Positions 1-64,000 of a stretch of DNA of 64,000 bases are shown here, one piece after another. The stretch is from Dictyostelium discoideum (Eukaryota). How positions within the stretch are numbered: position 1 is the first letter of the stretch; the number at the start of each line of letters is the position of its first letter. The notes under the pieces are model-generated. The model saw only the letters and a list, made by a program, of their open reading frames with translations. It was not told where the DNA came from and did no database searches. Where the stretch lies: contig CM000155.2 in NCBI GenBank assembly GCA_000004695.1, positions 3,232,001-3,296,000 on the forward strand, given 5' to 3'. Position numbers and translations under genes: made by a program.

Positions 1-1
1 A

Positions 2-745
2 TTCAATTTTGAAAAATGGATTTATACACCACTTGGTAATAATAAATATTTATATGAAACATCAATTTCAAATGAAATAACTACAAATATCATTACAACA
101 ATAGAATGGTTTAATAGTAGTGAAATTATTGAATTTGCAAATCAAAAACTTGAAATGAATCCATCATCAGTTAAATACACTATTGAAATTAGTAAATACT
201 CATTTAAATCATCATTAAATACATTACAATTAGTAATGTCTGCTAAATTAACTAGTAATACTCAAGATGATGATATTTGTTCATCAAAGCAATTTGGTAA
301 TACAACCAATGGTGATGATTCAAATTTCTTAAAGATTCAAGTTGATAATTATTCAGTATATGGTAGATTTATTAAACGTGCTATTATAGATGAAAAAGTA
401 CAATCAATTGAAAATTTACAATTAGATCAATCAATGAATCCAATCTCAAAATCATATTCAACTCAAAGTTTTATTGGTATTACAATTCCACAATATTTAA
501 ATTCTCTTATAATCGATCCTGATTTTTCAATATTAGTCGATCAAAAAGCTGCATCAACTAATTCTGAAAATTCAATTTGTTCAAATAATAATAATTCCTC
601 TTCTTTATCAGGTGGTCAAATCGCTGGTATTGTTATTGGTAGTGTTGCTTTCTTAGCTGTTTTAATCACTTGTGTCATTTATTATTTTCATAAAAAAAAA
701 GAGAGTCTATTATTAAAAAAATCTTTCAATTTGAAAAATAATTAA
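2..745 (+). CDS. C-terminal part of a type I membrane glycoprotein (5' partial; the frame is open to the window start). It has many N-x-S/T sites, one TM helix (GQIAGIVIGSVAFLAVLITCVIYYF) and a short basic cytoplasmic tail.
   Basis: The reading frame traced back from ATG 155 stays open to position 2, with a TAA stop at 743-745. A hydrophobic 23-residue segment is followed by KKK. Confidence 0.6.
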   Translation, partial: FNFEKWIYTPLGNNKYLYETSISNEITTNIITTIEWFNSSEIIEFANQKLEMNPSSVKYTIEISKYSFKSSLNTLQLVMSAKLTSNTQDDDICSSKQFGNTTNGDDSNFLKIQVDNYSVYGRFIKRAIIDEKVQSIENLQLDQSMNPISKSYSTQSFIGITIPQYLNSLIIDPDFSILVDQKAASTNSENSICSNNNNSSSLSGGQIAGIVIGSVAFLAVLITCVIYYFHKKKESLLLKKSFNLKNN

Positions 746-779
746 AAAGTTGTAATATTTATGGAAATCTTTTTTCTAA

Positions 780-837
<58 letters not shown>

Positions 838-1478
838 CTGAAATAATAAATAAATATTTATTTGAAAATTTTTTTTTTACAAGTGGTTATATAAACAAAT
901 TAATTTTGGTGTGGTAAACACAAAATAAAAATAAATTTAAATTAAATAATAAAAACACCATAAAAACAGTGTTATTTTTTATTTATTTTAAAATAAATTT
1001 ATGTGATTCTTTTTTTTTAATCCAGCAAAACGTCAACGGAGGTATCTCAATCAATCACTATTTTCTAAATATTAATTTTTTATTATTAAACCATTATATT
1101 GAATTAATTAGAATAAAAAAATAAAATAAAAAAATAAAATAAAAAATAAAATAAAATGATAAAAAAAAAAAAAAAAAAAAAGAAATTAAACAAAAATTAA
1201 AGAAAATTATTTCGAAATTGTTTTAAACAATCATACAGTTTAAAATTAAATAAATTGTTTTAAACCACCACTTTTTTAAAACATATGAAAATAAATAAGA
1301 AATAATAATAAAAAGATAAAAAAAGAATTTTTTTTTTTTTTTTTAATATTATATATTCTTGTTGTCAGTATTGTTACTATAATTAATCCCATGGGTTTTT
1401 TATTATTATTATTTTTAATTCTTTTATATTTGAGATTATTATTAATTAAATAACTTTAAGTTTTTTTTTATTTTTCTA

Positions 1479-1682
1479 TGCACAAAATTACCATATTAAT
1501 TTCGGCAGCCATATTAATTTCAGCCTAAAATAGTTTATCTGTTCTTGACAAAATTAATATGGCTGCTGAAATTAATATGGTAATTTTGGGCATAGAAAAA
1601 TAAAAAAAACTATCAGACATAAGTCCCATGCCAAAATTATCATATTAATTTCAGCAGCCATATTAATTTTGGCATGGGACAT
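1479..1682. repeat. Nested inverted/direct repeat (foldback-like). The ~40-bp unit ccatattaatttc(g/a)gcagccatattaattt occurs direct (1483-1520), inverted (1551-1591) and direct again (1631-1672). The third copy is flanked by the 10-bp inverted repeat gtcccatgcc/ggcatgggac.
   Basis: Read directly. The reverse complement of 1551-1591 matches 1479-1520 with 2 mismatches. Confidence 0.8.
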
Positions 1683-2520
1683 ATATTAAATATGATTTTT
1701 TTTTAGATCATATAAAATAAAAAAAAGTATATAAAAAAAAAAAAAAAAAAAAAAAAAAACTTTTTGTTTAAACACTAAATGATCATTAGTTTTTTAAATA
1801 TTTATTCTATTAAATAATAAACTGGTTATATACTATCAAATTTTTTTTTTTTAACGATACATAAATAATAAATAACTATAATATCAAATAAAAAAAATTT
1901 AATGATGCATTGGGTAATATCGAAAAAAATTTAAACAAAGATGCATTGAATTGGGAAGAAAAATTAACTATTAGTGATTCAGATAGTAGTGACAGTGATC
2001 CAGATACACCAATACAGGGACTTATACCAGAAAATTAACCAAAAACCACAAAAACAGTTAAACCAGTTGCAAATTAATAAACAAATAAATAAAAAAAAAA
2101 TAAATAAATAAATAAATAAAATAAAAAAAAAAAAAAAAATAAAAAAAATACAAATAACATACTAATAAATATTATTTAACGAAGTTACTATCTCTTCCAC
2201 AAAATATAAACGTAGATTTGAAAATTTCAATGAAAATGATGGTTGCTTAAAAGAGTTAATAGAAAAAGAAATTATAATTCAAAAAAATAGAAAGATTAAT
2301 TTATTGGATATTGAATTCAAACAGTATTTTAAAATACCCTGATAAATAATTAGGATACATAAATACATTTAAGCCTAAGGAAATAAATAGAAGGTAGTTT
2401 GGTCAGTGGATGAAATAATAGAACAAGAAATTAAAAATATTATGACCAATTATAATAAAAAATGATTTTTAAATAAAAAATTAAAATAAACTAACTATTT
2501 AAAGTTTGTATTTTTATTTG

Positions 2521-2621
2521 TAGCTTTTTTTTGAATTGGATAACGCAATTATTAGTTGCTTCTCCTTGAGATGCTAGATCTTATTTTATTTGTAGTTTTT
2601 TACAGATAAAAGAGGGGTTAG

Positions 2622-2630
<9 letters not shown>
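2521..2630 (+). repeat. ~100-bp repeat (copy A) ending in gaggggttagtttac followed by a 36-nt poly-T. A second copy lies upstream of the other tRNA gene (59825-59925) in the same orientation relative to the tRNA.
   Basis: ~85% identity between 2535-2630 and the reverse complement of 59825-59925 (ataacgcaattattagttgctyctccttgagatgctagatct...aaaagaggggttagtttac). Confidence 0.75.
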
Positions 2631-2667
<37 letters not shown>

Positions 2668-2949
2668 GGTTCAAATTTTGAATTGTATTATTACTTTTGA
2701 TTAAAACATCTTTTTTGTCCAAATTTTTTATTATATCATCAGCTTCATGATTGATGTTAATGACATATTTGAATTGTTTTTTTTTTATTTGAGTTTTATC
2801 CACAATTTCACTTATTTTTTGTAGGCATTTGTGTTGCTTAATATTTGTGGTGTTGTTTGTAATTTTCATCTTATTTTCTTTCTATTTTTATTTAACTTAA
2901 CCCAGAATTTTAACTTTTTTAAGTTAATCAGAAAATTTCCTTAAGTTCC

Positions 2950-2982
<33 letters not shown>

Positions 2983-3026
2983 TTTGTAGCCAAATTGATG
3001 TAAATTTTTAAAATTTCATCAAAAAT

Positions 3027-3099
3027 GCCTGGATGGCTCAGTAGGCAGAGCGAGCGGCTGTTAACCGCTAGGTCCATGGTTCGATCCCATGTCTAGGCG
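3027..3099 (+). tRNA. tRNA-Asn (anticodon GTT).
   Basis: Cloverleaf: acceptor GCCTGGA/TCTAGGC, D-arm GCTC...GAGC, anticodon stem AGCGG/CCGCT with loop CTGTTAA, T-arm CATGG-TTCGATC-CCATG, discriminator G. Confidence 0.9.
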
Positions 3100-3132
3100 A
3101 TACTTTTCTATGAGAATAGAATTAGATCGCAG

Positions 3133-3143
3133 GTTCAATTCTA
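3133..3143 (+). promoter_or_regulatory. External B box (gGTTCAATTC), 34 nt downstream of tRNA-Asn.
   Basis: Match to the B-box consensus GGTTCGANTCC outside the tRNA body. Dictyostelium tRNA genes are known to carry such ex-B boxes. Confidence 0.6.
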
Positions 3144-3365
3144 TCATTGGAATGGAAAAAAATATTATTTATTAAATAAAAGTATTTATAATTGCTTATT
3201 TCCTTTAATGGATAAACTGTGATTTATTAATTTTTATAATTAGAAAAAAAAAAAAAAAAAAAGAAAGGTTTTTAAAACAGTTTAAAACTTGTAATTTAAT
3301 AAATTTATTTATTTATTTATTTAATGTTATGATTTCAAATCAAGTAATTAGTAACACTGAAATTA

Positions 3366-4304
3366 CTAATTATAACGATTTGCATGACCATAACCTTTAT
3401 TATGACCAGCAGTAAAAGTTTTTAAAGTATAAATATACTTTTTTAAATGTGAATGATTTGGATATTGTTGTTCAAGTTTAGTTGAATATTTGTCTACTTT
3501 AATAATATATTTATTTAATAGACCAACACAATATTTTAAAGCTAAGTCAATTGAACCAAGTTGAATTGCTCTAACTTTAACAAAGTTTGTTAATAAAATT
3601 TCATTGATTTCCATTTTGAATGAACCACAATCATTGATCATTAAATTACAAAGTTCAAAATATTTAAAGAATTTTTTGAAATTTTTTGATTCTCTAATTT
3701 CATTCTCAACATATAAAGTTGAAGTACAAGAGGAAGCAGTAATTGTCATACCGAAATCACCATGTCTTGAATTGAAATAATCTTCAATGGAAAGTGATGA
3801 ATTTAATGATTTATATTTATTGGTTTTAATGGCACTTCTACTCCAATATTCAAAATCTCTAATTAATAAATCAACAGATTCTTTAACACCAACTCTATAG
3901 TATTCATCAAATAATCTCCAAATTTCACGACCAAATGGATCATGACTCTTACTTGATCTATCCATTAAATTATCCACATAATCCTCTTCATAATTACGTG
4001 ATTCATATATGTAATCATCTAAAATGAAAAGAAAATCCAACAATTTTGAATTTACCATATATTCATCCTTTTCACCCAATGGAAAATTCAAAGCAGCAAT
4101 TTTACCAATTTCATTCTTTTTTACATAATTCACAGCATTTTCATAGTTTTGAAAAAATTGTTTAACATATTCCATTTCTTGATTTTCAAAATCTTTATCA
4201 AATGGACTACTTTTAAAATCCCAAGGAAGAGTATACTTTGGAATTCTAATTTCTTGATCCAAAAATTGATTTTTATCCCAAGTAAATTTTATATCATAAT
4301 CCAT
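3366..4304 (-). CDS. Class I (microbial-type) terpene synthase, 312 aa, single exon.
   Basis: Aspartate-rich motif ILDDYIYE (DDxxD/E). NSE/DTE motif NDCGSFKME ((N,D)Dxx(S,T)xxxE). RY pair near the C-terminus (NRYN). Size and architecture fit Dictyostelium TPS genes. Confidence 0.85.
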   Translation of the reverse strand: MDYDIKFTWDKNQFLDQEIRIPKYTLPWDFKSSPFDKDFENQEMEYVKQFFQNYENAVNYVKKNEIGKIAALNFPLGEKDEYMVNSKLLDFLFILDDYIYESRNYEEDYVDNLMDRSSKSHDPFGREIWRLFDEYYRVGVKESVDLLIRDFEYWSRSAIKTNKYKSLNSSLSIEDYFNSRHGDFGMTITASSCTSTLYVENEIRESKNFKKFFKYFELCNLMINDCGSFKMEINEILLTNFVKVRAIQLGSIDLALKYCVGLLNKYIIKVDKYSTKLEQQYPNHSHLKKYIYTLKTFTAGHNKGYGHANRYN

Positions 4305-4525
4305 TTTTTTAAATTTTTTTTTTTTTTTTTTTAATAATTTTTATTTATGATTCAAAATTTTGGAAATATTTGATCAATTTAAATATAAAAAAAAAATGAT
4401 AAAAAAAAAAAAAAATAATAAAAAAAAAAAAAAAATAATAATTAAAAAAAAAAATTATTCTCTTAATTTGGAAATAAAAACAGTTTGATCCCTAATTTAT
4501 TATAAAAAATTTAAAATAAACTAAA

Positions 4526-4700
4526 ATATATTCAAACTTTTTAATATTTGTTCAACTGATGAAGATAAACTTCTTTGTTAACTACATCAGTAGAACAAAT
4601 ATTAAAAAGTTTGAATATTATTTAATTTATTTTAAATTAATATTCAAACTTTTTAATATTTGTTCAACTGATGTAGTTAACAAAGAAGATAAAATTAATT
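4526..4700. repeat. Nested palindrome / foldback structure in the TPS-P450 bidirectional promoter. Arm aatattcaaactttttaatatttgttc occurs direct (4528-4553), inverted (4593-4618) and direct again (4640-4667), with a partly palindromic core around gttaac.
   Basis: Read directly. A near-perfect hairpin is possible over 4528-4618. Confidence 0.8.
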
Positions 4701-4909
4701 AATTGAATGTTTTTATTTTGGAAATGGTCTTTTTATCCACGTAATAAACTGTTAATTAAAAAATAACAATCAGATTATAAAAAAAAAAAAATTATATTTT
4801 TAACAGATTTACCCTCAAAATATCAAAGGGGTTTTTTTTTTTTTAATTTTCCAAAAAAAAAAAAAAAAAAAAAAAAAACCAGTTGTGTTTTTTTAGGGCT
4901 TTATAAAAA

Positions 4910-4945
<36 letters not shown>

Positions 4946-4988
4946 TATATTAATTTTTTTTTTTTTGGAATGATATAATTTAAAGAAA

Positions 4989-5480
4989 ATGATTTTATTA
5001 ACACTTTTATATTTAATTATTTTTTATATTATAATAGATTTTATAAAAAAAAATTATAAAACAAAAAATCAATTACCATCACCATTAGGAATTGCATTAC
5101 CAATTATTGGTCATTTACATTTATTACGTACCGATCCATATAAAACATTAGCTAAAGCATCGAAAAAAACAGAACATGGTATTTTAAAATGTTGGAATGG
5201 TGAGCATTTAATGGTTGTAGTTGATAATCCATCAATAATTAAACAAATGTATGTAAATACAAATAATTTTACAGATAGACCACAAACCAAAGTATTTGAA
5301 ATCATTTCAAGAAATTATAAAAATAGTGGTTTTGCAAATGGTGAAAAATGGAAACATCTCAGAGGTTTATATGCACCAAGTTTTACAAAAATTAAATCAA
5401 GACCACATGAAAATATAATTTTAAAATATGTAAATTTTGAAATTAAATCTTTAAAAAATCATGCAATTACAAATTCAATT
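4989..5480 (+). CDS. Cytochrome P450, exon 1 of 2 (164 codons; membrane anchor and Pro-rich hinge LPSPLGIALPIIGHLHLL). Donor caattg|GTAAGT, phase 0.
   Basis: Typical P450 N-terminus. GTAAGT sits directly after codon 164. The ORF otherwise runs into C10/T-rich junk. Confidence 0.85.
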
Positions 5481-5587
5481 GTAAGTTTGACCCCCCCCCC
5501 CCTTTTTTTTATTTATTTTTAAATTTTAATTAATAAATCATTATTAACTTTTTCTTTTTTATTTTCTATTAATAATAAAATAAATAG

Positions 5588-6571
5588 TATAATCCATTTT
5601 TAATTGAAAATATTAATTCATTTGGTACAAAAGTTATTACAGAAATTATATTTGGTAGAGAGTTTAGTGAAAATGAAGTTTACTCATTAATTGGACCAAT
5701 GAATAAATTATTTGGTATATTGGATACACCATTTCCATCAGAGAGTATATCATTTTTAAAACCATTTTATAGAAGATCTTATAAAGAATGTGATAAACAA
5801 TGTGAAGAATTATTTAAATTGGTTGAAAAAGTTTATGATGATCATTTATTGAATCTAGACAAAGACAACCCAAAAGATGTAATGGATGTAATGATTGTTG
5901 AAACTGATTTCAAAGAAAAGGATCATGTAATTTGTATATGTTGTGATTTATTAATGGGTACAAAAGATACATTCAATACAATTGTTTTATGGTTTTTTGT
6001 ATTAATGATAAATTATCAAGATGTGCAATTGAAGGGATATCAAGAGATAATCAAGGTTTTGGAATGCACAGGTCGAGATCATGTAACAATTGAAGATATC
6101 GATAAATTACCATACATTGATGGAATTATTAAAGAAATCTCAAGAATTCATCCAGCAGGTCCTTTATCAGTACCAAGAACTGCAATCAATGATATAATGA
6201 TCAATGGTTATTTCATTCCAAAAGGTTGTCATGTTTTTCAAAATACTTATGGTGCAGTTTATAATTATATGAAAGAATCTGATGAACCTTGTAAAATGAA
6301 ACCAGAAAGATGGATTGAAAATGAAAAATTAAGAAAAGATGGTAAATTAGACCCAACTAATGATTTAGCATTGATTTCATTACCTTTTTCAAGCGGAATT
6401 AGAAATTGTCCTGGTGTTGGTTTTGCAGAGTATGAATTATTCTTATTATTTTCAAATATCATTTTAAATTTTCATTTATCAAGTCCAAATAATCTAAAAC
6501 TCAATGAAAGTGGTCATTTTGGTCTTACAATGAAACCATTTCCATTTTTAGTTGATTTAAAATTAAGATAA
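5588..6571 (+). CDS. Cytochrome P450, exon 2 of 2 (327 codons; EXXR = EISR, PERW, heme loop FSSGIRNCPG). The total protein is about 491 aa.
   Basis: Acceptor aaatAG at 5586-5587, then the frame is open from 5588 (YNPFLIENINSFG...). Canonical FxxGxRxCxG cysteine ligand motif. TAA stop at 6569-6571. Confidence 0.85.
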   Translation, partial: YNPFLIENINSFGTKVITEIIFGREFSENEVYSLIGPMNKLFGILDTPFPSESISFLKPFYRRSYKECDKQCEELFKLVEKVYDDHLLNLDKDNPKDVMDVMIVETDFKEKDHVICICCDLLMGTKDTFNTIVLWFFVLMINYQDVQLKGYQEIIKVLECTGRDHVTIEDIDKLPYIDGIIKEISRIHPAGPLSVPRTAINDIMINGYFIPKGCHVFQNTYGAVYNYMKESDEPCKMKPERWIENEKLRKDGKLDPTNDLALISLPFSSGIRNCPGVGFAEYELFLLFSNIILNFHLSSPNNLKLNESGHFGLTMKPFPFLVDLKLR

Positions 6572-6573
6572 TA

Positions 6574-6574
<1 letters not shown>

Positions 6575-6631
<57 letters not shown>

Positions 6632-6700
6632 TTTATTTTTATTTTTATTTTTATTTTTATTTTTATTTTTATTTTTATTTTTATTATTATTATCTTCTTT
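6575..6700. repeat. (ATT)n then (ATTTTT)n microsatellite.
   Basis: Read directly. Confidence 0.9.
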
Positions 6701-6980
6701 TTTAGTAAATATTTTTTATACAACATATTAATAAAATTAAAAATCATTTATTTTTCTTTATTTTTTTTTTTTTTTTTTTTTTATTTTTTTTTATTTGTAT
6801 ATAATATTTTAAAATCGATTTTTTGTAATTTGACATAAAAAAAAAAAAAAAAAATAAAAAAATAATAAAATTAAAAACAAAAATAAAAATAAAAACTCAC
6901 TTTCTTTTTTTTTTTATTTTAGAAATTATTATTATTTGTTTCTTTTTTAAATATAAAAAATTAAAAAAAAATTTTTAATA

Positions 6981-7230
6981 ATGTCACAAAATGAATATGA
7001 CAAAAGTAATTCACTTTTAAATATATTTTCAATAAAAAAAATAACGTTAGAGAATGAAACTCTACTAAATTCAAAGATACCATGGGAAATAATTAAGAAT
7101 GGTAATGTTATTGATTTAGGTTGTGGTAATGGATGGTTTTGTAGAGAAATGATTGAAAAAGGTGTAAACCAAATTATTGGTGTTGACATTTCTGAAAAAT
7201 TAATTAAAAAAGCAATAGAATTAAATAAAG

Positions 7231-7279
<49 letters not shown>

Positions 7280-7460
7280 AAAATTAAAATATTATGTCAC
7301 TGATTTAGATAATTTCCAACTTAATGAAACTCCTTTTAATTCATTAATTGGTTCATTTGATTTTGCATTTAGTTCATTTGTAACTCATTATCTATCAGAT
7401 TTAGAATCATATTTTAAAAAAGTTTACAATTTATTAAAATCAAATAATAATAATAATAAT

Positions 7461-7530
<70 letters not shown>

Positions 7531-7889
7531 GAGGTAGTAGTTTTATATTTTTAGCAGAACATCCAATGAGAACTTCAACAAAATGTATTGAAAATAAATT
7601 TATAAATCATAAATTTGAAGGTGATGAAAATTCAAAAATGGTTTGGCCAATTTCAGATTATAGTGAAGAAGGTAAAAGAGTAACTAATTGGGCTGGATCA
7701 AGTGGAATTATTAAATATCATTATACAATTGAAACTTATGTAAACACTTTAATTAAAGTAGGTTTTAAAATTGATTATCTAGGTGAATTAAATCTTGTAG
7801 AAAGACAATTACAATTTAGTAATTCTGGTGATATATCTATAGAAGCAAATAGACCATTTACACTATTTATTAAAGTGTCAAAAAATTAA
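6981..7889 (+). CDS. Class I SAM-dependent methyltransferase, paralog 1 (302 aa). Contains N14 and ~N40 Asn-tract insertions.
   Basis: Motif I VIDLGCGNGWF (GxGxG), post-I acidic IGVDIS, motif II FDFAFSS. 85-90% identical to the ORF at 9196-9987 outside the Asn tracts. Confidence 0.8.
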
Positions 7890-8642
7890 TAAAAAAAAAA
7901 AAAAAATAAAAAAAAAAAGTTAAAAAAGTAAATAATTTAAATTTAATAATAAATAATTAATAAAAAATAAAAATAAATGTAAATTTCATTTCATTATCAC
8001 AAAAATAAAATATATACGTTATTTTATTAATTTAAAAATTATTGTACATGTTGTGCCAAGAACTTTTATTAGAAAAATAAGATGAAATAAAATAAAATGA
8101 TCTTTATTTTATAATTTTCTTTTTAAATTTTTATTATTATTAAAATTATGAATTTTAATAATAAAATATTCAATCGACATTAATAAGTCCACGTGGTTTT
8201 TACCCACGTGGGGTGAGAAAAGTTTAATTATATAAATTTTGATAATACAAGATTTTATTGCAATAATCCAATTATAGTATTTTGATAATAAATAATTAAA
8301 TTGCATTATTCGACTAATTAATTAAATTATTTTCAATTTTATTTTTTATTTAATTTTAAATACAACATATTTAAAACTGGTTATCTTTAAAAAAAAAATA
8401 AAAAAATATTAATAGTTTTATAGTGTTTTTAAAAAAAAAAAAAAAAAATTTGGACGGATAATTGTGAAAAATTTGGACGGATAATGGTGAAAAAATAAGG
8501 ATAATCAAAAAAAACCCTTTTAATACAAAGATGGAAAAAGGGAAAACATATTTTTTAAAACTATGGAATTATCATAATGTTATTATTTCATGGATAAGGA
8601 TAATCAAAAAAAACCCTTTTAATTCAAAGATGGAAAAAGGGA

Positions 8643-8681
<39 letters not shown>

Positions 8682-9195
8682 TATTAGATTGAATTTATGG
8701 ATTTGGAGATTTTATATCGATACAAATATTTGGTAATTTTAATATGAAGCATTAACGATAAGCCCGTTGTGTTGCCATTGTGTAGCAAGTATTTCATGCA
8801 TCATATAGGTTCAATACAAATTTTCTATTTATAATTAACAATACCCCTTGTAATTTCTAATCTATGAATGTTTTAGTGTGAATTTTTTTTACAAAATTTC
8901 CAAGTCACCACTAAATAATAAAAAATAATAATAACTCTCTGTAAAAAAAAAAATATTGTTTAGGTTAATTATTACATATATGTGTTATTGTTTATTTAGT
9001 ACTTGATTGTTGCAGAAAAAAAAATATTTAAATTTAAATTTTACAGATTAAAAAAACTCATCGATGAATTTAACAGGTAAAATTAATATGATCCCGTATA
9101 AAAAAATTGATTTGAGTAAAAAAATATAAATTAACTTTTTTTTTTTTTTTTTATTTCAAAAAACTATTATTTGTTTAATAAATAAATTTTTAAAA

Positions 9196-9987
9196 ATGTC
9201 ACAAAATGAATATGACAAAAATGATTCACTTTTTAATAAATTTTCAAATAAAAATTTAACTATAGAGAATGAAACTCTACTATTTTCAATGATACCATGG
9301 GAAATTGTTAAGAATGGAAATGTTATTGATTTTGGTTGTGGTAATGGATGGTTTTGTAGAGAAATGATTGAAAAAGGTGTAAACCAAATTATTGGTGTTG
9401 ACATTTCTGAAAAATTAATTAAAAAAGCAATAGAATTAAATAAAGATAATAATGAAAAATCAAAATATTATGTCACTGATTTAGATAATTTCCAACTTAA
9501 TGAAACTCCTTTTAATTCATTAATTGGTTCATTTGATTTTGCATTTAGTTCATATTTAACTCATTATTTATCAGATTTAGAATCATTTTTTAAAAAAGTT
9601 TACAATTTATTAAAATCAAATAATAATAATGGTAGTAGTTTTATATTTTTTGCAGAACATCCAATGAGAACTTCAACAAAATGTATTGAAAATAAATTTA
9701 TTAGTCATAAATTTGAAGGTGATGAAAATTCAAAAATGGTTTGGCCAATTTCAAATTATAGTGAAGAAGGTAAAAGAGTTACTAAATGGGCTGGATCAAA
9801 TGGAATTGTTAAATATCATTATACAATTGAAACTTATGTAAACACTTTAATTAAAGTAGGTTTTAAAATTGATTATATAGGTGAATTAAATCTTGTAGAA
9901 AAACAATTACAACTTTGCAATTCTGGTGATATAACAATAGAAGCAAATAGTCCATTTACACTATTTATTAAAGTAATAAAAAATTAA
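9196..9987 (+). CDS. Class I SAM-dependent methyltransferase, paralog 2 (263 aa, no Asn tracts).
   Basis: Same motifs as 6981-7889. Tandem duplicate 2.2 kb downstream. Confidence 0.8.
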   Translation: MSQNEYDKNDSLFNKFSNKNLTIENETLLFSMIPWEIVKNGNVIDFGCGNGWFCREMIEKGVNQIIGVDISEKLIKKAIELNKDNNEKSKYYVTDLDNFQLNETPFNSLIGSFDFAFSSYLTHYLSDLESFFKKVYNLLKSNNNNGSSFIFFAEHPMRTSTKCIENKFISHKFEGDENSKMVWPISNYSEEGKRVTKWAGSNGIVKYHYTIETYVNTLIKVGFKIDYIGELNLVEKQLQLCNSGDITIEANSPFTLFIKVIKN

Positions 9988-10620
9988 TTAAAGAAAGCTT
10001 TAATTTTTTTAAAAAAGTAAATCATTTTTATATTAAAAAAAAAAAATAAAAAAAATAAAAAAAAAAAAATAAAAAAAATAAAAAAAAAAGATTTTTTAAT
10101 CTTTTTTTTTTTTTCACCTATCCTTTTTGACAAATTAACACAGCAATTTCAAAAGTTATGTTTAAAAATTAATTATTTATTTTTTTTTCCCCACCATTTT
10201 AGCTTTTTTTTGATACACACAGAATAATAAAGAAATATTAATAAAAATAAAGAAATAATAATAAAATTCTTTTTTTTTTTTTTTAAAAAATTATTATTTT
10301 ATTAATTACCAATCACGTAGTTTAGTGTGCTCGAAATTGATAAAATTATTATGTTAACAGACACGAAATATGTTCGTTTTACAATTTAAAAAAATAATGC
10401 AGTTTCTGTTTCTCGTTAAAATAATTGTGACCTAAACAAAAATTAAAAAAAAAAAAAATAAAAAAACAATTAAATAAAAAATAAAAATAAAAAATAAAAT
10501 AAAACTGGGATTCAAAAATAAAAGCAAGCTCTAATCTATTATAATTTTTAATTAAATATGTGTTAATCTAATTCTTCAATACACCTCTAAACTTTTCACT
10601 TATATAAAAAAAAAAAAAAA

Positions 10621-10905
10621 ATGACATTAATTGGTATACCACGTGGTACACCTCAAATTGAAGTTATGTTTGATGTTGATAGTAATGGTATTTTAAATGT
10701 TGCAGCTGAAGATAAAACTTCTAAAAAAGTTGAAAAAATAACTATCACCAATGACAAAGGTCGTCCCTCTCTAAAAGATATTAATAAAATGGTTGAAGAT
10801 GCAGAGAAATTTAAAGAACAAGATCAACAACAAATTTTGAAAGTTTATTTTACAAATTATTGCATAAATAAAAAAAAAAAAAAAGATTTACAAAATTTTA
10901 TTTAA
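10621..10905 (+). pseudogene. Internally deleted Hsp70 pseudogene. The first 18 nt of the hsp70 CDS (ATGACAtcAATTGGTATA) are fused to the substrate-binding-domain segment PRGTPQIEV...[10 protein letters not shown], then the sequence diverges.
   Basis: ~90% nucleotide identity of 10639-10845 to 12643-12850 of the adjacent hsp70. The start is identical to 11242-11259. Confidence 0.75.
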
Positions 10906-11241
10906 AATAATAAAATGAGAAAATAATATAATTTTAAAAAACCAATAGTATTTAATGTATTTTTTTAATTAAAATTATAGAAATCCTATCCCTTGTTTAA
11001 ACAAATCTAATCGAAAAATCTGGTGAATTTCAACTGTTTCCCAAAAATGTGAAATTTCAGAAAATTAAATTTAAAAAAAAAAGCAAAAAAAAAAAAACTA
11101 TTTATATTCGCTGTTTTATTTTTAATTTCTATTATTAATTATTTCTTTTTTTTTATATTTATATATATTAATTATTTTCTTATTACTTTTTTCGTTATTA
11201 AATTTAAATTTTTAATAGATTATTAAAAAAAAAAAAAAAAA

Positions 11242-13134
11242 ATGACATCAATTGGTATAGATTTAGGAACAACATATTCTTGTGTTGGTGTTTGGTTGAA
11301 TGATCGTGTTGAAATTATTGCAAATGATCAAGGTAATAGAACTACTCCATCATATGTTGCATTCAATGATACAGAGCGTTTAATTGGTGATGCTGCAAAG
11401 AATCAAGTTGCAATGAATCCAATAAATACAGTTTTCGATGCAAAACGTTTAATTGGTAGGAAATTTTCAGATAGTGTTGTTCAAAGTGATATGAAACATT
11501 GGCCATTTAAAGTTATAACAAATAAAAACGATGATAAACCATTAATTCAAGTTGATTTCAAAGGTGAAACTAAAACATTCTCACCTGAAGAAATTTCATC
11601 AATGGTATTATCAAAAATGAAAGAAACTGCTGAATCATATTTAGGTAAACCTGTTAACAATGCAGTTATAACAGTTCCAGCTTATTTCAATGATGGACAA
11701 CGTCAAGCAACTAAGGATGCTGGTACAATTTCAAAATTAAATGTTCAACGTATCATTAATGAACCAAGTGCTGCTGCTATTGCATATGGTTTAGATAAGA
11801 AAGGTAGTAAAAGTGGTGAAATAAAAGTTTTAATATTCGATTTGGGTGGTGGTACATTTGATGTTTCATTACTATCAATTGATGATGGTGTATTTGAAGT
11901 TTTAGCAACAGCTGGTGATACTCATTTAGGTGGTGAAGATTTTGATAATCGTTTAGTGAATCACTTTGTAGATGAATTCAAACGTAAACATAAGAAGGAT
12001 ATAATGGGTAACCAACGTGCTCTTCGTCGTTTGAGAACTGCATGTGAACGTGCAAAAAGAACACTATCATCATCATCTCAAGCATCAGTTGAAATTGATT
12101 CACTTTATGATGGTATTGATTTCTATACCTCAATTACCAGAGCACGTTTTGAAGAACTTTGTTCTGACCTTTTCAATAATTGTATTGAACCAGTTGAAAA
12201 AGTTTTAAAAGATTGTAAATTGGATAAGAAATCAATAGATGAAATTGTATTAGTTGGTGGTTCAACTCGTATTCCAAAAGTTCAACAATTAATTCAAAAT
12301 CTTTTCAATGGTAAAGAATTAAATAAATCAATTAATCCTGACGAAGCCGTTGCATATGGTGCAGCAGTACAAGCTGCTATTCTATCAGGTGATAAAAGCT
12401 CAAGAATCTCTGAATTAATTTTCATTGATGTTGCACCATTATCATTGGGTATTGAAACTGTTGGTGGTGTAATGACAAACATCGTTCCAAGAAACACAAT
12501 TATCCCATGTAAAAAGACACAAACTTTTTCAACTCACACAGATAATCAAAGTGGTGTTTTAATTCAAGTTTATGAGGGTGAACGTACAATGACAAAAGAT
12601 AATAATCTATTGGGTAAATTTGAATTAACTGGTATCCCACCAGCACCACGTGGTACACCTCAAATTGAAGTTAGTTTCGATGTTGATAGTAATGGTATTT
12701 TAAATGTTACAGCTGAAGATAAAACTACTAAAAAAGTTGAAAAAATAACTATCACCAATGACAAAGGTCGTCTCTCTCTAAAAGATATTACTAAAATGGT
12801 TGAAGATGCAGAGAAATTTAAAGAACAAGATCAACAACAAAAAGAACGTATTGAATCAAAGAATAATCTTGAAAACTATATATTTTCTGTAAAAAATTCA
12901 ATTAATGACCAGAAAATCATTTCAAAACTCTCTAAATCTGATAAAAATATTATTGAATCTGAAACTGAAAGTACTCTTAAATGGTTAGAATCAAATCAAT
13001 CTGCCGAAAAGGATGAATTTAATCAAAAGATATCAGATCTTGAATCAATTGTTAACCCAATCCTTAGTAAATTCTATCAAGGTAATAATAATCCAAAACC
13101 AACCACAACTACTTTTAACCAAGATCTTGATTAA
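11242..13134 (+). CDS. Hsp70 family chaperone (630 aa, single exon). The C-terminus is ...FNQDLD rather than EEVD.
   Basis: [36 protein letters not shown] and SBD motifs across the full length. Confidence 0.95.
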
Positions 13135-13643
13135 AATTAAATATATAAATTTCAGTGTAAAAAAATAAAAAAATTAAATATACATTCCATAAAGTTTTCC
13201 TTTTCCCAATCATTTCTCTACAAAACCATCCATTACTACAAATAATAATTTTCTAAAATATCAAAAAAAAAATAAAAAAAAAAAATAAAAAAAAAAATAA
13301 AAAAAAAAAAAAATTTATTAATTTTTTTTTGGAGTGACAGAATTCTGTTCTGTTCTGTGGTTGTATTTAAATTCAATTATATTCTCATTTTAATTATATT
13401 GATATTTGTAGTCATTTAAATATTTTTAGTGGTAGACTTCAAATGATCTTTCTTTGAACATTTGTTGAGTTTTGTAATATATAAAACAAATATTTATCTG
13501 TTTTGGTAACTTTTTATTTAATTGTTTTTATTTGAAAAAAAAAAATAAAATAAAATAAAGAATTAAAAATAAAAAATAAATTAGAAAATTAAAATAACGA
13601 AATATTAAATGAAAAAAGGGGTAAAAATATCTTTATTTTATTT

Positions 13644-13674
<31 letters not shown>

Positions 13675-14115
13675 GACACAGAGTTTGTGGTTTTAATAAA
13701 TAAAAACGAATTTGTTTATCATTAATTTGAAATTTCATTTTTTTATAATTTTATCCGTTTTTGTATAATTTGTCAAAAATGTATATTTATAAATGAAACA
13801 AAGAATTTGTTTACTTGAAATTCTATTGTGGTTAAATTTTTGACTTTGTAGGATTGTAATTTAAATTACAAATTATAATAATTTGGAAAAAATAGATTTT
13901 CAATTTAATTATTTTTTTTTTAAAAAAAAAAAAAAAGTATAAATTAAAAATAAATTTTAATGTTTTATTTCATTCACAAATTATTTAATTACAAAATAAA
14001 ATAACAAAAATAAAATGACACTCTTTTGTAAGAATTTAATTATATTTTTTATTTAATTTAAAAATAAAGTTACTAATTTATTTATTTTAAAAAACTATTA
14101 GCTTCAATCTCATCA

Positions 14116-14355
14116 ATGTCAAGTTCAATGACAAGCTCAAAATCCAGCTTTGCATCTTTTGGTAATGGAACAAGGGTGAGTTCAAATTCAATTGCATGTA
14201 GTGTTGACTGTGACGGCAAAGGTGTTAGCTCAGGATCAGACTTAACAGGAGGCGCTAAATCAGGTGGAGATTGTGGTGGTAAAGGAAGACCAAATAATCA
14301 TGGTCATGGTCATGAAAATTGTCATGGTGGTAAAGGTCCAGGAAATTCATGTTAA
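14116..14355 (+). CDS. Small Gly/Ser/Cys/His-rich protein (79 aa), hssA/2C/7E-family-like.
   Basis: Local GC-rich island in an AT-rich intergenic region. Composition (G, S, C, H, N) and size resemble the Dictyostelium HssA/B-related small proteins. No detectable homology can be checked here. Confidence 0.4.
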
Positions 14356-14429
14356 TGTTAATATTAATTTGTACTACAATGTAATATTACATTATTTAAA
14401 ATAAAATGGCGATTAAAAAAATGTGTGGA

Positions 14430-14432
14430 GCT

Positions 14433-14491
<59 letters not shown>

Positions 14492-14492
14492 T
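14430..14492. repeat. (TTTA)n microsatellite, ~15 units.
   Basis: Read directly. Confidence 0.9.
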
Positions 14493-14807
14493 ATATATTT
14501 TTATTTTTATTTTTATTTTTAATTTTTTTTTTATTTTTATTTATTTTTTTATTTAATTTCTTTTTTTATAACCATGTGGAAATTAAATTTTTAAATGTTT
14601 TTTTTTTTTAAAAAAAGATATTTTTTTTTTTTTATTTTTTTTTTTGATGATTTTTCATCAACACAAATAATTAATAATGAATGTTTTTGAATTAATTAAA
14701 AAAAAAATTATTTATAAATCACTTATTTATTAAAATAATATTTTATTTTATTTTATTTTATCTATATTTTCATACAGTTAAGCTTAACTTTTTACAAATT
14801 TTATAAA

Positions 14808-16517
14808 ATGCCATCAATGGGTATAGATTTAGGAACAACATATTCTTGTGTTGGTGTTTGCAATGAAAAAGGTCGTATTGAAATTATTGCAAATGATCAA
14901 GGTAATAGAACTACCCCATCATATGTTTCATTTAATAATAGAGAATGTTTAATTGGAGATGATGCAATGAATCAAGTTGCAATGAATCCAGTTAATACCA
15001 TTTTCGATGTAAAACGTTTATTTGGTAGAAAATATTCAGATAGTGTTGTTCAAAGTGATATGAAACTTTGGCCATTTAAAGTTATAGCAAATAAATTTGA
15101 TGATAAACCATTAATTCAAGTTGATTTCAAAGGTGAAACTAAAACATTCTCACCTGAAGAAATTTCATCAATGGTATTATCAAAAATGAAAGAAATTGTA
15201 GAACAACACTTGGGTGAACCTGTTACAGATGCAGTTATAACAGTTCCAGCTTATTTCAATGATAGACAGCGCCATGCAACCAAATATGCAGGTACAATTT
15301 CAAATTTAAATGTATTAAGAATTATTAATGAACCAACTGCTACTGCAATTGCATATGGTTTACATAGGAGAGGTATTGATGATATGAAAGTTTTAATAAT
15401 CGATCTAGGTGGTGGTACATTTGATGTTTCATTATTCAATATAGAAGATGGTATATATGAAATTTTATTATCAGGTGGTGACAATCATTTAGGTGGTGCG
15501 GATTTTAATAATCGTTTAATGAATCACTTTATAGATGAATTTAAACTTAAACATAAAAAAGATATAACCAATAATCAACGTGCTATTTTTCGTTTAAGAA
15601 CTGCATGTGAACGTGCAAAGAGAACTTTATCAATTTCATCATTAGCATCGATTGAAATTGACTCACTTTATGATGGTATTGATTTTTATTCAACAATTAC
15701 AAGAACACATTTTGAAAAACTTTGTTCTGACCTTTTCCATAGTTGTATCGATCATGTTGAAACAATTTTAAATAAATGTAAATTAGATAAAAGTTTAGTA
15801 GATGAAATTGTATTAGCTGGTGGTTCAACTCAAATTCCAAAGATACAAAGAATGTTTAAAGAATACTTCAATGGTAAAGAATTTAACAACTCGATTAACC
15901 CTGATGAAGTTGTTGCATATGGTGCAGCAGTACAATCTGGAGTTATTTCAGGCAAAGGTTCAAACTTTCCTCAACTTATTTTTTTAAATGTTACACCATT
16001 ATCAATGGGTATTGAAACTGTTGGTGGAATAATGACAAATCTTGTTGAAAGAAATACTCATATTCCTATTAAAAAAACGCAAACTTTTTCAACCCAATAT
16101 GATAATCAAACCAATGTTTTAATTCAAATTTATGAAGGTGAACGTACAATGACTAAAGATAATAATCTAATTGGTACATTTGAATTAAATGGTATCCCAC
16201 CAGCACCACGTGGTGTTACCCAGATTGAAGTTTGTTTTGATGTTGATATAGATGGTATATTAACAGTTAGTGCAGAAGATAAAACCACAAAAAAAGTTCA
16301 AAAAATCACCATCTCCAATATTAATGATCATCTCTCAAAAGTAGAGATTGAAAAAATGATAGTAGATGGTGAGAAATTTAAACAACAAGATCAACAACAA
16401 AAAAAAGAACTTATTGAATCAAATTATAAAATATATTGTGGTGATGAAAACACATTAGATTTTGAAATTACTCAAAAATTGTTAGGATCAGCTCAATCTA
16501 CTGAAATGAACGAATGA
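14808..16517 (+). CDS. Divergent Hsp70 paralog (569 aa). Lacks the C-terminal lid/tail and has many substitutions (about 75% identical to 11242-13134).
   Basis: Conserved NBD and SBD-beta motifs are retained. It ends soon after the QQDQQQK segment. Confidence 0.85.
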
Positions 16518-16933
16518 CTAAACTCAGTCCAAAATAAAAGTAATTGTTTTTTTATTAATAATATAGGTAGTATCATTTAATCCTTTCATATGTACAAAAA
16601 TAATAAAAATAATAATAATAATAATAATAATTCACTTTTAAATAAATCCAAATGAAACTATAGTATGTGTTTCAATCAATAACAACTTTTATTTCCTTTT
16701 ATTTTTTTTTTTATTTTTTTTTATTTTTATTTTTATTTGTTTATATATTGTATAAGAAAAAAACACTCCTGTATAGTTTATAACATCATCTACTATTTTA
16801 GTATAATAATAATAATATAAACTATACATGGATTATTTTTCTTATACAATTTATTTAAACTAATAAAAATAAAAAATAAAAAAATAAAAAAAAAAGAATT
16901 AATAGAAAATGTATAGATATTTATTTATATATT

Positions 16934-17221
16934 TTAATTTTTTGGTTTTATTAATTTATTCTTTTTTGAATGATTTAAAAATTCTGCATATCCACCAACA
17001 AAACTTTTGGCATCATCAGTACAACCCTCAATAACCAATGGACATGTAGTATGATATCTTGCTTTATGTCCTAAACCTGTTGTTTGTTTCTCTAAATATT
17101 CTTTCCATTCCTCTCTATCACATTCTTTATTTTCAACTTTTATATTTTTATTATTACTATCAATATGTTTACCTAATTGAACTGCTTTTTGATAATATGG
17201 ACCTTTTTTTTTTTTTTTCAT
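16934..17221 (-). CDS. Small hypothetical protein (95 aa) with Cys residues (ECD...CPLVIEGC).
   Basis: Intact ORF with a Dictyostelium-style MKKKKK start. Compositionally normal, not low-complexity. No family recognised. Confidence 0.4.
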   Translation of the reverse strand: MKKKKKGPYYQKAVQLGKHIDSNNKNIKVENKECDREEWKEYLEKQTTGLGHKARYHTTCPLVIEGCTDDAKSFVGGYAEFLNHSKKNKLIKPKN

Positions 17222-17526
17222 TTAAAAAGTTAATTGGTATTTTTTTTTTTTTTTTTTTTTTTTTTCAATACACTTTTGTATTTAGAGATTCAAAAATACA
17301 AACATTGTGGATATCCATGTATAGTGAAACATGTTTCCTCTCCAAATAAAAATGAATTTAATGATTGCATTTGTTTAAAATCTGTAGAACTAATTAATGA
17401 AAATAATAAAAAAAAAAAATTGAAAAAGAAAAAAAATAAAAAAAAAAAGCAAAAAACGTAAAACGTTGTCCAGATAGAATAAATTAAAAAATAAATTAAA
17501 AAATTAAAAAATTAAAAAAAATTACT

Positions 17527-18064
17527 TTAAATGTTAAAATTTATTTTAGCTTTCTTTTTAGATATTTCCAAAAGGCTATGTTTCAATTTAACTTCATAAT
17601 CTTTTTCAAAATTATTATTATTATTGTTTTTATTATTATTATTATTGTTATTATTATTATTTTCAATATTTTCAACACTACCATCAATTTCATTTCCATC
17701 TTCATTATTATTATCATTATTATCATCTCCATTATCACCAATATCATTTATTTTTCTCTTTGAATAAATTAATCTCATTTGATTTAAACCTAATTTATAA
17801 CTTGATTGGAATTTTTCATAAACATTTGGTTTCCATTTTAAACAATGTAAAGTTTGAGATCTTTCAGCTTTTTTCATCATAGAAATATAATATTTAATTT
17901 CTGATTTATCAACAATTGTATAAGAAACACCAAAATTTCCAGCACGAGCAGTTCTACCAACTCTATGAACGTATAATGTAATATTTGGTGGTGTATTATA
18001 ATTAATTACAACATCAATATCTTGAATATCCATACCTCTAGACATAATATCACTACAAATTAAA
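17527..18064 (-). CDS. DEAD-box RNA helicase, exon 3 of 3 (motif V ILICSDIMSRGMDI, motif VI HRVGRTARAG, acidic Asn-rich tail).
   Basis: Acceptor ctatatAG. The junction gives ...NQIDILICSD..., matching the helicase consensus. Total protein is about 574 aa. Confidence 0.8.
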
Positions 18065-18153
18065 CTATATAGTCATATCATAATTAAAAATAAAAAAATA
18101 AAAAAATTAATATTAATTTTATGAATTATAAAAAAAAAAAAAAAATACATTAC

Positions 18154-18645
18154 ATATCAATTTGATTTAATTTAAATCTTGATAATAAATCAGCTCTTTC
18201 AACAGTTGATAAAGATGAAGAATATTCTTCACATGTGAATTTTAATTTATCAACTTGACCAATTAATTTTAATAATGTATTTAATCTATGAGTGATATCA
18301 ACTGATTTTGTAAAACAAATGATTTTCTTTTTATTTTCACCATTTGCATTGTTTTTTAATAATGATTCATAAATAATATTTAATAAAACCAATGGTTTTT
18401 GATCACCATTTGAAATGATATAACATTCTTTTAATGTTGATGGCATACTATATTTAATTTCTTTAGTTTTACTAGTTGTAAAAAATAATGGTGCATTCAA
18501 TTGTAATAATGAAATCTTTGATGGATTATATGTCATTGTTGCTGATAATAATAATTTAACCAATTTAAATTCACTCCAACATAAATGATTCATTTGATTA
18601 TTATTATCTTTTAATGATATTGATTTTTCAAATAATTCAATATCA
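18154..18645 (-). CDS. DEAD-box RNA helicase, exon 2 of 3 (motif III SAT). Acceptor t20AG, donor at|GTAATG, phase 2.
   Basis: The splice restores GGT Gly and the reading ...NSKGDIELFEKS... continuously into LLLSATMT. Confidence 0.8.
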
Positions 18646-18720
18646 CTAAAAAAAAAAAAAAAAAAAAAGTTAATATATTACAATAAATTTATAATAATAA
18701 TAATAAAATTAATAATTTAC

Positions 18721-19415
18721 CCTTTACTATTATATTTTATTAATTGTTCTTCTTGTTGTTGATTTAAATCAGAATGTTGATTTGTTGAATCAATTACAAT
18801 TTCTAACCAATCTTGAAAACTTTGTCTTAATAATCTATCAGCTTCATCAATTACTAAATAATTTAAATATTTTAAGGTGAAACCTAAAGTTTCATTTATA
18901 TGATCAACGATTCTACCAGGTGTTGAAACGATGATATCAACCAAACTTTCATAAAGTGCATGTTCGCCATATGAATGATTTTTAATTAATAATTTTTGTT
19001 CAATGTGAAATGGTTTTACACCTAATGAAAGTACAACTAAATCAGTTCCTTTAATAATTGATTGAAATGTTTTTTCAACTTGAATCACTAGATCATGAGT
19101 TGGTACAATCACTGCAACTCTAACTCTTCTAACTACTCTTTTAACAATTTTCTGTACTAATGGTATTGCATATGCCAATGTTTTACCACTACCTGTTGGT
19201 GCACAAACACAAATATCATGTCCTTCAGTACGATTTATAAATGGTACTATCTCTTGTTGAACTGGAAATAAATTTATAATTGATTGTTCTTTTAAATTAT
19301 TTATTAACCATTCTTCAATACCAAATGATTCCAATGTATTATTATTATTATTTATATTTTCATTATAATTTATTGTTGTCATTATTATAACGTATTGCAA
19401 CTTTTTTTTTTTCAA
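18721..19415 (-). CDS. DEAD-box RNA helicase, exon 1 of 3 (Q motif FPVQQ, motif I APTGSGKT, Ia PTHDL, TPGR, motif II DEAD). Donor gg|GTAAAT, phase 2.
   Basis: Motifs read directly. DDX51/Dbp6-like by its N-terminal organisation. Confidence 0.85.
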
Positions 19416-19576
19416 AAAATAAATGAAAATTGATAATTATTTCGTTCGTTTTTTCCAAAATTTTAAAAAAAAAAAAAAAAAATTAAAAAAAATTAAAAAA
19501 AAAAAAAAAATTTTTTTTTTAATTTTTTTTTATTAAAGGCAATCAATTTTTTTTTTGTCGACAAAGGATTTCAAAA

Positions 19577-20013
19577 ATGGGAGAAATTAATAATAATAAA
19601 GAAATAAATGAAAAAGATGATGAAATTAATAATAAAAGATTAAAATATGAAGGATTTATAAAAAAAGAAAAAAAGAAAAAACAAAAGATTGATCATTCAA
19701 TACCATTAAAAGAGAAACCAACTCAAGAAGATATTGATTCCCATAGTGAATGTTTATTTTGGATTGTAAATAAAAAAAAGCATAGAGCTGAATTTTGTAA
19801 ATATAAAAGAGCAAAAGATTCAATACTTTGTAATCATCATAAACCAATTGATCAAATATCTTCAGAACCGCAACCGCAACTAACTGATTATAATGGGGAC
19901 GATGTCACTGAAAATAATAATAATTCTACTACTACCACCACAGCCACTACCCAAGATGATAATTCCAAACCAAAAGAAAGAAAAAGAATACATTGTCCAT
20001 TAAATCCAACTCA
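19577..20013 (+). CDS. TRM13-like tRNA 2'-O-methyltransferase, exon 1 of 4 (CCCH zinc finger CLFW...CKYK...CNHH). Donor ca|GTATGT, phase 2.
   Basis: zf-TRM13_CCCH-like Cys/His spacing. Strong donor. Confidence 0.75.
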
Positions 20014-20098
20014 GTATGTATTTTTTTTTATTTTTTTTATTCTATTTTTAGAATTAGTATTTATATTAATAATTTTTTTTTAAAAAAAAAAAAAATAG

Positions 20099-20395
20099 TA
20101 TTATTTATGAATGTAAATTACAAAAACATTTAAAAGCATGTCCAAATGCAAAAGTTGGTCAAAAGAATGCACACATTGAATTATCAAAAAAAGAACCATA
20201 TTATAAAGAGAATATAAATGATTTAAATGAAAATGTAAAATTAACATTAGAACCAATAATTTTATCACAAGTTTCAACTGAAAATTTAATTAATATCTCT
20301 ATTAAATTGGATCAATTCTTTGAAAAATTCTTTAAAAATGAAATTCAATCTTTAAATCAAACACATAAATCTTTTGATAAAATTTTTAATTCAGA
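20099..20395 (+). CDS. TRM13-like, exon 2 of 4. The junction creates the CHHC zinc finger C-x5-H-x9-H-x3-C (CPLNPT H IIYECKLQK H LKA C).
   Basis: The spliced codon CA+T = His completes the CHHC (U11-48K-type) finger. Donor ga|GTATGT, phase 2. Confidence 0.75.
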
Positions 20396-20546
20396 GTATG
20401 TAATATTTAAATATATCATCACCTATAATAACAGCAGCAACAACAACAATATATTATTAATTGGAAAATAACTTATAATTTATTATTTATTATTAATATT
20501 AATATTATTATTTTAATTTTTAAAAAAAAAAAAATTAAAAAAATAG

Positions 20547-21013
20547 TCAACAATTAAAACATATTCAACAAGAATCATCAATTATAAATTTATTAGAAAA
20601 TAGTAATCTTTATAATTCAGATAATGTTTATTTAGAGTTTGGGGCAGGATCAGGTAAATTAAGTAACCATATATTTATGTCACATGAAAAGAAATCAGGT
20701 CATATTTTAATTGATAGAATGAAATTTAGATCATTAAAAAAAGTAGATAGATTAATAAAGAATGAAAAAGGTTGTCATCATTTCTCTAGACTTTTAATTG
20801 ATATTAGACATTTAAATCTATCAAATCTATCAATACTTGAAGAGAAACCATTCGTTATCACATCAAAACATCTTTGTGGTTGTGCAACTGATTTCACATT
20901 AGATTCAATTTTTAATCTTTTAAATAATTCAAATGAAAAAGTTAATAATAATTTTAAAGGAATTGGTATTGCAACTTGTTGTCATCATATTTGTAATTTT
21001 AATACTTATTCAA
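20547..21013 (+). CDS. TRM13-like, exon 3 of 4 (methyltransferase domain, SAM motif LEFGAGSGKLS). Donor a|GTAAGT, phase 1.
   Basis: Acceptor aaaaatAG. Frame continuity ...KIFNS-D-QQLKHIQQ. Confidence 0.75.
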
Positions 21014-21028
21014 GTAAGTTTTTTTTAA

Positions 21029-21077
<49 letters not shown>

Positions 21078-21108
21078 TTTTAATATTTTTATATTTTTCT
21101 ATTTATAG

Positions 21109-21485
21109 ATCAATCATATTTAAAAGATCAATTAAATATTACACCATTAGAATTTCAATTAATTTGTTCGATTAGTAGTTGGGCAACAATTGATGAAAAT
21201 AAATGTAATAATGATGATGATGATAATGAAGTTGAAGAAGATGATGAATTAATTAAAAAAGATAAAAAAGAAAAAAAAGAATTTGAAAATCAATTAAAGA
21301 TTGAATTTAATAAACAAGATGTATTTAGTATAAAAAGAAAAGAGGAATTAGGATATAAAGCAAAGAGATTAATTGATTATGGTAGATATTTATTTATTAA
21401 AGAAAAATTAAATTTACCAAATACAAAATTTTGGATTTATACAAATCAATCAAAAGAAAATTTATTTTTAGTTTCAAATAAATAA
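21109..21485 (+). CDS. TRM13-like, exon 4 of 4 (TAA stop at 21483-21485).
   Basis: Acceptor atttatAG. Frame joins ...NTYS-N-QSYLKDQL... Confidence 0.7.
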
Positions 21486-21626
21486 ATTAAAAAATTAATT
21501 TAAAATTAATTAAATAATTTATTTAATTGTTAAATTGTTTAATAATATAGATGAATTATTTATATTTTTTTTTTTTTTTTTTTTAAAAAATTTTTTAAAA
21601 AGTTTTTTTTATTTTATTTTTTTTTG

Positions 21627-23171
21627 TTAAAGAATTGTTGGTAAAGAATCGTAACCATTTGTAGCAGGTAAAGTTTCTCTTTTCGAATAATAGGGTTCAA
21701 GTACTACATCTTTAGGGAAATTTCTGAGACGTGGTTCACCTGTTGATACATCGATAGTGAGTTGAAGTATTTTTGTAAATTGAGGACATTCTGAAAGAAA
21801 ATCTGGAAGGGTTTTCTTTGCACCAGCAGTATCATCAGCCTTTACTAAATAATGACGAATACGTTTTTCAGGATCGGGATCATCTACTTTATAGCCAACT
21901 GCGAAATGGCCAGCATGACGTTCACTGAAACGAATTAAAAAGGTGCCTTGCTCTTCATTACGAAGGGCTTCTTCGACACTTTGACGAGAAATGAAACCAT
22001 AGATGAGACCCGATTGCCACATGGAGCAAACGTGACGTTGATAACGTAGTTTTTGTAAACCTTTACCAAACCAAATCCAAAATGAATCAAAACTAGATTG
22101 AGGGATCATTGGTTTACTTCCGAAAAATTGATGATGAATGTACATGAGTTCGTGACGTGATAGGTAACGAGTTGGTTTCATAAAGTCTTGACGAGTTGCA
22201 CGCAAGAAATGTCTTTGAAGTTTATTGGCATAGGAAGCCCAAGGTATTTCATTGTTATTTCCAAAGGAATCTTTCTTTAGGAGAGTACCATCTGATTCTT
22301 CATATTGACATTCATTGGTGATAACGATGAATGGTGAGGTTGGTGGTGATTCAATGTTTACAGCGGTACCACCAACCACTTGAACTTGCATTCCAAATTT
22401 GAGGGTTACTGGATTCTTTCTGGTACCATTTAAAAATTTGAGATGATATTTTGCCAAACGATTGGTTTCATCCATTGATACCACCTCTGTTTCAATGGTT
22501 TTTGGAGATGAAGAAGTCTTTGAGCCTTGTTGATTCTCAACGATCATTGTTGCTCTAACTTTACCGATCATTTGTAACTCTGTACGAGTGCCACAAAGTA
22601 ATTGAACGACTACTGGATCATCTTCCAATGGTTTACACTTTGTAATTACCATTGGGAATGGTTGTTCAATCACTACCAAAGCAGCGATAGTTGGTGGTGG
22701 ATTTTGTGGACGAACTAAAAGTTGTAACTCTTCATGATACAATTCCAATTGAATACTTTGAATGGTGAGTTCATGTAAAAGGAAGATAACATTTCTAATC
22801 TCTGGTGGTGATAAAACAAAGGTTTGGTCAATTTGTTGAAGTGAGGTGATCTCTGCATCAATTTGTTTTTTCAATGTATTTTGTTCATTATCCAACATTT
22901 GGAATGTCTCTTTTTGTGGGTGTGCCAACACTTGTTTTTGTACAATTTTCATCTTATCCAATTGTTCCTTTTGAGCCAAATGTAACTTTAAACATTCATT
23001 AATGATTTGTTGATGTGGTTGTAATACATTTCCATATGGTGTATTTATTAAAAGATGATCTGGTAATGGCAAATTATTATTATTACAATGTTGAATTGAT
23101 GATAATATATTTGGTTCAATTATATCATCTGGTGATCCAATTCCATTTGAGCTATTACTACTATTACTACC

Positions 23172-23203
<32 letters not shown>

Positions 23204-23457
23204 TATTATTGATATGGGTTGGAATTGGATGTAAATGTTGTGGTTCAACTGGTAATTGATGTAAAATTGGTAATTCAATTTGTTGCATTTGTGGTTGTGT
23301 TGGTTGATTTAATTGATTTTGATGATTTAATTGATTTTGATTATTTAATTGATTTTGATTATTTAATTGATTTTGATTATTTAATTGATTTTGGTGATTT
23401 AATTGATTTTGATGATTTTGATGAATTTGTTGGTGTTGTTGGTGTTGTTGTTGTTGG

Positions 23458-23522
<65 letters not shown>

Positions 23523-23870
23523 TTGTTGATGATGTTGTTGTTGTTGTTGTTGTTGTTGTTGCTGTTGTTGTTGTTGTTGTTGTTGTTGTTGCTGTTGTTG
23601 CTGTTGTTGTTGTTGTTGTTGTTGTTGTTGGAATTGGAATTGTTGTTGTTGTAAATGTTGTTGTTCTAATTGTTGTTGTTGAATTTGTGCTTGTTGTGCT
23701 TGAATTTGTGCTTGTTGTTGTTGAATTTGTTGGGCCTGTTGTTGTTGAATTTGTGCTTGATCTATTTGTGGGTTGTTAACTTGTTGAATTGGTTGCAATT
23801 GTTGTTGTAATAATTGCTGTTGTTGAATTTGTGCACCATCAATAGTTTGGAAATATGGATCAATGTTAAC
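21627..23870 (-). CDS. STAT transcription factor, main exon (747 codons). Contains the poly-Gln/His tract, coiled-coil, DNA-binding, SH2 ([15 protein letters not shown]) and C-terminal tail. Assembled protein is about 931 aa. Possibly the STATc-type member.
   Basis: SH2 FLVRES-like GTFLIRFSE and STAT-type linker/DBD similarity. Acceptor aaaaAG|GTTAAC at 23872-23871. The track ORF N-terminus [10 protein letters not shown]... is intron read-through. Confidence 0.85.
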
Positions 23871-24180
23871 CTTTTTTTTTTTTATTTTTTTTGTTTTATT
23901 TTGAAATTTAAAAAAAAAAAGACAAATTAATAATATGAAACAAGAATTTAATTTAAAATAGAAAAATAAAAAAAAATATCCAAGTAAAAATAAAAAAATG
24001 TTTATTAGAAAAAAAAAAAAAACTAATAAAAAAAAAAAATTAATAAAAAAAAAAAAAAAAAAAAAAGAAAAGATATTTTTTTTTTTTTTTTTCAAAAATC
24101 CATTATCATAATCAAAACCCTTTGAAAAAAAAAAATAAAAAAATAAAAAAAAATAAAATAAAATAATGGATGACACTTAC

Positions 24181-24305
24181 AGAATTTTGTCCAATATTTT
24201 GTTGGTGTTGGGTTTGTTGACCTGTTACGTCAGTATAAATTGGGTATGAGTAAGGAATGTTTGAATTTTGTTGAACCCCAATTGCTGGTGGAGTTGCTGT
24301 ATTAA

Positions 24306-24375
<70 letters not shown>

Positions 24376-24592
24376 GGTATTATTGTTTATGTTGTTATTG
24401 GTGGATATAGGTGAAGATGCGTTAGAAAGTGGTGATGTTGCTATACCTTCAGTTTTCACTGTCACTGTTGTGGTATTTGAATTATATATTGGTTGTTGTG
24501 ATTGTGGTTGTGGTAGTTGTGGTTGGGGTTGTGGTTGTGGTTGTGGTTGTTGATTCTGTTGGTTTTGTTGATTCTGTTGTCCTGTTCCGTTA
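24181..24592 (-). CDS. STAT transcription factor, exon 2 (Gln/Pro/Asn-rich: NGTGQQNQQ...PQPQPQ...poly-N...QNIGQNS). Donor tct|GTAAGT, phase 0.
   Basis: The open frame continues upstream of the GTG-initiated track ORF 24112-24465. Acceptor aaaaAG at 24594-24593. Confidence 0.6.
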
Positions 24593-25033
24593 CTTTTTAA
24601 TTATTAAATTATTAAAATATTAAATAAATTTGGAATTGGAATTTAAAGAAAAAAAAAAAAAAAAATTAAATAACAAATAAAAAAAATTTATTATTAAAAA
24701 AAAAAAAAAATAAAAAAAAAATAAAAATAAAAAAAAAATAAAAAAATAAAAATAATAATTATTTGAAATTGAAAATCATTTTAAACAAAAATAAATTTTA
24801 AAATTAAAATTAAATTAATTAAAAAAAATATATATGTTTATAAAAATTATTTGAAAATTATAATTTTAGTAATAAAAGTCAAATTTTATAATAATAGGGT
24901 TAATTATAATAAAAAAAAAAAATAAAAAAAAAAAAAATAAAAAAAAAAAAAAAATAAAAATTTGAAAAAACACCATATTAGTATAAGATTTTTTGATTGT
25001 TTTTTTTTGGTAGATATTTTGGGTGATAATTAC

Positions 25034-25173
25034 TCTAAAAATGTCATTAATGACATTAAATCATCATTTGTGGTGTTGAATCCATCACTTGAAAATTCTG
25101 GTTCTTCTTGTTTTACTTCAAAAGTGTTGCTAATTGCATCTAAAGGTCTCTTTTTTGGATTGTTATTGCTCAT
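25034..25173 (-). CDS. STAT transcription factor, putative exon 1 ([46 protein letters not shown]). Donor ga|GTAATT, phase 2.
   Basis: ATG-initiated ORF upstream of exon 2. The donor/acceptor pair restores the frame (GA+T). Confidence 0.5.
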
Positions 25174-25477
25174 TTTGATTGGTGATGATAATTATTATTA
25201 TATAGTATTGATATTACTATAATTTTAAAAGTAGTAATTATGTTTATTTCTTAATATTAGTATTGATAAATAATGTTTGTTGTGAAATATGGTTTTTTTT
25301 TTGATTGAATATCGTAATAATTATTTTGAATTATTTTAAATTATTATTATTTTTTTTATTAAAAAAAAAAATTATTATTATTTTTTGAAAATGTACAAAG
25401 TGAATATCTCTAGATGTTTTTTTTTTTTTTTATTATAAATTTTGATTATCGTAATAGCTTATTATTATGGTGGGGGT

Positions 25478-25523
<46 letters not shown>

Positions 25524-26959
25524 ATTGTAAATATGTTTATTATTAGTGTGGTGGTGGTGTGTGAGTGCGTTTATTTTTTATTTTTTAATTTTTTTTAATT
25601 TTTTTTTTTTTTATTGGACTGTATAGAATTTAAAAGTATACAATATGCCCTGATAACTATTTTTAATTTTATTAATAAAAGTATAACATGCCCTGATAAT
25701 AATTATTATTTTTAAAAAAAAAAAAAAAAAAAAAAAGTTTTTTGAAAAAAAAAAAAAATTAAATTAAATTTTTTTTTATTTTTTTTTATTTATTTATTTT
25801 TTTTTATTTTTTTTTATTTTTTTTATTTTTTTTTTTGCTTTGTTAACGTGCAGAGGTTGTGAGAGTGTGATTTGAAAATTACTTTAACTGTAAATTTTTT
25901 TTTTGAGTTGCCAAAATAATAAAAAAAAAAAATAAAAAAAAAAAGATATCCAAAAAAAAAAAAGTTGTCCAAAAAAAAAATAAAAAAGTTGTCAAAAAAA
26001 AAAAATAAAAAAAAATAATTAAAATAATTTTCTAAACTTACAGAAAAAAAAAAAAAATATATAAAAATATGGAACTAATGGTTCAAATTCTGGAAAAAAT
26101 GAGAAATGAATTAATAAATGTATTATAGTTTTTTTTTTTTTTTTTCCTTTTTTTTTTTTTTTTTTTTTTTTAAATTATTCTTTATTTTATCCACTTCAAA
26201 ATTTTTCATACAATATTATTACAAACTAAAAAAACTAATAGGTTTTGATGGTTTGTTTCTGATGGTGATGAAATTATTTTGATTCTCGAACCAAAAATAT
26301 AGGCTAGGATGTGGAAAAATAATTTAAAAATTTTTTAAAAAAAAAAATATATAAGAAAAAAAAAAAAATTTTTAAACATAAAAAAAAAATAAAAAAATAA
26401 TAAAAAAAGTAATAATAATAAAAAAAAAAAAAAATTAAATAAATAAAAAACAAATAAAAAAAAAATATTAAATAAATAAATAAATTTTTTTTATTTCCAA
26501 TTTATTTTTTTATTTTTTTTATTTTTTTTATTTTTTATTTTTTTTTTCACCATTCAAAAAAAGATGGGGGTAAATAGAGAGACTTACAAAAATATGAAAA
26601 GAATGATGATAATTTTATGATGTTTTATAAATTAATAAGAAAATAAATAATTAAATAAATAAATAAATATATTTTAAAAAATAAAATAAAATATAAAAAA
26701 ATAAAATAAAATAAAACAAAAAAAGATATCTACAATGATATATGGTGTGAAATTAAATAATTATAATATAGACAAAGTATACAATAACGCTTTAAAATTT
26801 ATTTACAAATAAATAATATATAATATATAATTAAAATTAGAAAATTTAAAAAAAAATTTTGAGAAAAATAAAAAAAAAATAAAAAAATGGTGCTTTTGAA
26901 AGAGAGGGGGGTTTTTAAATGTGTATATATATGATAAAAATCATCTGAAGTGTTTTGAT

Positions 26960-27059
26960 NNNNNNNNNNNNNNNNNNNNNNNNNNNNNNNNNNNNNNNNN
27001 NNNNNNNNNNNNNNNNNNNNNNNNNNNNNNNNNNNNNNNNNNNNNNNNNNNNNNNNNNN
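26960..27059. other. Assembly gap of 100 N, flanked by a T-homopolymer.
   Basis: A run of n characters. Confidence 1.
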
Positions 27060-27114
27060 TTTTTTTTTTTTTTTTTTTTTTTGTGACTACTTCGCACAAA
27101 CACAACCACAAAAA

Positions 27115-29208
27115 ATGAATGACCAAGATTTATTGTTTTTTAAAGTATTTAGAAATAAATTTATTAATAGGATTTTATTTGAAAAAATCAAACAACCAAA
27201 CAGACAATTATATTATACAACATATAGTTTTTATGATTTCCCTTTAGAATTAGTTATAAAAACACAAAATCAACAAGTTTTTAAAGAGAAATTAAATCTT
27301 TTTAATTTATATAAAAATAAACAAAAATTCATTAATAATAATAAAATTGAAATTAAAAGAGCATACCAATATTCTTTAGATTTTAATATTGAAATATTTG
27401 AATTAATATTAGTATGGAAAGAATTGGAAATTGATTTATTTATTGAATTTTTTAAATTATTTAAAAAAGAAATTGAAAAGGAATTAAAACAATCTTCAAA
27501 AGAAATTATTAAAAATTTACTTGAAAAATCATCAAAAAAAGAATATAATAATATAAATTTAAATATTTTAAATTATTTATTTAAAGAATTTTCAGAAATT
27601 AAAATTTTTTTTATTTTTCAAATTAAAAATCATGCAAAGAGATATACAGTACATCAATCATTTTCAAAATTATTAAATGATTTAAATAAAGAATTAATAA
27701 TTAAATTTGGTGAATATTCAGGTTGTTATAACAACGAAAAAGATGATGATAACAGTGAAGATTTCTTTAAACTGGCAAATAATTATCTTTATGAAATCAT
27801 TTTTAAAGATGATGAAAATGGTCAAAACCAATTTTACTCAAAATTATTATCAATATTTCCAAAAACTGAAAAAACCAATTTACATCACACTATACCACTA
27901 TTTATTAACTTGTTTGAAAAATTAATTCAAAGAAATAATTTCAAATTATTGAAATTAATTTTTTCAAAATTAAATAATATTAATGTATCAGAGAATGTTG
28001 ATGAAATGATCTCAATTTTTAATTTCAAAATTTCAAGTTGTTTTTTTGTTTTAAACACTGAAATCTTTAATACACCAACAACTCAAGATTCTGAAATGAT
28101 GCAATTATTTAGTGCAACACTACAAAAAAAAATATTTAATTCAGTTTTAAGTTTTGGTTTTAAAAAATTTTATATTAATGGTCCAGATTATTATGATTTC
28201 ACCACAACACAATTTTATAAAAATTTTTCAAATTTTCCATCAATATATAGTGGTGATTTAATTTTATCTTCACGTAGTTTTAAATTTAAACAAACATGTT
28301 TAAGATCTTCAACATCAAATAATAATAATAATGAAAAGATTTTAAATAATTGTATGGATATTGAATATTATAAAAGTAATTTTTTTAATGAAAATTTAAA
28401 TTGGTTTGATGTTTATATTGGAAAATTTGGTTTTGATATAAAAAGATTAAAAGAAATCATTGAATTAGGTTATTATGATATGATAAATCATATATTTAAA
28501 AAAGGGTATTATAAAATAATAGATTTTAAAAATAGTAATAAATTATTACATGATTTATTTATTACAATATTATTATCAAGTGATAATTTAAATAATAGTA
28601 GTTTACAATTATTAATTAATTTTATATCACCAATGGTAAATGATATTATAAAATCAAAACAAAGGGAATTCTTTTTCAATGAATCAATACCAATTGATAG
28701 ATTAAAAAGAATTGAATATTTTAAAATTATTCAAAAAATTGAAGGATATCATGAAATGAAATTAAATAATGATATGGAAATATTAAAAAACCCAAATTTA
28801 TATGTTAATAATTCATTTCAAATTAATTATTTAAAGAAAAGATTAAATCAATTTGAACAATCTCAATTTAAAAATTTATTATATTTTAGTTTAAAAAGTA
28901 AGAATTTTAAATTTATTTCAAAGTGTATTTCATTTTTGGTGAAAAACGGTCAAGATAGGTTAATTAATATAATAGATATTTTAAAATTACTTTTATTTTC
29001 AAGTATTGGAAAATTTGAAGGAAATTTAAAGTTTTTCTTTTACATAATTAAAGTTTTCAATTACCAATTACCATTTAAATCAACTAATGATATTGAGAAT
29101 TATGAAAACTTTATTTTACAAGATTTGGATTATGATTATCAATTATTTGATTTAACATTTGGTATAAATGAATTTAATAATTTCAATTTATTTATTACAT
29201 TCCTCTAA
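27115..29208 (+). CDS. Lineage-specific hypothetical protein, tandem paralog 1 (697 aa).
   Basis: Long ORF, ~60% identical to 29758-31887. No recognisable domain. Confidence 0.7.
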   Translation: MNDQDLLFFKVFRNKFINRILFEKIKQPNRQLYYTTYSFYDFPLELVIKTQNQQVFKEKLNLFNLYKNKQKFINNNKIEIKRAYQYSLDFNIEIFELILVWKELEIDLFIEFFKLFKKEIEKELKQSSKEIIKNLLEKSSKKEYNNINLNILNYLFKEFSEIKIFFIFQIKNHAKRYTVHQSFSKLLNDLNKELIIKFGEYSGCYNNEKDDDNSEDFFKLANNYLYEIIFKDDENGQNQFYSKLLSIFPKTEKTNLHHTIPLFINLFEKLIQRNNFKLLKLIFSKLNNINVSENVDEMISIFNFKISSCFFVLNTEIFNTPTTQDSEMMQLFSATLQKKIFNSVLSFGFKKFYINGPDYYDFTTTQFYKNFSNFPSIYSGDLILSSRSFKFKQTCLRSSTSNNNNNEKILNNCMDIEYYKSNFFNENLNWFDVYIGKFGFDIKRLKEIIELGYYDMINHIFKKGYYKIIDFKNSNKLLHDLFITILLSSDNLNNSSLQLLINFISPMVNDIIKSKQREFFFNESIPIDRLKRIEYFKIIQKIEGYHEMKLNNDMEILKNPNLYVNNSFQINYLKKRLNQFEQSQFKNLLYFSLKSKNFKFISKCISFLVKNGQDRLINIIDILKLLLFSSIGKFEGNLKFFFYIIKVFNYQLPFKSTNDIENYENFILQDLDYDYQLFDLTFGINEFNNFNLFITFL

Positions 29209-29522
29209 ATGTTATTAAAGAAACTATTAATAATAAAAAAAAAAAGAAAAATAATAATAATAATAATAATAATCAAGGTATTCAATTTATAATTTCTTCA
29301 ATTGAATTTTATTTTACAATAATTTTTAAAATGAATATTAAACAAATTAATCGTTTATATTATAATGGATTCAAAAGTAAAATAAATGTACACCAACACT
29401 TGCTTCCAACTTATTTTATAAACTATTGTCAATTAGGCACAAAAAATTCAGAATATTTAAAATTTTTTAATCTTTTAGATTTGGTAGATTCCATTAATGA
29501 TAAAAAAAAAGAAACAAATTAA
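29193..29522 (+). other. Out-of-frame continuation of paralog 1. A conserved C-terminal extension (IPLNVI...ISSIEFYF...INRLYYNGFKSK...) reads in the +2 frame relative to the main ORF, the result of a 1-bp indel.
   Basis: Homologous to 31891-32389, downstream of paralog 2. Confidence 0.5.
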
Positions 29523-29560
29523 AAAAAAAAAAAAAACAATTAGATATTTTATTTGGTTAT

Positions 29561-29596
<36 letters not shown>

Positions 29597-29757
29597 CAAG
29601 CCTGGGGGTTTTACGTTTAAGAGGTTGCTCTTTTTTTCTTTTTTTTATTTTTTTACAAATCTAAGACTTAGACAAAAAAAAAGAAAACATAAGAAAAAAA
29701 TTTCGAAAAAAAAAAACAATTGTTTTTAACACACCCACAAAACCACAAAAACAAAAA

Positions 29758-30033
29758 ATGGAAATTGTTTTTAACACACAAAAAATGGATGACCAAGGTT
29801 TATTGTTTTTCAAAGTGTTTAGAAATAAATATATTAATAAGATTTTATTTGAAAAAATCAAACAATCAAATAGACAATTATATTATACAACATATAGTTT
29901 TTATGATTTCCCTTTAGAATTAGTTATAAAAATACAAAATCAACAGGTTTTTAAAGAGAAATTAAATCTTTTTAAATTATTTAAAAATAATATCGAAAGT
30001 TCCAAATTTAATAATAATAATAATGGTTTTATT

Positions 30034-30118
<85 letters not shown>

Positions 30119-31048
30119 TTGAAATTAAAAGAGCATATAGATGTTATATAGATTTTAAAATTGAATTATTTGAATTAATATTAGTATGGAAAGAATTGGA
30201 AATTAATTTATTTATTGAATTTTTTAATTTATTTAAAAAAGAAATTGAAAAGGGATTAAAACAATTTTCAAAAGAGATTTTTAAAAATTTACTTGAAAAA
30301 TCATCAAAAAATGAATATAATGATTTAAATTTAAAAATCATTGATTATTTATTTAAAGAAATGCCACAATTAACATCTAAATTTATTATGGAAATTCATT
30401 ATAAAACAATCGATTCACCAATTGAATCATTTTCAAAATTATTAAATAATTTAAAAAAAGAATCAATAATTGAATATAAAGAATATTTAGGTGGCGATAT
30501 TAAATATTCAAATGGTGATGATTTCTTTAAACTTGCAAATAGTCATCTTTATGAAATCATTTTTAAAGATGATGAAAAGAGTCAAAATCAATTTTACTCA
30601 AAAGTATTATCAAAATTTCCTAAAATTAAAAAATCAATTCCAAATCAAAAATCACCATTTATTAACTTGTTTGAAAAATTAATTCAAAGAAATAATCTCA
30701 AATTGTTGAAATCAATTTTTAAAAAATTAAATAACTTTAATGTGTCAGAGAATGTGGATGAAGTTATGATACCAATTTTTAAATTTAAAATTTCAAGTTA
30801 TTTTCTTATTCCCATAAACACTGAATTATTTAATATTCCAACTACTCAAGATTCTGAAATTATGCAATTATTTAGTGCAATCATACAATCTAAATTACTT
30901 CCAAATAAATCATACCCATTTAAAACAAGTATCACATTAATTATCAATGGTCCAGATTATTATGATTTCATATTATTAAATCATGGTCATAATTCTAGTT
31001 TTAAAATTAAATCAACATGCTTAAGATCTTCAACATCAAATAATAATA

Positions 31049-31109
<61 letters not shown>

Positions 31110-31318
31110 TAACAACAATAATAATGAAAATATTTTAAATAATTATATGGATATTGAATATTATAAAAGTAGTATTTTTAATGAAAATTTAATTTGGTTT
31201 GATGTTTATTTTGAAAAGTTTGGTTTTGGTATAACAAGATTAAAAGATATTATTCAATTAGGTTATAACGAAATGATAAATCATATATTTAAAAAAGGAT
31301 ATTATAAATTTATAGATT

Positions 31319-31379
<61 letters not shown>

Positions 31380-31887
31380 TTTATTATTAGATTTGTTTAT
31401 GACATTATTATTATCAAGTTCACTACCGCTACCACTACCACCACCACTACAATTACTAATTAATTATATATTACCAATGGTAAATGATATTTTTAAATCA
31501 AAACAAAGAGAATTCTTTCTCAACGAATCAATACCAATTGATAGATTAAAAAGAACTGAATATTTTAAAATTATTCAAAGAATTCAAGGATATCATGAAA
31601 TGAAATTAAATAATGATATGGAAATATTAAAAAATTCAAATTTAAATTCTAATAATATTAATAAAAAATTTCAAATTCATAATTTAAAGAAAAGAATAAA
31701 TCAATTTGAAAATAATCATTTTCGTAATTTACTAATTTTCAGTTTAAAAAGTACAAATTTTAAATTAATTTCAAAATCTGTTAAATTAATGAAAAATAGT
31801 AGTGGTGGTGGTAGTGGTGGTGGCAGTGGTGGTAGAGGTAGAGGTAATTATGATAATTTAGTTAATTATATTATTAAATTTAAATAA
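29758..31887 (+). CDS. Lineage-specific hypothetical protein, tandem paralog 2 (709 aa). Carries Asn-tract insertions and a GGS repeat before a cluster of three stops.
   Basis: Long ORF. It ends in TAA TAG TGA immediately after the (GGS)n insertion. Confidence 0.7.
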
Positions 31888-31890
31888 TAG

Positions 31891-32389
31891 TGAAGAGTAT
31901 GAAACAAATTTTAAAAATTTCTTTTATTTAATTAAAGTTTTCAATTATCAATTACCATTTAAATCAACAAAAGATATTAACTTTTTAATTGATATTATTT
32001 TTCAAAAAAGTTTAATTGGAGAATTCCAAATTTTCGATTTATCATTTGGTGTAAATCAATTCAATAATTTCAATTTATTTAATTATATTCCTTTAAAAGT
32101 TATAGATACTTGTACTACCACCACAATTTCATCAATTGAATTTTATTTTAGAGTAATTAAAAAAATTAAAGAATCTGAAATTAATTATTTAAATACTCAT
32201 GGATTCAAAATGAAAATTAATTTATATCAAAATCAAGAATTGGTTGAAAAATATTTTCACATTCATTGTAAACCACAAAATTCACATATTTTAAATTGTT
32301 TACAATGTTTTGGTCTTTTTGATTTCATTGATTATTCAAATCTTACTAGGTGTGATATTCTTTGTGGATTATCTAGTATTAAAATGTAG
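31891..32389 (+). other. Conserved 166-codon C-terminal extension of paralog 2 (EEYETNFKNFFYLIKVFNYQLPFK...CDILCGLSSIKM), in a different frame from the upstream ORF. No plausible intron restores the frame.
   Basis: Homologous to the end of paralog 1 and its out-of-frame tail. Frame analysis of 31840-31910 is given in the findings. Confidence 0.5.
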
Positions 32390-32399
32390 AAAAATAAAT

Positions 32400-32432
<33 letters not shown>

Positions 32433-33603
32433 GGTATTTTATTTTTTTTTTTTTTATTTATTTATTTATTATTATTTTTTTGGTTTTATATTTTTTATAA
32501 AAATAGTCAAATAAATAAATTAAAAATAAAGGGGAAAAATTTAATTTAGATATTTTGTGAAGTTTTGGAAATAAAAAAAAAAAGTTTATACTTTTTTAAT
32601 TTTAAAAATTTCCAAACGTCCCAAAAAAAAAAAAAAAAAAAAAAAAAAGAAACAAAGCAAAACAAAAAAATACTCTTATACAGCAAGAGGTGTGGATAAT
32701 TCGCTCAAATTAGAAATAACCACTCAAAAAAAAAAATAAAAATATAAAAAAATAAAAAAAAATAATAATAATAATCTCCTCAAACCACAATTAAGTATGA
32801 TTTATTTATTTTTTTATTTTTTTTTTTTTATGGGGGTATCATATTTTGTTTCTATTATTAATTATTTTATAAATAATCATTTCTTTAAACTAATTATATT
32901 TATTTCACTATTTTTAATTTCTTAATTTATATTAATAAAAGTGAGAATATATATTTTTAGAAAGTAATACAAATAATTAAATGTATGGTTATAAATTTAT
33001 ATATGTATATATATTAATATATTTATATATATTATGATTTATTCGATCATTCTATTTAAAAAATTATTTTTTTTCAATATCTTATAATAATTTAACACAT
33101 CCTCAAAAATAAAAATAAAAAAAAATAAATTAAAAAATAAAAATAAAAATAGAAAAAAATAAAAAAAATAAAAATAATAATTATACACAGCACCAAAATT
33201 ATTCCCCCCCCATATAATATTATTATTTTTAAAAAAAAAAAAAAAAATAAAATATAATAAATAAAAAAAAAAAAAAAAGGGTTTTTTAAAAAATTAAAAA
33301 AAAAAAAATGAATTAAAATTATGTTTTTTACATTTATATTTATTTAAATGTATATATTTAATATATAGTATTTATTTACTATTATTTTAAATTATTTATT
33401 CTATCTTTTTTTTTTTTTTTTTTCATTTCATTTCATTTCAATAATCACACTTTTTTTTTTTTTTTAATTTTCCTTTTGTAATATTTCCCTTTTTTAAAAA
33501 ATAAATAATTAATAAATTATTCTTTGGGAACATTTCCTTTAATGATAAATTTATAAAATAAATATTTTAAAAAATAAATATAAAAAAACATATACATATA
33601 TAA

Positions 33604-33608
<5 letters not shown>

Positions 33609-33682
<74 letters not shown>

Positions 33683-33683
33683 T
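33609..33683. repeat. (AAT)25 microsatellite ending 6 nt before the ATG at 33690.
   Basis: Read directly. Confidence 0.9.
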
Positions 33684-33689
33684 TTACAA

Positions 33690-34427
33690 ATGAATGAAAA
33701 TTCAATTAGTCAATATTCAGAAATTGATTTAATAAGTGATAATCCATTTAAAAATTATTTTGTAGTTGAAAAATTACTAAATAATAATAATAATAATATT
33801 AACGATACCATTGGTAATAATCACTATTCAAATAATAATAATAATAATAAATTTTTAAATAATAATAATAAAAATAAAATAAATAAAAAACAAATAATAT
33901 TAAAAGTTCAAAAGAAATCAAATAAAGCAATGAAAGAATTAACAGTTATGCAAAAAATTGGATATTATTCAAATCATGTTGTTAATGTTTATGGATATTT
34001 TAATTTAAAAGGATGTGATAGAATGTTAAAACCTAGATTACTCTCTGACAATGATGAGTTGATATTCATGGAATGTGAAGATATGGGACAATATCAAACT
34101 TTAGAAATGATAATTGAACGTCGTAAATGTAAAGGATCATTAGTGATGACAAGATTCATCATGAGAGGTATACTTGCATCTGCTTACTATTTCGAATCAC
34201 ATCAAGTAATTCACCAAACTCTTCACCCAGGTAACATATACATCTTGGAAGATTCCCTAGGAACCGACGATCAATCAGTTGTAAAATTTTCAAATTTAGA
34301 ACACTGTTTATTAATTGGTTCTACAAATTCATCATTATCATCATTATCATCATCAACATCATCATCTTCATCCTCATCATCATCTACAAATTGTAATAAT
34401 AATACCACCGAAAATAATAATAATAAT

Positions 34428-34481
<54 letters not shown>

Positions 34482-34877
34482 TCATTAAATGATAGATTTG
34501 TACTTGGTAAAGATTCAGTATGTTATAGTATTTATAGTGATAGACATCAGAGTAGAAATTTATTTAAAGTTGTAAGTTCAAATACAGTTTCTTTTACAGT
34601 TGGTATTATTTATTTGGAATTATTATTATCAACTATTTATGATCACGTTTTTCCTAATGAAGAGTATATAAATTCATTGAGAGAGATAGTAAGGAATGGG
34701 AAATTGGATATCTATACAAATCAAGCAACAAACACTAAATATTTTAGATTTAATCAAAATCATCAAATTGAAATAACTGATTTAATTAAAGATGATATCT
34801 CATTAATATTAACTTTATTACAAGATTCATCAACTAGACCAACAATAACACAATTTATTATTGATTATTTATTTTAA
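33690..34877 (+). CDS. Protein kinase-like protein, probable pseudokinase (395 aa).
   Basis: Kinase-fold landmarks: ILKV (VAIK), E in helix C, hinge FMECEDMG. HQTLHPGNIYI replaces HRDLKPxN (catalytic Asp to Thr). VVKFSNLEHC replaces DFG. No APE. Confidence 0.6.
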
Positions 34878-34982
34878 AATTAAAAAAAATAAAAAAAAAA
34901 ATAAAAAAAAAATAAAAAAATAAAAATAAAAATAAAAAATGAGTTCCAAGTTTTTTAATTTTATTATTATTAATTTTAGAAA

Positions 34983-35018
<36 letters not shown>

Positions 35019-35286
35019 GTAATAAAAAATATTTTTATTTTATTTATTTAATGTATAATAATTTATTGGTTTAATTTTTTTTATTTGTTTAATTTTTTAT
35101 TTTTTTATTACCAAATTTTTATTTTTTTATTTTAATTTTTATTTATTTTTTTCATTTTTCAATTTTCACTTTTTTTTTTTTTTTTTTTATTTTTTTATTT
35201 TTTATTTTATTTGCCCATTGCCAAGCCTTACTTTATTTTTCCAACATATAAAAATAAAAAATAAAAATAAAAAGCACACATATGAA

Positions 35287-35361
35287 ATGAGTTTTAAAGA
35301 TGATGAAATAAATAATTACAATAATATCAATAGTAGCAATTATAATAATAATAATAATAAC

Positions 35362-35410
<49 letters not shown>

Positions 35411-36099
35411 GTGGTGATACAAATTTTGATAGTAGCGATGATGCAATCTTCATCTATGAAGAAGAAATTATACCAATACAGAAAGAACAGCAATCGCCAA
35501 TAATGACACCAGCAACACCAACTACAACAATAATAAATGATAAGCTACAACAACAAGAACAACAAGAACAACAACAACAAGAACAAACAGATAAACAATC
35601 ACATGAAGACCAACAGGATGAACAACAACAAATGGAAGATATAGAATATCAAGATATGGTAATAACAGAATATTCAGATAATAATAAAAGTAATGATAGT
35701 ATAGTAGTTGAAAATGAAAATTATGATAGTATGATTGTAGAAGATGATGTTATGGCAAATGTTAACAAAGAATCACAACTAATTGAACGAGAAGAATATA
35801 ACATACAACAATTTGAAACACCTCCTCAAGAACAACAAGAACAACAAAAAAAACAACAACAACAAGAACAACAACAAGAACAACAACAAGAACAACAACA
35901 AAACCTACAAAAAATAGCAACAACAGGTACTGATATAACAGGTACAGATACAAACATCACTACTACTACTACCACTACTGATACCCCAACCATTAAAATT
36001 AAATATAATGATGAATTATTCTTTAGAATGTGGAAAGATAAAGACATAAGTCAAATTATTTGGAAATGTGTGAAAATAAGGAGTGATCTATACAATACT

Positions 36100-36139
<40 letters not shown>

Positions 36140-38399
36140 ACAATAATAACAATAATAATAATAATAATAATAATATTACAAATAATAGAGTATGGAAATA
36201 TTATCAAACTCATTCATTAGAATGGTTAATTAAAAATAATCATTGGCAATTATTTAAATATCGTTTAAAACGTGGTGATTATATCTCATTCAATGAACAA
36301 TCATTTAAACTTATTCATAAATTATTTGATCAAATTAAATTATATGAAGAAAAAGATGAAAAAGAAAAAGAAAAAGAAAAAGATAATGATAAAAGTATTA
36401 ATAATAATAATAACAATAATAATAGTGAAAAGATAAAAGGTTGTAAATTAGATGGAAATGAAATTAAAGAGATATGGAGTTTATTCTATAGACAATATCA
36501 AACTACATTATTACATTGTTTAGATAATGCAGTAGCGGCAAATAACTTAATAGCTTTACAATCGATTGTAGAGAATTCATCATTTCTAATTCAATATCAA
36601 CCAGATATACAATATAAAGCAATAGCAAGTGGTAATGTTGAATTATTAGTTTATCTTCATAGTATTGGTATCGATTCAAAATTAAATCCCCTATTAGTAA
36701 TTGATTATGCTCAAAAATCTTCAAATGTTAGTAATATGATTAGATATTTAAATAATAAGAGATATAATACAAATAAATCACCCAATGATAATAATAATAC
36801 AACAACAGCGACAACAACAGCGACAACAAGTAACAATAATAAAAATACAACTACTACCACTACTACTACTACCACTACTACAAATACAAATTCAAATTCA
36901 AATTCAAATTTAAATTCAAATTCAAATTCAAATTCAAATTCAACTACAATGAGTAGTTCATCATTACCAAAATCACCAGAAAGTTTTATAACGGATGAAG
37001 ATTTTACAGAAGCAGAGAAAGAATTTTTAGGTTTAAAAGATTGTGTTTTAGTTGATAAAGATAGTATTATGTTACCAAGTTCAAGTTTATTATTTGACCA
37101 TTTAAAGAGTAAAACGGTATTTTATAAATTAGATTATGATTTACAATTGATTTTTGTTAGGGAGAGTAAGAATTGTAAAATTTCATTCTTGGAGGATTTA
37201 GTAAAATGTTTTAATCCTTGGAAAGATCATACACTACAATCGATGGATATTATCAACTATGTGAATATAATGCAAAAGATAATGAAAATGGATATATTTG
37301 GAAGCAAAGGTACAGCTGCATTATCATTATTAGAACTAGCCAATGGATCATTGTTTAGAATTTGTTCAAATTATAATAGTGATAATATCAATATCGATAG
37401 TATTGAAAATAATCAATTACTGTCTGGTAATTTACCAGATAGAGCAACATTAATGGAGTTATTATATAATCAATGGGTATTGCCATTAAAAGATACAACA
37501 TTCAATCAAAAGAATACATGCTATTATAAATCAATCACTCAAGGTAACACAATTGAAGCTGAAAAATTAAGATTTGAACAAATGAAACCATCAATCAACT
37601 ATTTAGAGAAAGCAACCTCTCTCTTGGAAATCTCATTTAGAAAAGCTCATATCCCTTCATTAGAATTATTCTTAAAAATTTATAAATTAAATCATCTTTT
37701 CACTTATGATTATCATAACTTTTTTTCAAATAAATTTCAAATTGATTCAAATTTATTTATAGATTTAAAAGAAGATAATAATAATAATATTAATATTAAA
37801 AATGAAATTAAAGAAGAAGAAGAAGAAAAAGAAAAAGATAATAATAATAATGAATCAATTGAAAAAAAGAAAAAAGAATTTTTAACAGTTTTATTAAGTA
37901 GAACAGAATTTACAAATTCATTCTATATGAATTTAATGATTACATTAATTGAAAAGAGAAAAGATTTTAAATTGGCAGAATTTTGTTTTCAATTTCAAAG
38001 TTGTAAAATTTATCAAACAAATTTATATCAAAGTGCGATAAAGAATAATAGTATTGAATTTTGTAAATTTTTATTTTCAAAATCTGTGAAATTACAAAAA
38101 CAGGATTTAGAACTTTTAACTACAATTCCAAATAATGTGGATTTATTAAAAGAGATTTTAAAATCAAATCAAGTACCATCATTAATTGAAATTTATCATT
38201 TAATGGAAAGATCAATTAAAGATTCAAGATTAGACATTTTAAAATGTCTTTTAGAATCTTTTCCTTCTTCAATGAAATTCGATTTATTAAATTATGCTGC
38301 AAATTTTAATAGAAATGAAATTATTGATTATTTAATGTTAAATCATTCAAATTCAATTAAAACTATAACTAGTAATGGTACATCTCCAAATTCAATATC

Positions 38400-38430
<31 letters not shown>

Positions 38431-39342
38431 GGTACAAGCGCAAATACGAGTGGTGGTGCAAATAATAATATTAATAATATTTTTGGAACAATTAAAATTT
38501 CAACACCAGATTTACAATTAACAGCAAGAACTAAATTACAATTGAAAAAGTATGGAATTGAATATCCATGTTTTAAAAATTTAATTGTACCATCAAAGAA
38601 TCCAATTTTTAATGCAATTGCGTCAAATGATCATGAATTGTTGGTTTCAGAATTTAAAGATCATTTCAATCAATATAAATGTTATTTAGATAATGGTTTA
38701 ATGCAACTTTTGGGTCAAATTGGTAATTTTGATACAATTAAATACTTTGTTGATTATATGGAATTGGATTTAATTAAAACTTTTCAATTGGTATCATCAA
38801 CACTTCATTTTGGTCATATTGAAATCTCAAAATGGTTATTGTTAGAGAAATTGCTTGAAAAGGATTACTATAAGAATCTGTTGAATTTATTATTATCCTA
38901 TGATGTTTCAAAACCTTTGATTTGGGATCTGTCAAGTTTGGATTTAATTTGTACAATCATTGATAAGAATTTCAATACTGGTAATCAAAATATATTAAAT
39001 GAACAATTTAAAAAAATATTCTCGCGTGGTCTTTTATTTTGTGTTAAATATTTATTGGAACGTTATCCCGATAAAGATCTTTTAAAAAGTCAAATCACTG
39101 ATAATACATTAATCAAAAAAGCTTTTCTCACTTCAAAAGGTCAATACTATGGTTTCAATAACCAAATTTCAATTAAAACTTGTTACTTTGAAAATTTTAA
39201 TAAATTTAATATTCAAATACAACAACTTGAACAAGAAAAAGAAAAACAACAAAATGAAAATGAAAATTTATTATTAGAAAATAATAATAGCAATGAAACT
39301 ATTGAAAATCATCATAAGAGAAAAAGAGGAGAAGATATTTAA
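35287..39342 (+). CDS. Large low-complexity protein (1352 aa) with poly-Asn, poly-Thr, Gln/Glu-rich and (NS)n tracts. No recognised domain.
   Basis: Long ORF. The track start 35218 is a TTG. The first in-frame ATG is at 35287 (MSFKDDEINNYNN). Confidence 0.65.
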
Positions 39343-39905
39343 TTAAATAAATTTGAAATGAAAAATGTAAATAATCTATTTTTTTTTTTCTTGTTTTTTA
39401 TTTTATTTTTTTCTTGGATTTTCTTGTTTTTTATTTTATTTTTTTATTGTGGTCAACAAAAGAAGCAATTACAACAAATTAAAAAAATCTCGTATTCCCT
39501 ATAATTATAAAATAATTATAATTATAATCTTTTTAACTACGTTAAACTTTTAGTAATCAGTTAATAGAAATAAAAAATAAAAAAATAAAAAATAAAAAAA
39601 AATAAAAAATTAAATTAAATTGAAAAAAAAAAAAAAAAAAAAAAAAACTGAATTTTAATTCGCTTCTCGCAAAACAATAAAGAAAAAAAAAAGAGATAAA
39701 GGAGAGATAAAAAAAGAACTATTATTATTATTATTAAACTCTCCTTATAATAAAATAATAAAATAATTGCCATAAAAAAAATAAAAAATTAATAATTCTA
39801 TTGAATAAAATAATTACCATAAAAAAAAAATAAAAAAAAATAAAAATAAATAAATTTTAAAAAAATAAAAATTAAAAAAAATAAAAATTAAAAAAAATAA
39901 AAAAT

Positions 39906-39955
<50 letters not shown>

Positions 39956-40269
39956 ACACTTTAGTCATCTCATCATATAAATAATAAGAATTGTAGTAAT
40001 AGAAACTTTTAATAAAATAAAATAAATATAAAAAAATAGTATTTATATATATATTAATGTACAGGAATAGTGAATAACACCATCACCAAAAATATAAATC
40101 AACACAACCTGAATACCATCAGCCGCAACAATAACAAAAGTAATAACCAACACGCAATAAAAAAAGAACCAAAATCAATAGCGGTAGTAGTAATAAAGTT
40201 ATTCAATTTATATATTTATATATATAGTATATAAGTAGTGATTTTCATAATTTTATAAAATAAAATAAA

Positions 40270-41613
40270 ATGACGTCATTACATAAACAAATTATTGAAT
40301 CACATAATAATGATATAACCAAATTGAAATCATCAATGTCAACAAGAGCAGCTGCTAGAAGAAGTGTTTGTTTATCTTCAATGTCTTATACATTAGGTGC
40401 TGATGATGTTACACCAATCACCTCAAATACAACCCCTAGTAATAATAATAATAATAATAATACTACCACCACCATAACTACCACAACTACCACCCCAACC
40501 ATATCACCACTAAAGCAATCAACTACAGGTAGTATTATACCCAAATCAATTTTAGTTACAAAATCAGGCTCAAAGGAGGAACCTATTGTATCATCCTCAA
40601 AATCAAGTAGTAATAGTAGTAGTATCAATAATAACTTTAATAATTTATATTCAGCATCAACATTTAGTAGTAGTACAAAGAAAGTACATGAAAGACCAAG
40701 TATAAATCCAGGTTTTAGAAAACCAAGAGAGGCATTATTAAGTGGTAATAGTGATAGTGGTATTATTAAAAAACCATCTTCATCATCTACTTCTTCTTCT
40801 TCTTCTTCTTCTTCAACTACTAGTAATATAAAAGCACCAATTCAAATTTCACATTCTAGCAATAGTGGTAGTAGTAGTAGTGGTGGTAATAATAATAATA
40901 GTGATGATAATAGTGGCAGCTCTACAATTAAACATACTGCTGCATCATTATCAAAAATGAAGTTATCACCATCGCACACAATTTCTGATTCTCCAAGATC
41001 CTCAACTATGAAATCTAGATCTGTTTCAATTTCAAATGGTAGTTTATTCTCACCAACCAATACTTCTGTAAATAATAGCAATAACAATACATCATCAAAT
41101 ATAAAAACCCCAACCAAATCATCAATATCTGAGAATTTAGATCAAAATACACCACCACCACCATCATCATCATCAACAACAAAAACACCAACTGCAACAA
41201 CAACAACAACAACAACAACAACATCATCATCGTCATCGACATCAACAAATACAACACCTTCTAAATCATCAGTGGATGATGTTTTTGCAAGATTAGCCAA
41301 TGTATCAAAACCTGCAATTAAATCAAGATCATTATCTGTTTCTGCAAGTTTGGCAAGGGTTGAACAATCCCCACCAACTAAAGATAAGGGAGATAAAGAA
41401 TCTTCATCTTCGTCCTCCTCTTCTTCATCTTCATTTTCTAGTAAATTTACAAAAATACTTAGGAGTTCATCAAAAACACCAACACCAACTTCATCCAACA
41501 CTACAGTACAACCCTCAACAACCTCATTATCAGCATCAAAGATATCATCTAGAAAAGATACAAAATCATTATCATCTTTTTCAACTACAACTACTACTAC
41601 TACTTTAAAATCC

Positions 41614-41652
<39 letters not shown>

Positions 41653-42246
41653 TCAAATATAGCATCAAGCTCATCAAGTTCATCAAATAATTTAACAAAC
41701 TTACTCACACAATCACAATCAATTTCGTCAACATCAACATCAACAACAACAACACCAACTTCAACTTCACCAACATTGGCATCATCAATGTCTGTATTAT
41801 CATCACCAACTTCAACCACTACCACCTCCACCTCTACCACCTCCACAACAACAACACCAACCAAATCATCATGTACTATTATAACACCATCGATTGCATT
41901 GAAATTATATATAAACGATTTAACATCAGCAGAACAATCAGAGATTCTGGATTATCCTCAAATCTATTTCACTGGTAATACCAATAAAAAAACAAAATTC
42001 AATTCACAATTACCAAACAATGGTTATGATAATGATATTGGTGAATATAAAGTGGTTGAACGTGATCATATAGCATATCGTTTTGAAATCGTTTCAATAC
42101 TTGGTCAAGGTTCATTCTGTCAAGTAGTAAAAGGTTATGATTATAAAACTGGTGAAATGGTTGCTTTAAAAATTTTACGTAATCAAAAAAGATTTCATAA
42201 TCAAGCTTTAACTGAAATTAAAATTTTAGAATATTTAAAAACAAAT
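40270..42246 (+). CDS. DYRK-family kinase, exon 1 of 3. A 600-aa Ser/Thr-rich N-terminal region precedes kinase subdomains I-IV (GQGSFCQVVKGYD...VALKIL...RFHNQALTEIKILEYLKTN). Donor aat|GTAAGA, phase 0.
   Basis: DYRK2/3-type DH-box and RFHxQA motif. Confidence 0.8.
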
Positions 42247-42299
42247 GTAAGATTTAAAACATATTTATATAAAAAAAAAAAAAAACCTATTATTAATTT

Positions 42300-42335
<36 letters not shown>

Positions 42336-42339
42336 TTAG

Positions 42340-42654
<315 letters not shown>

Positions 42655-42774
42655 TAATAATTAATAATTAATAATTAATAATTTATAATTAATAATTAAT
42701 AATTAATAATAAATAATAAATAATTAATAATAAATAATAAATAATTAATATATTTTTGTTTTTTTTTATTTTAG

Positions 42775-43238
42775 TTTTTACATATATTCAATCAAGATTT
42801 TATAGGTCACCAGAAGTTATATTGGGAACTAAATATGATAAATCGATTGATATTTGGAGTTTAGGTTGTATATTAGTAGAGATTTTCACAGGTGTACCAT
42901 TATTTCCAGGATCTGATGAACCTGAACAATTAGCATGTATAATGGAGGTGCTTGGAGCTCCCCCAAAAAGTGTAATTGATAATTCAACACGTAAGGATAT
43001 TTTCTTTGAAGATGATGGTACTCCAAAACCTGTTAAAAACTCAACAACTGGAGAACTCTATACAATTGGTACAAAATCTTTTAAGGATTCAATTAGATCG
43101 GGTGATGAAGATTTTGATAATTTCATTTTGGATTGCTTAAAATGGGAACCATCTCAAAGAATTACTGCTGAACAAGGTTTAAAACATGATTGGATAATTA
43201 AAGTTATTGCTCCAACTGCACCTTCAACACCTTCTTAA
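42775..43238 (+). CDS. DYRK-family kinase, exon 3 of 3 (activation-loop YIQSRFYRSPEV, DIWSLGCIL, ...PSQRITAEQGLKHDWI). Total protein is about 915 aa.
   Basis: Acceptor ttttAG at 42773-42774. The YxY activation-loop motif is diagnostic of DYRKs. Confidence 0.8.
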
Positions 43239-43241
43239 AAA

Positions 43242-43286
<45 letters not shown>

Positions 43287-43661
43287 AATATAAAAAGAAA
43301 TAAAAAAAAAAATAAAAAAAATATATTTATAAAAATAATAATAATAATAAATAATAATAAAAATAAAAAACTATATCAAATTATTATTTTTATTATTGCT
43401 ATTATTAACTCTTTTATTAAAAATATATACCAATAAAAAAAAAAAACTTATTTATAAAAAAATATTATAATATTACAATGGCATATTACTTTTTTTTTGG
43501 TTTTATTTTCTTTTTTTTTTTTTTTTTTTTATTTATTTATTTATTTATTTATATAAGGTTTATGTTTTTTTTTTTATTTTATGAAATTACAAATTATCAT
43601 AATTATGATGAAATATAGGTGTGTGTGTCTTGTGGAGGGGATTGAAATTTAAAAGTTGATT

Positions 43662-43973
43662 TTAATTAGCTGGTTTATTAATTGGAACAATATTGTAATA
43701 TTTTTGATATAATTTGAAACAATCATCAGAAGAAATCTTCTTCCAACCATCTTTTTGAACATGATAAACATTGATAGCACCACCAGAGTAAGCATCTCTG
43801 TGAGTTGCATGATAAACAGCTCTACGACCGAGTTCATATGCTTCTTCATCATTCATATCCCATTTAAAACCTGTATCTAAAACACCATAAGCATATGTTG
43901 AACCTGAACCACATGAAAAACGTTGACCATGTAATCTAGTACCATCATTATCAACATAATATAATTGTGGTCC
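43662..43973 (-). CDS. psmB5: Proteasome subunit beta type-5, exon 3 of 3 ([14 protein letters not shown]...[30 protein letters not shown]...).
   Basis: Acceptor aaaaAG at 43975-43974, in frame with the track ORF 43662-43856. Confidence 0.85.
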
Positions 43974-44090
43974 CTTTTTTTATTTTTAAAAAAAAAAAAA
44001 AATTTTATAAATTTAAAAAAATAAAATAAATATAAATATATGTTAATAAAATTTAATAATAATATAAATAAATAAATAAAAGATACATAC

Positions 44091-44480
44091 AGTTTTATCC
44101 CAACCAGTAATCATAGTACCCATTGATAAACCGTAACCTTTATATGAATATACAATATTTGCTAAAATTTTAGATGCAGCAGCAACAGAGATGAGTTCTT
44201 TATTTCTTAATTCATATAATCTACATCTTCTACCTAATTCACGTTCCCAAAATGAACAATCAGCAGCACCACCAGCCATAGTACCCAAAAGGGTTGGTGT
44301 AATTTCAATTACTTTTTTAACTGATCTACTTGCAACGTATGGTCCTTGTGTAGATTTTGAATCTACTGATACAATAATACCTCCACCATATACAAATGCT
44401 AATGTAGTTGTACCATGTGCAAATTCCAATGCTTTTGGTGCTGATGGATGATCAAATGTTTCTCTTAAAAAATCACCTGG
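44091..44480 (-). CDS. psmB5: Proteasome subunit beta type-5, exon 2 of 3 (AHGTTTLAF...[31 protein letters not shown]...MITGWDKT). Donor act|GTATGT, phase 0.
   Basis: Near-identity of motifs to PSMB5 (catalytic Thr in HGTTTLAF). Acceptor ttttatAG at 44482-44481. Confidence 0.85.
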
Positions 44481-44703
44481 CTATAAAATTATAATGATAA
44501 TTATTTTTATTATTTTTATTATCATTATTATTTTTTATGAAATAATAAAATTAGTATGTTATTTTTATTATTATTATTATTATTATTTTATTATTTACTA
44601 TATTGTTTTTTTAATATATAATGAAAATATTTTAAATATCTAATCTCTATTATCATTATTCTATTTATTTTTATATGTATTATATATATATAAAAAAATT
44701 TAC

Positions 44704-44820
44704 ATTTGCATTTGGTGGTAATTCGAAATGTGGTGTATTTAAAAATTTAACATCACTTGCGAGTGTATCGTAGAGTGTTGGTTGTGATTGTTCAATATTG
44801 TCAAAATCAATATTAATCAT
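44704..44820 (-). CDS. psmB5: Proteasome subunit beta type-5, exon 1 of 3 (propeptide MINIDFDNIEQSQPTLYDTLASDVKFLNTPHFELPPNAN). Donor aat|GTAAAT, phase 0.
   Basis: An ATG ORF whose donor is in frame with exon 2. Confidence 0.6.
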
Positions 44821-44936
44821 TTTTGAAATTCTATGTACAGTAATATATATTTATAAAAAAAAAATAAAAAAAAAGTGAAAAAAATAAAAAAAATAAATTA
44901 AAAAAAAAAAATATTGTGAAGATCAAAAAATTTTTA

Positions 44937-44971
<35 letters not shown>

Positions 44972-45668
44972 AAAAAATTGAAAATTAAAAAAAAAAAAAA
45001 TTAATTTAATTTAATAATGACAATCCATTATTATTTTTATATATAAGTAATGTTTTGATTAAAAATATAATTATATCCATTTTTTTATTTCAATTTTTTT
45101 ATTATTTTTTTTTTTTGGTTTTATTTTTTTTTTTTTTATTTTTTTATTTTTTTTTTTGTTTAAATAAATAAATAAAAAAAAAAACAAAAATATAAAGAAA
45201 TAATAATAAAATAATCAAGAAAAAAAAAAATAATAATAATAAAATTATCAAAAAAAAAAAAATAATAATCAGAAAAAAAAAAAATAAAAAATAAAAGAGA
45301 ATGGCATTGTTGACAATTATTTCTTTGTTTTTTATTTTTTTTTTTTTTTGGTTTTGTTATTTTTATTTTTTTTTTTTATATTTTTTTTTATATTTTTTTT
45401 TTTTCTGAAAAAAAAAAAAAAATTACCGTCGAGTTTTGTAAAAAAATTTTTTGAAATTTTTTTTTTTTCAACTTTATTTAGTCGTCATAAACAGAATATA
45501 TAAAGAGATGTAAGTCTATCACACAAATTTTTCAATCTATCTGATATCTTTTCAAATGATTATCAATCTTTTTGGATTATCATCAATCTTTATCAATCTT
45601 TAGTATTTGTTTAGGATTAATGACTAATATTCGAATATCTAAAAAATGATTATGATTTTTTTATAGCA

Positions 45669-46466
45669 ATGGCTGATACTACAACTGCTGCTCAAGCCGA
45701 TCAAAAACCAACTCGTGCTTTTGGTGCTGGTCGTCCACAAAGAGGTGCTGGTGGTGCCCCACAAAGAGGTGGTCCACGTCCACAAAGAGGTGGTCAAGGT
45801 GAAACCAAATCATGGACTCCAGTCACCAAATTAGGTCGTCTCGTTGCTCTTGGTTTAGTCGAGAATATCCACGAAATCTATCTTTTCTCTTTACCAATCA
45901 AGGAGTACCAAATCATTGATAAATTCCTTAACCTCAAGGATGAAGTTATGAAGATTGTTCCAGTTCAAAAGCAAACTCGTGCTGGTCAACGTACCCGTTT
46001 CAAGGCTTTCGTCGTTGTTGGTGATCACAACGGTCATGTAGGTCTCGGTGTTAAATGCGCTAAGGAAGTTGCCACCGCCATTTCTGGTGCTATCGTTGCT
46101 GCCAAATTATCAGTCATCCCAGTTCGTCGTGGTTATTGGGGTAACAAACTCGGTGCTCCACACACTGTCCCAACCAAAGTCACTGGTAAATGCGGTTCCG
46201 TCGCTGTACGTCTCGTTCCAGCCCCAAGAGGTACTGGTATCGTTGCTGCTCGTGTTCCAAAGAAATTACTCCAATATGCTGGTGTTGATGATGTTTACAC
46301 ATCTTCACGTGGTAAGACCAGAACCATGGGTAACTTTGTCATGGCCACTTTCTTCGCCATCACCAAGACCTTTGCTTACTTAACCCCAGATCTTTGGAGA
46401 GAAGTCAAATTAATCAAGACTCCATACCAAGAACACTCTGCCAAATTATCCGAAAAACAACAATAA
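45669..46466 (+). CDS. rps2: 40S ribosomal protein S2 (uS5), 265 aa. Strongly C/G-ending codon usage.
   Basis: RG-rich N-terminus and S5 domain (KLGRLV...[22 protein letters not shown]...). Codon bias is typical of highly expressed genes. Confidence 0.9.
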
Positions 46467-47101
46467 ATCAATTTTAATTAATTTTTTACTGTTTTAAAAA
46501 AAAAAAATTCTTTTTTAATTATTAATTTTATTTGTTTAAAAAAAAAATAAGATCCACAAATTAAATTTTTTATTTATCAAAAAAAAAAAAAGTATTTTAT
46601 TAGTATTTTTGTATTAATTTATTTACAGATTGGTTTGTCTGGAAAAAATAAAAAAAGCACCACCCCCGATCTCACTTTCCAAAAATTAAATTTATTTATT
46701 TTTATTTTTATTGTTCTATTTATAAATAATTTAATTAATAATAAAAAAAACATGAAAATATGAAAGTACTATTTTCTTTTGTGGAATTAGTTAAATTTGG
46801 AAATTAATTTTGTTTTTTTTTTTTATTTTTTTATTTTCCACAGAGGTAATAAAAAATTGAGAAGTTAACCAAAAAATAAAAAAATAAAATAAATAAATAA
46901 AAAAATAATAGAAATTTAAAAAATTTTAATAATCAATTGTTTTATTTTATTTTATTTTTATTTAATTTTTTTGTTTTTATTGAAGTTTAATTTTCTTATT
47001 TTTTACCTTTTTTATTTTAATAAAGTGTGAAGTTCAACATGAGAAAAAGAAAAAAAAAAAAAAAATAAAAATTAAAAAAATAAAAAAAATAAAAATTAAA
47101 A

Positions 47102-47133
<32 letters not shown>

Positions 47134-47467
47134 TTTAAAATTTTTGATCAACTTCACTTTTTTTTTTTTTTTTAATTAATTTTTTTTTTTTTTTTCTTTT
47201 TTTCAATTTTTAATTTGTTAATATATACATAAAAAAAAAAAAAAAAAAACATATAATAAAAATAAATATATATTTTTTTTTTTTTTCAAAATTATAATTA
47301 TTATTTTTTCTTTTTTTTGAACATATATTGTTTTATTTCATTTTAATTTGTAATACATACACATTCAAATCTTTTTATTTATATACATATTTTTTTTTTT
47401 TTTTACAACAATATATACATTCATACACATAGAATTTCATTCTATTTTTTTTTTTTACAATTAAATA

Positions 47468-47854
47468 ATGCCACAAAAAGAAGTAACAATTCCAGTACCA
47501 GCAAAAGGTGGTAGCAATAAAGAAGAAGACAAAAAAGATAATAAAGATACAGAAGAGAAAAATACTACCACCAACACTACCACCAAAGATAATAAAAAAG
47601 ATAAAAAAAAAGATAAAAAAGAAGAAACTTTATCACCAGAAGATGAAAAATTAAAAAATGATTTAGAATTATTAGTTGAAAGATCAAGAGATGAAAAAGA
47701 AGAAATTGCATTGGCTGCATTGGAAGCTTTAAAAACTGAAATTAGATCATCAACTTCTTCAATGACTTCTGTACCAAAACCATTAAAATTCTTAAGAAAT
47801 CATTATTCAACTTTAGTAGATATTTATAAAAATTCAAAAGAAGGTAAAGCTAAA
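47468..47854 (+). CDS. psmD2: 26S proteasome regulatory subunit Rpn1/PSMD2, exon 1 of 3 (129 codons). Donor aaa|GTAAGT, phase 0.
   Basis: [22 protein letters not shown]...[21 protein letters not shown] matches the PSMD2 N-terminus. Confidence 0.85.
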
Positions 47855-47866
47855 GTAAGTAATAAA

Positions 47867-47904
<38 letters not shown>

Positions 47905-47919
47905 ATTATTTATTAATTC

Positions 47920-47952
<33 letters not shown>

Positions 47953-47968
47953 ATTATTTATTTATTAG

Positions 47969-48471
47969 ACATCATTAGCTGATATTTTATCAGTATTGGC
48001 AATGGCAAATGGTAATGATGAAAGAGATACACTTAAATATAAATTATTGGGTAGTGGTGAAGCAATTGCAAGTTGGGGACATGAATATGTTAAACATTTG
48101 GCAACAGAGATTGGTGTTGAATATGATATCAAAAAGGAAGAGAATCAATCAGTAGAGGATTTATTAAAATTGGTTGATGAGATTGTACCATTCCAAATGA
48201 CACATAATGCAGAGCCAGAGGCTTGTGATCTCCTATTGGAGGTTGAACAACTCTCAAAGATTTTCCAATACATTGACGAGAATAATTATAGTCGTGTTTG
48301 TCTTTATCTATTCAAATGTTCATATTATGTACCAGGTCCAGATGATATCAACATCTTAAAGGTTTGTGTTGAAATCTATATTAAAATGAAACAATATCCA
48401 GATGCACTCAGAGTTGCTATGAAAATTTCTGATCCTGAATTAATTACTGAAATTTTTAAATTGGTTGAAAA
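47969..48471 (+). CDS. psmD2: Rpn1/PSMD2, exon 2 of 3 (TSLADILSVLAMANG...WGHEYVKHLA...NAEPEACDLLLEVEQ...). Donor aa|GTAAGT, phase 2.
   Basis: Acceptor ttattAG at 47967-47968. Colinear with PSMD2. Confidence 0.85.
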
Positions 48472-48560
48472 GTAAGTATTATTTTTTTAAAAAATAAAAA
48501 ATAATAATTAATAAATATATTTATATATATTAACTTTTTTATTTTTATTTTTTAAAAAAG

Positions 48561-50352
48561 TAATAAATCAATTTTACAACAATTAGGATTTTTAGTTGCA
48601 AGACAAAAAATTGTACCAGATAATTTTAATTATGATTCAATTAGTGATATTATAAATAATTCAAAATTAAGTGAATACTTTATGAATTTAGCAACTGATT
48701 TAGATATTAGAGAACCAAAATTACCAGAGGAAATTTTCCAATCTCATTTAGATTCAACCAGTGCAATTGCAGATTCAGCAAGAATGAATTTAGCTTCATC
48801 ATTTGTAAATGCCTTTGTTAATGCTGGTTTCGGTAAAGATAAATTGATGACCGCTGAAGAAGATACAAAATGGTGGTTCAAGAATAGAGAATTGGGTATC
48901 CTTTCAACTGTTGCTTCAACTGGTATGGTTGTACTTTGGGATATTGATGGTGGTTTAACAAAGATTGATAAATTTTTATACTCTCAAGAGAAACATTGTA
49001 GCAATGGTGCTTTGATGGCTATTGGTATGTTAACAAGTGGTATTAGAAGTGAAATGGATCCAGCACTCTCTCTATTGGCCGAACATATCAATAGTTCAAA
49101 CACTGGTACTCGTATTTCTGCCATCTTTGGTTTGGGTTTAGCCTATGCCGGCACACAAAGACAAGATCTCATGAGCTTACTCTCACCATGTCTCGACGAT
49201 GATAAGGAGAAGATGGAATTTATTGGTATCGTTGGTTTAGCTTTGGGTTTAATTTTCATTGGTTCTTGTGATCCTGAATTATCAACCCTCTTTGTACAAA
49301 CTCTTATTCAACGTGGTACCGCCGCAAGCGAATCTCATGCTCGTTTCCTTCATTTGGGTTTAGGTTTACTTTACCTCGGTAAACAAGATGCCGCCGAGTT
49401 GGCCTTGGAAACATTGAAAGCCATCGAAGGTAAAGGTGGTGAGTATGCCCGTCTTACAGTTGAAGCTTGCGCTTACGCAGGTACTGGTAATGTATTGAAG
49501 GTTCAAAATATGCTCCATTTCTGTAGTGATGGCCAAGAAAATCCACATCATGGTTTAGCCGTACTCTCAATCGCTTTGATTGCAATGGGTGAAGAGTTGG
49601 GTTCAGATATGTGTCTCAGAATGTTTGATCATCTCCTTCAAAAGGGTAATGTACACATTAAACGTGCTATCCCATTGGCATTGGGTTTATTATCACCATC
49701 AAATCCACGTATTGCCATTATGGATATTCTTAGTAAACTTTCACATGACAATGATCCAGAAGTTGCTCAAGGTGCCATCCTTTCATTGGGTTTGATTGGT
49801 GCTGGTACAAATAATGCTCGTATTGGTGGTATGTTAAGAGCTTTAGCCGTTTTCTATGGTAAAGATGTCCATTTATTCTTTGTTCGTATCGCTCAAGGTT
49901 TACTTCATTTAGGTAAGGGTACCATGACTATCAATCCATATCATAGTGATCGTACTTTAATGTCACCAGTGGCAGTGGGTGGTTTATTAGCTCTCTTACA
50001 TGCTGGTCTCGACATTAAAAATATCCTCTCAACTCAATCTCACTATTTATTCTTTTCAATCGTTTGTAGTATGTATCCACGTATGTTAATGACCCTCGAT
50101 GAGGATCTTAAACCATTACCAGTAAGCGTTCGTGTTGGTCAATCCGTTGATATCGTTGGTTTAGCAGGAAAACCAAAAACAATCACTGGTTTCCAAACTC
50201 ATACAACTCCAGTACTCTTGGGTTATAACGAACGTGCTGAACTCGCCACTGATGATTACATTCCACTCACAAACATCTTAGAAGGTATTGTAATTCTTAA
50301 ACCAAATCCAAATGCATCTGTAACTTCACCATTAGCTTCAAAAAAAAATTAA
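48561..50352 (+). CDS. psmD2: Rpn1/PSMD2, exon 3 of 3 (PC repeats, ...SARMNLASSFVNAFVNAGFG...YHSDR...TITGFQTHTTPVLL...). Total protein is about 893 aa.
   Basis: Acceptor aaaaAG at 48559-48560, phase 2 (AA+T = Asn). High identity to PSMD2 throughout. Confidence 0.9.
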
Positions 50353-50656
50353 ATTAAAAAAAGTAAAAATAAATTTAAATAAATAAATAATTAAATAAAA
50401 TATAAATATAAATAAAAAAAAAAAAAATTAAAAAAAAAAAATCTTTTATGAGAATAAAATAATAATAAAATTATTATTAAAATTTATCTATAAATAAAAA
50501 AAATAAAAAAAAATAAAAAAAAATACAAATAATTATAAAAAAATAAAAATTAAATAAAAAATTAAATTGTGAATTAATTTTTTGTTTATGTGTTAGTTTT
50601 TTTTTTTTAATAATTATTGTTCATTAATTTTATTTGGGGTTAAAAAAAAAAAAAAA

Positions 50657-51193
50657 ATGAAAATAATATTAATATTGTTATTTATATCTATAATCTTAAA
50701 TTCAAGTTTTGCAATGTTCAAATTATCAAATTTTTATGGATTACAAAGAACTAGTGAAGATTCATACATATTAACAAATTTGAATAATCCATTGAATGTA
50801 ATTCACATTTCCAAAGATTTATTGGTATCAGTATCTTTTAATAGTATTAAAGAGAATATTAACAATTTAGAGATTTCATCAACAAATAATCATGATTATA
50901 AATTAATTGTATTTGGAAGTATGACACAATCAACTCATAATTTTAATAATAAATTTAACATTGTTACAATGTATAAAAAAGAAACCAATAATAATGATAA
51001 TAATGGATATTTCTATACAATAGATAATGATATTTTATCACAAATTGGTAGTATTAATAAAATTAAAGTTTCAACAATCCAAAACTCTAATGGTAAATCA
51101 ATTAAATTAGATAATACTTCAAATTTATTACTTCAAGGAAATTTAGAAGATAATAAATTAAGTTTAATTAATATTTACAGTGAATTAAATTAA
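50657..51193 (+). CDS. Secreted hypothetical protein (178 aa) with an N-terminal signal peptide.
   Basis: Hydrophobic MKIILILLFISIILNSSFA start. No family recognised. Confidence 0.45.
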   Translation: MKIILILLFISIILNSSFAMFKLSNFYGLQRTSEDSYILTNLNNPLNVIHISKDLLVSVSFNSIKENINNLEISSTNNHDYKLIVFGSMTQSTHNFNNKFNIVTMYKKETNNNDNNGYFYTIDNDILSQIGSINKIKVSTIQNSNGKSIKLDNTSNLLLQGNLEDNKLSLINIYSELN

Positions 51194-51368
51194 TTTTAAT
51201 TTTAATAATATTGATAATAAAAATAATAAAAATTAAATAAATAAATAGATTAAAAGACATTATTTTTATTTTTTATTTTTTATTTTATTTTATTTATTTT
51301 ATTTATTTAATTTATTTATATATTTTATTTTTATTTTTATTTTTATTTTTATTTTTATGTTATTAAAT

Positions 51369-54300
51369 TTATTTTGAAGAAATTAAATCTAATAAAGAAA
51401 TTGGAATTGAATTAAATAATTCAGTATCTTGTAAAATTTTTAATCTATTTTTACCAATATAACCTAATAAATAATTGAATAAAAATGCTAATTGTAAAGA
51501 ATATTTTGATTTGTGAATAAGAGTAAATAGTATACAAGCTTGTTTCAAATCAATTGATTTCTTTAGAATTCCAAATAATTCATTTGTAAGTTTATAATTA
51601 CCAAAACTAGTTGTTAAGAATAATAAATCTAAAATTTCATCACCAGAATTAATATTTAAATCTTTAGTAGTTTTTAAGAAAGATTTTTCAATTAACTCTT
51701 TTGAGAAACCAAATAATTGAATTGTATTATCATTTCCATTTTCTTTATTTGAAATTAATTCATATAAATATGGTGGTAAACATGCACTAGTTGTAGAAAT
51801 AATTGATTTTGTAAATTCATCATTTGAATTTTCTTGTTCTTGTTGTTTCTCATCATCACTACCTGAAAGTTTATTTTTTAATAATGAATCAATAAAATCA
51901 TAATTTTTGAAAAACCATAAGGATGATGATGATGAATTATAAACTTCAATTGTAATTGGTTTATCAACTTTTAATGAATTATTATTATTATTATCGTTAT
52001 TATTATTATTTAAACCATTTGGATGTAAAGGGAAATTTGATAAATCGTTCCAATACATTGAAGCATAGAAACCAGCTTTTGCATTATTATATTTATTAGA
52101 ATCAGAGATTAAAGTTGGGTTATAACAAAATTTTCTAGAACCTTCAACTAATTGATTTAGATCAGCACAACCCATACCATAGATTTTATTATTTTCAGTA
52201 ACAGCTATCCAATGACTACTACCACAAGATATTTTCTTAATAATTGTATTTTCATCAGGGAATGGTAAAGTGATTTGTTGAATTGGTTTTCTAGATCTGT
52301 CACTACCAATGCCCAATTGATAAAGTTTATTATCAACAGTTAAAGCCAACATTAATTTTGCACCAACAGCAACGTCAACGAATTTTTCATGTTTTGCAAC
52401 ATGTGTTGGAGTTTGTTGATTAGCAGGGGATTGATTTAAAGGGAATGGTAAAAAAGTTGGATCATAATGTTCAGAATTAATAAATTCAACATGTAAACTA
52501 ATGAAACATTTAATGAATCTTTCTAATGAGTAAGAATTATTTTTTGACCATAAAAGTAAAGAGATTGCATTCTCTTTAGTAATAGAATTTGAAATTAATT
52601 TCAATAAACCATCTTTAAATCTTGTCAACTTTAATTGATCACTAGTTGAACATAATGATAAAACAAAATCACCAGTTACAATTTCTTGTGGTAATAAATC
52701 AAATTTAATACGATCACAATATAAATATGCAATAATTAATATTAAATGATTATCTGGTATTGTTTTATCATTTAATTTAATTTCATTTGAATCATTTGAA
52801 TCATTTGAATTATCTATTTGATCAACTAATAATAAATTTTTAAAATAATTTAAACGTGAAATTAAAATTGATTTATGAGCTTTAATTTTAATTTTACCAT
52901 CATTTGAAATGATTGTACAATCGGATAAATTATCATCATCATTATTAAATCTTTTTAATAATTTACTTGGTATTGATAAATCTGATTCCTCTTGAATTAT
53001 ATTGAATGAAGTTTCATTTAAATAATTTGTTAATTGTTTACAATTGAAAAGTTTAGAATATTGAAAAAGTATTTTCATATTTCTTTTTGAAGTTGTATTT
53101 GTATAAATGAATGAAATGAAATCAATGAATGAATTTGAAAATAATTGATTCTCTTCAATTAATTGATCAAGTATTATTTTTTTATTTGATTCTTTATTAA
53201 AATCATCATCATCATCACCTTTACCATTATAATTCTTTGTTTTAATTACTAAATTTAAAAATTCAATAATATCAATTTTAACGATTTTATTAATTGATTT
53301 TAATTTTAATTGAATTAATTGATTTAATAATTCATCATTTTCTAAAATTGTTAAAAGTATTAAATGACAATAAGCTATTTCTTCAGTATTTTTATCTTTA
53401 CCAAATGTAATATGTAAATCTGAAAATTGTTTATTATTAATTAAATATGAATAATCTCTAGTTATTGATGAGGATGCAACCAATATTGATGGCAAATACT
53501 TTTTATCCGGTTCAATTGTGAATAGTGGTGGTGGTGAGGCTGTAGTTTCTTCAATACCAAGTTGAAAACGATCATTTCTACCACAAACAAATAGGTTACC
53601 ATTCTTTGTAATGAATGCACTATTAAAACCACCTGCTGAAATTTTTAAAATTTCAGAATCATTTTCATTATTATTTCTAGTATAATCATTAATATAATAA
53701 TTATTACTATTATTATTATTATTAATTTCACCATTATAATTTATAAATTCAATTGGTGTTGGTGTTTTAATATTTCCATTATTTGAAGTAACTATACCGA
53801 TTGAGTTAAATGTATTGGCACCCCAACCATAAACAGAGCCATCGGTTGCCAAAGCGATACAATGGTGATGACCAGATGCAATTTTTTTAATTGGTTTTTT
53901 CATTGGGTATGGATGAGTTGGCGATGCTTGACCATTTGAACAAACTTCAAAAAATAAACCCCAATTCCAAACCATACCATTACTATCTAAAATCGAACTA
54001 AAATAACGACCACATGAAATTGATTTAATTGGTGTTTTAAATTTAAAAATTCTATCTCTAACAAATAAATCACTTGAGAATAAATAATATTGAAAATTTA
54101 AATCGTCATAAAAATTATATACTGAATTTTTTTCGTCACCATTAACTCCTTTCTGGTCATCACAACTTTCATCATCAGTATTGGTGGTTGTAAATTTAAT
54201 TCTTTTCGATTCTCTTTGTTCTAAAGTTTCATTTTCAAATTGAACTGAAACAGATCTATTTCTACTTAATACCATATCAGAGATATTATCACTTTGATTC

Positions 54301-54476
54301 ATTATTTGCATTGTTTCGGGATGATTAGTTGTAGTTTTACTCTTATATTGATAATTATTTGTTACAGATTTTGATCCACTTGATGATTTTAAATAATAAC
54401 ATCTATAAAGTAATGACATTAAATTAAATTTAATTGATCCTTTGATTTCATTGGTTTTTAATTCATTTTCAATCAT
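51369..54476 (-). CDS. RCC1-repeat and BTB/POZ domain protein (1035 aa from the first ATG). Two RCC1 blade regions flank a BTB segment (DCTIISNDGKIKIKAHKSILISRLNYFKNLL).
   Basis: RCC1 signatures (CGxxHxxAL, GWGANTFNSIG, YGMGCADLNQL) and a BTB core, read directly. Architecture resembles RCBTB/IBtk-type proteins. Confidence 0.75.
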   Translation of the reverse strand: MIENELKTNEIKGSIKFNLMSLLYRCYYLKSSSGSKSVTNNYQYKSKTTTNHPETMQIMNQSDNISDMVLSRNRSVSVQFENETLEQRESKRIKFTTTNTDDESCDDQKGVNGDEKNSVYNFYDDLNFQYYLFSSDLFVRDRIFKFKTPIKSISCGRYFSSILDSNGMVWNWGLFFEVCSNGQASPTHPYPMKKPIKKIASGHHHCIALATDGSVYGWGANTFNSIGIVTSNNGNIKTPTPIEFINYNGEINNNNNSNNYYINDYTRNNNENDSEILKISAGGFNSAFITKNGNLFVCGRNDRFQLGIEETTASPPPLFTIEPDKKYLPSILVASSSITRDYSYLINNKQFSDLHITFGKDKNTEEIAYCHLILLTILENDELLNQLIQLKLKSINKIVKIDIIEFLNLVIKTKNYNGKGDDDDDFNKESNKKIILDQLIEENQLFSNSFIDFISFIYTNTTSKRNMKILFQYSKLFNCKQLTNYLNETSFNIIQEESDLSIPSKLLKRFNNDDDNLSDCTIISNDGKIKIKAHKSILISRLNYFKNLLLVDQIDNSNDSNDSNEIKLNDKTIPDNHLILIIAYLYCDRIKFDLLPQEIVTGDFVLSLCSTSDQLKLTRFKDGLLKLISNSITKENAISLLLWSKNNSYSLERFIKCFISLHVEFINSEHYDPTFLPFPLNQSPANQQTPTHVAKHEKFVDVAVGAKLMLALTVDNKLYQLGIGSDRSRKPIQQITLPFPDENTIIKKISCGSSHWIAVTENNKIYGMGCADLNQLVEGSRKFCYNPTLISDSNKYNNAKAGFYASMYWNDLSNFPLHPNGLNNNNNDNNNNNSLKVDKPITIEVYNSSSSSLWFFKNYDFIDSLLKNKLSGSDDEKQQEQENSNDEFTKSIISTTSACLPPYLYELISNKENGNDNTIQLFGFSKELIEKSFLKTTKDLNINSGDEILDLLFLTTSFGNYKLTNELFGILKKSIDLKQACILFTLIHKSKYSLQLAFLFNYLLGYIGKNRLKILQDTELFNSIPISLLDLISSK

Positions 54477-54627
54477 TGGTATAATTGTATCAACATTTCT
54501 ACCTTTTAAACATAATTTACCTAAAATTAAAATTAACTAAAAAATTTAAAAAAATTAGTATATTTTTGATTGGGAAAAAAAAAAAAAATAAAAAAATAAA
54601 AAAAAAAGTATTTTTTAATTGAGGCAC

Positions 54628-54763
54628 CTACTTTATATTTAAATTCATTATTATCTGTTATTGTTGTTAATTTTTTATTAATTAATCTAATAGCTTTAAT
54701 TAGAAGATTGGATTTAAATAAATCTGAAATTTCTGTAAAAAATTGTTTTTGTTCAATATCCAT
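54628..54763 (-). CDS. Possible 5' exon of the RCC1-BTB gene (MDIEQKQFFTEISDLFKSNLLIKAIRLINKKLTTITDNNEFKYKV). Donor choice is ambiguous (aaa|GTAGGT versus g|GTGCCT).
   Basis: An ATG ORF 60 bp upstream. The downstream frame is open from a ttttAG acceptor into MIENELK. Only the weak donor keeps the frame. Confidence 0.3.
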
Positions 54764-55473
54764 TATTTTTTTAAGAATAGATATAGGAAAAAAAAAAATT
54801 TTATAAAAATATGTTATAACAATAATAAAGAAAAAAAAAAAAAAAAAAAGTGAGAAAAAAAAAAAAAATTTTCAAGAAAAATATAAGATTTTTTTTCTAT
54901 TTTTTTTGTTATTTTTGATTAAAAAAAAAAAATTGAAAATATCTATTTTTGAGAGTAAGAAATGTTTTGAGGCAGAAAAAAAAAATAGTTTTTCTTTTTT
55001 TTTTTTAATTTTATTTTTCATCCATTTTTTTTAACAATTATTTAAATTTATTTTTAATATGAATTTAATAGATATATAGAATACCCAAATTACACAAAAT
55101 AATATTAAATAAAAAAAAAAATGAATGCAAACATTCTGTTTTTTTAATTTTTTTTTCTTTTTTTTTTTTTTTTTCTAATCAAAAATTATTTTTAGAATTT
55201 AATTATTTATTTACCAATTTTTTATAATTGATTTTATTTTTTATAATTGATTTTATTTTTTATTTTTATTTTTTTTTTTTTTCAATGTCAAATTTGACAT
55301 GTTATTATTTTTTTTTTTTTTTTTGATTAAAAAAAATTAAAAAAAAAATAATAAAAATAACTATTAAAATAAAAAATAAAATAGGTAACATCTATTTTTA
55401 ATTTTAATTTTTAAATATATTTGTTTTTTTTATTTTTTTATTTTTATTTTTTTTATTTTTTTTTATTTTCAAT

Positions 55474-56018
55474 TCACATGATTTTACAAGATTGGTTTTT
55501 ATTTTTCTTTGGAAACGAAGATGGCGAATAAGAGATTGAAGTTATTGAAGACAAAGAAGATGAAGATGATGAAGTTATTGAAGAAGAAGAACAACTTAAG
55601 GATGATAATGATGATGATGATGATAATAATAAGAAATTTTGAAAATTATTTATAATTATAGTTAAGTTTATGAAAATATCCATTATTCTAATATTAAATT
55701 TTGCAGATGATTCAATGAAATGATTTGAGGTATAACCTAAATCAATTGCTAATTTTTCACCTTGTTCAGGTAATATTAAACGTTGTACTGATAGATCACA
55801 TTTATTACCGACGATTATCAACGGTACTTGTTTAGTTTCTCTAATTTTTTGAATCTCTGAATGAATGACCTTAATTTCTTCAAATGATTGAATTGAATCA
55901 ACTGAATATAATAATATAAATCCATTTGCATTTTTTATATTCTTTTTTCTAATTTCTTTATTTTGAATAGACTGATTACCACTATCAATCATTTTTAAAA
56001 TATAATCATTTGGTATAC

Positions 56019-56097
<79 letters not shown>

Positions 56098-56303
56098 ATT
56101 ATTATTTAAATTTTTATTATTATTATTATCATTTTCAATTGTAATTAATTTTTTATAAATTTGATCTAAAAAAGTTTCAAAATATTTTCCATCGTTTAAA
56201 AATTGACATATTATACTTGATTCTCCAGTTTTTTTACTTCCTAAAATTAAAATTTCATATTCTTTGATTTTATTTTTATTAAAATTATTGTTATAATTAT
56301 TAT

Positions 56304-56307
<4 letters not shown>
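55474..56307 (-). CDS. Ras-like small GTPase (277 aa). Atypical P-loop GSKKTGES, a ~60-residue Asn-rich insertion, a Ser-rich tail and C-terminal CAAX (CKIM).
   Basis: G3 DSGNQ, G4 VGNKCDL, G5 ESSAKF. Terminal CKIM. Confidence 0.7.
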
Positions 56308-56356
<49 letters not shown>

Positions 56357-56366
56357 AAATTATATT

Positions 56367-56726
56367 TTAGATATTACCATCACCAAAATTTGTTGCAACC
56401 ATTGGTTTACCACGATGAGCTAAATAAATGTCATATCCTTTTGATTGAATAAGATTTGTTTTAAATTCATAATGATGTTTTGCTTCATAATTATCACATT
56501 TATGAACTGGATGACAAATGAAAACATTTAAATTTTGAGCAACATAATGATTTACAACACCTTGAGTGAAATCAGATTGTGAACAATTTGGAGTACCTTT
56601 AAAAATATTTTCCAAATCTGCAAAGACCTTATTAAAATCTATATCAATTGAAATATCAGTTTGTACATTTGGTTGAATTTGATTGGTTTCATTGACTGAA
56701 TTTGATTTTTTAATTTTTGAATTCAT
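56367..56726 (-). CDS. Hypothetical protein (119 aa).
   Basis: Intact ORF with normal composition. No family recognised. Confidence 0.35.
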   Translation of the reverse strand: MNSKIKKSNSVNETNQIQPNVQTDISIDIDFNKVFADLENIFKGTPNCSQSDFTQGVVNHYVAQNLNVFICHPVHKCDNYEAKHHYEFKTNLIQSKGYDIYLAHRGKPMVATNFGDGNI

Positions 56727-57578
56727 TTTTTTTTTTTTGTTTTTTTGTTTATTTATTATTTATTATTATTAATATTAACAATCTATAATTGAAATGAAAA
56801 AATTGAAAAAAATAAATAAAACAATTTATAGTTTTTTTTTAAAAAATTATAAAAATTAAAATTTATTTTAAAATAAATTTATAAAAAATGGAGGTAATGA
56901 TTTTAATTATTTATAAATCTGATAAAAAAAGAGGGTTTAAATATTCTAATTATAAATATTTTAAAAAAATTTTAAATCTGGGGTTAAAAAATAAAAATAG
57001 AATAAAAAAATTAATGTTTTACCTTTTTCTAATTTCAGAAAAAAAGTGTTTTTTTTTGTATATCCACCTCCATCCTAATTTTTTTCACAAATCCAATATA
57101 TCCATTTTTTAAAATAAATTATTATTATTATTATTTTTTTTTTTAATAACATTGTCATTAAAGATAAATAAAAAACTATAACCAAACAGAAAAATAATAA
57201 AAATAATAATATTAATAACCCCTCAAACAAAAAAAACAAAATATATATTTTTTAAATAATTTTTTCATTTTACCATTTTATTTATTTTTTAATATTAATT
57301 TTTTTTTTTTTACCATCTATAATTATTTTTAAAAGATCAACAATCACTTTAATGTTTGGTATCAAAAGTTTATTTATAAATATTCAAATAATGATAAAGA
57401 AATAAAAAGGAAAGTTTTTTTTTTTTTTTTTGTATATATTAAAAAAATGAATTTATTTTTAAATAAATTAGATTAATGAACAATTTTGAGTTTTATTATT
57501 TAAAATAAAACAAAATAGTTATTATGATAATAATTTGTAGAGATTGTTTATTGAGGGTGTGGAATGATTTTTACAATT

Positions 57579-58259
57579 TTAGAAAGATAAGGAATTGAAC
57601 AATGGTTTTGTACCACCACCTGGAATGATTACGTGACCATACATTGAATGTAATTCAATGTCATTAGCAATGGCTAAGAAAATATCTCTTGGTTGAATTA
57701 AAGTTCTCTTGGCTGATACTGCCCCATTACTAGATAACTCTAATATTTCAGAAAGCAAATATTCAATAACAGCTGATAAATAATGCATTGAAGAATTTGA
57801 AATTCTGTAATTATAATTCATTTGTTTTACCTTTGTTTTTAAATAAGAATGTGGGATTATTGGTGGGTGGGAAATTGGTGGAGCAGGAATTGAAGAAGGG
57901 GATGAAGGAGTGGCGGTTTTTGCTGGTGGTGGTTGTGGTGGATATTGCTTTGCGGAATTAAAATTTGTAACTCTTTTAACACCTTCAGAGACTGCATGTC
58001 TTGAAATTTCACCAACAGTACATAAACGAACGGAAGTTTGAACGTCACGTGCACTTAAGGTTCTTTTATTTGAAAGTTGTACTAAATGAAATGCTTCATT
58101 CATAATACTAATTGTTGTATCTCTAATTAAACTAGTTAAAATTTGAACACTCTTAACTTGAATTCTACATGCTGGATTAATTTGTTTAATTAACTTTTTG
58201 ATGTAAATTCCTTCTCTTACATGTGTATGCTGTGTTGATCGTCTTCCTCTATGTCTCAT
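57579..58259 (-). CDS. Histone doublet: N-terminal H2B-like histone fold, Pro-rich linker, C-terminal H2A-like histone fold (226 aa).
   Basis: Residues 15-105 align to the H2B core (IYIKKLIKQINP..., ...RTLSARDVQTSVRL..., GEISRHAVSEGVKRVTNF...SAK). Residues 150-226 align to H2A (NYNYRISNSSMHYLSAVIEYLLSEILELSSNGA...RTLIQPRDIFLAIANDIEL...VIIPGGG). Confidence 0.8.
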   Translation of the reverse strand: MRHRGRRSTQHTHVREGIYIKKLIKQINPACRIQVKSVQILTSLIRDTTISIMNEAFHLVQLSNKRTLSARDVQTSVRLCTVGEISRHAVSEGVKRVTNFNSAKQYPPQPPPAKTATPSSPSSIPAPPISHPPIIPHSYLKTKVKQMNYNYRISNSSMHYLSAVIEYLLSEILELSSNGAVSAKRTLIQPRDIFLAIANDIELHSMYGHVIIPGGGTKPLFNSLSF

Positions 58260-59079
58260 CTCTCTTTTTTTTTTTTAATTTGAAAAAATAAAATAAATGT
58301 ATTAAAAAAAAAAAAAAAAAATTAATTTTTAGAAAAAAAAAAGAAAATTATTTTTTTTAAAAAAAAAAAAAAATAAATAAAAAAAATAAAAAAAAATAAA
58401 ACAAATTTAATTTATAGGAAATATGAAAATATCTGTAAAAATTTGAATGAATGAAAAAAAAAATATCTTTTCAAAAACAAATTTTAAAAAAAATTCGAAA
58501 ACACATCATCGCCAATATTAGGAAATTTTTATCCAAATTTTTGAGTTATTTAAAGATATTTTTTTGATAATATTTAATAATATACATATATATTTTTTCT
58601 TTTAGTTTTTGTTTTTTATAATATTAAAAAAAAAAAAAAAAAAAAAAGCTTAATTATTTTATTTAATTTTAAAAACTATCATATTTAAAACTCAATATAA
58701 TAATACAACATTTTAAAATTCATTAACAGATAATTATCTCAAAAATAATAATTGAATTACATTTTAAAATTAAATTTCCCCAATAAAAAAAAAAAAAAAA
58801 AAAAAAAAAGAAAAAATTTAAAATTTTAATTAATTTTTTAATGAATGATTATTTTTTTTTTTTTAAATTTTATAGTTTTTATTGTTATCTAAAATAACTC
58901 ACTATCATTCTCAAGTATTCTTGACCTATTAATAAATTTAATTTTAAAAAAAAAAAGAAAAATTGTAAAACACCAGAACAAAAAGTTTTTTAAAAAAATT
59001 TTATGGGATGGGGAATTGGTATAAAACAAAAACCAACCTTTCTTTTTTTAAATAAGTAAAATAAATAAAATAAAATAAA

Positions 59080-59424
59080 ATGTCATCAAATAATAAACCA
59101 AATTTAGAAGCAGTTATTAAAGGTATTCAAACTAATAAAATATTAGAAGTATTTGATAAATATTATCATCAAGATATAATTATGTATGAAAAGGGTGATT
59201 CAACTAACCGTGTTGGTAAAGCTGCAAATCGTAAAGCTGAAGAATCTTTTGTTAATAATGCAACAATCCATGAAGCAAAATTATTAAAACTACTAGTTGA
59301 TGCTAATAATACAGCATATGAAATGTATATGGATTTTACATATGGTGGACATCGTATTAAAAAGAGCCAATGGGCCGTTCAACAATGTTCAAATGTTTTA
59401 ATTATCAAAGAGGAATTTTATTAA
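59080..59424 (+). CDS. Hypothetical protein (114 aa).
   Basis: Intact ORF. No family recognised. Confidence 0.35.
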   Translation: MSSNNKPNLEAVIKGIQTNKILEVFDKYYHQDIIMYEKGDSTNRVGKAANRKAEESFVNNATIHEAKLLKLLVDANNTAYEMYMDFTYGGHRIKKSQWAVQQCSNVLIIKEEFY

Positions 59425-59594
59425 TTTATATTTTTTGAAAATGCACAATAAAACTTAATAAAAATAAAGAACATACAAATTTTTATAATCTTATTTAAAA
59501 ACTGAGTTGAATTTTTATTTTATTTCTTACCAGAGTACTTAAAAGGCCTGAGGTCAATTTAATAAAACTAATTTTGAGAATTGTTTTAAGTATA

Positions 59595-59605
59595 GAATCG
59601 AACCC
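59595..59605 (-). promoter_or_regulatory. External B box (GGGTTCGATTC on the minus strand), 29 nt downstream of tRNA-Glu.
   Basis: B-box consensus match outside the tRNA body. Confidence 0.6.
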
Positions 59606-59633
59606 TCGACTAATATCAGTTAGTTTGAAAAAG

Positions 59634-59705
59634 CTCCCCATTCGGGAATCGAACCCGAGGTACCAGTGTGAAAGACTAGAGTGTTACCGACTACACCAAT
59701 GAGGA
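59634..59705 (-). tRNA. tRNA-Glu (anticodon TTC).
   Basis: Minus-strand cloverleaf: acceptor TCCTCAT/ATGGGGA, D-arm GTGT...ACAC, anticodon stem CTAGT/ACTGG with loop CTTTCAC, T-arm TCGGG-TTCGATT-CCCGA. Confidence 0.85.
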
Positions 59706-59824
59706 TTTGGTTGAAACTTTGTTTTCAATAATTTAATAAATTGGTTTTTTCTGAGATCGAAAAAACAAAAAAGATGTTTTAATCAAAAGTAATAATACAA
59801 TTCAAAATTTGAAACAAAAAAAAA

Positions 59825-59925
59825 AGTAAACTAACCCCTCTTTTAGAGACCCTGTAAATAAACTACAAATAAACTGAGATCTAGCATCTCAAGGAGGAGC
59901 AACTAATAATTGCGTTATTTCAAAA
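59825..59925 (-). repeat. ~100-bp repeat (copy B), 120 bp upstream of tRNA-Glu in the same relative orientation as copy A is to tRNA-Asn.
   Basis: See 2521-2630. Confidence 0.75.
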
Positions 59926-60375
59926 ATTAAAGGTTTAATTAGAATTTTAACACATTAATATAAAAATTCGAAATAGAGTATTTTTTTTTTTTTTGAACAA
60001 TTTCTTAAAGAAATTAATCAAATTTTAAAAACAATTTTTTTCGTTCCATCTATTTTTAAAACAATTCTTTTTTTTATCAGAATTTAAAAATTTACTTTTA
60101 ATTATTTTAGATTAATGAATTATTCATTGCCTATTTGAATTATTTGAAAAATAAGTTGTTTAAAATCAATGGGTCATTTTATTTTATTTTATTTTATTTT
60201 TTCTTTTGTATTCTTTTCTTTTCTTTAATTTTTTTTTTTTTTTTTTCTATCTTTAAAAATAGATATTATTTGGATTTTGGTTTTTTAAAAGATTGTTCGT
60301 TTTTCAATAAATGTAAAAATAATACTGTTTGGGAAATAATGGGACAGTTATTTCAATATAAGGGTTATATATAAT

Positions 60376-60426
<51 letters not shown>

Positions 60427-61161
60427 TAGCCATCTCAATATGGGATTTAATGTTTTTTTTTTTTAAAAAAATATAAAATTATAGTTTAATTTTAAAAAAA
60501 AAAAAAAAAAAACCCTAATATACGAAATGTATTAAAAAAAAAAAAAAGAGATTAAAAATCTAATTAGAATTTTTTAAAGAAAATTATAATATGGTTATTT
60601 TTTAATATTATTGGGTTAGTTCTAATGATTTTTTATAATAATCAATAAAAGAATATTTTTTTAATTCACAGATGTTTCGTTTATTTTTGGGTCATGATGT
60701 GGTTCGATTGGAGAATTGTTTATTTTTTTTTTTTTTATATTTTTTTTATTTTTTTAATTTTTTTTTTTTTTTTAACAAATAAAAGATTTTTATGTTGAAA
60801 AAGCCATTATAGTTTTTTGAATGACGAGAAGATATTTTTTGTTGAAAAAGAATTGATTTTTTTAAAAACCAATAGGGTAATGAGAAAAAAAAAAAAAAAA
60901 AAAAGATCAAAAACATTTCTAAATAATCGAGATTTTTAAAACTAATTAATATGAACACAATGAACATCTTAATCAAATAAAATTGATGATCATGATTCTA
61001 TTAATTTTATTTTATTTTAATTTTTGTTTTTTTTTTATAAAAAAAAAAAAAACGAATCAAAAAAAAAAAAAAATGATATAAGAAAAAAATAGTATAAATG
61101 TGTTAAAATAATTTTAATTTTTTTTTTTTTTTTTTTTAATCACAACTAAAATTTATAAAAA

Positions 61162-61222
61162 ATGAAAAATATAAATATTTTAATATTTATCTTTATTTAC
61201 TTAATCGGGTTTGTTTTATCAG
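61162..61222 (+). CDS. Secreted multi-domain protein, exon 1 (signal peptide MKNINILIFIFIYLIGFVLS). Donor g|GTAAAA, phase 1.
   Basis: Signal peptide followed by a donor. Phase-1 continuity into exon 2. Confidence 0.6.
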
Positions 61223-61386
61223 GTAAAAATATCTTTTTTTTATTAAAAAAAAAAAATTTGGATTATGGACCAAATTTTTTATTTTCACATTCACCCCAAA
61301 ACGCCGTTTTTCAAAATTTTTTTGTTTTTTTTTTTAATTTGTTTTACTAATATTAAAAATAAATAAAATTATATATAAATAAATAG

Positions 61387-62355
61387 ATGATGATGAATTA
61401 AAAATTATTAGAGTTGAAAGAATAGATGAAATTGAATATGGTTCAATAGATTGTTCAATTAGATTTAATGTATTAATTGATTATCCAAGACCATTAGTAT
61501 TTGTAAGTGGAATTGGTGGGGTTGTGAATGGTGATGCAAAAGTTAAAAATGGAACATTAACAATTTATCAAATTAGACATACAGTATTGGTTGGAAATAA
61601 TAGTGTATCATTTCAAGCACATGACTATACCAATTACCAATACCCATACCCAGTTTATATAAATAAAACAGATTATGCAATTGCACAATGTGATCAATTA
61701 CCAAGTAATGTCAAATTTGTATCAAAACAAAATAGATGGAATTCAATTAGTGGTTTTGGAACTCCATTCAATTGGTTTAAATTATTGAATCCAATTAATT
61801 TGGACATAGGAAAAGGTTTCTCAAATTATGAATTCGTTTGTCAAGTTCCTCAACCTTACGGCTGCTATTTTTATCCAGCTCAAAATGGTGGATACCAAAA
61901 AAGAAACTATTGGTTAATTGTATTTATTCAAGCTACAAATACATACATTCCATTTAATCCAACAACCAATGTTTTAATAAAGTCAAAACAAGGTACAATC
62001 GCTTTCAATAGTACATTTGATGGTTTAAAAGATCCAACTAATCCACCAATGCAATTATTAAATTTTGAATCTTTTCCACCAATAAACTCTGTTTTAAGTT
62101 TTGGTGAAATGACAAATCATGCAACTTTTCAAACTCAAATTATAAATAATAAAAATACACTCACTAGTATTTCAAAAGAAGATGATGAAATGATTCAAAG
62201 TCAATTAATTCCATTACTTGGTTCAACTTCAAATGCAACTTTTATTGGTATTTCTGAATTTAGTACTGCTACTCAAAATAATAAAATGCATCTTCAAATT
62301 GTTGATAATCAAGGTGCTAAAAGAATTGGTGGTGATATTTCAATTAGTACAAAAT
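61387..62355 (+). CDS. Secreted protein, exon 2. Donor t|GTAAAT, phase 1.
   Basis: Acceptor aaatAG. The open frame contains track ORF 61524-62363. Confidence 0.7.
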
Positions 62356-62441
62356 GTAAATAATAATTTTTATTTTATTTTATTTTACTTTATTTTTTTT
62401 TTTTTATTTACTAATTTTTTAATTATTTTAAATAATAATAG

Positions 62442-62624
62442 TAAAAGATTCAAGTGCTTCTTTTGATAGTGATATAAAAACTTCAATTATTAATGAAACC
62501 AATTTTGGATCAAGATATATTTACCATACAAATGTTAAATTTGATACTTCATATGATCCAACTATGACTGTTTCTTTCGATGACCAATTTTCTTATGAAG
62601 TTATTCCACCATCTTTCCCATATG
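62442..62624 (+). CDS. Secreted protein, exon 3 (the alternative acceptor 5 nt downstream is equally possible). Donor g|GTTAGT, phase 1.
   Basis: Frame continuity. Confidence 0.55.
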
Positions 62625-62683
62625 GTTAGTATCTTTGATTAATTGATTTAATTTATATATAATTATGTATTGTTCTTTATTTT

Positions 62684-62718
<35 letters not shown>

Positions 62719-62730
62719 ATTAATTTTTAG

Positions 62731-62874
62731 GTATTTCAAATGGTACATTACGTAATCATTCAATTTCAATTTCATCTGCTACTGGTAGCTTCTATAGTGG
62801 TAATTTAAATTGTTACCGTAATGGTGATCATTCAAAGTCTGAAAAGATTGCAAATATTATTTCAAGTAATACTG
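62731..62874 (+). CDS. Secreted protein, exon 4. Donor g|GTAAAT, phase 1.
   Basis: Acceptor t-rich...AG at 62729-62730. Confidence 0.6.
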
Positions 62875-62882
62875 GTAAATAT

Positions 62883-62925
<43 letters not shown>

Positions 62926-63018
62926 CTTTTTTTATATACAAAAACTAAAATTTCTTTTTAAAAATGATGAATTTAATTTTAATTTATTAAAAATTTTATT
63001 TATTTATTTTTAAAATAG

Positions 63019-63339
63019 ATTTAAATCCAGCTGTTATTAGTGAAGTTGAGTTATTTAATTTATCATTTGATAAAGTACTTATTAGAATAAAAGCAAATGA
63101 TGATATTTCTGGTATTAAATATTTAGATGTTTTTAGATTTAAAATTCAAAGTTCAGATTTAGTTTGGGGTAACCCAATGAATGGTGTTTATGAAGCAATT
63201 GCATCAGTAATTGAATATTCAACTATGAAAACTATACCAGTTATTTCTTTTGATTATAAAGGAAATAATCAAGGTATTGATCAAGATAATCCAATTATTG
63301 ATACAAATTTTAATAAGGTTCCAAATTTCCCAACTTTAA
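63019..63339 (+). CDS. Secreted protein, exon 5. Donor a|GTAAGT, phase 1.
   Basis: Acceptor aaaatAG. Contains track ORF 63177-63362. Confidence 0.65.
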
Positions 63340-63441
63340 GTAAGTATTATTTTTTTTTTTAAAAAAAAAAAAAATTTTATTAACAATTAATTAAACTAAC
63401 TAATTCTTTTCTTTTCTTTTCTTTTTTTTTTTTCAATATAG

Positions 63442-63813
63442 ATTATATTAAAGATAAAAAATTAGATCCATTTAATTTTACATCATTTTCATTTAAATAT
63501 AATGATATTGATGTTTCAAATCAAGCATTTAATAATACATTATGTTTTGGTTTATCAGGTGCTGATAAAGGAATGGTTCCACAATTTTTCCTTTTATATT
63601 CACCAACAAATATGAAAGCATATGAAACTGATAAACCATTTATTGGTGCATGGGATCCATTAAAAAATCAATTCTGTATTGATTTCATAATTCCTGCTAG
63701 AATTTTCTCTGGTGAAATTAATTATATTATTTTCTTTTCTCCATTTATTTATGATCGTGGTTATATTATAAATTCAGTTGGTTCTACTGCTCAATTAAGA
63801 GTTTTATCAAATT
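63442..63813 (+). CDS. Secreted protein, exon 6. Donor t|GTATGT, phase 1.
   Basis: Acceptor caatatAG. Contains track ORF 63573-63872. Confidence 0.65.
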
Positions 63814-63949
63814 GTATGTCATTATTTAAATTATTATTATTATTATTATCATTATTATTATTATTATTTTAAATTTTCTAAAATATTAATAAATTATTTT
63901 TTTTTCATTTTATTTTTTTTATTTGTATTTATTTTTTAAATATTTATAG

Positions 63950-64000
63950 ATGCTGATCAATTACCACCAATTATTACAGAATTTAATGCATACCCATCAA
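63950..64000 (+). CDS. Secreted protein, exon 7 (3' partial; runs off the window).
   Basis: Acceptor tttatAG at 63948-63949. Open frame YADQLPPIITEFNAYPS... Confidence 0.55.
   Translation, partial: MLINYHQLLQNLMHTHQ

What the first reader, a model, noticed from the sequence alone, without database searches (positions are those of the whole stretch)
1479..1682. Second foldback-like structure with a direct-inverted-direct repeat and a 10-bp terminal inverted repeat
The unit ccatattaatttc(g/a)gcagccatattaattt itself contains an internal direct repeat of ccatattaattt. It occurs three times (direct, inverted, direct) within 200 bp. The third copy is bracketed by gtcccatgcc ... ggcatgggac. The sequence is unrelated to the 4526-4700 palindrome but has the same architecture. 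It looks like a miniature non-autonomous foldback element or the recombination scar of one.
Basis: seen in the sequence. Interest (0 to 1): 0.55.

Follow-up and report, generated by a model that had tools for sequence, protein, structure and literature searches.

The report
Transposon-derived microRNA hairpin copy in Dictyostelium
The three-copy foldback is real, but it is a diverged, unlisted copy of a known multi-copy hairpin of the Dictyostelium thug-S DNA transposon, which is already known to yield Dicer-dependent small RNAs, so it is largely ordinary.

Summary
The window is Dictyostelium discoideum (AX4-type). The finding lies between a ComC-like gene and tRNA-Asn/TPS8.

- A ~50-nt unit occurs three times, direct, inverted, direct: U1 1477-1526, U2 1546-1594, U3 1626-1677.
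- U1/U2 form a 59-nt, 97% complementary hairpin with a 30-nt loop. U2/U3 form a competing 44-nt hairpin.
- U3 carries a perfect 17-bp inverted repeat, longer than the 10 bp reported.

The sequence belongs to a known family:
- Rfam RF03716 (mir-7131) matches 1554-1666 on both strands at 73.8 and 73.6 bits (gathering score 74, E about 1e-16). The arms are close to the consensus (about 90% by eye).
- The published small RNA miRNA_can_D3 (AUUAAUUUCGGCAGCCAUAUU, Meier 2016) matches 1495-1515 exactly.
- Its partner 23-mer matches 1558-1580 with one mismatch, in the same order and with the same 42-nt gap as at all six published loci.
- Those loci are described as lying in the intron of the thug-S DNA transposon, and the small RNA as RbdB-dependent.

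The module is absent from four other Dictyostelium genomes at this locus. No target-site duplication was seen. Whether it is a whole thug-S, a fragment or a solo module could not be tested.

The neighbouring palindrome (4508-4707) has a different origin. It is a lineage-specific inverted triplication of a sequence that is single-copy in other strains.

Interest is low.

The parts
1459..1520 (+). Copy U1 (unit core 1477-1526) plus a 19-nt T-rich flank. This is the left arm of the large hairpin. It contains the exact 21-mer ATTAATTTCGGCAGCCATATT at 1495-1515.
   Evidence: pair I1: 59 nt, 97% complementary. (0 mismatches to miRNA_can_D3 '3p' of Meier 2016). (alignment of the three copies with the Rfam arm consensus).
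1521..1550 (.). 30-nt loop of the U1/U2 hairpin.
   Evidence: The gap between the two small-RNA-matching stretches (1515 to 1558) is 42 nt. The same 42-nt gap is found at all six published D3 loci.
1551..1611 (-). Copy U2 (inverted; unit core 1546-1594) plus an A-rich flank. It is the right arm of the U1/U2 hairpin and the left arm of the U2/U3 hairpin. It contains TATGGCTGCTGAAATTAATATGG at 1558-1580 on the + strand.
   Evidence: pairs I1, I2. (1 mismatch to the miRNA_can_D3 '5p' 23-mer). (5' arm of the mir-7131 match).
1595..1625 (.). A-rich spacer between U2 and U3. It acts as the enlarged loop of the mir-7131-type hairpin: 34-41 nt in the model alignment, against 8-14 nt in the family consensus. 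Its first ~17 nt (1595-1611) also lie in the A-rich flank of the U2 part and pair with the left flank of U1.
   Evidence: loop *[34]* and *[41]* against *[8]* and *[14]*..
1623..1680 (+). Copy U3 (direct; unit core 1626-1677) with its own perfect 17-bp inverted repeat, 1623-1639 / 1664-1680. It contains ATTAATTTCAGCAGCCATATT at 1644-1664.
   Evidence: (self-hairpin -26.6 kcal/mol, z = -6.7). (1 mismatch to the 21-mer).
1554..1666 (.). Match to Rfam RF03716 (mir-7131 precursor) on both strands, formed by U2 + U3.
   Evidence: 73.8 bits (-) and 73.6 bits (+), gathering score 74, E = 1.2e-16 and 1.4e-16, model positions 1-84 of 84. The arms are close to the consensus.
985..2149 (.). Surrounding 1.2-kb segment. 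It is present in the window and in L001 (the same lineage). It has no detectable counterpart in the orthologous intergenic region of two divergent D. discoideum strains (L003, L004) or two D. cf. discoideum genomes (L002, L005). It may be a thug-S copy or remnant, but this could not be tested.
   Evidence: It contains a 57-codon open frame (1865-2035; coding-like stretch about 45 codons, 1898-2034; stop 2035-2037) with no homologues.

Best explanation
The block 1459-1680 is a copy, about 90% similar to the family consensus, of the palindromic module carried by the Dictyostelium discoideum thug-S DNA transposon. This is the module behind the Rfam family mir-7131 and the small-RNA pair called miRNA_can_D3.

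The unit is roughly ATGCC-AAAATTA-YCATATTAATTTC-RGCAG-CCATATTAATTT-TGGCAT. The internal CCATATTAATTT duplication is also present in the family consensus, so it is a family feature. The three units lie direct, inverted, direct. The middle copy can therefore pair with either neighbour:
- U1/U2 reproduces the geometry of the published D3 loci: 21-mer, 42-nt gap, 23-mer, including the C-G-G / C-T-G wobble.
- U2/U3 reproduces the mir-7131 arrangement, but with an enlarged loop.

Shown here: the homology to the family, the layout, the strong fold, and the absence from other strains at this locus.

Taken from the literature: the family is multi-copy, sits in thug-S, and gives about 21-23-nt RNAs. These are lost in rbdB- cells and raised in agnA- cells.

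Inferred: the module arrived here as part of, or as a fragment of, a thug-S insertion in the lineage of this strain. If the region is transcribed, the hairpins would be cut by the DrnB/RbdB processing complex into small RNAs identical or nearly identical to those from bona fide thug-S copies.
For: - Rfam RF03716 mir-7131 matches 1554-1664(-) and 1556-1666(+) at 73.8 and 73.6 bits, E about 1e-16, over the full model. In the printed alignment most arm positions match the consensus.
- The control palindrome at 4508-4707 gets only unspecific matches of 35 bits or less, and none to mir-7131.
- Meier et al. 2016 (PMC4894637) Table 2 lists AUUAAUUUCGGCAGCCAUAUU and UAUGGCUGCUGAAAUUAAUGUGG. These map at 1495-1515 (0 mismatches) and 1558-1580 (1 mismatch) on the + strand.
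- In their S3 and S4 tables the 21-mer lies 42 nt 5' of the 23-mer at all six loci, on chr2 (three), chr3 and chr5 (two). The window has the same 42-nt gap.
[quoted passage not shown] Its counts were 68/47 reads in AX2, 4/32 in rbdB- and 168/334 in agnA-.
- Thug elements are a DNA transposon family making up about 0.1% of the genome.
- All three local copies align with both Rfam arm consensi.
- The module is absent from L002-L005 (up to 5 edits). It is identical in L001, which is 99.76% identical to the window.
Against: - The Rfam score is 0.2 bit below the curated gathering score. The U2/U3 loop is 34-41 nt, against 8-14 nt in the family.
- Chromosome 6 is not among the six D3 loci listed by Meier, and the 23-mer differs by one base.
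- No thug-S reference sequence, D. discoideum genome or small-RNA data set could be searched here. It is therefore unproven that the flanks 985-1458 and 1681-2149 are thug-S, that the direct-inverted-direct layout is the canonical thug-S layout, or that this locus is expressed.
- That RF03716 was built from D. discoideum (ddi-mir-7131) sequences is my recollection plus inference from the close match to the consensus. It was not confirmed from a held document.
- The 5p/3p labels in Meier's tables conflict with their coordinates. I relied on the coordinates.
Confidence: 0.75

Rival explanations
1. A locally generated palindrome. Replication template switching (fold-back copying) duplicated and inverted a pre-existing local sequence, as happened at 4508-4707, with no transposon involved.
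For: The neighbouring structure with the same direct-inverted-direct layout is demonstrably of this kind. It is single-copy in L002, L003 and L004, and its middle copy is the reverse complement of that single-copy segment. At 1459-1680 the U1/U2 complementarity extends 19 nt beyond the family unit into A/T-rich flank that also forms part of the enlarged U2/U3 loop. Some local remodelling is therefore plausible.
Against: The unit is not locally unique sequence. It is close to the consensus of a multi-copy family (about 90% by eye) and contains an exact published 21-mer. The U1/U2 spacing (42-nt gap) equals that at six unlinked loci, so that hairpin was inherited, not made here. No single-copy ancestral state is visible in any other genome.
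Confidence: 0.1
2. An independent miniature foldback or MITE-like element: the ~220-bp block, or the 58-bp U3 hairpin with its 17-bp terminal inverted repeats, transposes on its own, separately from full-length thug-S.
For: The ends are palindromic. The family is multi-copy according to the literature. The block is present in one lineage and absent at the orthologous region in four other genomes. No thug-S-like open reading frame could be recognised next to it.
Against: On inspection of the sequence, I saw no direct repeat of 4 bp or more flanking 1459-1611, 1459-1680 or 1623-1680. This was not computed. No clean empty site exists, because 985-2149 as a whole is unalignable in the other strains, not just the hairpin. 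No solo copies were available for comparison. The published copies are described as lying inside thug-S, not as free-standing elements.
Confidence: 0.12
3. A host regulatory element: six CCATATTAATTT motifs acting as a protein-binding array or an origin/insulator near the tRNA gene.
For: Six copies of a 12-mer lie within 180 bp. The location is intergenic, 1.4 kb upstream of tRNA-Asn.
Against: The motif duplication is part of the transposon family consensus. The block is missing in other strains that keep the same flanking genes, so it is not a conserved host element.
Confidence: 0.03

Closest known systems
Rfam RF03716, mir-7131 microRNA precursor family (as I recall, ddi-mir-7131 paralogues from Avesson et al. 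2012, thug-S-derived)
   Same: The arm sequences are close to the consensus over all 84 model positions, on both strands. They share the internal CCATATTAATTT duplication. E is about 1e-16.
   Different: The terminal loop is 34-41 nt instead of 8-14 nt. The score is 0.2 bit under the gathering score. An extra inverted copy (U1) competes for the shared arm and gives the more stable fold (-77.3 against -65.5 kcal/mol).
miRNA_can_D3 of Meier et al. 2016 (PLoS Genet, PMC4894637), a thug-S intron hairpin at six loci
   Same: The 21-mer is identical. The 23-mer matches at 22 of 23 positions. The order, the 42-nt gap and the G·U wobble position are the same.
   Different: The locus is on chromosome 6 and is not in their list. 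There is one base difference in the 23-mer. It is unknown whether this copy sits inside a thug-S gene model.
Template-switch (fold-back) mutations that create hairpins de novo, described in other organisms as a source of new hairpin RNA genes (from my own knowledge, not checked here)
   Same: The layout is direct-inverted-direct. The neighbouring 4508-4707 structure is a clear example.
   Different: Here the repeated unit is a pre-existing multi-copy family sequence with conserved spacing. It is not a reverse-complement copy of unique local DNA.
Foldback elements and MITEs
   Same: Small, non-coding, strongly palindromic, transposon-related.
   Different: No target-site duplication, no demonstrated solo mobility, and no defined termini.

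Membership tests
Rfam RF03716 mir-7131 | Covariance-model score at or above the curated gathering score (74 bits) | tested here: not met
   73.8 bits (-) and 73.6 bits (+), E 1.2e-16 and 1.4e-16. The gathering-threshold scan did not list it. The shortfall of 0.2 bit goes with the enlarged loop.
Rfam RF03716 mir-7131 | Arm sequences homologous to the family consensus | tested here: met
   In the printed alignment most arm positions match the consensus across model positions 1-84. All three local copies align with both arm consensi. The control palindrome gives no such hit.
Rfam RF03716 mir-7131 | Short terminal loop (8-14 nt in the model alignment) | tested here: not met
   34-41 nt here.
miRNA_can_D3 (Meier 2016) | Both small-RNA sequences present in the published order and spacing | tested here: met
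   The 21-mer is exact at 1495-1515. The 23-mer has 1 mismatch at 1558-1580. The gap is 42 nt, as at all six listed loci.
miRNA_can_D3 / bona fide miRNA | Small RNAs of about 21 nt produced from this locus, dependent on DrnB/RbdB | not testable with these tools
   No read data are available. The published reads would map to several loci. Chromosome 6 is not in the published locus list.
thug-S DNA transposon | Hairpin lies in the intron of the thug-S open reading frame, with element termini present | not testable with these tools
   No thug-S reference was obtainable: Glockner 2001 and Avesson 2012 are not held. The only coding-like stretch nearby (about 1865-2037) has no homologues. The flanks have no other copies in 170 kb of Dictyostelium DNA held.
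thug-S DNA transposon | Multi-copy in the genome | not tested
   Literature only: six D3 loci, 'multicopy', Thug about 0.1% of the genome. There is no second copy in this 64-kb window.
Foldback element / MITE | Target-site duplication flanking terminal inverted repeats | tested here: not met
   By inspection only, not computed. The flanks are AATAACTTTA|...|ATCAGACATA (1459-1611) and ...|ATATATTAAA (to 1680). I saw no direct repeat of 4 bp or more. Matches of 2-3 bp are meaningless at 79% A+T.
Foldback element / MITE | Empty sites at orthologous or paralogous loci | tested here: inconclusive
   The module is absent in L002-L005. However, the whole of 985-2149 is unalignable there, so no precise empty site can be defined.
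Template-switch inverted duplication | Outgroup shows a single forward copy of the duplicated segment | tested here: inconclusive
   Met for 4508-4707. For 1459-1680 no outgroup carries any copy. The unit is family-derived, not unique local sequence.

The most novel reading that the evidence does not exclude
This chromosome-6 block is a free-standing, lineage-specific derivative of the thug-S hairpin. It would have been detached from the transposon and remodelled locally: a third copy and an enlarged loop, so that the middle arm can switch partners. It would be transcribed from host sequence, possibly as the 3' region or a predicted intron of the adjacent ComC-like gene. In that case it would act as a host-side generator of small RNAs that silence thug-S in trans, or as a young miRNA gene caught being born from a transposon in Amoebozoa.
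Probability: 0.12. Interest if true: 0.45.

Novelty: new member of a known kind. Interest (0 to 1): 0.2.

Why it matters
It matters little for biology at large. The result identifies an apparently unlisted, diverged paralogue of a transposon-derived miRNA/siRNA hairpin family in D. discoideum. Its arrangement is informative: one arm is shared between two alternative hairpins.

For people working on Dictyostelium small RNAs it is one more locus to which the thug-S-derived reads can map. It could serve as a test case for how transposon hairpins decay or are co-opted.

The contrast with the neighbouring palindrome, a dated de novo inverted triplication, shows that two look-alike foldbacks 3 kb apart have entirely different origins.

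Tried and rejected
- **Known miRNA lists.** The core 11-mers of the unit (and, for Meier 2016, two flank 14-mers) were searched in the supplements of Liao 2018, Edelbroek 2024 and Meier 2016, without hits. The Meier main-text table did give the match.
- **Full-text search for the sequence.** It found only an unrelated C. difficile paper and then Meier 2016. 'mir-7131' occurs in no held paper.
- **Public collections.** Scans of metagenome, viral and GTDB contigs for the 29-mer and a degenerate 21-mer gave nothing, or single chance matches without a partner arm. None of these collections holds Dictyostelium.
- **Conservation and covariation.** This approach was abandoned. The only genome with the block (L001) is 99.76% identical to the window. 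The four others lack the block and are unalignable across 985-2149.
- **Reaching canonical thug-S copies through the coding-like stretch at 1865-2037.** There were no word-sharing candidates. The exhaustive HMMER search returned only a spurious bacterial repeat protein. tblastn on all held loci found nothing.
- **Using the last protein search on the ComC-like C-terminus.** The aim was to check whether the AX4 gene model spans the hairpin. It returned only short paralogues.
- **Terminal inverted repeats or long direct repeats bounding 985-2149.** Only low-complexity matches were found. A 70% match to L005 8388-8552 is T-rich low complexity.
- **My initial working idea.** I first thought the whole structure was a local template-switch product, like 4508-4707. 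I rejected this as the primary explanation once the family match and the conserved 42-nt spacing appeared.
- **Papers not held.** Glockner 2001 and Avesson 2012 are not in the library. Eichinger 2005 is not held either.

Full report
**Where we are.** The window is 21% G+C and carries long A/T runs. The open reading frame at 3366-4304(-) is identical to terpene synthase 8 of Dictyostelium discoideum AX4 (Q54BE5 / XP_629084.1). A 3.6-Mb contig of a D. discoideum assembly (L001) is 99.76% identical to the first 14.3 kb of the window.

The finding lies in a 2.3-kb non-coding stretch. On one side is the stop codon (743-745) of a ComC-like surface-protein gene. On the other is tRNA-Asn (3026-3100), which is followed by TPS8 and a P450 gene.

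**The observation.**
- The 29-mer CATATTAATTTCRGCAGCCATATTAATTT occurs three times, +, -, +, and nowhere else in 64 kb. The chance expectation is 0.00.
- Each copy holds CCATATTAATTT twice.
- The copies are longer than reported. Aligned, they share about 50 nt: ATGC(A/C)CAAAATTA(C/T)CATATTAATTTC(G/A)GCAGCCATATTAATTT followed by T/C-rich ends.
- I call them U1 (1477-1526, +), U2 (1546-1594, inverted) and U3 (1626-1677, +).
- U1 and U2, each with 19 nt of flank, form arms of 59 nt that are 97% complementary, with a 30-nt loop. U2 and U3 form arms of 44 nt that are 95% complementary.
- U3 is bracketed by a perfect 17-bp inverted repeat, 1623-1639 / 1664-1680.

Folding:

| Region folded | Free energy (kcal/mol) | z-score |
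|---|---|---|
| 1455-1700, RNA, + strand | -105.2 | -16.8 |
| 1455-1700, RNA, - strand | -109.8 | -15.9 |
| 1455-1700, single-stranded DNA | -76 | -16.9 |
| U1/U2 alone | -77.3 | -17.0 |
| U2/U3 alone | -65.5 | -11.6 |
| U3 alone | -26.6 | -6.7 |

The two large hairpins are mutually exclusive because they share U2. In the whole-region fold, U1/U2 wins and U3 folds on itself. Only this locus and 4508-4707 hold long inverted repeats of normal sequence complexity in the window.

**What it is.** At Rfam's curated thresholds only the two tRNAs are reported. With an E-value threshold, the region 1554-1666 matches RF03716 (mir-7131 precursor) on both strands: 73.8 and 73.6 bits against a gathering score of 74, E about 1e-16.

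This is not the generic score that any perfect hairpin earns. In the printed alignment most arm positions match the consensus. That consensus reads aauauGGCuGCuGaaauuaauauGguaAuucugG ... CcagaauuacCauauuaauuuCaGCaaCCauauuAA. The main departure is a loop of 34-41 nt instead of 8-14 nt. The neighbouring palindrome, used as a control, gets only unspecific hits of 35 bits or less.

Independently, Table 2 of Meier et al. 2016 (PMC4894637) lists a small-RNA pair, miRNA_can_D3: AUUAAUUUCGGCAGCCAUAUU and UAUGGCUGCUGAAAUUAAUGUGG.
- The first is found exactly at 1495-1515 in U1. The second is found with one mismatch at 1558-1580 in U2, both on the + strand.
- Their S3 and S4 tables place the 21-mer 42 nt upstream of the 23-mer at each of six loci, on chromosomes 2, 3 and 5. 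The window has the same order and the same 42-nt gap.
- The authors' 5p/3p labels disagree with their own coordinates. I relied on the coordinates.
- The C-G-G / C-T-G wobble between the two published RNAs is also reproduced between U1 and U2.

[quoted passage not shown] It adds that thug-S-derived miRNAs had already been published by Avesson et al. 2012. Read counts fall in rbdB- cells and rise in agnA- cells. Liao et al. [quoted passage not shown] Thug elements are one of three DNA-transposon families of D. discoideum and make up about 0.1% of the genome.

I believe RF03716 was built from the ddi-mir-7131 entries of Avesson 2012. I could not confirm this from a held document. It rests on memory and on the close match to the consensus.

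So U1/U2 has the geometry of the published D3 hairpin, and U2/U3 has the arrangement of the Rfam mir-7131 hairpin. Both are attributed to thug-S. This makes it likely, though unproven here, that the direct-inverted-direct layout and the internal 12-mer duplication are properties of the transposon family, not of this locus.

**Comparison with other genomes.** Four further genomes carry the TPS8 neighbourhood:
- L003 and L004 are D. discoideum strains. The ComC-like 3' end is about 95% identical to the window.
- L002 and L005 are D. cf. discoideum.

None contains the unit within 20 kb, allowing up to 5 edits. None has a comparable inverted repeat in the orthologous spacer.

This is not a clean empty site. 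The whole of about 985-2149 has no counterpart there. L003 and L004 instead carry one or two small genes, of which the window retains only a decayed 3' fragment at about 2160-2470. The block therefore arrived, or the alternative was lost, in the lineage of this strain, as part of a larger rearrangement.

Inspecting the sequence, I saw no target-site duplication around 1459-1611, 1459-1680 or 1623-1680. No terminal repeats bound the 1.2-kb segment beyond low-complexity matches.

**How it most likely works.**
- Shown here: homology to the family, three units with a shared middle arm, and very stable alternative hairpins.
- From the literature: hairpins of this family yield RNAs of about 21-23 nt that depend on the RbdB/DrnB processing complex.
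- Inferred: this copy is a thug-S-derived insertion or remnant. If it is transcribed, it would be diced into RNAs identical (21 of 21) or nearly identical (22 of 23) to those of other copies. These would add to the pool that can act on thug-S transcripts.

T-runs of the kind that precede Dictyostelium transcription start sites lie on both sides (1327-1344 on the + strand; the A-run 1733-1760 read on the - strand). Such runs are ubiquitous in these spacers and prove nothing. The gene caller for L001 even joined a coding-like stretch downstream of the hairpin (ending at about 2037) to the ComC-like gene, which places the hairpin in a predicted 1.2-kb intron. I regard that model as doubtful.

**Rivals.**
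- A purely local template-switch origin is attractive because the neighbouring 4508-4707 structure is exactly that. There, L002, L003 and L004 have one forward copy. The window has forward copy, reverse complement of about 75 nt of the same segment, then forward copy again. At 1459-1680 the unit belongs to a family and the spacing is conserved at unlinked loci. Local events can at most explain the enlarged U2/U3 loop and the 19-nt flank shared by U1 and U2.
- An autonomous miniature foldback element is not excluded, but it lacks a target-site duplication and any solo sister copy.
- A host regulatory array is contradicted by the absence of the block from strains that keep the same genes.

**Novelty and score.** The kind is known: a transposon-derived miRNA/siRNA hairpin, with a named Rfam family and published small RNAs. 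This particular chromosome-6 copy is not in the published locus list and falls a hair below the Rfam threshold. I file it as a new (unlisted, diverged) member of a known kind. Interest is 0.2.

The main limitation is that no D. discoideum genome, thug-S consensus or read data could be searched. The decisive checks are listed under next steps.

Noticed in passing
window 4508-4707: The second palindrome is a lineage-specific inverted triplication. L002, L003 and L004 carry a single forward copy (...ATATTCAAACTTTTTAA.ATTTGTTCAACTGATG..GTT.A.AACAAAGAAGATAAA...). The window and L001 have forward copy, reverse complement of about 75 nt of that same segment, then forward copy again. This is a datable de novo hairpin of the template-switch type, sitting in the divergent TPS8/P450 promoter region. 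It has no Rfam family match (35 bits or less, unspecific).
   Followed up: yes
window 2491-2990: About 470-500 bp are present in the window but absent from L003 and L004. The segment ends about 36 bp upstream of tRNA-Asn. It is bounded by the direct repeat TTTTTATTTGTAGC (2505-2524 / 2971-2990, spacing 466) and contains two long T-runs. It looks like a remnant of a tRNA-gene-targeted retroelement (TRE5 or DGLT-A type). It was not identified.
   Followed up: partly
L005 8566-9361: D. cf. discoideum carries an ~800-bp insertion in the TPS8-P450 spacer. It has 86-nt terminal inverted repeats that are 95% complementary (8566-8651 / 9276-9361). The insertion is absent from the window and from L002-L004. 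It is probably a small DNA transposon.
   Followed up: partly
window 2160-2470; L003 11469-13198; L004 11421-12770: The window holds only a decayed 3' fragment, with in-frame stops, of a small gene. That gene is intact and tandemly duplicated in L003 (215 and 247 aa) and present in L004 (267 aa). It has no Pfam hit. A related copy lies in L002 at 12558-13704.
   Followed up: partly
window 1865-2037 (+): A coding-like open frame (...NDALGNIEKNLNKDALNWEEKLTISDSDSSDSDPDTPIQGLIPEN*) has no start codon and no upstream AG acceptor. It has no homologue in 5.8 billion proteins (word search) or 1.8 billion cluster representatives (HMMER). The L001 gene model uses its end as the last exon of the ComC-like gene, across a 1.2-kb 'intron' that contains the hairpins.
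   Followed up: yes
window 3125-3145: The sequence GCAGGTTCAATTCTATC lies about 30 nt downstream of tRNA-Asn. It resembles the external B-box typical of Dictyostelium tRNA genes (from my own knowledge, not tested).
   Followed up: no
window 5491-5502: A run of 12 C lies at the start of the first P450 intron (gtaagtttgaCCCCCCCCCCCCtttttttt). This is unusual in a genome of 21% G+C.
   Followed up: no
Meier et al. 2016, S3/S4 tables against Table 2: The 5p/3p labels of miRNA_can_D3 are inconsistent with the listed coordinates and strands. The RNA called '3p' lies 5' of the one called '5p' at all six loci.
   Followed up: partly

Follow-up and report, generated by a model that had tools for sequence, protein, structure and literature searches.

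Probable 5'-truncated remnants of the retrotransposon TRE5-A upstream of two tRNA genes in Dictyostelium discoideum

Two tRNA genes lie near opposite ends of a window of the Dictyostelium discoideum genome, by which we mean the whole 64-kb stretch analysed here (G+C = 21%), and a related repeat stands upstream of each of them. The locus raises the question of whether this repeat is the terminal fragment of a retroelement that targets tRNA genes or a previously unnoticed conserved module upstream of tRNA genes, and why a long homopolymer lies on what a sequence-only reading took to be the wrong side for a poly-A tail. Both tRNA genes predicted by that reading were confirmed with Rfam and ARAGORN:

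3027-3099, plus strand: tRNA-Asn(GTT), the presumed target of copy A of the repeat (Rfam RF00005, 64.3 bits; ARAGORN 3026-3100)
59634-59705, minus strand: tRNA-Glu(TTC), the presumed target of copy B (Rfam RF00005, 56.3 bits; ARAGORN 59633-59705)

The shared element of about 100 bp is present close to where it had been placed, in the same orientation relative to the tRNA gene in both cases, and its reported identity of about 85% agrees with the 86 of 100 alignment columns (4 mismatches, 10 gap columns) that are identical between 2533-2626 in copy A and 59826-59921 on the opposite strand in copy B. Within-window BLAST with the low-complexity filter on gave E = 3e-30 for this pair, and equal-sized flanks, used as a control, reached just 47-51% identity per column; chance similarity of the two copies was rejected. 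The distances given earlier, about 360 bp for copy A and 120 bp for copy B, also hold when measured from the same points, with 360 nt from the homopolymer end at 2666 to the start of tRNA-Asn and 121 nt from the gtaaac at 59826 to tRNA-Glu. The homopolymer of copy A, given as T36, is in fact T40 (2627-2666), and it does not end the element: beyond it, 2667-2718 in copy A and 59815-59765 in copy B (51 bp in B) are identical at 50 of 52 positions (E 2.6e-21). Since similarity resumes past it, the homopolymer is internal to the repeat, whose other end is a short oligo-A, seen as T8 on the plus strand at 2525-2532 in copy A and as A5 at 59922-59926 in copy B. Copy A runs on toward tRNA-Asn to about 2981, a part that has no counterpart in copy B. 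Comparisons were made by local alignment and by BLAST with the dust filter, as an unfiltered search of the whole window was swamped by A/T-rich low complexity. Further similarity past the 3' ends (2413-2521 in copy A, 60055-59950 in copy B) was dismissed as AT-rich noise, with the control at 51% per column. BLAST found neither additional B- or C-module copies nor ORF2 sequence in the window.

To name the repeat, a genomic element and published landmarks were used. The reference is a locus in D. discoideum assembly GCA_054883475.1 (L001), reached via the DNA around a match (P0002) to an open reading frame of copy A. It comprises, in order, a 444-aa ORF1, a 1047-aa ORF2 with an RVT_1 domain, an A37 run, a second B-module that repeats the segment holding the ORF1 start, a C-module of 134 nt ending in GCGTTATCCAATTC, and an oligo-A of A11. 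TRE5-A.1 has been described with the layout AB-ORF1/ORF2-BC, in which a 290-bp B-module is duplicated into the 3' UTR and a C-module of 134-137 bp forms the 3' end (PMC3159450). L001 was identified as TRE5-A because its layout and the length of its C-module match the published ones, and no tRNA gene was found within its 16.5-kb locus. Additionally, a second locus (L002) shows the ORF2 loss of TRE5-A.2 and a 67-bp deletion at the BC junction (72 bp published), with about 80-90 nt of C-module left; that it carries published TRE5-A.2 features validates the reference. A full-text literature search with C-module and ORF1 sequence strings returned no match.

Both L001 (1-8366) and a D. cf. discoideum locus, L003 (7441-12356), contain tandem arrangements that read ORF2, A-run, B, ORF1, ORF2, A-run, B, C, in which an upstream ORF2 is joined via a B-module to a complete downstream unit. 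The two ORF2 copies of L001 are 100% identical over 2996 nt. B-module recombination, template switching, and collapse or expansion during assembly are possible origins of these tandems.

Copy A, which occupies 2525-2981 with its sense on the minus strand, consists of an A-run, a B-module, a C-module and an A8 tail, flanked by a target-site duplication. Its features, from the tRNA-distal to the tRNA-proximal side, are as follows:

2511-2524, minus strand: tRNA-distal target-site duplication (plus strand TTTTTATTTGTAGC, sense GCTACAAATAAAAA), an exact 14-mer found again at 2977-2990
2525-2532, minus strand: oligo(A) tail, A8 on the sense strand, directly after the last C-module base
2533-2671, minus strand: C-module of 139 nt with an internal A40 at 2627-2666, aligning to the 134-nt C-module of L001
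2672-2953, minus strand: B-module of 282 nt, by homology to the L001 B-module, with the duplicated ORF1 start (ATG at 2869)
2954-2981, minus strand: 5' A-run, A28 on the sense strand, at the 5' junction
2977-2990, minus strand: tRNA-proximal target-site duplication, an exact 14-bp repeat of 2511-2524

The whole insert aligns, in its sense orientation, to the 3' B and C region of L001 directly after ORF2 (7889-8355; E 1e-131), and its B-module part also aligns to the 5' B-module of L001 at the ORF1 start (2998-3322; E 3e-96); an isolated L001 B-module matches 2889-2695 of copy A at 87.6%. The part that had been reported from sequence inspection is the C-module. The A8 tail lines up with the A11 tail of L001 and with the tails of the L002 and L003 copies. 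The 5' A-run has its counterpart in the A37 between the ORF2 stop and the B-module of L001, and in L003 a counterpart lies between A-module and B-module. An ORF of 83 aa (2618-2869, minus strand) starts with MKITNNTTNIKQHK, as does the 444-aa ORF1 of L001, retains only the first 66 codons of ORF1, and enters the A40 tract as poly-lysine; the only matches to its first 68 residues are short "hypothetical proteins" of D. discoideum, 76-89% identical.

The last 5 bases of the A28 run overlap the proximal duplication, and 36 nt separate that duplication from the tRNA-Asn start at 3027; unambiguous copy A sequence ends 50 nt from the tRNA gene. A shared non-homopolymer 14-mer occurred in 0.17% of random window-pair trials of comparable size and spacing, and published target-site duplications of TRE5-A measure 10-16 bp (PMC9012585). 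The same insertion is found in GCA_054883475.1 at a locus (L004) that is 99.6% identical over 6.9 kb, which indicates that it is not recent. Copy A also carries a 15-bp deletion.

Compared with L001 and L003, copy A is rearranged over roughly 45 nt in the 5' part of its B-module (about 2895-2944): two adjoining segments, the reverse complements of AAGTTAATCAGAAAATTTCC and of CCAGATTTTTAACTT, each appear inverted in place. The region is quasi-palindromic and includes a 20-nt exact match on the opposite strand. As the rearrangement is also present in L004, from a second assembly, it is not an assembly error.

Copy B spans 59765-59926 on the plus strand and retains only the B-module end, followed by the C-module and an A5 tail:

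59765-59811, plus strand: final 47 nt of the B-module; 49 of 49 positions agree with copy A 2718-2670
59812-59921, plus strand: C-module of 110 nt with an internal A10 at 59816-59825, by alignment to copy A and L001
59922-59926, plus strand: oligo(A) tail, A5, following the C-module

Copy B matches L001 8167-8352 with E 3e-54, and its B-module end is 97.8% identical to both B-modules of L001. It is truncated at its 5' side about 59 nt from the start of tRNA-Glu (59705), and its C-module has lost 4 nt (CCAA) close to the 3' end. No recognisable target-site duplication emerged when its flanks were searched with and without gaps. An extension of its homology to about 59753, which would bring the 5' end to 47 nt from the tRNA gene, was based on a few A-rich matches only and was not adopted.

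These comparisons also explain the homopolymer. In L001 the C-module opens with AAAC-A19-GTAAAC, and a second tract, A20, lies midway along it; the host factor CbfA footprints in vitro on two tracts of 14-22 T in the C-module (PMC2661138), and A19 and A20 sit where these two tracts lie. Judged from its place in the alignments, the homopolymer following gtttac is no poly-A tail; it is the first of the two oligo(dA)·oligo(dT) tracts described for the C-module. The apparent oddity of its position arose because the continuing homology past it had been missed; the tract is internal, and it is the tRNA-distal end that carries the real oligo-A tail. The first tract measures A40 in copy A, A33 at the same locus in L004, A19 in L001 and A10 in copy B, its length having drifted between copies or strains. 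At the copy A locus, the plus strand reads T40 in the window and T33 in L004, and the adjoining bases are GGGTTC in the window and GTTTC in L004, copy B and L001; the difference could be either a slippage polymorphism or a sequencing error in a long homopolymer.

The second tract is A20 in L001 and A15 in L002, and both window copies have AAACTACAAATAAA instead. Its sites are 8255-8290 in L001, about 8200-8215 in L002, and 2575-2600 and 59850-59875 in the window. It is also absent from both D. cf. discoideum copies (L003), where mixed A/T/C sequence stands in its place, and it may have been gained late, in the TRE5-A lineage that is intact today.

The 3' end of the C-module offers a further landmark. 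The bases mutated by Siol et al., numbered from the C-module 3' end, were C38 and A35 in stem I and C26 and T15 in stem III (PMC3159450). T15, C26, A35 and C38 all match copy A at just one of 40 offsets tried, the one in which position 1 is 2533, the last base before the A8 tail, and copy B keeps the four bases in alignment, its 4-nt deletion lying 3' of them. Folding the last 58 nt of five copies to a consensus gives three stems, of which the first holds A35 and C38 and the third holds T15 and C26. Predicted stability of the 3' stem-loops was no better than that of shuffled sequences (z of about -1 at 22 °C), and neither compensatory changes nor covariation were found in these stems among the five copies; the predicted fold agrees with the published C-module model and adds no support to it.

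Taken together, copies A and B are almost certainly dead, 5'-truncated copies of TRE5-A (formerly DRE) inserted upstream of tRNA genes, an assignment made by comparing sequences with L001, itself named by its architecture, and with published landmarks. Both copies contain the B-to-C junction, to which copy A adds the duplicated ORF1 start codon, and among TREs a 3' B-module is specific to TRE5-A and missing from TRE5-B and TRE5-C (PMC3159450; PMC5006619). The suggestion that a tRNA-targeted retroelement left the shared sequence as its terminal fragment stands in the form of the TRE5-A 3' terminus, comprising the B-module end and the C-module, and falls for the other candidates it named, TRE3 and DGLT-A. 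TRE3 was rejected as the source in favour of the homology to TRE5-A. DGLT-A is an LTR retrotransposon whose solo LTRs likewise lie upstream of D. discoideum tRNA genes, at 13-33 bp (PMC5633606); a solo LTR was set apart, by description, from copies that stand at 50-59 nt, have oligo-A ends and share homology with an element carrying a LINE-like reverse transcriptase ORF2.

Position and orientation also follow TRE5-A. [quoted passage not shown] Among the 98 TRE5-A copies of the reference genome, distances are 37-211 bp upstream, with 59% within 47±3 (PMC5391098); copy A at 50 nt and copy B at about 59 nt are both inside this range, copy B lying outside the modal 47±3.

The copies thus resemble TRE5-A in their B-to-C junction, in a C-module with its landmark bases, internal oligo(dA) tract and short oligo-A tail, in their location about 50 bp upstream with the 5' end toward the tRNA gene and, for copy A only, in a 14-bp duplication. 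They differ from an intact element in having no A-module, ORF2 or second oligo(dA) tract and in not being mobile; copy A differs further by the expansion of its first tract to A40, the rearranged 5' B segment and the 15-bp deletion, and copy B by its 4-nt 3' deletion and the want of a recognisable duplication. In alignable parts the window copies are just 88-94% identical to L001. With TRE5-A.2, the non-autonomous deletion derivative exemplified by L002, they have B- and C-modules and targeting in common. TRE5-A.2, however, keeps the A-module and ORF1, and a B/C-junction deletion of about 72 bp removes its first oligo(dA) tract, whereas the window copies have an intact B/C junction and are missing the 5' half.

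Three other readings have to be weighed. Besides TRE5-A, D. discoideum has one more TRE5 with a terminal C-module, TRE5-C. It shares the target position upstream of tRNA genes, the last 87 bp of its C-module are 78% identical to the TRE5-A counterpart (PMC3159450), and the window copies do depart from L001 midway through the C-module, lacking the second A-tract there. A TRE5-C origin is nevertheless very improbable: the published description gives that element no 3' B-module (PMC3159450), whereas B is joined directly to C in both window copies, the B sequence so joined is 97.8-98% identical to the L001 B-modules, and the last 69 nt of the copy A C-module are 93-94% identical to those of the TRE5-A copies L001 and L002, well over 78%. 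A closer variant of the preferred reading takes copy A for a 5'-truncated, internally deleted A-B-C derivative that arose through recombination of the 5' and 3' B-modules. Such short elements exist: L003 carries at 3518-4133 (minus strand) an A-A-B-C derivative of TRE5-A, with a truncated B-module and two partial A-module-like repeats of a period of about 160 nt, located 47 nt upstream of a tRNA-Phe gene in the orientation of the window copies and flanked by a 13-bp duplication, TAATGAAACCTTT. An A-run precedes the B-module both after the A-module and after ORF2, so copy A fits either source, and nothing in the sequence separates them; copy A is a TRE5-A remnant in both cases. Target-primed reverse transcription most often ends in simple 5' truncation (PMC5391098), which makes the recombined derivative the unlikely one of the two sources.

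In the third reading the repeat is either a regulatory module of the host, conserved in front of tRNA genes, or what is left of a TRE5-A copy since co-opted, for example as a CbfA site or as an antisense promoter directed toward the tRNA gene. The C-module does have weak antisense promoter activity and does bind CbfA in vitro (PMC3159450; PMC2661138), antisense transcription would head toward the tRNA gene in both copies, and copy A has been kept in two D. discoideum assemblies. The same sequence, though, ends the full element L001 after its ORF2, with no tRNA gene in the locus, the 5' ends of the two copies differ, and copy A bears the hallmarks of insertion, including its 14-bp duplication, findings on which the conserved module offered by the sequence-only reading is rejected. 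Indels have also accumulated freely (the 15-bp deletion, 5-bp and 4-bp indels, tracts from A10 to A40), and with a TRE on 61% of D. discoideum tRNA genes (PMC5006619), co-occurrence needs no function. The discoverers of CbfA now regard its binding to the C-module as coincidental, and this third reading is extremely unlikely. It is likewise very doubtful that C-module remnants have been co-opted in the particular sense of recruiting CbfA or shaping nucleosome-free chromatin upstream of tRNA genes, by way of a long oligo(dA)·oligo(dT) tract (A40 in copy A) and a weak antisense promoter directed at the adjacent tRNA gene; if they had been, the tails of dead TRE5-A copies would influence Pol III genes or Pol II genes nearby.

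The preferred reading, TRE5-A insertion followed by loss of the 5' part, can be set against the known mobility of the element. The ORF1 protein of TRE5-A interacts with TFIIIB subunits, intact B boxes are needed for integration, integration proceeds by target-primed reverse transcription, in which 5' deletions are frequent and additional nucleotides occur at the 5' junction, and the RNA structure of the C-module is required (PMC3159450; PMC9012585; PMC5391098; PMC5006619). In the established mechanism, the ORF1 protein makes contact with TFIIIB on an active tRNA gene, and a nick is set about 47 bp upstream by the ORF2 endonuclease. Reverse transcription begins at the oligo-A and C-module 3' end of the RNA, where the stem-loops are required, and heads to the 5' end of the element, which finally faces the tRNA gene; incomplete reverse transcription or 5' joining leaves the 3' part alone. 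Copies A and B would have inserted independently, each about 50 bp upstream of its tRNA gene, copy A stopping in the A-run before the 3' B-module after about 450 nt and copy B 47 nt before the B-module end after about 160 nt. That both truncations arose during reverse transcription is inferred, and the 5' junction of copy A, in an A-run beside an A-rich target, suggests joining by microhomology. Neither copy can transpose, because both are without the A-module promoter, an intact ORF1 and an intact ORF2.

Several neighbouring features were recorded. B-box-like motifs stand about 30 nt downstream of tRNA-Asn and tRNA-Glu, at 3132-3142 on the plus strand (GGTTCAATTCT) and at 59594-59604 on the minus strand (GGTTCGATTCT), and resemble the 'external B box' of D. 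discoideum tRNA genes. The pattern GGTTCRAWTCY has 3 matches in the window, with 0.19 expected, the third being the internal B box of tRNA-Glu. The gene adjoining tRNA-Asn (3366-4304, minus strand) encodes a 312-aa terpene synthase (Pfam Terpene_syn_C_2) and is exact in GCA_054883475.1; its neighbour, at about 4981-6563 of the window (derived from L004 742-2324), encodes a 491-aa cytochrome P450, and the two may form a small terpenoid biosynthetic gene pair.

Short ORFs arise from the duplicated ORF1 start in the 3' B-module and enter the oligo(dA) tract as poly-lysine, and several of these have been deposited as D. discoideum hypothetical proteins (P0001-P0005), DDB_G0282561 and DDB_G0280833 among them. 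These entries are probably annotation artefacts, translated B-module and ORF1-start fragments of TRE5-A remnants rather than genes.

Knowledge of TRE5-A (DRE) and of its insertion at a specific position upstream of Dictyostelium tRNA genes goes back to the late 1980s. TRE5-A tails at tRNA genes are thus already known biology, and the observation made in this window is real and ordinary. The homopolymer that seemed odd is accounted for by the internal oligo(dA) tract of the C-module. The finding carries little significance beyond annotation, for which both loci can be masked as TRE5-A remnants.

Follow-up and report, generated by a model that had tools for sequence, protein, structure and literature searches.

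Within 6.6 kb of the Dictyostelium discoideum genome, a terpene synthase (TPS) gene, a cytochrome P450 gene and two SAM-dependent methyltransferase genes lie next to one another, and the question raised by this locus is whether all four constitute a single terpenoid biosynthetic gene cluster, as the original prediction proposed. The locus was analyzed within a window of 64,000 nucleotides (GCA_000004695.1, contig CM000155.2, positions 3,232,001 to 3,296,000), and all of the sequence features described for the four genes were found at their coordinates. Of the proposed cluster, the divergent TPS/P450 pair on a shared promoter stood, while the tandem methyltransferases did not, owing to a mismatch in the expression of one of them (staK), to synteny and to chemistry. 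The whole locus very probably consists of two unrelated units that adjoin each other, the discodiene pair and a young methyltransferase array, joined by a rearrangement. The identities and anatomy of the genes, their synteny and the variation in copy number were established in the present analysis; enzyme activities and expression patterns are taken from the literature. The features are listed below with their evidence in brackets.

3366..4304, minus strand: DdTPS8 (tps8, Q54BE5), discoidol synthase, a microbial-type class I sesquiterpene synthase (single-exon ORF, 312 aa)
4305..4988, no strand assigned: putative head-to-head promoter common to DdTPS8 and CYP521A1, 684 bp (intergenic length; 685 bp in the published description)
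4989..5480, plus strand: CYP521A1 exon 1, residues 1-164 (splice enumeration)
5481..5587, plus strand: CYP521A1 intron, 107 nt, GTAAGT...AAATAG, with a C12 run at 5491-5502 (splice enumeration, sequence)
5588..6571, plus strand: CYP521A1 exon 2, residues 165-491, with EISR, PERW and the heme loop (spliced product, Pfam, motifs)
6981..7889, plus strand: MT1, class I SAM-dependent methyltransferase, 302 aa, a recent tandem staK paralog (ORF, Pfam)
7890..9195, plus strand: staK 5' intergenic region, 1306 bp, which we assume to be the lacZ-fusion fragment of Forbes et al.
9196..9987, plus strand: MT2, which is staK (DDB_G0293670, Q54BE2), class I SAM-dependent methyltransferase, 263 aa (exact-sequence match)

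The TPS/P450 pair is the already published discodiene cluster of DdTPS8 and CYP521A1 (PMC6524965), and the core of the locus is not new. Whether this was the TPS/CYP pair reported in D. discoideum had been left open; exact-sequence look-up returned TPS8_DICDI and cytochrome P450 monooxygenase 521A1, and, together with Pfam, established the identity of both enzymes. The cluster of Chen et al. (2019, eLife 8:e44352, PMC6524965) is identical in both proteins residue for residue, in the head-to-head arrangement, and in organism and chromosome; the core genes show no difference apart from a spacer of 684 bp here and 685 bp there. The DdTPS8 ORF matches TPS8_DICDI (XP_629084.1) exactly and Pfam PF19086 (Terpene_syn_C_2) at 48 bits, above the cutoff of 23.7 (E=1.5e-12). 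It carries the Asp-rich motif at residue 96, the NSE motif NDCGSFKME at residue 224 and a C-terminal RY pair at 310. The predicted DDYIY and NDCGSFKME are thus present, but the label DDxxD has to be dropped, since DDYIYE has Y in fifth place and reads DDxxxE. For the P450, the predicted two-exon structure was recovered: the 107-nt intron is the sole splice choice that yields 491 aa, and splicing gives a protein that equals Q1ZXA1 (XP_001134489.1), matches PF00067 with E=4.4e-70, and contains ExxR (EISR) at residue 347, PERW at 403 and the expected heme loop FSSGIRNCPG at 431. In annotated proteomes and a word-indexed search, no TPS8 homolog was found outside D. discoideum sensu lato at E<=1e-10, and CYP521A1 had a best match of 35% identity beyond D. 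discoideum.

The shared promoter, put at 680 bp in the original prediction, measures 684 bp. Within it lie ~60-nt inverted repeats in forward-reverse-forward order (4508-4707), and alignment showed that the blocks at 4460-4498, 4746-4778 and 4811-4831 are kept in the intergenic region of D. cf. discoideum. The two genes are co-expressed with r=0.994, peaking at 16 h and declining later (PMC6524965), and prespore cells show the higher DdTPS8 expression (PMC6156593). From the way the two genes are arranged and from their published co-expression, we infer that 4305-4988 is a bidirectional promoter from which DdTPS8 and CYP521A1 would be transcribed together in multicellular development, with the peak at 16 h.

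The published chemistry leads from FPP through discoidol, a C15 alcohol, to discodiene, C12H18 (PMC6524965). Purified DdTPS8 converts FDP to discoidol as a single product, and CYP521A1, as the discodiene synthase, breaks a C-C bond of discoidol by oxidation and takes off its sole oxygen-bearing group as acetone and water, with no hydroxylation (PMC6524965). In the mechanism we favor for 3366-6571, a two-gene discodiene cluster on D. discoideum chromosome 6, DdTPS8 would convert farnesyl diphosphate via hedycaryol to the sesquiterpene alcohol discoidol, and CYP521A1 would process discoidol to the volatile C12H18 trisnorsesquiterpene discodiene. The end product given in the original prediction, a nor-sesquiterpene alcohol, has to be corrected, as the alcohol is the C15 intermediate and the end product is a hydrocarbon. 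The suggested O-methylation of a hydroxylated terpene is left with no substrate, because the P450 hydroxylates nothing and strips discoidol of the one group that bears oxygen. A TPS8 knockout lacked one major headspace peak (m/z 162), and E. coli carrying TPS8, CYP521A1 and redB, with no methyltransferase, produced discoidol along with that m/z 162 compound (PMC6524965). This pathway chemistry covers headspace volatiles only, which a non-volatile methylated derivative would escape. The same paper has zero occurrences of 'methyltransferase' and never names the downstream genes.

The predicted tandem class I SAM-methyltransferase paralogs were recovered by Pfam matches (E=1e-14 to 1e-15 for both against class I families; Methyltransf_23/11/25/31/12 for MT1) and by the GCGNGW motif I, found as VIDxGCGNGW at residue 43 of each. 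MT1 and MT2 are 88.5% identical over 253 ungapped columns, with two poly-Asn insertions as the main difference of MT1. The duplication covers about 6885-7977 and 9120-10065, so that MT1 and staK have only ~96 bp before the ATG in common. Between the two copies dN/dS is 0.77 (dS=0.066); between species it is 0.17-0.5. In the AX4-type assembly GCA_054883475.1, MT1 is annotated as a gene of 302 aa. It starts 409 bp from the CYP521A1 stop codon, across microsatellite sequence of 5% G+C; an AATAAA at 6730, past that stop codon, and a TATA-like element at 6798 weakly suggest that CYP521A1 and MT1 may be separate transcription units. Among PDB structures, the nearest to MT2 are 3bkw (E=1.5e-28) and 3g5l (6e-23), followed by ToxA protein. 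The first two align over nearly the whole length of MT2, including the C-terminal half with the WPI..Y..EG.R and KYH.T motifs, although their identity to it is low (comparable bacterial homologs are about 33% identical); their entry names, "(putative) SAM-dependent methyltransferase", give no substrate and hence do not indicate the function of MT2. Juvenile-hormone acid methyltransferase matches MT2 in the Rossmann core alone (E~5e-5), no NCBIfam model reaches its cutoff with MT2, and neither PDB structure relatives nor NCBIfam showed any specific similarity of the methyltransferases to known prenyl/terpenoid methyltransferases.

By exact sequence and locus tag, MT2 is the gene DDB_G0293670 that Forbes et al. 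(2022, Front Cell Dev Biol 10:899316, PMC9117722) named staK and described as marking terminal cells of the stalk and basal disc. By RNA-seq, staK is at 0 from vegetative cells to slugs (<=0.6% of maximum), at 19-35% in culminants and at 100% in fruiting bodies; among purified cells the values are 100 for stalk, <=0.035 for spores and <=0.006 for cup (PMC9117722). The staK 5' intergenic region fused to lacZ gave staining in the stalk and basal disc, and c-di-GMP and DIF-1 induce the gene (PMC9117722). We propose that staK would have its own promoter and be turned on solely in stalk and basal-disc cells undergoing terminal differentiation, through synergy of c-di-GMP and DIF-1. The expected correlation of methyltransferase and TPS/P450 expression fails for staK, with its maximum in fruiting bodies and in the stalk as against the 16 h peak of the pair and the prespore enrichment of DdTPS8. 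That study treated staK as an expression marker only, with a Methyltransf_23-type domain, and the tandem MT1, the copy-number variation and the discodiene neighbors are absent from it. The 5' region also contains AX4-type-specific direct repeats, namely two copies of TTTGGACGGATAAT at 8449-8485 and two 62-nt repeats at 8495-8556 and 8594-8655, which were not found in the other isolates and species examined.

Synteny places the methyltransferases with other partners. D. firmibasis, D. citrinum and D. dimigraforme each carry a methyltransferase pair immediately upstream of genes for Hsp70, a 111-aa protein, a helicase and TRM13, and the array in D. discoideum would belong to the same conserved block (methyltransferase, Hsp70, 111-aa gene, DEAD-box helicase, TRM13). 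In these three species, tblastn found no TPS8/CYP521A1 match within 10 kb of the methyltransferase-Hsp70 block, and the upstream flanks of the block have no homology to the flank of TPS8 in D. discoideum. In species without a close TPS8/CYP521A1 homolog in that proteome search, the methyltransferase still shows 69-77% identity. In every D. discoideum isolate examined, the methyltransferases adjoin CYP521A1 on the same strand; the juxtaposition of TPS8-CYP521A1 with the block is specific to the D. discoideum lineage, in which a unique rearrangement would have brought the pair beside it. The unit at 6981-9987, staK and its paralog, would be a tandem array of class I SAM-methyltransferase genes with an isolate-dependent copy number: one copy is present in D. 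cf. discoideum, two in AX4 and three in isolate GCA_054859385.1, where the middle copy is a pseudogene with an in-frame stop in motif I.

The layout of TPS, P450 and SAM-methyltransferases in 6.6 kb resembles that of fungal, plant and bacterial TPS/P450 clusters with tailoring methyltransferases. Biosynthetic clusters can expand by taking in neighbor genes, and a cluster of three or four genes here would have one or both methyltransferases acting on the DdTPS8/CYP521A1 product, by C-methylation of discodiene or FPP or by O-methylation of discoidol, to give a methylated terpenoid so far undetected. The tight same-strand position 409 bp past the CYP521A1 stop codon, retained across all isolates examined, and the profiling of volatiles only in the discodiene work speak for this reading, which we nevertheless regard as very improbable. 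Unlike in such clusters, the methyltransferase is expressed at another developmental time and in another cell type than the TPS, does not travel with the TPS/P450 pair from species to species, and faces an end product with no methyl-accepting group: discodiene has no O, N or S, and the only oxygen of discoidol, a tertiary alcohol, is removed by CYP521A1. Moreover, a single peak was lost in the TPS8 knockout, three genes (TPS8, CYP521A1 and the RedB reductase) are enough for the native product in E. coli, the methyltransferases are kept beside Hsp70 in species without a close TPS8/CYP521A1 homolog (by annotated proteomes and the 10 kb around the block), the array varies in copy number and includes a pseudogene, and specific resemblance to prenyl/terpenoid methyltransferases is lacking. 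The difference in cell type is no strict exclusion of a shared pathway, since TPS8 and staK expression partly overlap in culmination and discodiene is diffusible. Most likely, the methyltransferases have no part in the discodiene pathway, and staK acts on a small molecule unrelated to discodiene.

As MT1 shares so little upstream DNA with staK, its regulation may differ, and the two copies could have split fates, with staK keeping an ancestral stalk role and MT1 being recruited to, or co-regulated with, the discodiene pair in a cluster that is still forming. The different promoters implied by the duplicated segment, the raised dN/dS, compatible with selection that became relaxed or diversifying once the genes had recently duplicated, and the restriction of the adjacency to the D. 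discoideum lineage are consistent with this very unlikely scenario. Against it, the single methyltransferase of D. cf. discoideum occupies the MT1 position, which is therefore no post-duplication novelty; relaxed constraint in a redundant array with a pseudogene explains the dN/dS equally well; the signals in the CYP521A1-MT1 spacer hint at separate transcription units; and the chemical objections to a four-gene cluster apply equally. A recent horizontal transfer of the methyltransferases from enterobacterial prey to the group-4 Dictyostelium lineage, to which we give almost no credence, was suggested by the word-indexed search, in which matches of 55-83% in group-4 Dictyostelium were followed by full-length class I methyltransferases of Enterobacter/Leclercia at ~33%; such a transfer would account for the foreign look of these genes in their surroundings. 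Exhaustive HMMER search refuted it: every bacterial match scored below the homologs of 37-41% identity from Tieghemostelium lacteum, D. purpureum, Heterostelium album, Polysphondylium violaceum and Acytostelium subglobosum, and the gap in the word-indexed search was an artefact of sensitivity. Conservation of staK had been scored by Forbes et al. in taxon group 4 only, and the family thus extends beyond that group across Dictyostelia.

The four genes proposed as a terpenoid biosynthetic cluster were all found by ORF analysis, splicing and Pfam searches, and they lie contiguously between 3366 and 9987 with no intervening gene. The interpretation of the terpene synthase and the P450 as a cluster is correct and already published; of the two methyltransferases, one has been described before as a cell-type marker. 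The ORF at 3366-4304 (minus strand) encodes a 312-aa class I (microbial-type) terpene synthase which, by exact-sequence look-up, is Terpene synthase 8 (TPS8_DICDI, Q54BE5; hereafter TPS8 or DdTPS8), and its residues 87-264 match the alpha-domain profile PF19086 (Terpene_syn_C_2) with E=1.5e-12; the score of 48.1 bits is well above the cutoff of 23.7. As for the two metal-binding motifs read in the original prediction, the NSE motif stands (NDCGSFKME at residue 224, conforming to (N/D)Dxx(S/T)xxxE), whereas the Asp-rich motif is not a strict DDxxD: residues 96-101 are DDYIYE, with Tyr at position 5, which conforms to DDxx(x)D/E as DDxxxE. The latter is a variant Asp-rich motif among microbial-type terpene synthases. 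A C-terminal RY pair (residues 310-311) follows ~80 residues past the NSE motif.

The P450 gene has two exons on the plus strand (4989-5480 and 5588-6571), as predicted, separated by a 107-nt intron (5481-5587); when all combinations were enumerated, this was the sole frame-keeping GT..AG choice yielding 491 aa. The spliced product is cytochrome P450 monooxygenase 521A1 (CYP521A1, Q1ZXA1) by exact-sequence look-up, matches PF00067 with E=4.4e-70, and carries the heme loop FSSGIRNCPG at 431, the ExxR motif (EISR) at 347 and a PERF-type motif (PERW) at 403. Near its 5' end the intron contains a run of twelve C (5491-5502) followed by eight T, unusual in a window with 21% G+C. The start codons of TPS8 (4304, minus strand) and CYP521A1 (4989, plus strand) are head to head across a spacer that was predicted as ~680 bp and measures 684 bp. 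The question whether this is the TPS/CYP pair already reported in D. discoideum is thus answered: both proteins are identical to those of the published DdTPS8-CYP521A1 cluster, and the head-to-head arrangement is alike (684 versus 685 bp) (PMC6524965).

This pair was shown to be a functional cluster by Chen et al. 2019 in eLife (PMC6524965). DdTPS8 is enzymatically active by experiment, the purified enzyme converting FDP via hedycaryol to discoidol, a new sesquiterpene alcohol, and among the P450s CYP521A1 shows the tightest co-expression with tps8 (r=0.994); both genes are near-silent in growth, reach their maximum at the 16-h slug stage and then fall (PMC6524965). The headspace of a tps8 insertion mutant lost a single major peak (m/z 162), and E. 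coli expressing TPS8, CYP521A1 and the reductase redB produced discoidol and the native m/z 162 compound (PMC6524965). The pathway end product is discodiene, a conjugated C12H18 diene, and the sole oxygen of discoidol is a tertiary alcohol that CYP521A1 removes; the product named in the original prediction as a nor-sesquiterpene alcohol therefore needs correcting, since the alcohol is an intermediate with 15 carbons and the pathway ends in a hydrocarbon (PMC6524965). Knockout of tps8 delayed culmination (PMC6524965).

The ORFs at 6981-7889 (MT1, 302 aa) and 9196-9987 (MT2, 263 aa), both on the plus strand, encode class I SAM-methyltransferases, each matching Methyltransf_23, 11, 25, 31 and 12 with E=1e-12 to 1e-15. 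Motif I (VIDFGCGNGW) is at 43 and IGVDIS at 66, so that the GxGxG signature and the acidic residue ending strand β2 are both present. By exact-sequence look-up, MT2 is DDB_G0293670 (Q54BE2), and MT1 has no exact match in the protein collection; an AX4-type assembly nevertheless annotates MT1 as a gene of 302 aa. Over 253 ungapped columns the two proteins share 88.5% identity, their main difference being two poly-Asn insertions in MT1. No NCBIfam model reaches its cutoff; the best, BioC, scores 40 bits where 185 are required. The nearest solved structures in a PDB search are 3bkw and 3g5l, which align at near full length and have no substrate named, followed by the ToxA protein, and juvenile-hormone acid methyltransferases align to the Rossmann core only (E~5e-5). 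By NCBIfam and PDB, the matches are thus generic or uncharacterised, and neither protein falls in a methyltransferase subfamily with a known substrate.

Published data on MT2 show when and where this gene is active. Forbes et al. 2022 gave DDB_G0293670 the name staK, and its 5' intergenic region fused to lacZ stained the stalk and the basal disc (PMC9117722). As percentages of the maximum in replicate pairs, staK RNA-seq signal was 0/0 in vegetative cells, lawn and aggregate, 0/0.5 in the tipped mound, 0/0.6 in the slug, 35/19 in the culminant and 100/100 in the fruiting body; among purified cells it was 100/40/43 in stalk, at most 0.035 in spores, at most 0.006 in cup cells and 0 in vegetative cells (PMC9117722). 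Its inducers are c-di-GMP and, in synergy with it, DIF-1 (PMC9117722). Of the DdTPS genes, DdTPS8 and just one other are expressed more strongly in prespore cells than in prestalk cells (PMC6156593). The co-expression with the core synthase that marks a tailoring gene is therefore not seen for MT2 in published data, staK being off at the 16-h slug; as a late, stalk-specific gene it does not track the TPS/P450 pair, and for MT2 this is the lack of correlation that the original prediction named among its refuting outcomes.

Apart from these genes, a Pfam survey of the window revealed none for secondary metabolism; the further features are as follows.

Features of the window outside the four genes
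155-742: ComC-like protein, C-terminal exon
3026-3100, plus strand: tRNA-Asn(GTT), 266 bp beyond the TPS8 stop codon
10621-10905: Hsp70 C-terminal fragment, probably a pseudogene remnant
11242-13134: Hsp70 gene hspH2 (DDB_G0293674), full-length, identified by primer matching
14808-16517: second Hsp70 gene, full-length paralog
18717-19412, minus strand: DEAD-box helicase
21627-24173, minus strand: Dictyostelium STAT-family gene (Dict-STAT coiled-coil, STATa_Ig, EF-hand_12, SH2)
33690-34874 and 40270-42336: protein kinases
48682-50349: proteasome subunit RPN1
51369-54473, minus strand: RCC1/BTB protein

D. cf. discoideum has the same Hsp70 fragment and two copies. hspH2 has been reported as a 'unicellular' gene whose knockout has no developmental phenotype. 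The STAT-family gene lies ~12 kb downstream of staK, and nothing suggests a link to the discodiene pair or to the methyltransferases. A second B-box-like element, GGTTCAATTCT, occurs at 3132-3142, ~32 nt 3' of the tRNA-Asn gene; an external B box is typical of Dictyostelium tRNA genes, and GGTTCAATTCT resembles one.

The methyltransferases have a genomic history apart from that of the pair. Orthologs of staK/MT1 with 69-77% identity were found in D. firmibasis (locus L001), D. citrinum (L002) and D. dimigraforme (L004), each time paired head to head with another methyltransferase of greater divergence (~55% identical to staK) that we call MTa.

MTa genes in group-4 species
L001 8971-9786, minus strand: D. 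firmibasis MTa
L002 8671-9624, minus strand: D. citrinum MTa
L004 9329-9649, minus strand: D. dimigraforme MTa, truncated copy

In all three species this methyltransferase pair is directly upstream of Hsp70, a 111-aa gene, the DEAD-box helicase and TRM13, the same genes that come after MT2 in the window. By tblastn, neither TPS8 nor CYP521A1 is present within 10 kb of the methyltransferases at these loci, and their upstream flanks have no tblastx similarity to the D. discoideum flank beyond TPS8. From the shared Hsp70 linkage and the absence of the pair within 10 kb, we conclude that the methyltransferases belong to the Hsp70 block; TPS8-CYP521A1 lies across a synteny breakpoint from this block, and only the D. 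discoideum lineage has this breakpoint. MTa has been lost from the D. discoideum locus, and no remnant of it was found in the window, the only tblastn matches being MT1 and MT2.

No TPS8 homolog at E<=1e-10 was found outside D. discoideum and D. cf. discoideum; since this threshold is too strict for distant paralogs (e.g. DdTPS4, DpTPS6), the search shows the absence of close orthologs only. The best match of CYP521A1 outside the D. discoideum lineage has 35% identity, and no close ortholog of TPS8 or CYP521A1 occurs among the annotated proteins of the recently sequenced group-4 species, so that, on these proteomes, the methyltransferase persists without a close homolog of either. D. purpureum has no ortholog of CYP521A1, and DpTPS6, the ortholog of TPS8 in that species, is clustered with no P450 (PMC6524965). 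The lack of close orthologs agrees with discodiene being a species-specific volatile. Across the three group-4 species, in annotated proteomes and 10-kb flanks, the methyltransferases are thus neither co-inherited nor co-localised with TPS8-CYP521A1.

The methyltransferase array is also unstable within the D. discoideum complex. Between CYP521A1 and Hsp70, D. cf. discoideum (L003 6317-7219) has one copy, the AX4-type assembly GCA_054883475.1 (L005 7790-10792) two and isolate GCA_054859385.1 (L006 6864-10816) three, and the TPS8-CYP521A1 pair is invariant across these isolates. The middle copy of GCA_054859385.1 (L006 8900-9703) has an in-frame stop within the SAM-binding motif I (GCGNG*F), yet its annotation is that of a 238-aa protein. 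A neighbour-joining tree groups all D. discoideum copies in a single clade. The duplicated unit in AX4 covers ~6885-7977 and ~9120-10065 and includes only ~96 bp of common upstream sequence. Between the AX4 copies dN/dS is 0.77 at dS=0.066, as against 0.17-0.5 between species, consistent with relaxed constraint on a redundant array in which copies are gained and lost. The poly-Asn insertions of MT1 (7240-7286 and 7446-7530) are a tract of 16 N and an Asn-rich stretch of ~30 residues; the counterpart in D. cf. discoideum carries ~41 N, MTa of D. citrinum a tract exceeding 60 residues, and staK almost none. These tracts expanded independently among the copies, and their loop positions and lengths differ.

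Horizontal acquisition of the methyltransferases from enterobacteria was considered and rejected. The hint of transfer from prey bacteria arose because a word-indexed search jumped from group-4 Dictyostelium to enterobacteria, identity dropping from 55% to ~33% for Enterobacter and Leclercia, the best non-Dictyostelium matches. Exhaustive HMMER against 1.84 billion representatives, with name look-up, found closer homologs (37-41% identity) in the dictyostelids T. lacteum, D. purpureum, H. album, P. violaceum and A. subglobosum, and these outscore every bacterial sequence; the apparent jump arose from the limited sensitivity of the first search.

Four independent lines of evidence (expression, synteny, array instability, and chemistry together with family) place the methyltransferases outside the pathway, and we regard them as very probably bystanders to discodiene synthesis; the extension of the cluster to them is unsupported. 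The chemical argument is that discodiene contains no O, N or S, that three genes rebuild the pathway in E. coli and that the knockout loses one headspace peak; the literature thus argues against a methyl-accepting pathway intermediate or a methylated product in vivo, and the word 'methyltransferase' does not occur in the discodiene paper (PMC6524965). The two readings in which a methyltransferase has been recruited into a terpenoid pathway are, even jointly, improbable. It is very unlikely that TPS8-CYP521A1 beside an expanding methyltransferase array represents a cluster in the act of forming, in which MT1 would methylate a discoidol- or discodiene-derived or other terpenoid to a non-volatile product missed by headspace analysis. 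The published chemistry of the pathway does consist of headspace volatiles (PMC6524965), the upstream region of MT1 is unlike that of staK beyond ~-96 bp, and the juxtaposition of pair and array is found in D. discoideum only; the copy-number variation and the linkage to Hsp70 point to the bystander interpretation. Adjacency by itself would wrongly enlarge the discodiene cluster, and the useful result here is the negative one. For Dictyostelium workers, staK has a tandem paralog in an array of one to three copies by isolate, including one pseudogene, and the discodiene pair sits at a D. discoideum-lineage synteny breakpoint.

The intergenic regions contain several repeats. In the putative shared TPS8/CYP521A1 promoter, the sole part that is not low-complexity is the block at 4508-4707, built of ~60-nt units in forward-reverse-forward order with arms 88-90% complementary. 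D. cf. discoideum has a single unit (a ~105-bp indel), so that the palindromic expansion is specific to the AX4-type sequence. Conserved flanking blocks at 4460-4498, 4746-4778 and 4811-4831 are candidate cis-elements. The staK 5' intergenic region contains two copies of TTTGGACGGATAAT 23 bp apart (8449-8485), two 62-nt direct repeats (8495-8655; 94% identical, 99 bp apart) containing GGATAATCAAAAAAAACCCTTTTAAT, and a pair of CCACGTGG at 8189 and 8204. Its direct repeats are absent in the other isolates and species examined and, like the promoter palindrome, are confined to the AX4-type sequence. A search for cis-elements shared by the TPS8/CYP promoter and the regions upstream of the methyltransferase genes found none. 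Directly downstream of the CYP521A1 stop codon (6572-6700), a long (ATT)n microsatellite is followed by (TTTTTA)n, and the CYP521A1-MT1 spacer of 409 bp has 5% G+C overall.

Follow-up and report, generated by a model that had tools for sequence, protein, structure and literature searches.

A palindrome in the shared DdTPS8-CYP521A1 promoter of Dictyostelium discoideum as a probable lineage-specific inverted triplication

Tandem inversion duplication (TID) in Salmonella is one class of inverted triplication, and its model holds that deletions later remodel the symmetric palindromic junctions. Other inverted triplications are established as products of template switching, namely ODIRA in yeast (PMC10766183) and DUP-TRP/INV-DUP in humans (PMC11293582), and in yeast promoters the template-switch expansion of inverted repeats altered GRE2 expression (PMC13100816). 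In Dictyostelium discoideum, the terpene synthase gene DdTPS8 and the cytochrome P450 gene CYP521A1 were published as a head-to-head cluster on chromosome 6, 685 bp apart and co-expressed with a peak at 16 h of development (PMC6524965). The pair is among the few experimentally characterised amoebal biosynthetic gene clusters. No promoter study of it was found in the literature searched, and PMC6524965 never uses the word 'promoter'. What is new here is an apparent instance of a known mutational class in the promoter of this well-studied gene pair, where a long palindrome is, with a probability that we put at about 0.8, a structural mutation, specific to one lineage, of the promoter that DdTPS8 and CYP521A1 share.

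The gene pair and its palindromic repeat

The DNA analysed (the window) is a stretch of 64,000 nucleotides and is very AT-rich (~20% G+C). Its terpene synthase is, residue for residue, DdTPS8 of D. discoideum AX4 (Q54BE5 / XP_629084.1). The initial annotation of this DNA had placed the palindrome in a bidirectional TPS/P450 promoter, and rightly so, as a PF19086 gene (TPS8, -) and a PF00067 gene (CYP521A1, +) stand head to head across an intergenic spacer of 684 bp. At the position equivalent to CYP521A1, a 491-aa gene is called in the related locus L002. The start of the CYP521A1 intron (~5491-5503) carries a run of ~12 C followed by a T-run, which is unusual at this base composition.

Several other features of the neighbourhood were recorded. 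A tRNA-Asn(GTT) gene lies ~270 bp past the TPS8 stop codon (3026-3100, +) and a tRNA-Glu(TTC) gene close to the far end of the window (59633-59705, -); Dictyostelium tRNA genes are known landing sites of TRE retrotransposons. Directly downstream of CYP521A1 are two tandem paralogous genes with SAM-methyltransferase domains (6981-7889 and 9196-9987, both +). The window also contains two HSP70 paralogues (11242-13134 and 14808-16517, both +) and a gene of the Dictyostelium STAT family with STATa_Ig, Dict-STAT-coil and SH2 domains (21627-24176, -), and its GC skew is strongly positive around 23-26 kb.

Table 1 Features of the DdTPS8-CYP521A1 locus, in window coordinates
Feature	Position	Strand	Description
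DdTPS8 (terpene synthase 8) CDS	3366..4304	-	ATG at 4304; open reading frame; Pfam PF19086; exact match to TPS8_DICDI / XP_629084.1
Conserved promoter block CTCTTAATTTGGAAATAAAAACAGTTTGATCCC	4460..4492	+	31/33 invariant; just left of the rearrangement
Copy 1, forward	4508..4569	+	Flank L 4508-4527; first 34 nt of the core 4528-4561; then AAGATAAA 4562-4569
Palindrome A	4508..4638		Arms 4508-4561 / 4585-4638 (54 nt, 4 mismatches); asymmetric 23-nt loop 4562-4584
Extra DNA relative to L001, L003 and L004	4528..4639		112 bp, from alignments; frame arbitrary within the repeat
Copy 2, inverted	4570..4638	-	Reverse-complemented 49-nt core (4570-4618, substituted once, at 4592) and flank L (4619-4638, 3 substitutions)
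Palindrome B, strongest	4570..4688		Arms 4570-4618 / 4640-4688, 48/49 complementary; 21-nt spacer
Copy 3, forward	4640..4693	+	Full 49-nt core 4640-4688 and ATAAA, running on into the conserved right flank
Conserved promoter block TAACAAAGAAGATAAAATTAATTA	4678..4701	+	22/24 invariant; includes AGATAA (candidate GATA-type)
Conserved spacer block	4743-4791		45/49 invariant
Conserved spacer block	4816-4843		26/28 invariant
CYP521A1 (cytochrome P450)	4989..6571	+	Open reading frames; Pfam PF00067 on both exons
CYP521A1 exon 1	4989-5480	+	Splice sites predicted by reading the sequence
CYP521A1 intron	5481-5587	+	As above
CYP521A1 exon 2	5588-6571	+	As above

The repeat had been described as an arm that occurs direct, inverted and direct again, interleaved with a second inverted segment, and both components were recovered. 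The 34-nt core ATATTCAAACTTTTTAATATTTGTTCAACTGATG is found at 4528-4561 (+, exact), 4585-4618 (-, one mismatch) and 4640-4673 (+, exact), and ACTGATGTAGTTAACAAAGAAG only at 4570-4591 (-) and 4667-4688 (+). The arm was originally given as a 27-mer with a leading A, which is exact in copies 2 and 3, but copy 1 has T at that position. Neither the ATATTCAAACTTTTTAATATTTGTTCAACTGATG nor the ACTGATGTAGTTAACAAAGAAG pattern arose in any of 100 shuffles and no comparable inverted repeat appeared in 20 Markov simulations, upholding the judgement that the structure is far beyond random expectation. Across the 64 kb, no other inverted repeat outside low-complexity sequence has an arm score of at least 20 and a spacer of at most 60.

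The copies are not equivalent (Table 1). Copy 1 is without the 12 nt TAGTTAACAAAG present in both other copies, position 4639 is a single junction base, untemplated or ambiguous, and copy 3 is the one collinear with the single copy of the relatives. The triplicated allele is marked by the junction k-mers J1 CAACTGATGAAGATAAACTTCTTTGTTAAC and J2 TATTTTAAATTAATATTCAAACTTTTTAAT. No k-mer is unique to the single-copy allele; all of its stretches, ACTGATGTAGTTAACAAAGAAGATAAAATT included, recur in copy 3. An ATG-initiated ORF of 47 aa (4559-4702, +) spans copies 2 and 3 and exists only through the rearrangement; it had no record in the protein collection looked up and is most likely meaningless.

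Region 4528-4618 can form the hairpin first proposed for it, with a 34-bp stem, one mismatch and a 23-nt loop, and this extends to 54-61 nt at ~90% complementarity over 4508-4638 (palindrome A); the stronger palindrome, however, is that of 4570-4618 with 4640-4688 (palindrome B), in which two further pairs give 51-nt arms and a 17-nt spacer. Hairpins A and B are mutually exclusive because the middle copy is common to both. Measured from the TPS ATG (4304), the two palindrome centres are at distances of 269 and 325 bp, and from the P450 ATG (4989) at 416 and 360 bp, in fair agreement with the ~300 and ~400 bp of the initial annotation. The DNA of 4500-4715 folds at -55.5 kcal/mol, compared with -18.9 for shuffles (z = -12). 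As RNA, the two strands give predicted hairpins of -69/-68 kcal/mol (-69.4 and -68.1; z ~ -18) and of -53/-57 kcal/mol, with z from -15 to -18.

Such folds would suit a newborn hairpin-RNA or miRNA precursor, whose near-perfect 49-bp stem would be Dicer-processed, a reading compatible with an origin by triplication. The predicted stability on both strands is that of a stable precursor, and the long, near-perfect intergenic hairpin resembles reported young amoebozoan miRNAs, which have unusually long near-perfect hairpins, most D. discoideum miRNA loci being intergenic (PMC11014262; PMC6161686). However, four 15-16-mers of the arms, each tried both as RNA and as DNA or in both strand senses, are absent from the miRNA supplementary tables of PMC6161686 and PMC11014262, and an Rfam scan of 4200-5100 returned no family at the gathering score, only generic plant MIR models of long hairpins, which scored 22-35 bits where 53-86 are required. 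Neither the miRNA tables searched nor Rfam lists the hairpin, and it sits 270-420 bp upstream of both start codons. We regard a miRNA precursor as very unlikely.

Relatives and the local origin of the 112 bp

Five other genome assemblies with a TPS8 at least 90% identical were obtained from a protein search and a cluster look-up, and their loci (L001-L005) were compared with the window. L002 encodes a TPS8 protein identical to that of D. discoideum AX4, with 0/939 nt differences from the window in the gene, and has three core copies in the same structure. Over 8.3 kb it shares 99.7% identity with the window, the differences being mostly in homopolymers together with 3 substitutions, and is by its sequence an independent assembly of essentially the same lineage. 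L003 and L004, both labelled D. discoideum, differ from the window at 19 and 20 of the 939 TPS8 nucleotides (2.0-2.1%) and from each other at 7 positions only. The two D. cf. discoideum loci are more distant, L001 with 30/939 differences (3.2%) and L005 with 59/939 (6.3%). One core copy, forward, is present in each of L001, L003 and L004, and none in L005. The TPS8 coding distances give the order ((window, L002), (L003, L004)), L001, L005, and because of this tree a single gain on the AX4-type branch is most parsimonious. Logan contigs with TPS8 (L006-L010) yielded no spacer, since they end at most ~40 nt from the ATG at a poly-T run or, in the case of L006, are chimeric. In L006 (1-639; Logan SRR26869258) the 5' end of TPS8 leads through the poly-T run into an unrelated ORF of PPIP5K2_N type; the join is probably a chimera made in assembly, and the contig was left out.

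A trivial source of such a structure would be an error of cloning or assembly, such as a chimeric fold-back read; certain library and long-read methods are known to produce false palindromic joins. Nevertheless, the window and L002 have an identical structure in assemblies that differ at the homopolymers and substitutions given above, and the copies carry substitutions and a deletion that an artefact would not be expected to contain. Because two independent assemblies agree and the copies hold post-event mutations, an artefact is so unlikely that we give it next to no weight.

The spacers of L001, L003 and L004 align lengthwise with that of the window and contain exactly one forward unit with collinear flanks. 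The 112 bp do behave as the insertion that had been suspected, being missing from all three, and a linear single-copy model leaves one 112-column gap and zero mismatches. The shared promoter of AX4-type D. discoideum therefore differs structurally from that of close relatives, including two isolates named D. discoideum, by a clean 112 bp. Taking the window minus 4528-4639 as the inferred ancestor, we modelled the rearranged allele as forward sequence up to ...GAAGATAAA, then the reverse complement of L and the core, then forward sequence again from the core start, and compared it with the observed 321 nt. The model fits except for 4 substitutions (1 in the inverted core, 3 in the inverted flank), 1 extra base at the second junction and the 12-nt deletion of TAGTTAACAAAG in copy 1, which adjoins the centre of the first palindrome. 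Positions 4570-4638 match the reverse complement of L and the core with 4 substitutions in 69 nt, the local copy that a template-switch model calls for. On these alignments the 112 bp consist wholly of local sequence, and the structure is an in-situ miniature inverted triplication, with both the forward-inverted-forward arrangement and the single-copy ancestor of that class. At the level of sequence, it can be taken as established that the extra DNA came from the site itself, which state is the derived one and how the copies are arranged.

The copies also bear on the age of the event. Core differences among the window copies are 0/34 and 1/49, against 4/34 (L004) and 6/34 (L001) between lineages; the copies are far more alike than the block is between lineages, which points to a recent event. 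The left flank counts against the simple model, as 4508-4527 and 4619-4638 differ at 3/20 positions, compared with 1 difference for the adjoining 34-nt cores. At the last two of these three positions L001 agrees with copy 2, which suggests that the flank of copy 1 mutated after the triplication. Repeated, precise loss of copies, by recombination of the direct repeats, could look like a recent gain. The inferred ancestor folds at only -10.7 kcal/mol (z = -0.5), and from z = -0.5 before to z = -12 after the rearrangement it follows that the hairpin potential would be a by-product of that rearrangement. A striking palindrome in AT-rich intergenic DNA is thus possibly a mutational by-product, not a designed element or a transposon.

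L005 keeps TPS8 and the P450 gene intact, and its spacer of 2150 bp is rearranged, with the core gone and L-like and R-like flanks joined by a poly-A run. Within the same spacer (2566-3361 of the locus, GCA_054859235.1) lies a 796-bp element with 86-nt terminal inverted repeats that are 95% complementary, which accounts for the stretching of the spacer to 2150 bp. Its structure resembles that of a true insertion of a DNA transposon or foldback element, and no copy of the 796-bp element occurs in the window or the other compared loci. A promoter block of ~70 nt flanks the element as a direct duplicate (2039-2108 and 3502-3571, 1463 bp apart, 89% identity), and both of its copies are without the 34-nt core of the window repeat.

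The initial annotation had also offered a small foldback-type, thug-like insertion as the source of the palindrome, and a foldback or MITE-like element in the promoter would indeed fit an insertion as compact as this one (112 bp), with its many inverted repeats and its lack in relatives. Thug elements occur in D. discoideum, where they make up ~0.1% of the genome (PMC5633606), and the terminal-inverted-repeat element of L005 indicates that this spacer can be hit. The composition of the inserted DNA speaks against such an element, being a reverse and a forward copy of sequence already on site, and the 'empty' site of the relatives holds one unit. There is no short target-site duplication of the kind that a mobile element would leave; the only flanking repeat is the 34-49-nt unit that the triplication itself makes. 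The copy count, which covered the 64-kb window, the five ~9-kb loci L001-L005 (~45 kb) and metagenome contigs scanned with a degenerate 27-mer of the core, found no second locus, and low-stringency BLASTN of the unit against the window returned only AT-rich background at no more than 70% identity. With local sequence, one unit at the site in relatives and no other copy in ~110 kb, the mobile-element suggestion was set aside as highly improbable.

Promoter conservation and possible function

In a four-lineage alignment (window, L001, L003 and L004), 65% of the spacer positions are invariant. The 49-nt core, with 37/49 (76%) invariant, is only slightly above this background and is absent in L005; the most strongly conserved blocks are those listed in Table 1. 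Of the block at 4678-4701 there is a single intact copy, besides a partial one at 4561-4569 and an inverted partial one at 4570-4580. Through the rearrangement the promoter gained two further cores, one forward and one inverted, and a second forward GAAGATAAA (GATA-type), and the added copies are 270-420 bp from both start codons. We take CAACTG to be a Myb-type and AGATAA a GATA-type motif, and thus candidate sites; the CAACTG of the core reads CTACTG in the inverted copy 2 (A-to-T). A scan for bacterial promoters and terminators was discarded as not meaningful for a eukaryote.

The initial annotation had considered a shared regulatory element, and one form of this idea is an old, maintained palindrome, serving as a symmetric binding platform or cruciform, that was lost independently in the relatives and whose arms were kept identical by gene conversion. 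It fits the position of the palindrome in the upstream region common to two co-expressed genes (PMC6524965) and the overlap of the repeat unit with conserved blocks. Direct repeats ease precise loss, and the arms of an inverted repeat can be made alike by template switching from one to the other (PMC13100816). On the other hand, a maintained palindrome needs at least two independent precise losses (in L001 and in the ancestor of L003/L004) in addition to the absence of the core in L005, where both genes are intact. The core is merely 76% invariant, against 65% for the whole spacer. Furthermore, the spacers here are of 21-23 nt, and spacers of this length would be expected to disfavour cruciform extrusion. 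Only the window and L002 have the palindromic arrangement, which is not conserved across the lineages among L001-L005 that keep the gene pair, and the block itself is only moderately conserved and missing in L005. The shared-element claim is not supported by this comparison, and we consider a maintained palindrome distinctly unlikely.

For the recent triplication that we prefer, we would guess at neutrality or at a mild cis-regulatory effect. Judging from the sequence, a mild effect is possible and neutrality at least as likely, and nothing in it suggests a purpose-built cruciform or RNA device. A bolder version, which we think unlikely, would make it a recent cis-regulatory innovation that alters the level or coupling of DdTPS8/CYP521A1 expression (discodiene) in the AX4-type lineage, maybe a nascent hairpin-RNA locus, and, separately, a base-pair-resolved natural member of a template-switch class unseen in the human surveys. 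As a natural experiment, the 112-bp difference could show in what way bidirectional promoters are reshaped by small template-switch rearrangements.

Candidate mechanism and comparison with known systems

The ancestral state, as in the nearest relatives, would have been one forward block of 50-70 bp (flank L and the 49-nt core). On the branch of D. discoideum to which AX4 belongs, DNA synthesis may have copied through this block up to ...GAAGATAAA, switched to the opposite strand so that the core and L were copied backwards, and switched back at the core start so that the core was copied forward once more. Junction 1 would have started out as a near-perfect palindrome with ~69-nt arms around a 5-nt centre. 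Unstable long palindromes become asymmetric through deletions, and a later 12-nt deletion beside that centre, removing TAGTTAACAAAG from copy 1, would have left the asymmetric palindrome seen today. Triplications whose middle copy is inverted are the hallmark of template switching in replication, and we infer that replication template switching was the cause and that the 12-nt deletion was secondary to the triplication.

This route has its difficulties. In the four-point model the switch points are ordered 3-4-2-1 (mirror 4-3-1-2), the return point lying behind the departure point. Point 4 thus comes before point 1, and orders of this kind were unseen in human/chimp and human/human surveys and need the re-opening and re-copying of newly made duplex (PMC5453318); the order is not among the observed types, in which point 1 precedes point 4. 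With the return behind the departure, a simple one-fork switch-and-return is therefore insufficient, and iterative switching or two successive events would be needed. No convincing microhomology or pre-existing short inverted repeat was found at either junction, where the AT-only sequence makes the test weak. At junction 1 the inferred ancestor reads GAAGATAAAATTAATT and is without a CTTC partner. Near junction 2 there are AT-only self-complementary hexamers (AAATTT, TTTAAA, AATATT) and a small quasi-palindrome at 4659-4684, in an AT-only context that again weakens the test.

Thug and other Dictyostelium foldback or MITE transposons resemble the structure in being short, AT-rich and built of inverted repeats. 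It differs from them in consisting of local sequence with one orthologous copy in relatives, without target-site duplication and without dispersed copies in the ~110 kb compared. With DUP-TRP/INV-DUP, ODIRA and TID it has in common three copies of which the middle one is inverted, with one head-to-head and one tail-to-tail junction, and the 12-nt deletion beside junction 1 is like the remodelling of the TID model. In contrast to these systems, whose copies measure kilobases to megabases, each copy here is 50-70 bp, and at the AT-only junctions, unlike theirs, neither an inverted low-copy repeat nor a clear short one was seen. A replication origin, needed for ODIRA, is implausible within a 50-70-bp unit. 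Moreover, unlike the large amplifications, the D. discoideum triplication is fixed in a promoter and not selected as a gene amplification.

In scale the event is closer to short template-switch mutations (PMC5453318, Loytynoja & Goldman 2017), in which nearby sequence is likewise reverse-copied over tens of bp to give a hairpin-forming inverted repeat. Unlike the events of the four-point survey, the 3-4-2-1 order adds a direct duplication, a class that is theoretically possible and was unobserved there (PMC5453318). The yeast promoter cases differ in that existing imperfect repeats were extended or homogenised by a few bases, whereas here a whole block was triplicated. What the D. discoideum promoter has in common with the GRE2 case (PMC13100816) is the lineage-specific growth of an inverted repeat in a promoter, found by comparative genomics and with possible consequences for transcription-factor binding.

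Follow-up and report, generated by a model that had tools for sequence, protein, structure and literature searches.

The described systems that come closest to the locus analyzed here are the unprocessed pseudogenes of tandem gene clusters, the Hsp70 family (PF00012) with the Dictyostelium cytosolic Hsc70 DDB_G0293674, and the microhomology-associated deletions found in decaying gene duplicates. The object of our study is an open reading frame (ORF) of 285 bases (94 codons) at positions 10621-10905 of the forward strand, annotated as "hypothetical protein DDB_G0293672" (Q54BE1, XP_629088.1). It lies in what we refer to as the window, a stretch of 64,000 nucleotides (G+C 21%) that exact protein look-ups placed on chromosome 6 of Dictyostelium discoideum AX4. 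With the unprocessed pseudogenes of tandem clusters this Hsp70 remnant shares the position next to a functional paralogue, the deletion of most of the coding sequence, a neutral substitution pattern, a presence that varies between strains, and independent lesions in the orthologous copies. It differs from them in that its deletion is in frame and its start codon has been kept, and hence a clean 94-codon ORF survives and has been annotated as protein-coding. With DDB_G0293674 it has the first six codons in common and 96% nucleotide identity over codons 469-533; however, of an Hsp70 it has neither the nucleotide-binding domain nor the interdomain linker, and the greater part of the beta-sandwich is gone, as are the C-terminus and the lid beyond the retained part. 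Hsc70-4 (DDB_G0293678), located 3.6 kb downstream, likewise belongs to the local cluster and also has a shortened C-terminal lid, but its ATPase and substrate-binding domains are complete, whereas the remnant is neither complete nor conserved. Objects of this kind are very familiar, and the remnant is a further, mis-annotated one.

Structure of the remnant and its surroundings

The remnant is flanked upstream by a methyltransferase gene and downstream by its parent, the intronless gene DDB_G0293674 (Hsc70-3); the ATGs of the two are 621 bp apart, the parental one being at 11242. The parent gene has been renamed hspH2, and knock-out and expression data for it are available (PMC8094536). The features of the locus, with positions in the window, are:

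9196-9987: methyltransferase gene DDB_G0293670
10090-10602 (+): spacer separating the remnant from the 3' flank of the methyltransferase gene; seen in the AX4 haplotype only, without similarity to Hsp70 or to the Hsc70-3 promoter
10603-10620 (+): A-run directly 5' of the remnant ATG, corresponding in the alignment to parent 11224-11241 (repeat D9)
10621-10638 (+): Hsp70 start segment, codons 1-6 (MTLIGI; parent MTSIGI), 17/18 identical to 11242-11259
10638-10834 (+): substrate-binding-domain (SBD) segment, parent codons 469-533 (PRGTPQ...EQDQQQ), 190/197 identical to 12645-12841
10835-10905 (+): read-through tail of 23 codons in DNA unrelated to Hsp70, with TAA at 10903-10905
10915-11241 (+): promoter and 5' region of the intact parent, conserved in all strains of the D. 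discoideum complex, with the HSE-like sequence GAAATTTCAGAAA at 11051-11063
11242-13134 (+): parent DDB_G0293674 (Hsc70-3, also hspH2), 630 aa, intact, under purifying selection
14808-16517 (+): third family member DDB_G0293678 (Hsc70-4), 569 aa

The remnant is built from two pieces of the parent. The first of them, 10603-10638, matches 11224-11259 at 34 of 36 positions and comprises the A-run followed by ATGACAT[T/C]AATTGGTATA; within the 18 nt that begin with the start codon, a single change (10628 C>T) separates remnant and parent. An earlier note on this DNA had recognized these 18 nt as an hsp70 start carrying two changes, of which one is real. With up to three mismatches allowed, the three Hsp70 starts (10621, 11242 and 14808) are the only places in the 64 kb where this 18-mer is found, 0.31 occurrences being expected by chance. 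The second piece, 10638-10834, aligns with 12645-12841 without a gap at 190 of 197 bases (96.4%; blastn E about 1e-90), and the same pair was recovered independently by a repeat finder (family D4). The identity of about 90% given previously for this segment was an underestimate, while its assignment to the neighboring intact gene was right. The seven differences are located at 10667, 10668, 10671, 10702, 10720, 10766 and 10784. Hsc70-4 was rejected as the donor of the segment, to which it is just 77% identical.

Start and SBD pieces abut with one base in common (the A at 10638; junction 10638/10639). What is missing between them is parent nt 19-1404, that is 1,386 nt or 462 codons (codons 7-468), exactly in frame. 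The internal deletion of about 1.4 kb that had been proposed in place of a simple truncation is therefore present, although the copy is truncated at its 3' end as well: the homology ends at nt 1600 of the 1893-nt parental coding sequence, after codon 533, where the AX4 sequence reads CAACAAA joined to TTTTGAAAG. Codons 1-6 and 469-533 of the 630-codon parent are thereby retained, and 559 of the 630 codons are gone. Beyond 10834 all similarity is lost, as had been noticed before, and the frame stays open for 23 codons in AT-rich DNA before a TAA is reached; at the local intergenic composition, the probability of 23 open codons is about 0.13. Nor is the remnant an assembly artefact, since a separate assembly of this haplotype (GCA_054883475.1) shows 100% identity throughout the region.

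At the protein level, the Pfam HSP70 profile (PF00012) matches over its positions 460-526 of 599 only (67/599), and a tblastn search with the 630-aa parent protein found nothing but aa 459-547 at the remnant site. Going by the general architecture of Hsp70, the retained codons 469-533 should encode the final two beta-strands of the substrate-binding domain and the first helix of its lid. Neither a complete substrate-binding beta-sandwich with its helical lid nor the N-terminal, actin-like ATPase (nucleotide-binding) domain was found in the remnant by Pfam, tblastn or the comparison of the upstream DNA. In the latter, 10100-10602 was aligned with parent 11260-12644 by the Smith-Waterman method with shuffled controls, and no similarity to the nucleotide-binding domain emerged (z = -0.2). 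The similarity does not, in other words, continue upstream of 10621 into this domain, which the earlier note would have taken as the sign of an ordinary decayed pseudogene. The tail and the sequence downstream of it were compared in the same way with the parental C-terminal coding region and 3' flank; they showed no similarity. Judged by these two comparisons and the tblastn search, the internal deletion in AX4 is clean, and not the visible part of a longer, more diffuse decay. Rfam and tRNA scans of the remnant region gave no matches.

When 10495-10606 was compared with the Hsc70-3 promoters of AX4 and of three other strains, a fraction of 0.17-0.44 of the shuffled sequences reached the observed score, and for the whole of 10100-10602 the z-score did not exceed 2.4 and came from A-rich low complexity. 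No HSE-like site is present in 10000-10620, while the HSE-like site of the parent is conserved in the other strains; across the whole window, the count of HSE-like motifs is not above chance. The A-run in front of the ATG is the sole upstream similarity, and it is not specific, because A-runs precede most starts in this genome. The suggestion that the remnant might be expressed from an hsp70-like promoter has consequently found no backing. The spacer itself (10090-10602/10620) has no match elsewhere in the window and, except for low-complexity matches, is absent from the other strains and species that we compared; among the seven loci, these roughly 0.5 kb (10090-10620) occur in the AX4 haplotype only.

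Cytosolic Hsp70s use an EEVD motif to bind TPR co-chaperones, and no such motif stands at the end of Hsc70-3 (13105-13134). Beyond about nt 1625, Hsc70-4 no longer resembles Hsc70-3 and closes with a short tail of unrelated sequence, without most of the lid and without any EEVD-type C-terminus; still, it looks maintained, since its length is conserved across strains (569 aa in four strains of the D. discoideum complex, 557 aa in D. citrinum).

The locus in other strains and species

Besides the window and the second assembly of the AX4 haplotype mentioned above (L001), we extracted the locus from six other assemblies via relatives of Hsc70-4 and Hsc70-3. They represent two other D. discoideum strains (L002, L004), two genomes of D. 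cf. discoideum (L003, GCA_054859205.1, and L005), as well as D. firmibasis (L006) and D. citrinum (L007). In L003, a longer, orthologous Hsp70 pseudogene (6091-7354) is positioned directly upstream of the Hsc70-3 orthologue. It retains parent nt 1-615 (90% identity), 1147-1199 and 1277-1587. A separate internal deletion of about 530 nt joins FDLGGG to DKSSRISEL at a GGTG microhomology, the nt 1277-1587 part carries several frameshifts and a 31-nt gap, and between the deletion junction and that part an unrelated insert of about 350 nt, which contains an (AAATC)n microsatellite, interrupts the pseudogene at 6715-7065. Its 3' end is the same as the 3' junction of AX4 (...CAACAAA joined to TTTTGAAAGTTTATTTTAC...), and downstream of this point the two sequences are collinear (88% over 406 nt) into the Hsc70-3 promoter.

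A larger duplicate must therefore once have been present at this locus, and the view that the AX4 remnant is a deletion derivative of a tandem hsp70 duplicate is borne out by the longer L003 pseudogene. The 16-mer spanning the 3' junction (10828-10843, CAACAAATTTTGAAAG) was found in the window, L001 and L003 only, whereas the 16-mer spanning the AX4 5' junction (10631-10646, TTGGTATACCACGTGG) was confined to the window and L001, so that the 1,386-bp deletion is lineage-specific. The SBD piece of the remnant is 96% identical to the parent and 83-86% identical to the L003 pseudogene. Neither blastn nor tblastn detected an Hsp70 fragment at the locus in L002 and L004, where the methyltransferase 3' flank passes through an A-run directly into the Hsc70-3 promoter, and the same searches found none in D. 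firmibasis and D. citrinum.

The right-hand flank of the locus, in a gap-free alignment of 7.7 kb with D. citrinum as the outgroup, gave the tree (L003,(AX4,(L002,L004))); derived sites were shared by AX4, L002 and L004 in 34 cases, by AX4 and L003 in 19, and by L002, L004 and L003 in six. From this phylogeny we infer that the truncated copy predates the split of AX4 and L003 and was subsequently lost in the L002/L004 lineage; on account of this loss, the remnant would be dispensable. L002 and L004, which are labelled D. discoideum (ACTFIR, ACTFIW), differ from AX4 at about 1.9% of the positions in the 7.7-kb flank, with a dS of about 0.11-0.13 in Hsc70-3. Such a divergence is more than one would expect within a species and may point to deep lineages, or to cryptic species, among these assemblies.

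The methyltransferase-Hsp70 cluster is clearly prone to rearrangement and structurally unstable across the D. discoideum complex. L005 contains further Hsp70 debris, with a methyltransferase gene lying between the body of an Hsp70 pseudogene and an Hsp70 3' end. The upstream methyltransferase genes vary in tandem copy number, with two in AX4 (6900-9987) and three in L002 (2189-6141), and they are rearranged in L004 (1959-6138) and in L005. Between the two methyltransferase genes of AX4 there is a 62-nt direct repeat (8495-8556 and 8594-8654; 95% identical). The 3' flank of Hsc70-3 contains, in reverse orientation, a 43-nt piece of methyltransferase coding sequence (13199-13241) with 93% identity to 9336-9377 and 7121-7162, so that the methyltransferase family, too, has left debris in the cluster. 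The spacer between Hsc70-3 and Hsc70-4 (13135-14807) measures 1.67 kb in AX4, L002 and L004 and about 0.35 kb in D. cf. discoideum (L003 9656-10000); in AX4 it contains a Gly/Ser/His-rich ORF of 79 codons (14116-14355) that is not called by newer annotations.

Deletion junction and substitution pattern

The earlier note had attributed the internal deletion to illegitimate recombination between short repeats. Both joined sites do contain an imperfect 12-mer (TCAATTGGTATA at the start, TTAACTGGTATC in the SBD region; 9/12 identical, including TGGTAT), but the TTAACTGGTATC site lies 9 nt to the left of the right breakpoint and out of register with it. We did not accept the 12-mer as evidence of how the deletion arose: six other 9/12 matches exist in the coding sequence, an extra 9-nt deletion would have been needed, and the junction itself shares a single nucleotide. 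The L003 pseudogene reads TTAATTGG at the SBD site, as does the AX4 remnant, and the exact breakpoint is therefore formally ambiguous within 10626-10638. Because of the six competing matches and the additional deletion, one deletion plus one substitution is favored within this interval. With ends that share only 1 nt, end-joining or slippage may lie behind the 1,386-bp deletion. The three internal deletions among the cluster's Hsp70 fragments resemble microhomology-associated deletions in decaying duplicates in that their ends overlap by 1-4 nt (A in AX4, GGTG in L003, ATA in L005); the AX4 overlap differs in being a single base, and a microhomology mechanism is a guess in that case. An independent Hsp70 fragment in L005 (19831-19860) has kept exactly the first 18 nt (ATGGCATCAATTGGTATA), which are joined to about nt 670 (GDTHLGG motif) in the arrangement GGTATA joined to CTTATTTAGG, with ATA as the overlap. 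Since the AX4 and L005 fragments both retain the first 18 nt, the same left breakpoint has been used twice in the cluster.

Over the 65 codons shared with the AX4 parent, the remnant has accumulated six non-synonymous changes and one synonymous change (dN 0.040, dS 0.026, omega 1.5), whereas omega between the Hsc70-3 orthologues of the different strains is 0.01-0.10. With seven changes only, and hence little power, the 6:1 ratio does not depart from the neutral site ratio (binomial p = 1.0); the same seven changes depart from the parental ratio (binomial p = 0.0001; Fisher p = 0.0006 and 0.004). Among the changes is a replacement of Leu by Pro within GRLS, a conserved motif. In an alignment of several strains, the remnant carries states of its own at five of the seven sites, and the site at 10671 is ambiguous; at 10784 the remnant has kept the ancestral AAT, and it is the AX4 parent that has changed. 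A recent gene conversion from the parent received no support, as the remnant shares no derived state specific to the AX4 parent and has kept one ancestral state. On the remnant branch we counted 5-6 substitutions where about 11 are expected (half of the AX4-L003 dS), which over 197 nt is a weak shortfall (Poisson p = 0.04-0.07) that would be compatible with mild constraint or with a gene conversion early on. The pattern fits neutral evolution under relaxed constraint. Purifying selection and conservation among close relatives were not found for the remnant, which is absent from L002, L004, L006 and L007 and frameshifted in L003; nor is it a small ORF or micropeptide conserved in these relatives, given that its AX4 5' junction is restricted to one haplotype.

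Origin of the remnant and its alternatives

In our view, DDB_G0293672 is very probably a non-functional, unprocessed pseudogene relic of the neighboring Hsc70-3 gene (DDB_G0293674). Before AX4 and D. cf. discoideum separated, a partial copy of Hsc70-3 reaching from the 5' A-run to codon 533 would have ended up upstream of the Hsc70-3 promoter, at a distance of about 0.4 kb. This copy, already truncated at its 3' end, would then have decayed in each lineage separately, and the internal deletion would be the younger event. On the AX4 side, codons 7-468 were probably taken out by one 1,386-bp deletion, and with them went the complete ATPase domain and linker as well as most of the beta-sandwich; the deletion would have been in frame by chance and been followed by neutral substitutions, while the lineage of L002 and L004 would have lost the truncated copy. 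That the 94-codon ORF is open may likewise be due to chance, given the 1 in 3 odds of an in-frame deletion, seven substitutions in 197 nt and an AT-rich tail that happens to be free of stop codons for 23 codons. What marks an unprocessed pseudogene is found here: a functional paralogue nearby, disabling lesions, relaxed constraint, and independent lesions in the orthologue together with a dispensable locus. The predicted product cannot act as an Hsp70, because it would have no ATPase domain and, of the substrate-binding domain, no more than the final two beta-strands and the first helix of the lid. Speaking against a relic are the intact ORF, the native ATG behind an A-run, the annotation as protein-coding, and the listing of DDB_G0293672 among the genes with open chromatin in unicellular cells (PMC8094536, Table S7); this peak may, however, belong to the parent promoter 0.3 kb away.

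These same points would be the mainstay of a genuine small protein-coding gene, whose 94-aa product, a piece of the substrate-binding domain and lid of Hsp70, might have a function of its own, for instance by modulating Hsp70 or its co-chaperones or by serving as a decoy for them. The gene does have an open frame with a native start codon and an A-rich leader, it carries the identifiers DDB_G0293672 and Q54BE1, it is recorded as open in unicellular cells (PMC8094536, Table S7), and its substitution count is slightly under the neutral expectation. We nevertheless consider such a gene very unlikely. An omega of about 1.5 and a proline in the conserved GRLS motif are at odds with it, as are the frameshifted orthologous copy of L003 and the absence of the locus from two strains and two sister species. 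The fragment has no ATPase domain (Pfam) and, going by the architecture of Hsp70, presumably no substrate pocket, and there is no promoter in common with the Hsp70 genes. The DDB_G0293672 protein cluster has one member only, and a newer annotation of the identical sequence calls no gene at the remnant. DDB_G0293672 is missing from a published RNA-seq differential-expression table (S4) that does list the neighbor DDB_G0293674, at the place where adjacent accessions stand, and a sub-list of genes with higher unicellular expression in the same study contains DDB_G0293674/hspH2 and leaves DDB_G0293672 out (PMC8094536). It is not mentioned in the supplements of two further RNA-seq papers, no mention of it was found in the text of the literature, and a search of the literature on Dictyostelium Hsp70 pseudogenes yielded nothing relevant.

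The sharp ends of the two pieces, with an overlap of 0-1 nt, unrelated flanks and no other parts of the gene, are also what filler DNA would look like; in that case template switching during the repair of a break would have copied 197 nt of the SBD region together with about 18-36 nt from the 5' end, and the copy would never have been longer in the AX4 lineage. That the SBD piece resembles the parent (96%) more than it does the L003 pseudogene (83-86%) agrees with this scenario. We hold it to be improbable to a high degree, however, as the 3' junction and the downstream flank are those of the longer L003 pseudogene, and the SBD piece must therefore already have been present within a larger copy; moreover, L003 and AX4 differ by changes that are each confined to one branch, which is what neutral decay in two separate lineages would produce. 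The chance that the remnant is a processed pseudogene, retrotransposed from an aberrant Hsc70-3 mRNA, strikes us as close to negligible. The homology does begin in the A-rich 5' leader near the ATG, and an A15 run follows at 10871-10885, but the homology stops inside the coding sequence at nt 1600 and not at an mRNA 3' end, the A-run lies 36 nt past the end of the homology in a genome full of A-runs, and the copy adjoins its parent, with the L003 copy showing ordinary stepwise decay. A test for intron loss is not applicable to an intronless parent, and around the remnant we found no flanking duplication beyond generic A-runs.

The pseudogene relic, which remains our preferred explanation, might still be transcribed, perhaps from open chromatin shared with the hspH2 promoter. 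Its product, the 94-aa SBD/lid fragment, could then interfere with Hsp70 or its co-chaperones, or its RNA, with 197 nt at 96% identity, could feed an RNAi process that tunes Hsc70-3. We regard this activity as a speculative and most unlikely one; if it were true, the remnant would be an AX4-lineage-specific regulatory by-product of pseudogene decay.

For the annotation of the D. discoideum genome, our analysis means that DDB_G0293672 (Q54BE1, XP_629088.1) should be recorded as a pseudogene fragment of DDB_G0293674 and not as a hypothetical protein. At least one genome-wide analysis (PMC8094536, Table S7) has already treated the entry as an "orthologue", and its 197 nt at 96% identity to Hsc70-3 can attract multi-mapping reads as well as off-target primers or guides that are meant for hspH2. 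The locus provides a small and clean example of how an in-frame deletion makes a dead gene copy resemble a gene, and the comparison of the cluster across strains reveals changes in gene copies together with several independent pieces of Hsp70 debris.

Follow-up and report, generated by a model that had tools for sequence, protein, structure and literature searches.

Two tandemly arranged genes in the 64,000-nucleotide stretch of Dictyostelium discoideum AX4 chromosome 6 analyzed here (the window) raise the question of why each is followed, beyond its stop codon and in a different frame, by what looks like the continuation of its own protein. Copy 1 is DDB_G0293782 (UniProt Q54BD3), and the AX4 protein record for this gene (P0001) corresponds to copy 1 of the window, except for one stretch that has been spliced out. 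The two open reading frames (ORFs) were found where the original prediction had placed them and with the similarity of ≈60% that it reported: copy 1 encodes 697 aa and the longest ORF of copy 2 (29758–31887) encodes 709 aa, with 61% identity over 695 aligned columns. A family profile search of the 64-kb window revealed no family members besides these two copies.

The homologous tails were likewise present past both stop codons (Table 1). At the local base composition, the chance of the two frames staying open this long is P ≈ 6e-6 and 3e-8. Each tail is homologous to the other tail and also to the in-frame part of the other copy (tblastn: 54% over 79 aa, E = 4e-19; 43% over 74 aa, E = 5e-11), and they align to positions 691–772 (copy 1) and 613–768 (copy 2) of the family profile. 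Independent loss of the C-terminal part in both copies, sequencing error near an assembly gap and an unusual recoding event had been proposed as explanations.

Table 1. Features of the tandem locus, in window coordinates.
Feature	Position	Strand	Remarks
Assembly gap, 100 N	26960..27059	.	Directly 5' of copy 1; unrelated to the lesions
Copy 1 (DDB_G0293782), truncated ORF, 697 aa	27115..29208	+	Ends at a premature TAA; ORF scan and homologue comparison
Probably spurious 116-nt "intron" in the AX4 reference model (product of 763 aa)	29162..29277	+	P0001 lacks NEFNNFNLF.YIPLNVIKE...NNNQG
59-nt "intron" of the ACTFIT model KAM9952488.1 (782-aa product)	29162..29220	+	From GT..AG enumeration
Copy 1 lesion, 1-bp deletion	29193..29194	+	Junction AATTTATTT/ATTAC; orthologues TTTGATTAC, paralogue TTTAATTAT
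Copy 1 tail, out of frame, 108 codons + stop, open	29196..29522	+	-1 frame
Copy 2, truncated ORF, 700 aa from the homologous ATG	29785..31887	+	Ends at TAA-TAG-TGA
Probably spurious 94-nt "intron" of copy 2 in the ACTFIT model (835 aa; span of 2602 nt)	31844..31937 or 31802..31895	+	Two GT..AG candidates
Copy 2 lesion, 11-bp deletion	31864..31865	+	Orthologue has ATATCTCTGAT; placement ambiguous by 2 nt, AT microhomology
Copy 2 tail, out of frame, 175 codons + stop, open	31862..32389	+	+1 frame

The two genes belong to a small orphan protein family that is known only from dictyostelids, with an ancestral form of ≈800–850 aa that is predicted to be all-helical and has no known domain. Eighteen representatives were found among 1.84 billion proteins, and the 10 that were looked up all came from dictyostelids. 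No Pfam match was obtained for the intact 798-aa orthologue of copy 1 (P0002), the intact 851-aa orthologue of copy 2, P0003, P0004 or the closer family representatives, and weak ankyrin matches appeared in a single distant member, from Polysphondylium violaceum. In distant members, the match to the profile ends at about position 695; the extreme tail therefore varies within the family. An AlphaFold2 model of the intact orthologue, made from a five-sequence alignment, had a mean pLDDT of 41.9 and a pTM of 0.26, which is too poor for a fold search. We found no paper that mentions DDB_G0293782. The protein collection held no exact match to the window ORFs, and homologue searches of it, which were hampered by poly-Asn words (4, 3 and 1 matches) and by the absence from the collection of several proteins present in the assemblies, returned no AX4 protein record for copy 2. 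This missing record hints at annotation as a pseudogene, although it is only suggestive.

The ancestral arrangement was apparent from close relatives. In the ACTFIR assembly, labeled D. discoideum but divergent, each copy is one ORF, 798 aa long in copy 1 and 851 aa in copy 2. In D. dimigraforme, for whose assembly no source paper was found in the literature, the tandem pair is also intact, with 1056 and 813 aa. The tail is thus contained in one uninterrupted single-exon ORF of 798–1056 aa in all four of these genes. Copy 1 is intact as well in ACTFIW, a second divergent "D. discoideum" assembly (830 aa), and every orthologue outside the AX4 genotype reads through the two AX4 lesion sites without a change of frame. 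These alignments show that the ancestral state was one ORF and that the AX4 lesions are derived and unlike each other. Copy 2 of ACTFIW carries lesions of its own: 75% of the way along the ORF there is a nonsense codon, and at 91% the frame is shifted by the expansion of an A7 run to A8; being from a single assembly and at homopolymer boundaries, these could be assembly errors.

Alignment with the orthologues showed that the copy 1 lesion is exactly the 1-bp deletion that had been described: AX4 lacks one G after position 29193, reading TTT-ATTAC where the orthologues have TTTGATTAC, and the downstream sequence is consequently read in the -1 frame. The lesion falls at residue 697 of the 798 in the intact orthologue, or 87% of the ORF. 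The copy 1 ORF is 92% identical to residues 1–696 of this orthologue and the tail is 82% identical to its residues 693–797, with the frame switch confirmed by tblastn. The deletion would cause translation to stop at 697 aa instead of ≈800.

In copy 2, the original prediction had blamed the insertion of a Gly/Ser (GGS)n run, but this run is also present in copy 2 of both divergent "D. discoideum" assemblies, including the intact gene of ACTFIR and that of ACTFIW, which is interrupted elsewhere. The frame is instead broken ≈20 nt past the run by an 11-bp deletion, which puts the downstream reading in the +1 frame. The 11–12 bp missing from AX4 copy 2 are kept in copy 1 and in both divergent assemblies. 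The lesion corresponds to residue 672 of 851 in the intact orthologue (79% of the ORF), and the tail is 91% identical to residues 684–849, with the frame switch again confirmed by tblastn. Translation would stop at ≈700 aa instead of ≈870, and the AT microhomology flanking the deletion at ≈31864 would be in line with replication slippage.

We considered whether the reference assembly might be at fault, with both gaps (1 bp and 11 bp) being artefacts and the true AX4 genome having uninterrupted ORFs. Resequenced AX4-derived lines share ≈1900 known differences from the AX4 reference, which the authors of the resequencing study ascribed to reference errors, to differences between the ancestor clone and the reference, or to mutations during cell growth (PMC3466296), and the assembly gap ends only 55 nt upstream of copy 1. 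GCA_054883475.1 (L004/L005), an assembly of an AX4-like strain that is free of gaps and derives from different data, nevertheless contains both deletion junctions base for base (at 5506 for copy 1 and 8173 for copy 2 of L004), with the coding sequence otherwise identical to that of the window. It fills the 100-N gap with ≈915 bp of A/T-rich sequence (L004 2467–3380). The differences from the window are found only at the edges of homopolymers and microsatellites, except in the 2.5 kb upstream of the gap, where 14 further substitutions occur, so that mismatches are denser there, as might be expected from a reference error. The suggestion of a homopolymer-associated error close to the gap does not fit the lesions themselves, which lie 2.1 and 4.8 kb away from it and do not change the length of a homopolymer; nor would a base-calling error drop 11 bp. 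Sequencing error is therefore very unlikely, since an independent gap-free assembly carries both deletions exactly, and this assembly-to-assembly comparison places the lesions in the genome itself. Because GCA_054883475.1 has essentially the same genotype as AX4, the comparison rules out a Sanger base-calling error and speaks for this genotype, not for the spread of the lesions in natural D. discoideum; a search for further D. discoideum strains through exact matches to the 395-aa and 1351-aa genes returned just this AX4-like assembly.

Public gene models bridge the lesions with short introns, and splicing around each lesion might yield proteins that stay in frame and retain the far C-terminal part, as if intronization had rescued the frameshift. 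The earlier statement that the frame is not restored by any intron of plausible size was formally wrong, as many GT..AG intervals of 52–130 nt restore it, among them the 59- and 116-nt intervals in copy 1 and intervals of 52–94 nt in copy 2. The sequence here is ≈85% A+T, as in Dictyostelium introns, and the tails still have the appearance of constrained sequence. However, GT and AG dinucleotides are so numerous that frame-restoring pairs should arise by chance alone; we counted 43 in copy 1 and 153 in copy 2, and the existence of such a pair thus does not discriminate. Furthermore, the boundaries differ among the three published models: the 116-, 59- and 94-nt "introns" are mutually inconsistent, although they come from two annotations of the same sequence, and each cuts out codons that are coding and conserved in all of the intact orthologues, which are modeled as single exons without these "introns". 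A paper that re-annotated the transcriptome does not list DDB_G0293782 in its supplements. We consider real introns highly improbable; the annotated ones are probably gene-prediction artefacts. They resemble the spurious frameshift-bridging introns that gene predictors produce elsewhere, in having three different lengths in two annotations, in dropping conserved codons and in being absent from the models of intact orthologues.

Recoding would require programmed ribosomal frameshifting, or a related event, in the -1 direction in copy 1 and in the +1 direction at AAA-TAA in copy 2. The open, conserved tails are what such a mechanism would produce, and the zero frame of copy 2 does end in AAA TAA, where a +1 shift enters the tail frame. 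The AAA-TAA sequence resembles the +1 frameshift motif of Euplotes. At 85% A+T, however, AAATAA is trivially common, and this ubiquitous sequence was the only candidate slippery site in copy 2, while the 25-nt overlap in copy 1 (29181–29205) contains no X_XXY_YYZ heptamer. The downstream RNA is no better folded than shuffled sequences (minimum free energies of -4.4 and -5.5 kcal/mol; z = +0.5 and +1.5), so that no stimulatory structure was evident. At both positions, a single frame runs through in the orthologues and in the ancestral state, and neither a shift site nor a two-frame architecture is conserved in them. Searching the literature turned up no account of cellular frameshifting in Dictyostelium. 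Compared to genes with established programmed frameshifting (antizyme, the Euplotes AAA-TAA genes and retroelement gag-pol), the locus shares the long, conserved ORF that lies in another frame right after the stop codon and, in copy 2, the AAA-TAA junction, but differs in the lack of conservation of the shift, of a heptamer in copy 1 and of a stimulatory structure, and in the opposite directions of the two shifts. Because the lesions differ in kind and in position, would demand shifts in opposite directions at sites that are not homologous, and are accompanied by neither a slippery sequence nor an RNA structure, recoding is exceedingly unlikely, and we find nothing that speaks for this part of the original prediction.

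Independent, recent C-terminal loss in both copies is the explanation that these results support: deletions of 1 and 11 bp, at non-homologous sites, that are absent from the intact orthologues. In copy 1, dN/dS was 0.37 in the tail and 0.33 upstream of the lesion; in copy 2, the values were 0.30 and 0.48. None of the 283 tail codons is a stop codon, although 158 single-base changes could create one, and all indels in the tails are multiples of three. Pooled counts rejected neutral evolution along the AX4 branch after the split only weakly (P ≈ 0.03), but rejected ω = 1 (P = 0.0015). Relaxed constraint or decay past the lesion was thus not detected in either tail. Judged from the sequences, the lesions are recent, since dN/dS in the tails is the same as in the gene bodies (≈0.3–0.4) and stop codons are lacking.

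A tail dN/dS as low as that of the bodies would be equally expected if the tails were still translated. One can envisage that the C-terminal parts are still made, either through introns newly recruited in parallel in both paralogues or through a ribosomal shift, backward in copy 1 (-1) and forward at the AAA-TAA of copy 2 (+1), or, in a milder version, that the three C-terminal losses were adaptive and not neutral decay; we regard these scenarios as very unlikely.

We conclude with good confidence that the locus consists of two tandem single-exon paralogues, each of which has, in the AX4 lineage, independently lost bases from its last quarter in a small, real and recent deletion that shifts the frame. 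They are young truncated alleles or pseudogenes, and represent ordinary gene decay with no new mechanism. The former C-terminal coding sequence would persist as an out-of-frame relic that is still open because there has been too little time for decay, and we infer that the tails are untranslated. The locus matches known young duplicated-gene pseudogenes and truncating alleles in tandem families in having derived, lineage-specific lesions absent from close relatives, with a third independent lesion set in another lineage, microhomology at the 11-bp deletion and a relic ORF that is still open. It differs in that the first lesions are all in the 3' quarter (at 87%, 79% and 75% of the ORF in the three independent cases, a 3' bias that was assessed post hoc) and the gene bodies are intact, so that these may be shortened, working genes. 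Given where the first lesions all fall, the shortened proteins may retain their function, and the C-terminal part may be a dispensable region of a birth-and-death family.

These results have a practical consequence for curation. The models of DDB_G0293782 (Q54BD3) and its counterparts in the newer annotation hold introns that are probably invented and should be re-modeled as frameshift-truncated genes or pseudogenes, and copy 2 presents the same case. The pair is a clean example of how young frameshifts can be masked by ORF-maximizing gene predictors in A/T-rich genomes. The repeated loss of the C-terminal part in this small dictyostelid-specific family also provides a minor data point on gene birth and death.

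Copies 1 and 2 lie on an extremely A/T-rich stretch of D. discoideum AX4 chromosome 6 (GC 14-35% in 2-kb windows), and over 695 aligned columns they share 61% identity. The best database match of copy 1 is the AX4 protein DDB_G0293782, which is identical to the window translation, one excised stretch aside. No AX4 protein record with copy 2 was found in the protein collection searched, itself incomplete, which fits annotation of copy 2 as a pseudogene. The tails are homologous to one another, and each also matches C-terminal sequence read in frame in the other copy (E = 4e-19 and 5e-11); the chance of frames that long staying open at this composition is ~6e-6 for copy 1 and ~3e-8 for copy 2. 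The original prediction of tandem paralogues with homologous out-of-frame tails was thus confirmed. Immediately 5′ of copy 2 there is a 16-nt direct repeat, ATTGTTTTTAACACAC, at 29719-29734 and 29763-29778. The in-frame upstream ATG at 29758 arises from the second repeat copy and lengthens the mechanical ORF by nine codons; the start in the orthologues and in the ACTFIT model is the ATG equivalent to 29785.

Positions of the two genes, their tails, the annotated introns and other features in the window
Feature	Position	Strand	Remarks
Copy 1 ORF	27115-29208	+	697 aa
Copy 1 tail	29196-29522	+	-1 frame; 108 open codons past stop
Copy 2 ORF	29758-31887	+	Homologous start codon at 29785
Copy 2 tail	31862-32389	+	+1 frame; 175 open codons past TAA-TAG-TGA
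AX4 model intron, copy 1	29162-29277	+	116 nt; 763-aa product
ACTFIT model intron, copy 1 (identical sequence)	29162-29220	+	59 nt; 782 aa; KAM9952488.1
ACTFIT model, copy 2			Implied 94-nt intron
3-bp length differences, AX4 vs AX4-like assembly	30035-30037, 29593-29595, 32623-32625		(AAT)n or poly-A runs; only length differences in region
Higher-GC block	22001-24000		Overlaps long minus-strand ORF 21627-24176
Higher-GC block	40001-42000		Overlaps ORF 40270-42339
Higher-GC block	48001-50000		

Comparison with intact orthologues by tblastn placed exactly one frame switch in each AX4 gene: at residue 697 of the 798-aa orthologue for copy 1, and at residue 672 of the 851-aa orthologue for copy 2. 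Base-level alignment bore out the 1-bp deletion proposed for copy 1, which lacks a single G (AX4, AATTTATTT-ATTACATT; orthologues, AATTTATTTGATTACATT; paralogue, ...TTTAATTAT...). Copy 2 lacks 11 bp (AX4, TTAGTTA-----------ATTATATT; orthologue, TTAGTTAATATCTCTGATATTATATT), and the corresponding 12 bp are retained in copy 1. An AT dinucleotide makes the boundaries of this deletion ambiguous; microhomology of this kind is what replication slippage would leave. The (GGS)n insertion originally held responsible was rejected as the lesion, since the Gly/Ser/Arg run just 5′ of the deletion also occurs in copy 2 of the divergent "D. discoideum" assemblies ACTFIW and ACTFIR, in the latter of which copy 2 is intact.

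Related assemblies were found through exact-protein look-ups. In ACTFIR (GCA_054859385.1, labelled D. discoideum), each gene is a single exon with an uninterrupted ORF (798 and 851 aa). In D. dimigraforme the genes are likewise paired in tandem, and their ORFs (1056 and 813 aa) run without interruption through the C-terminal region; copy 1 is intact (830 aa) in ACTFIW (GCA_054859355.1). Over the syntenic region (window 17848-42152), DNA identity to the window is just ~88-92% for ACTFIR and ACTFIW alike, and over most of that region the two are ~93% identical to each other. Mean nucleotide diversity in D. discoideum is reported to be ~0.003, and morphologically cryptic, highly divergent strains have been mentioned (preprint 10.1101/2025.10.22.684067). 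Since this divergence is far beyond ~0.3%, the two assemblies behave as close sister lineages rather than conspecific strains and, despite their label, look like cryptic sister species. Copy 2 of ACTFIW carries independent interruptions of its own: an AAA-to-TAA nonsense change (T4A3 to T5A2) at 9971-9973 of its sequence L003, 75% into the ORF, and an A7-to-A8 frameshift at about 10385-10392 (91%). Its annotation divides the copy into separate genes of 671 and 131 aa. With each lesion at a homopolymer boundary and only one assembly showing them, both could be assembly errors.

The possibility that the AX4 lesions are themselves sequencing errors near the gap was addressed with a gap-free assembly, ACTFIT (GCA_054883475.1), to which a neighbouring single-exon gene (395 aa, 33690-34877) pointed. 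Where the window has 100 N (26960-27059), ACTFIT has ~915 bp of intergenic sequence, A/T-rich and full of homopolymers (positions 2467-3380 of its sequence L004). Across 27060-33000, three base substitutions and three 3-bp differences in the length of A or AAT runs are all that separate it from the window; over a further 18 kb there are four substitutions, every one at a homopolymer edge. Given this near-identity, ACTFIT represents an independent sequencing and assembly of one and the same genotype. Both junctions, AATTTATTTATTACATTCC and TTAGTTAATTATATTATTAA, are exact in ACTFIT, and this assembly-level comparison speaks against sequencing error. In the 2.5 kb 5′ of the gap, there are 14 differences between window and ACTFIT, far above the level elsewhere and several at homopolymer or short-run edges, suggesting lower reference quality at the contig end. 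One of the 3-bp changes drops a single Asn from the copy 2 poly-Asn tract.

In codon alignments of the repaired AX4 genes with the ACTFIR orthologues, dN/dS was 0.33 upstream and 0.37 downstream of the lesion in copy 1, and 0.48 and 0.30 in copy 2, with dS from 0.06 to 0.16. The pooled tails have 26 nonsynonymous and 16 synonymous differences, compatible with ω ~0.35; ω = 1 was rejected (P = 0.0015), and ~0.68, the value predicted for an AX4 branch evolving neutrally since the split, was rejected weakly (P about 0.03). No stop codon occurs in the tails, though 158 distinct single-base changes would make one, and every indel against the orthologues has a length divisible by three. Judged from these alignments, the lesions would be young relative to the ACTFIR divergence. 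However, the same dN/dS pattern would also, and equally, be expected of tails that are still translated, and introns and recoding were examined for this reason.

The original prediction that no intron of plausible size restores the frame does not hold: within 600 nt, 43 GT..AG intervals in copy 1 and 153 in copy 2 (including 52 and 94 nt) formally do so, and public annotations use some of them. However, the annotated introns are mutually inconsistent, each cuts out codons kept in the intact orthologues (e.g., NEFNNFNLFDYIPLNVIKE), and those orthologues are modelled as single exons. Thus, the introns are best seen as ORF-maximising prediction artefacts, and real splicing around the lesions is unlikely. 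Programmed frameshifting, also raised originally, is more improbable still. It would take a -1 shift in copy 1, whose 25-nt overlap (29181-29205) contains no X_XXY_YYZ heptamer, and a +1 shift inside 31862-31887 in copy 2. The AAA-TAA end of copy 2 resembles a Euplotes-type site, but this hexamer is commonplace at 85% A+T. RNA 3′ of both sites folds no better than shuffled sequence, and no published case of cellular programmed frameshifting in Dictyostelium emerged from a literature search. The main objection is that the sites are non-homologous, require opposite shifts and are ordinary in-frame codons in every relative.

With distinct deletions, intact orthologues and open, constrained tails, the proposal that both copies independently and recently lost the C-terminal region stands. 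The two paralogues probably carry ordinary frameshift truncations, real in the AX4 genotype and hidden by spurious introns in public annotations; the practical worth lies in correcting the gene models.

Among 1.84 billion proteins, a family profile search picked out only 18 cluster representatives. The 10 looked up are all dictyostelid (D. discoideum complex, D. citrinum, D. firmibasis, D. dimigraforme and Polysphondylium violaceum) and all "hypothetical". No Pfam domain was found in the family proteins searched, and the AlphaFold model is all-helical, with unusable confidence (pLDDT 42). Distant members align to the profile just to about position 695, roughly the copy 1 cut point, indicating that the extreme tail is variable within the family. 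The three independent first lesions fall at 87%, 79% and 75% of the ORF (AX4 copies 1 and 2, and ACTFIW copy 2); multiplying the tail fractions gives 0.007, a post hoc statistic computed once the data had been seen. This suggests that the first three quarters of the proteins are still under selection and the C-terminal quarter is expendable. Given the 3′ clustering, "truncated but possibly functional allele" and "pseudogene" are equally good labels.

Nucleotide identity between the paralogues (27115-29522 vs 29785-32389) falls from 94% over the first 150 bp to ~66-74% over the last 600 bp, with a single block down to 49%; between the ACTFIR paralogues, residues 1-66 are 92% identical and the remainder 56%. 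The high 5′ identity could reflect gene conversion or a strongly constrained N-terminal motif. Elsewhere in the window, three 2-kb blocks have a GC content (0.31-0.35) markedly above the rest, with strong GC skew in the first (+0.32) and second (-0.40).
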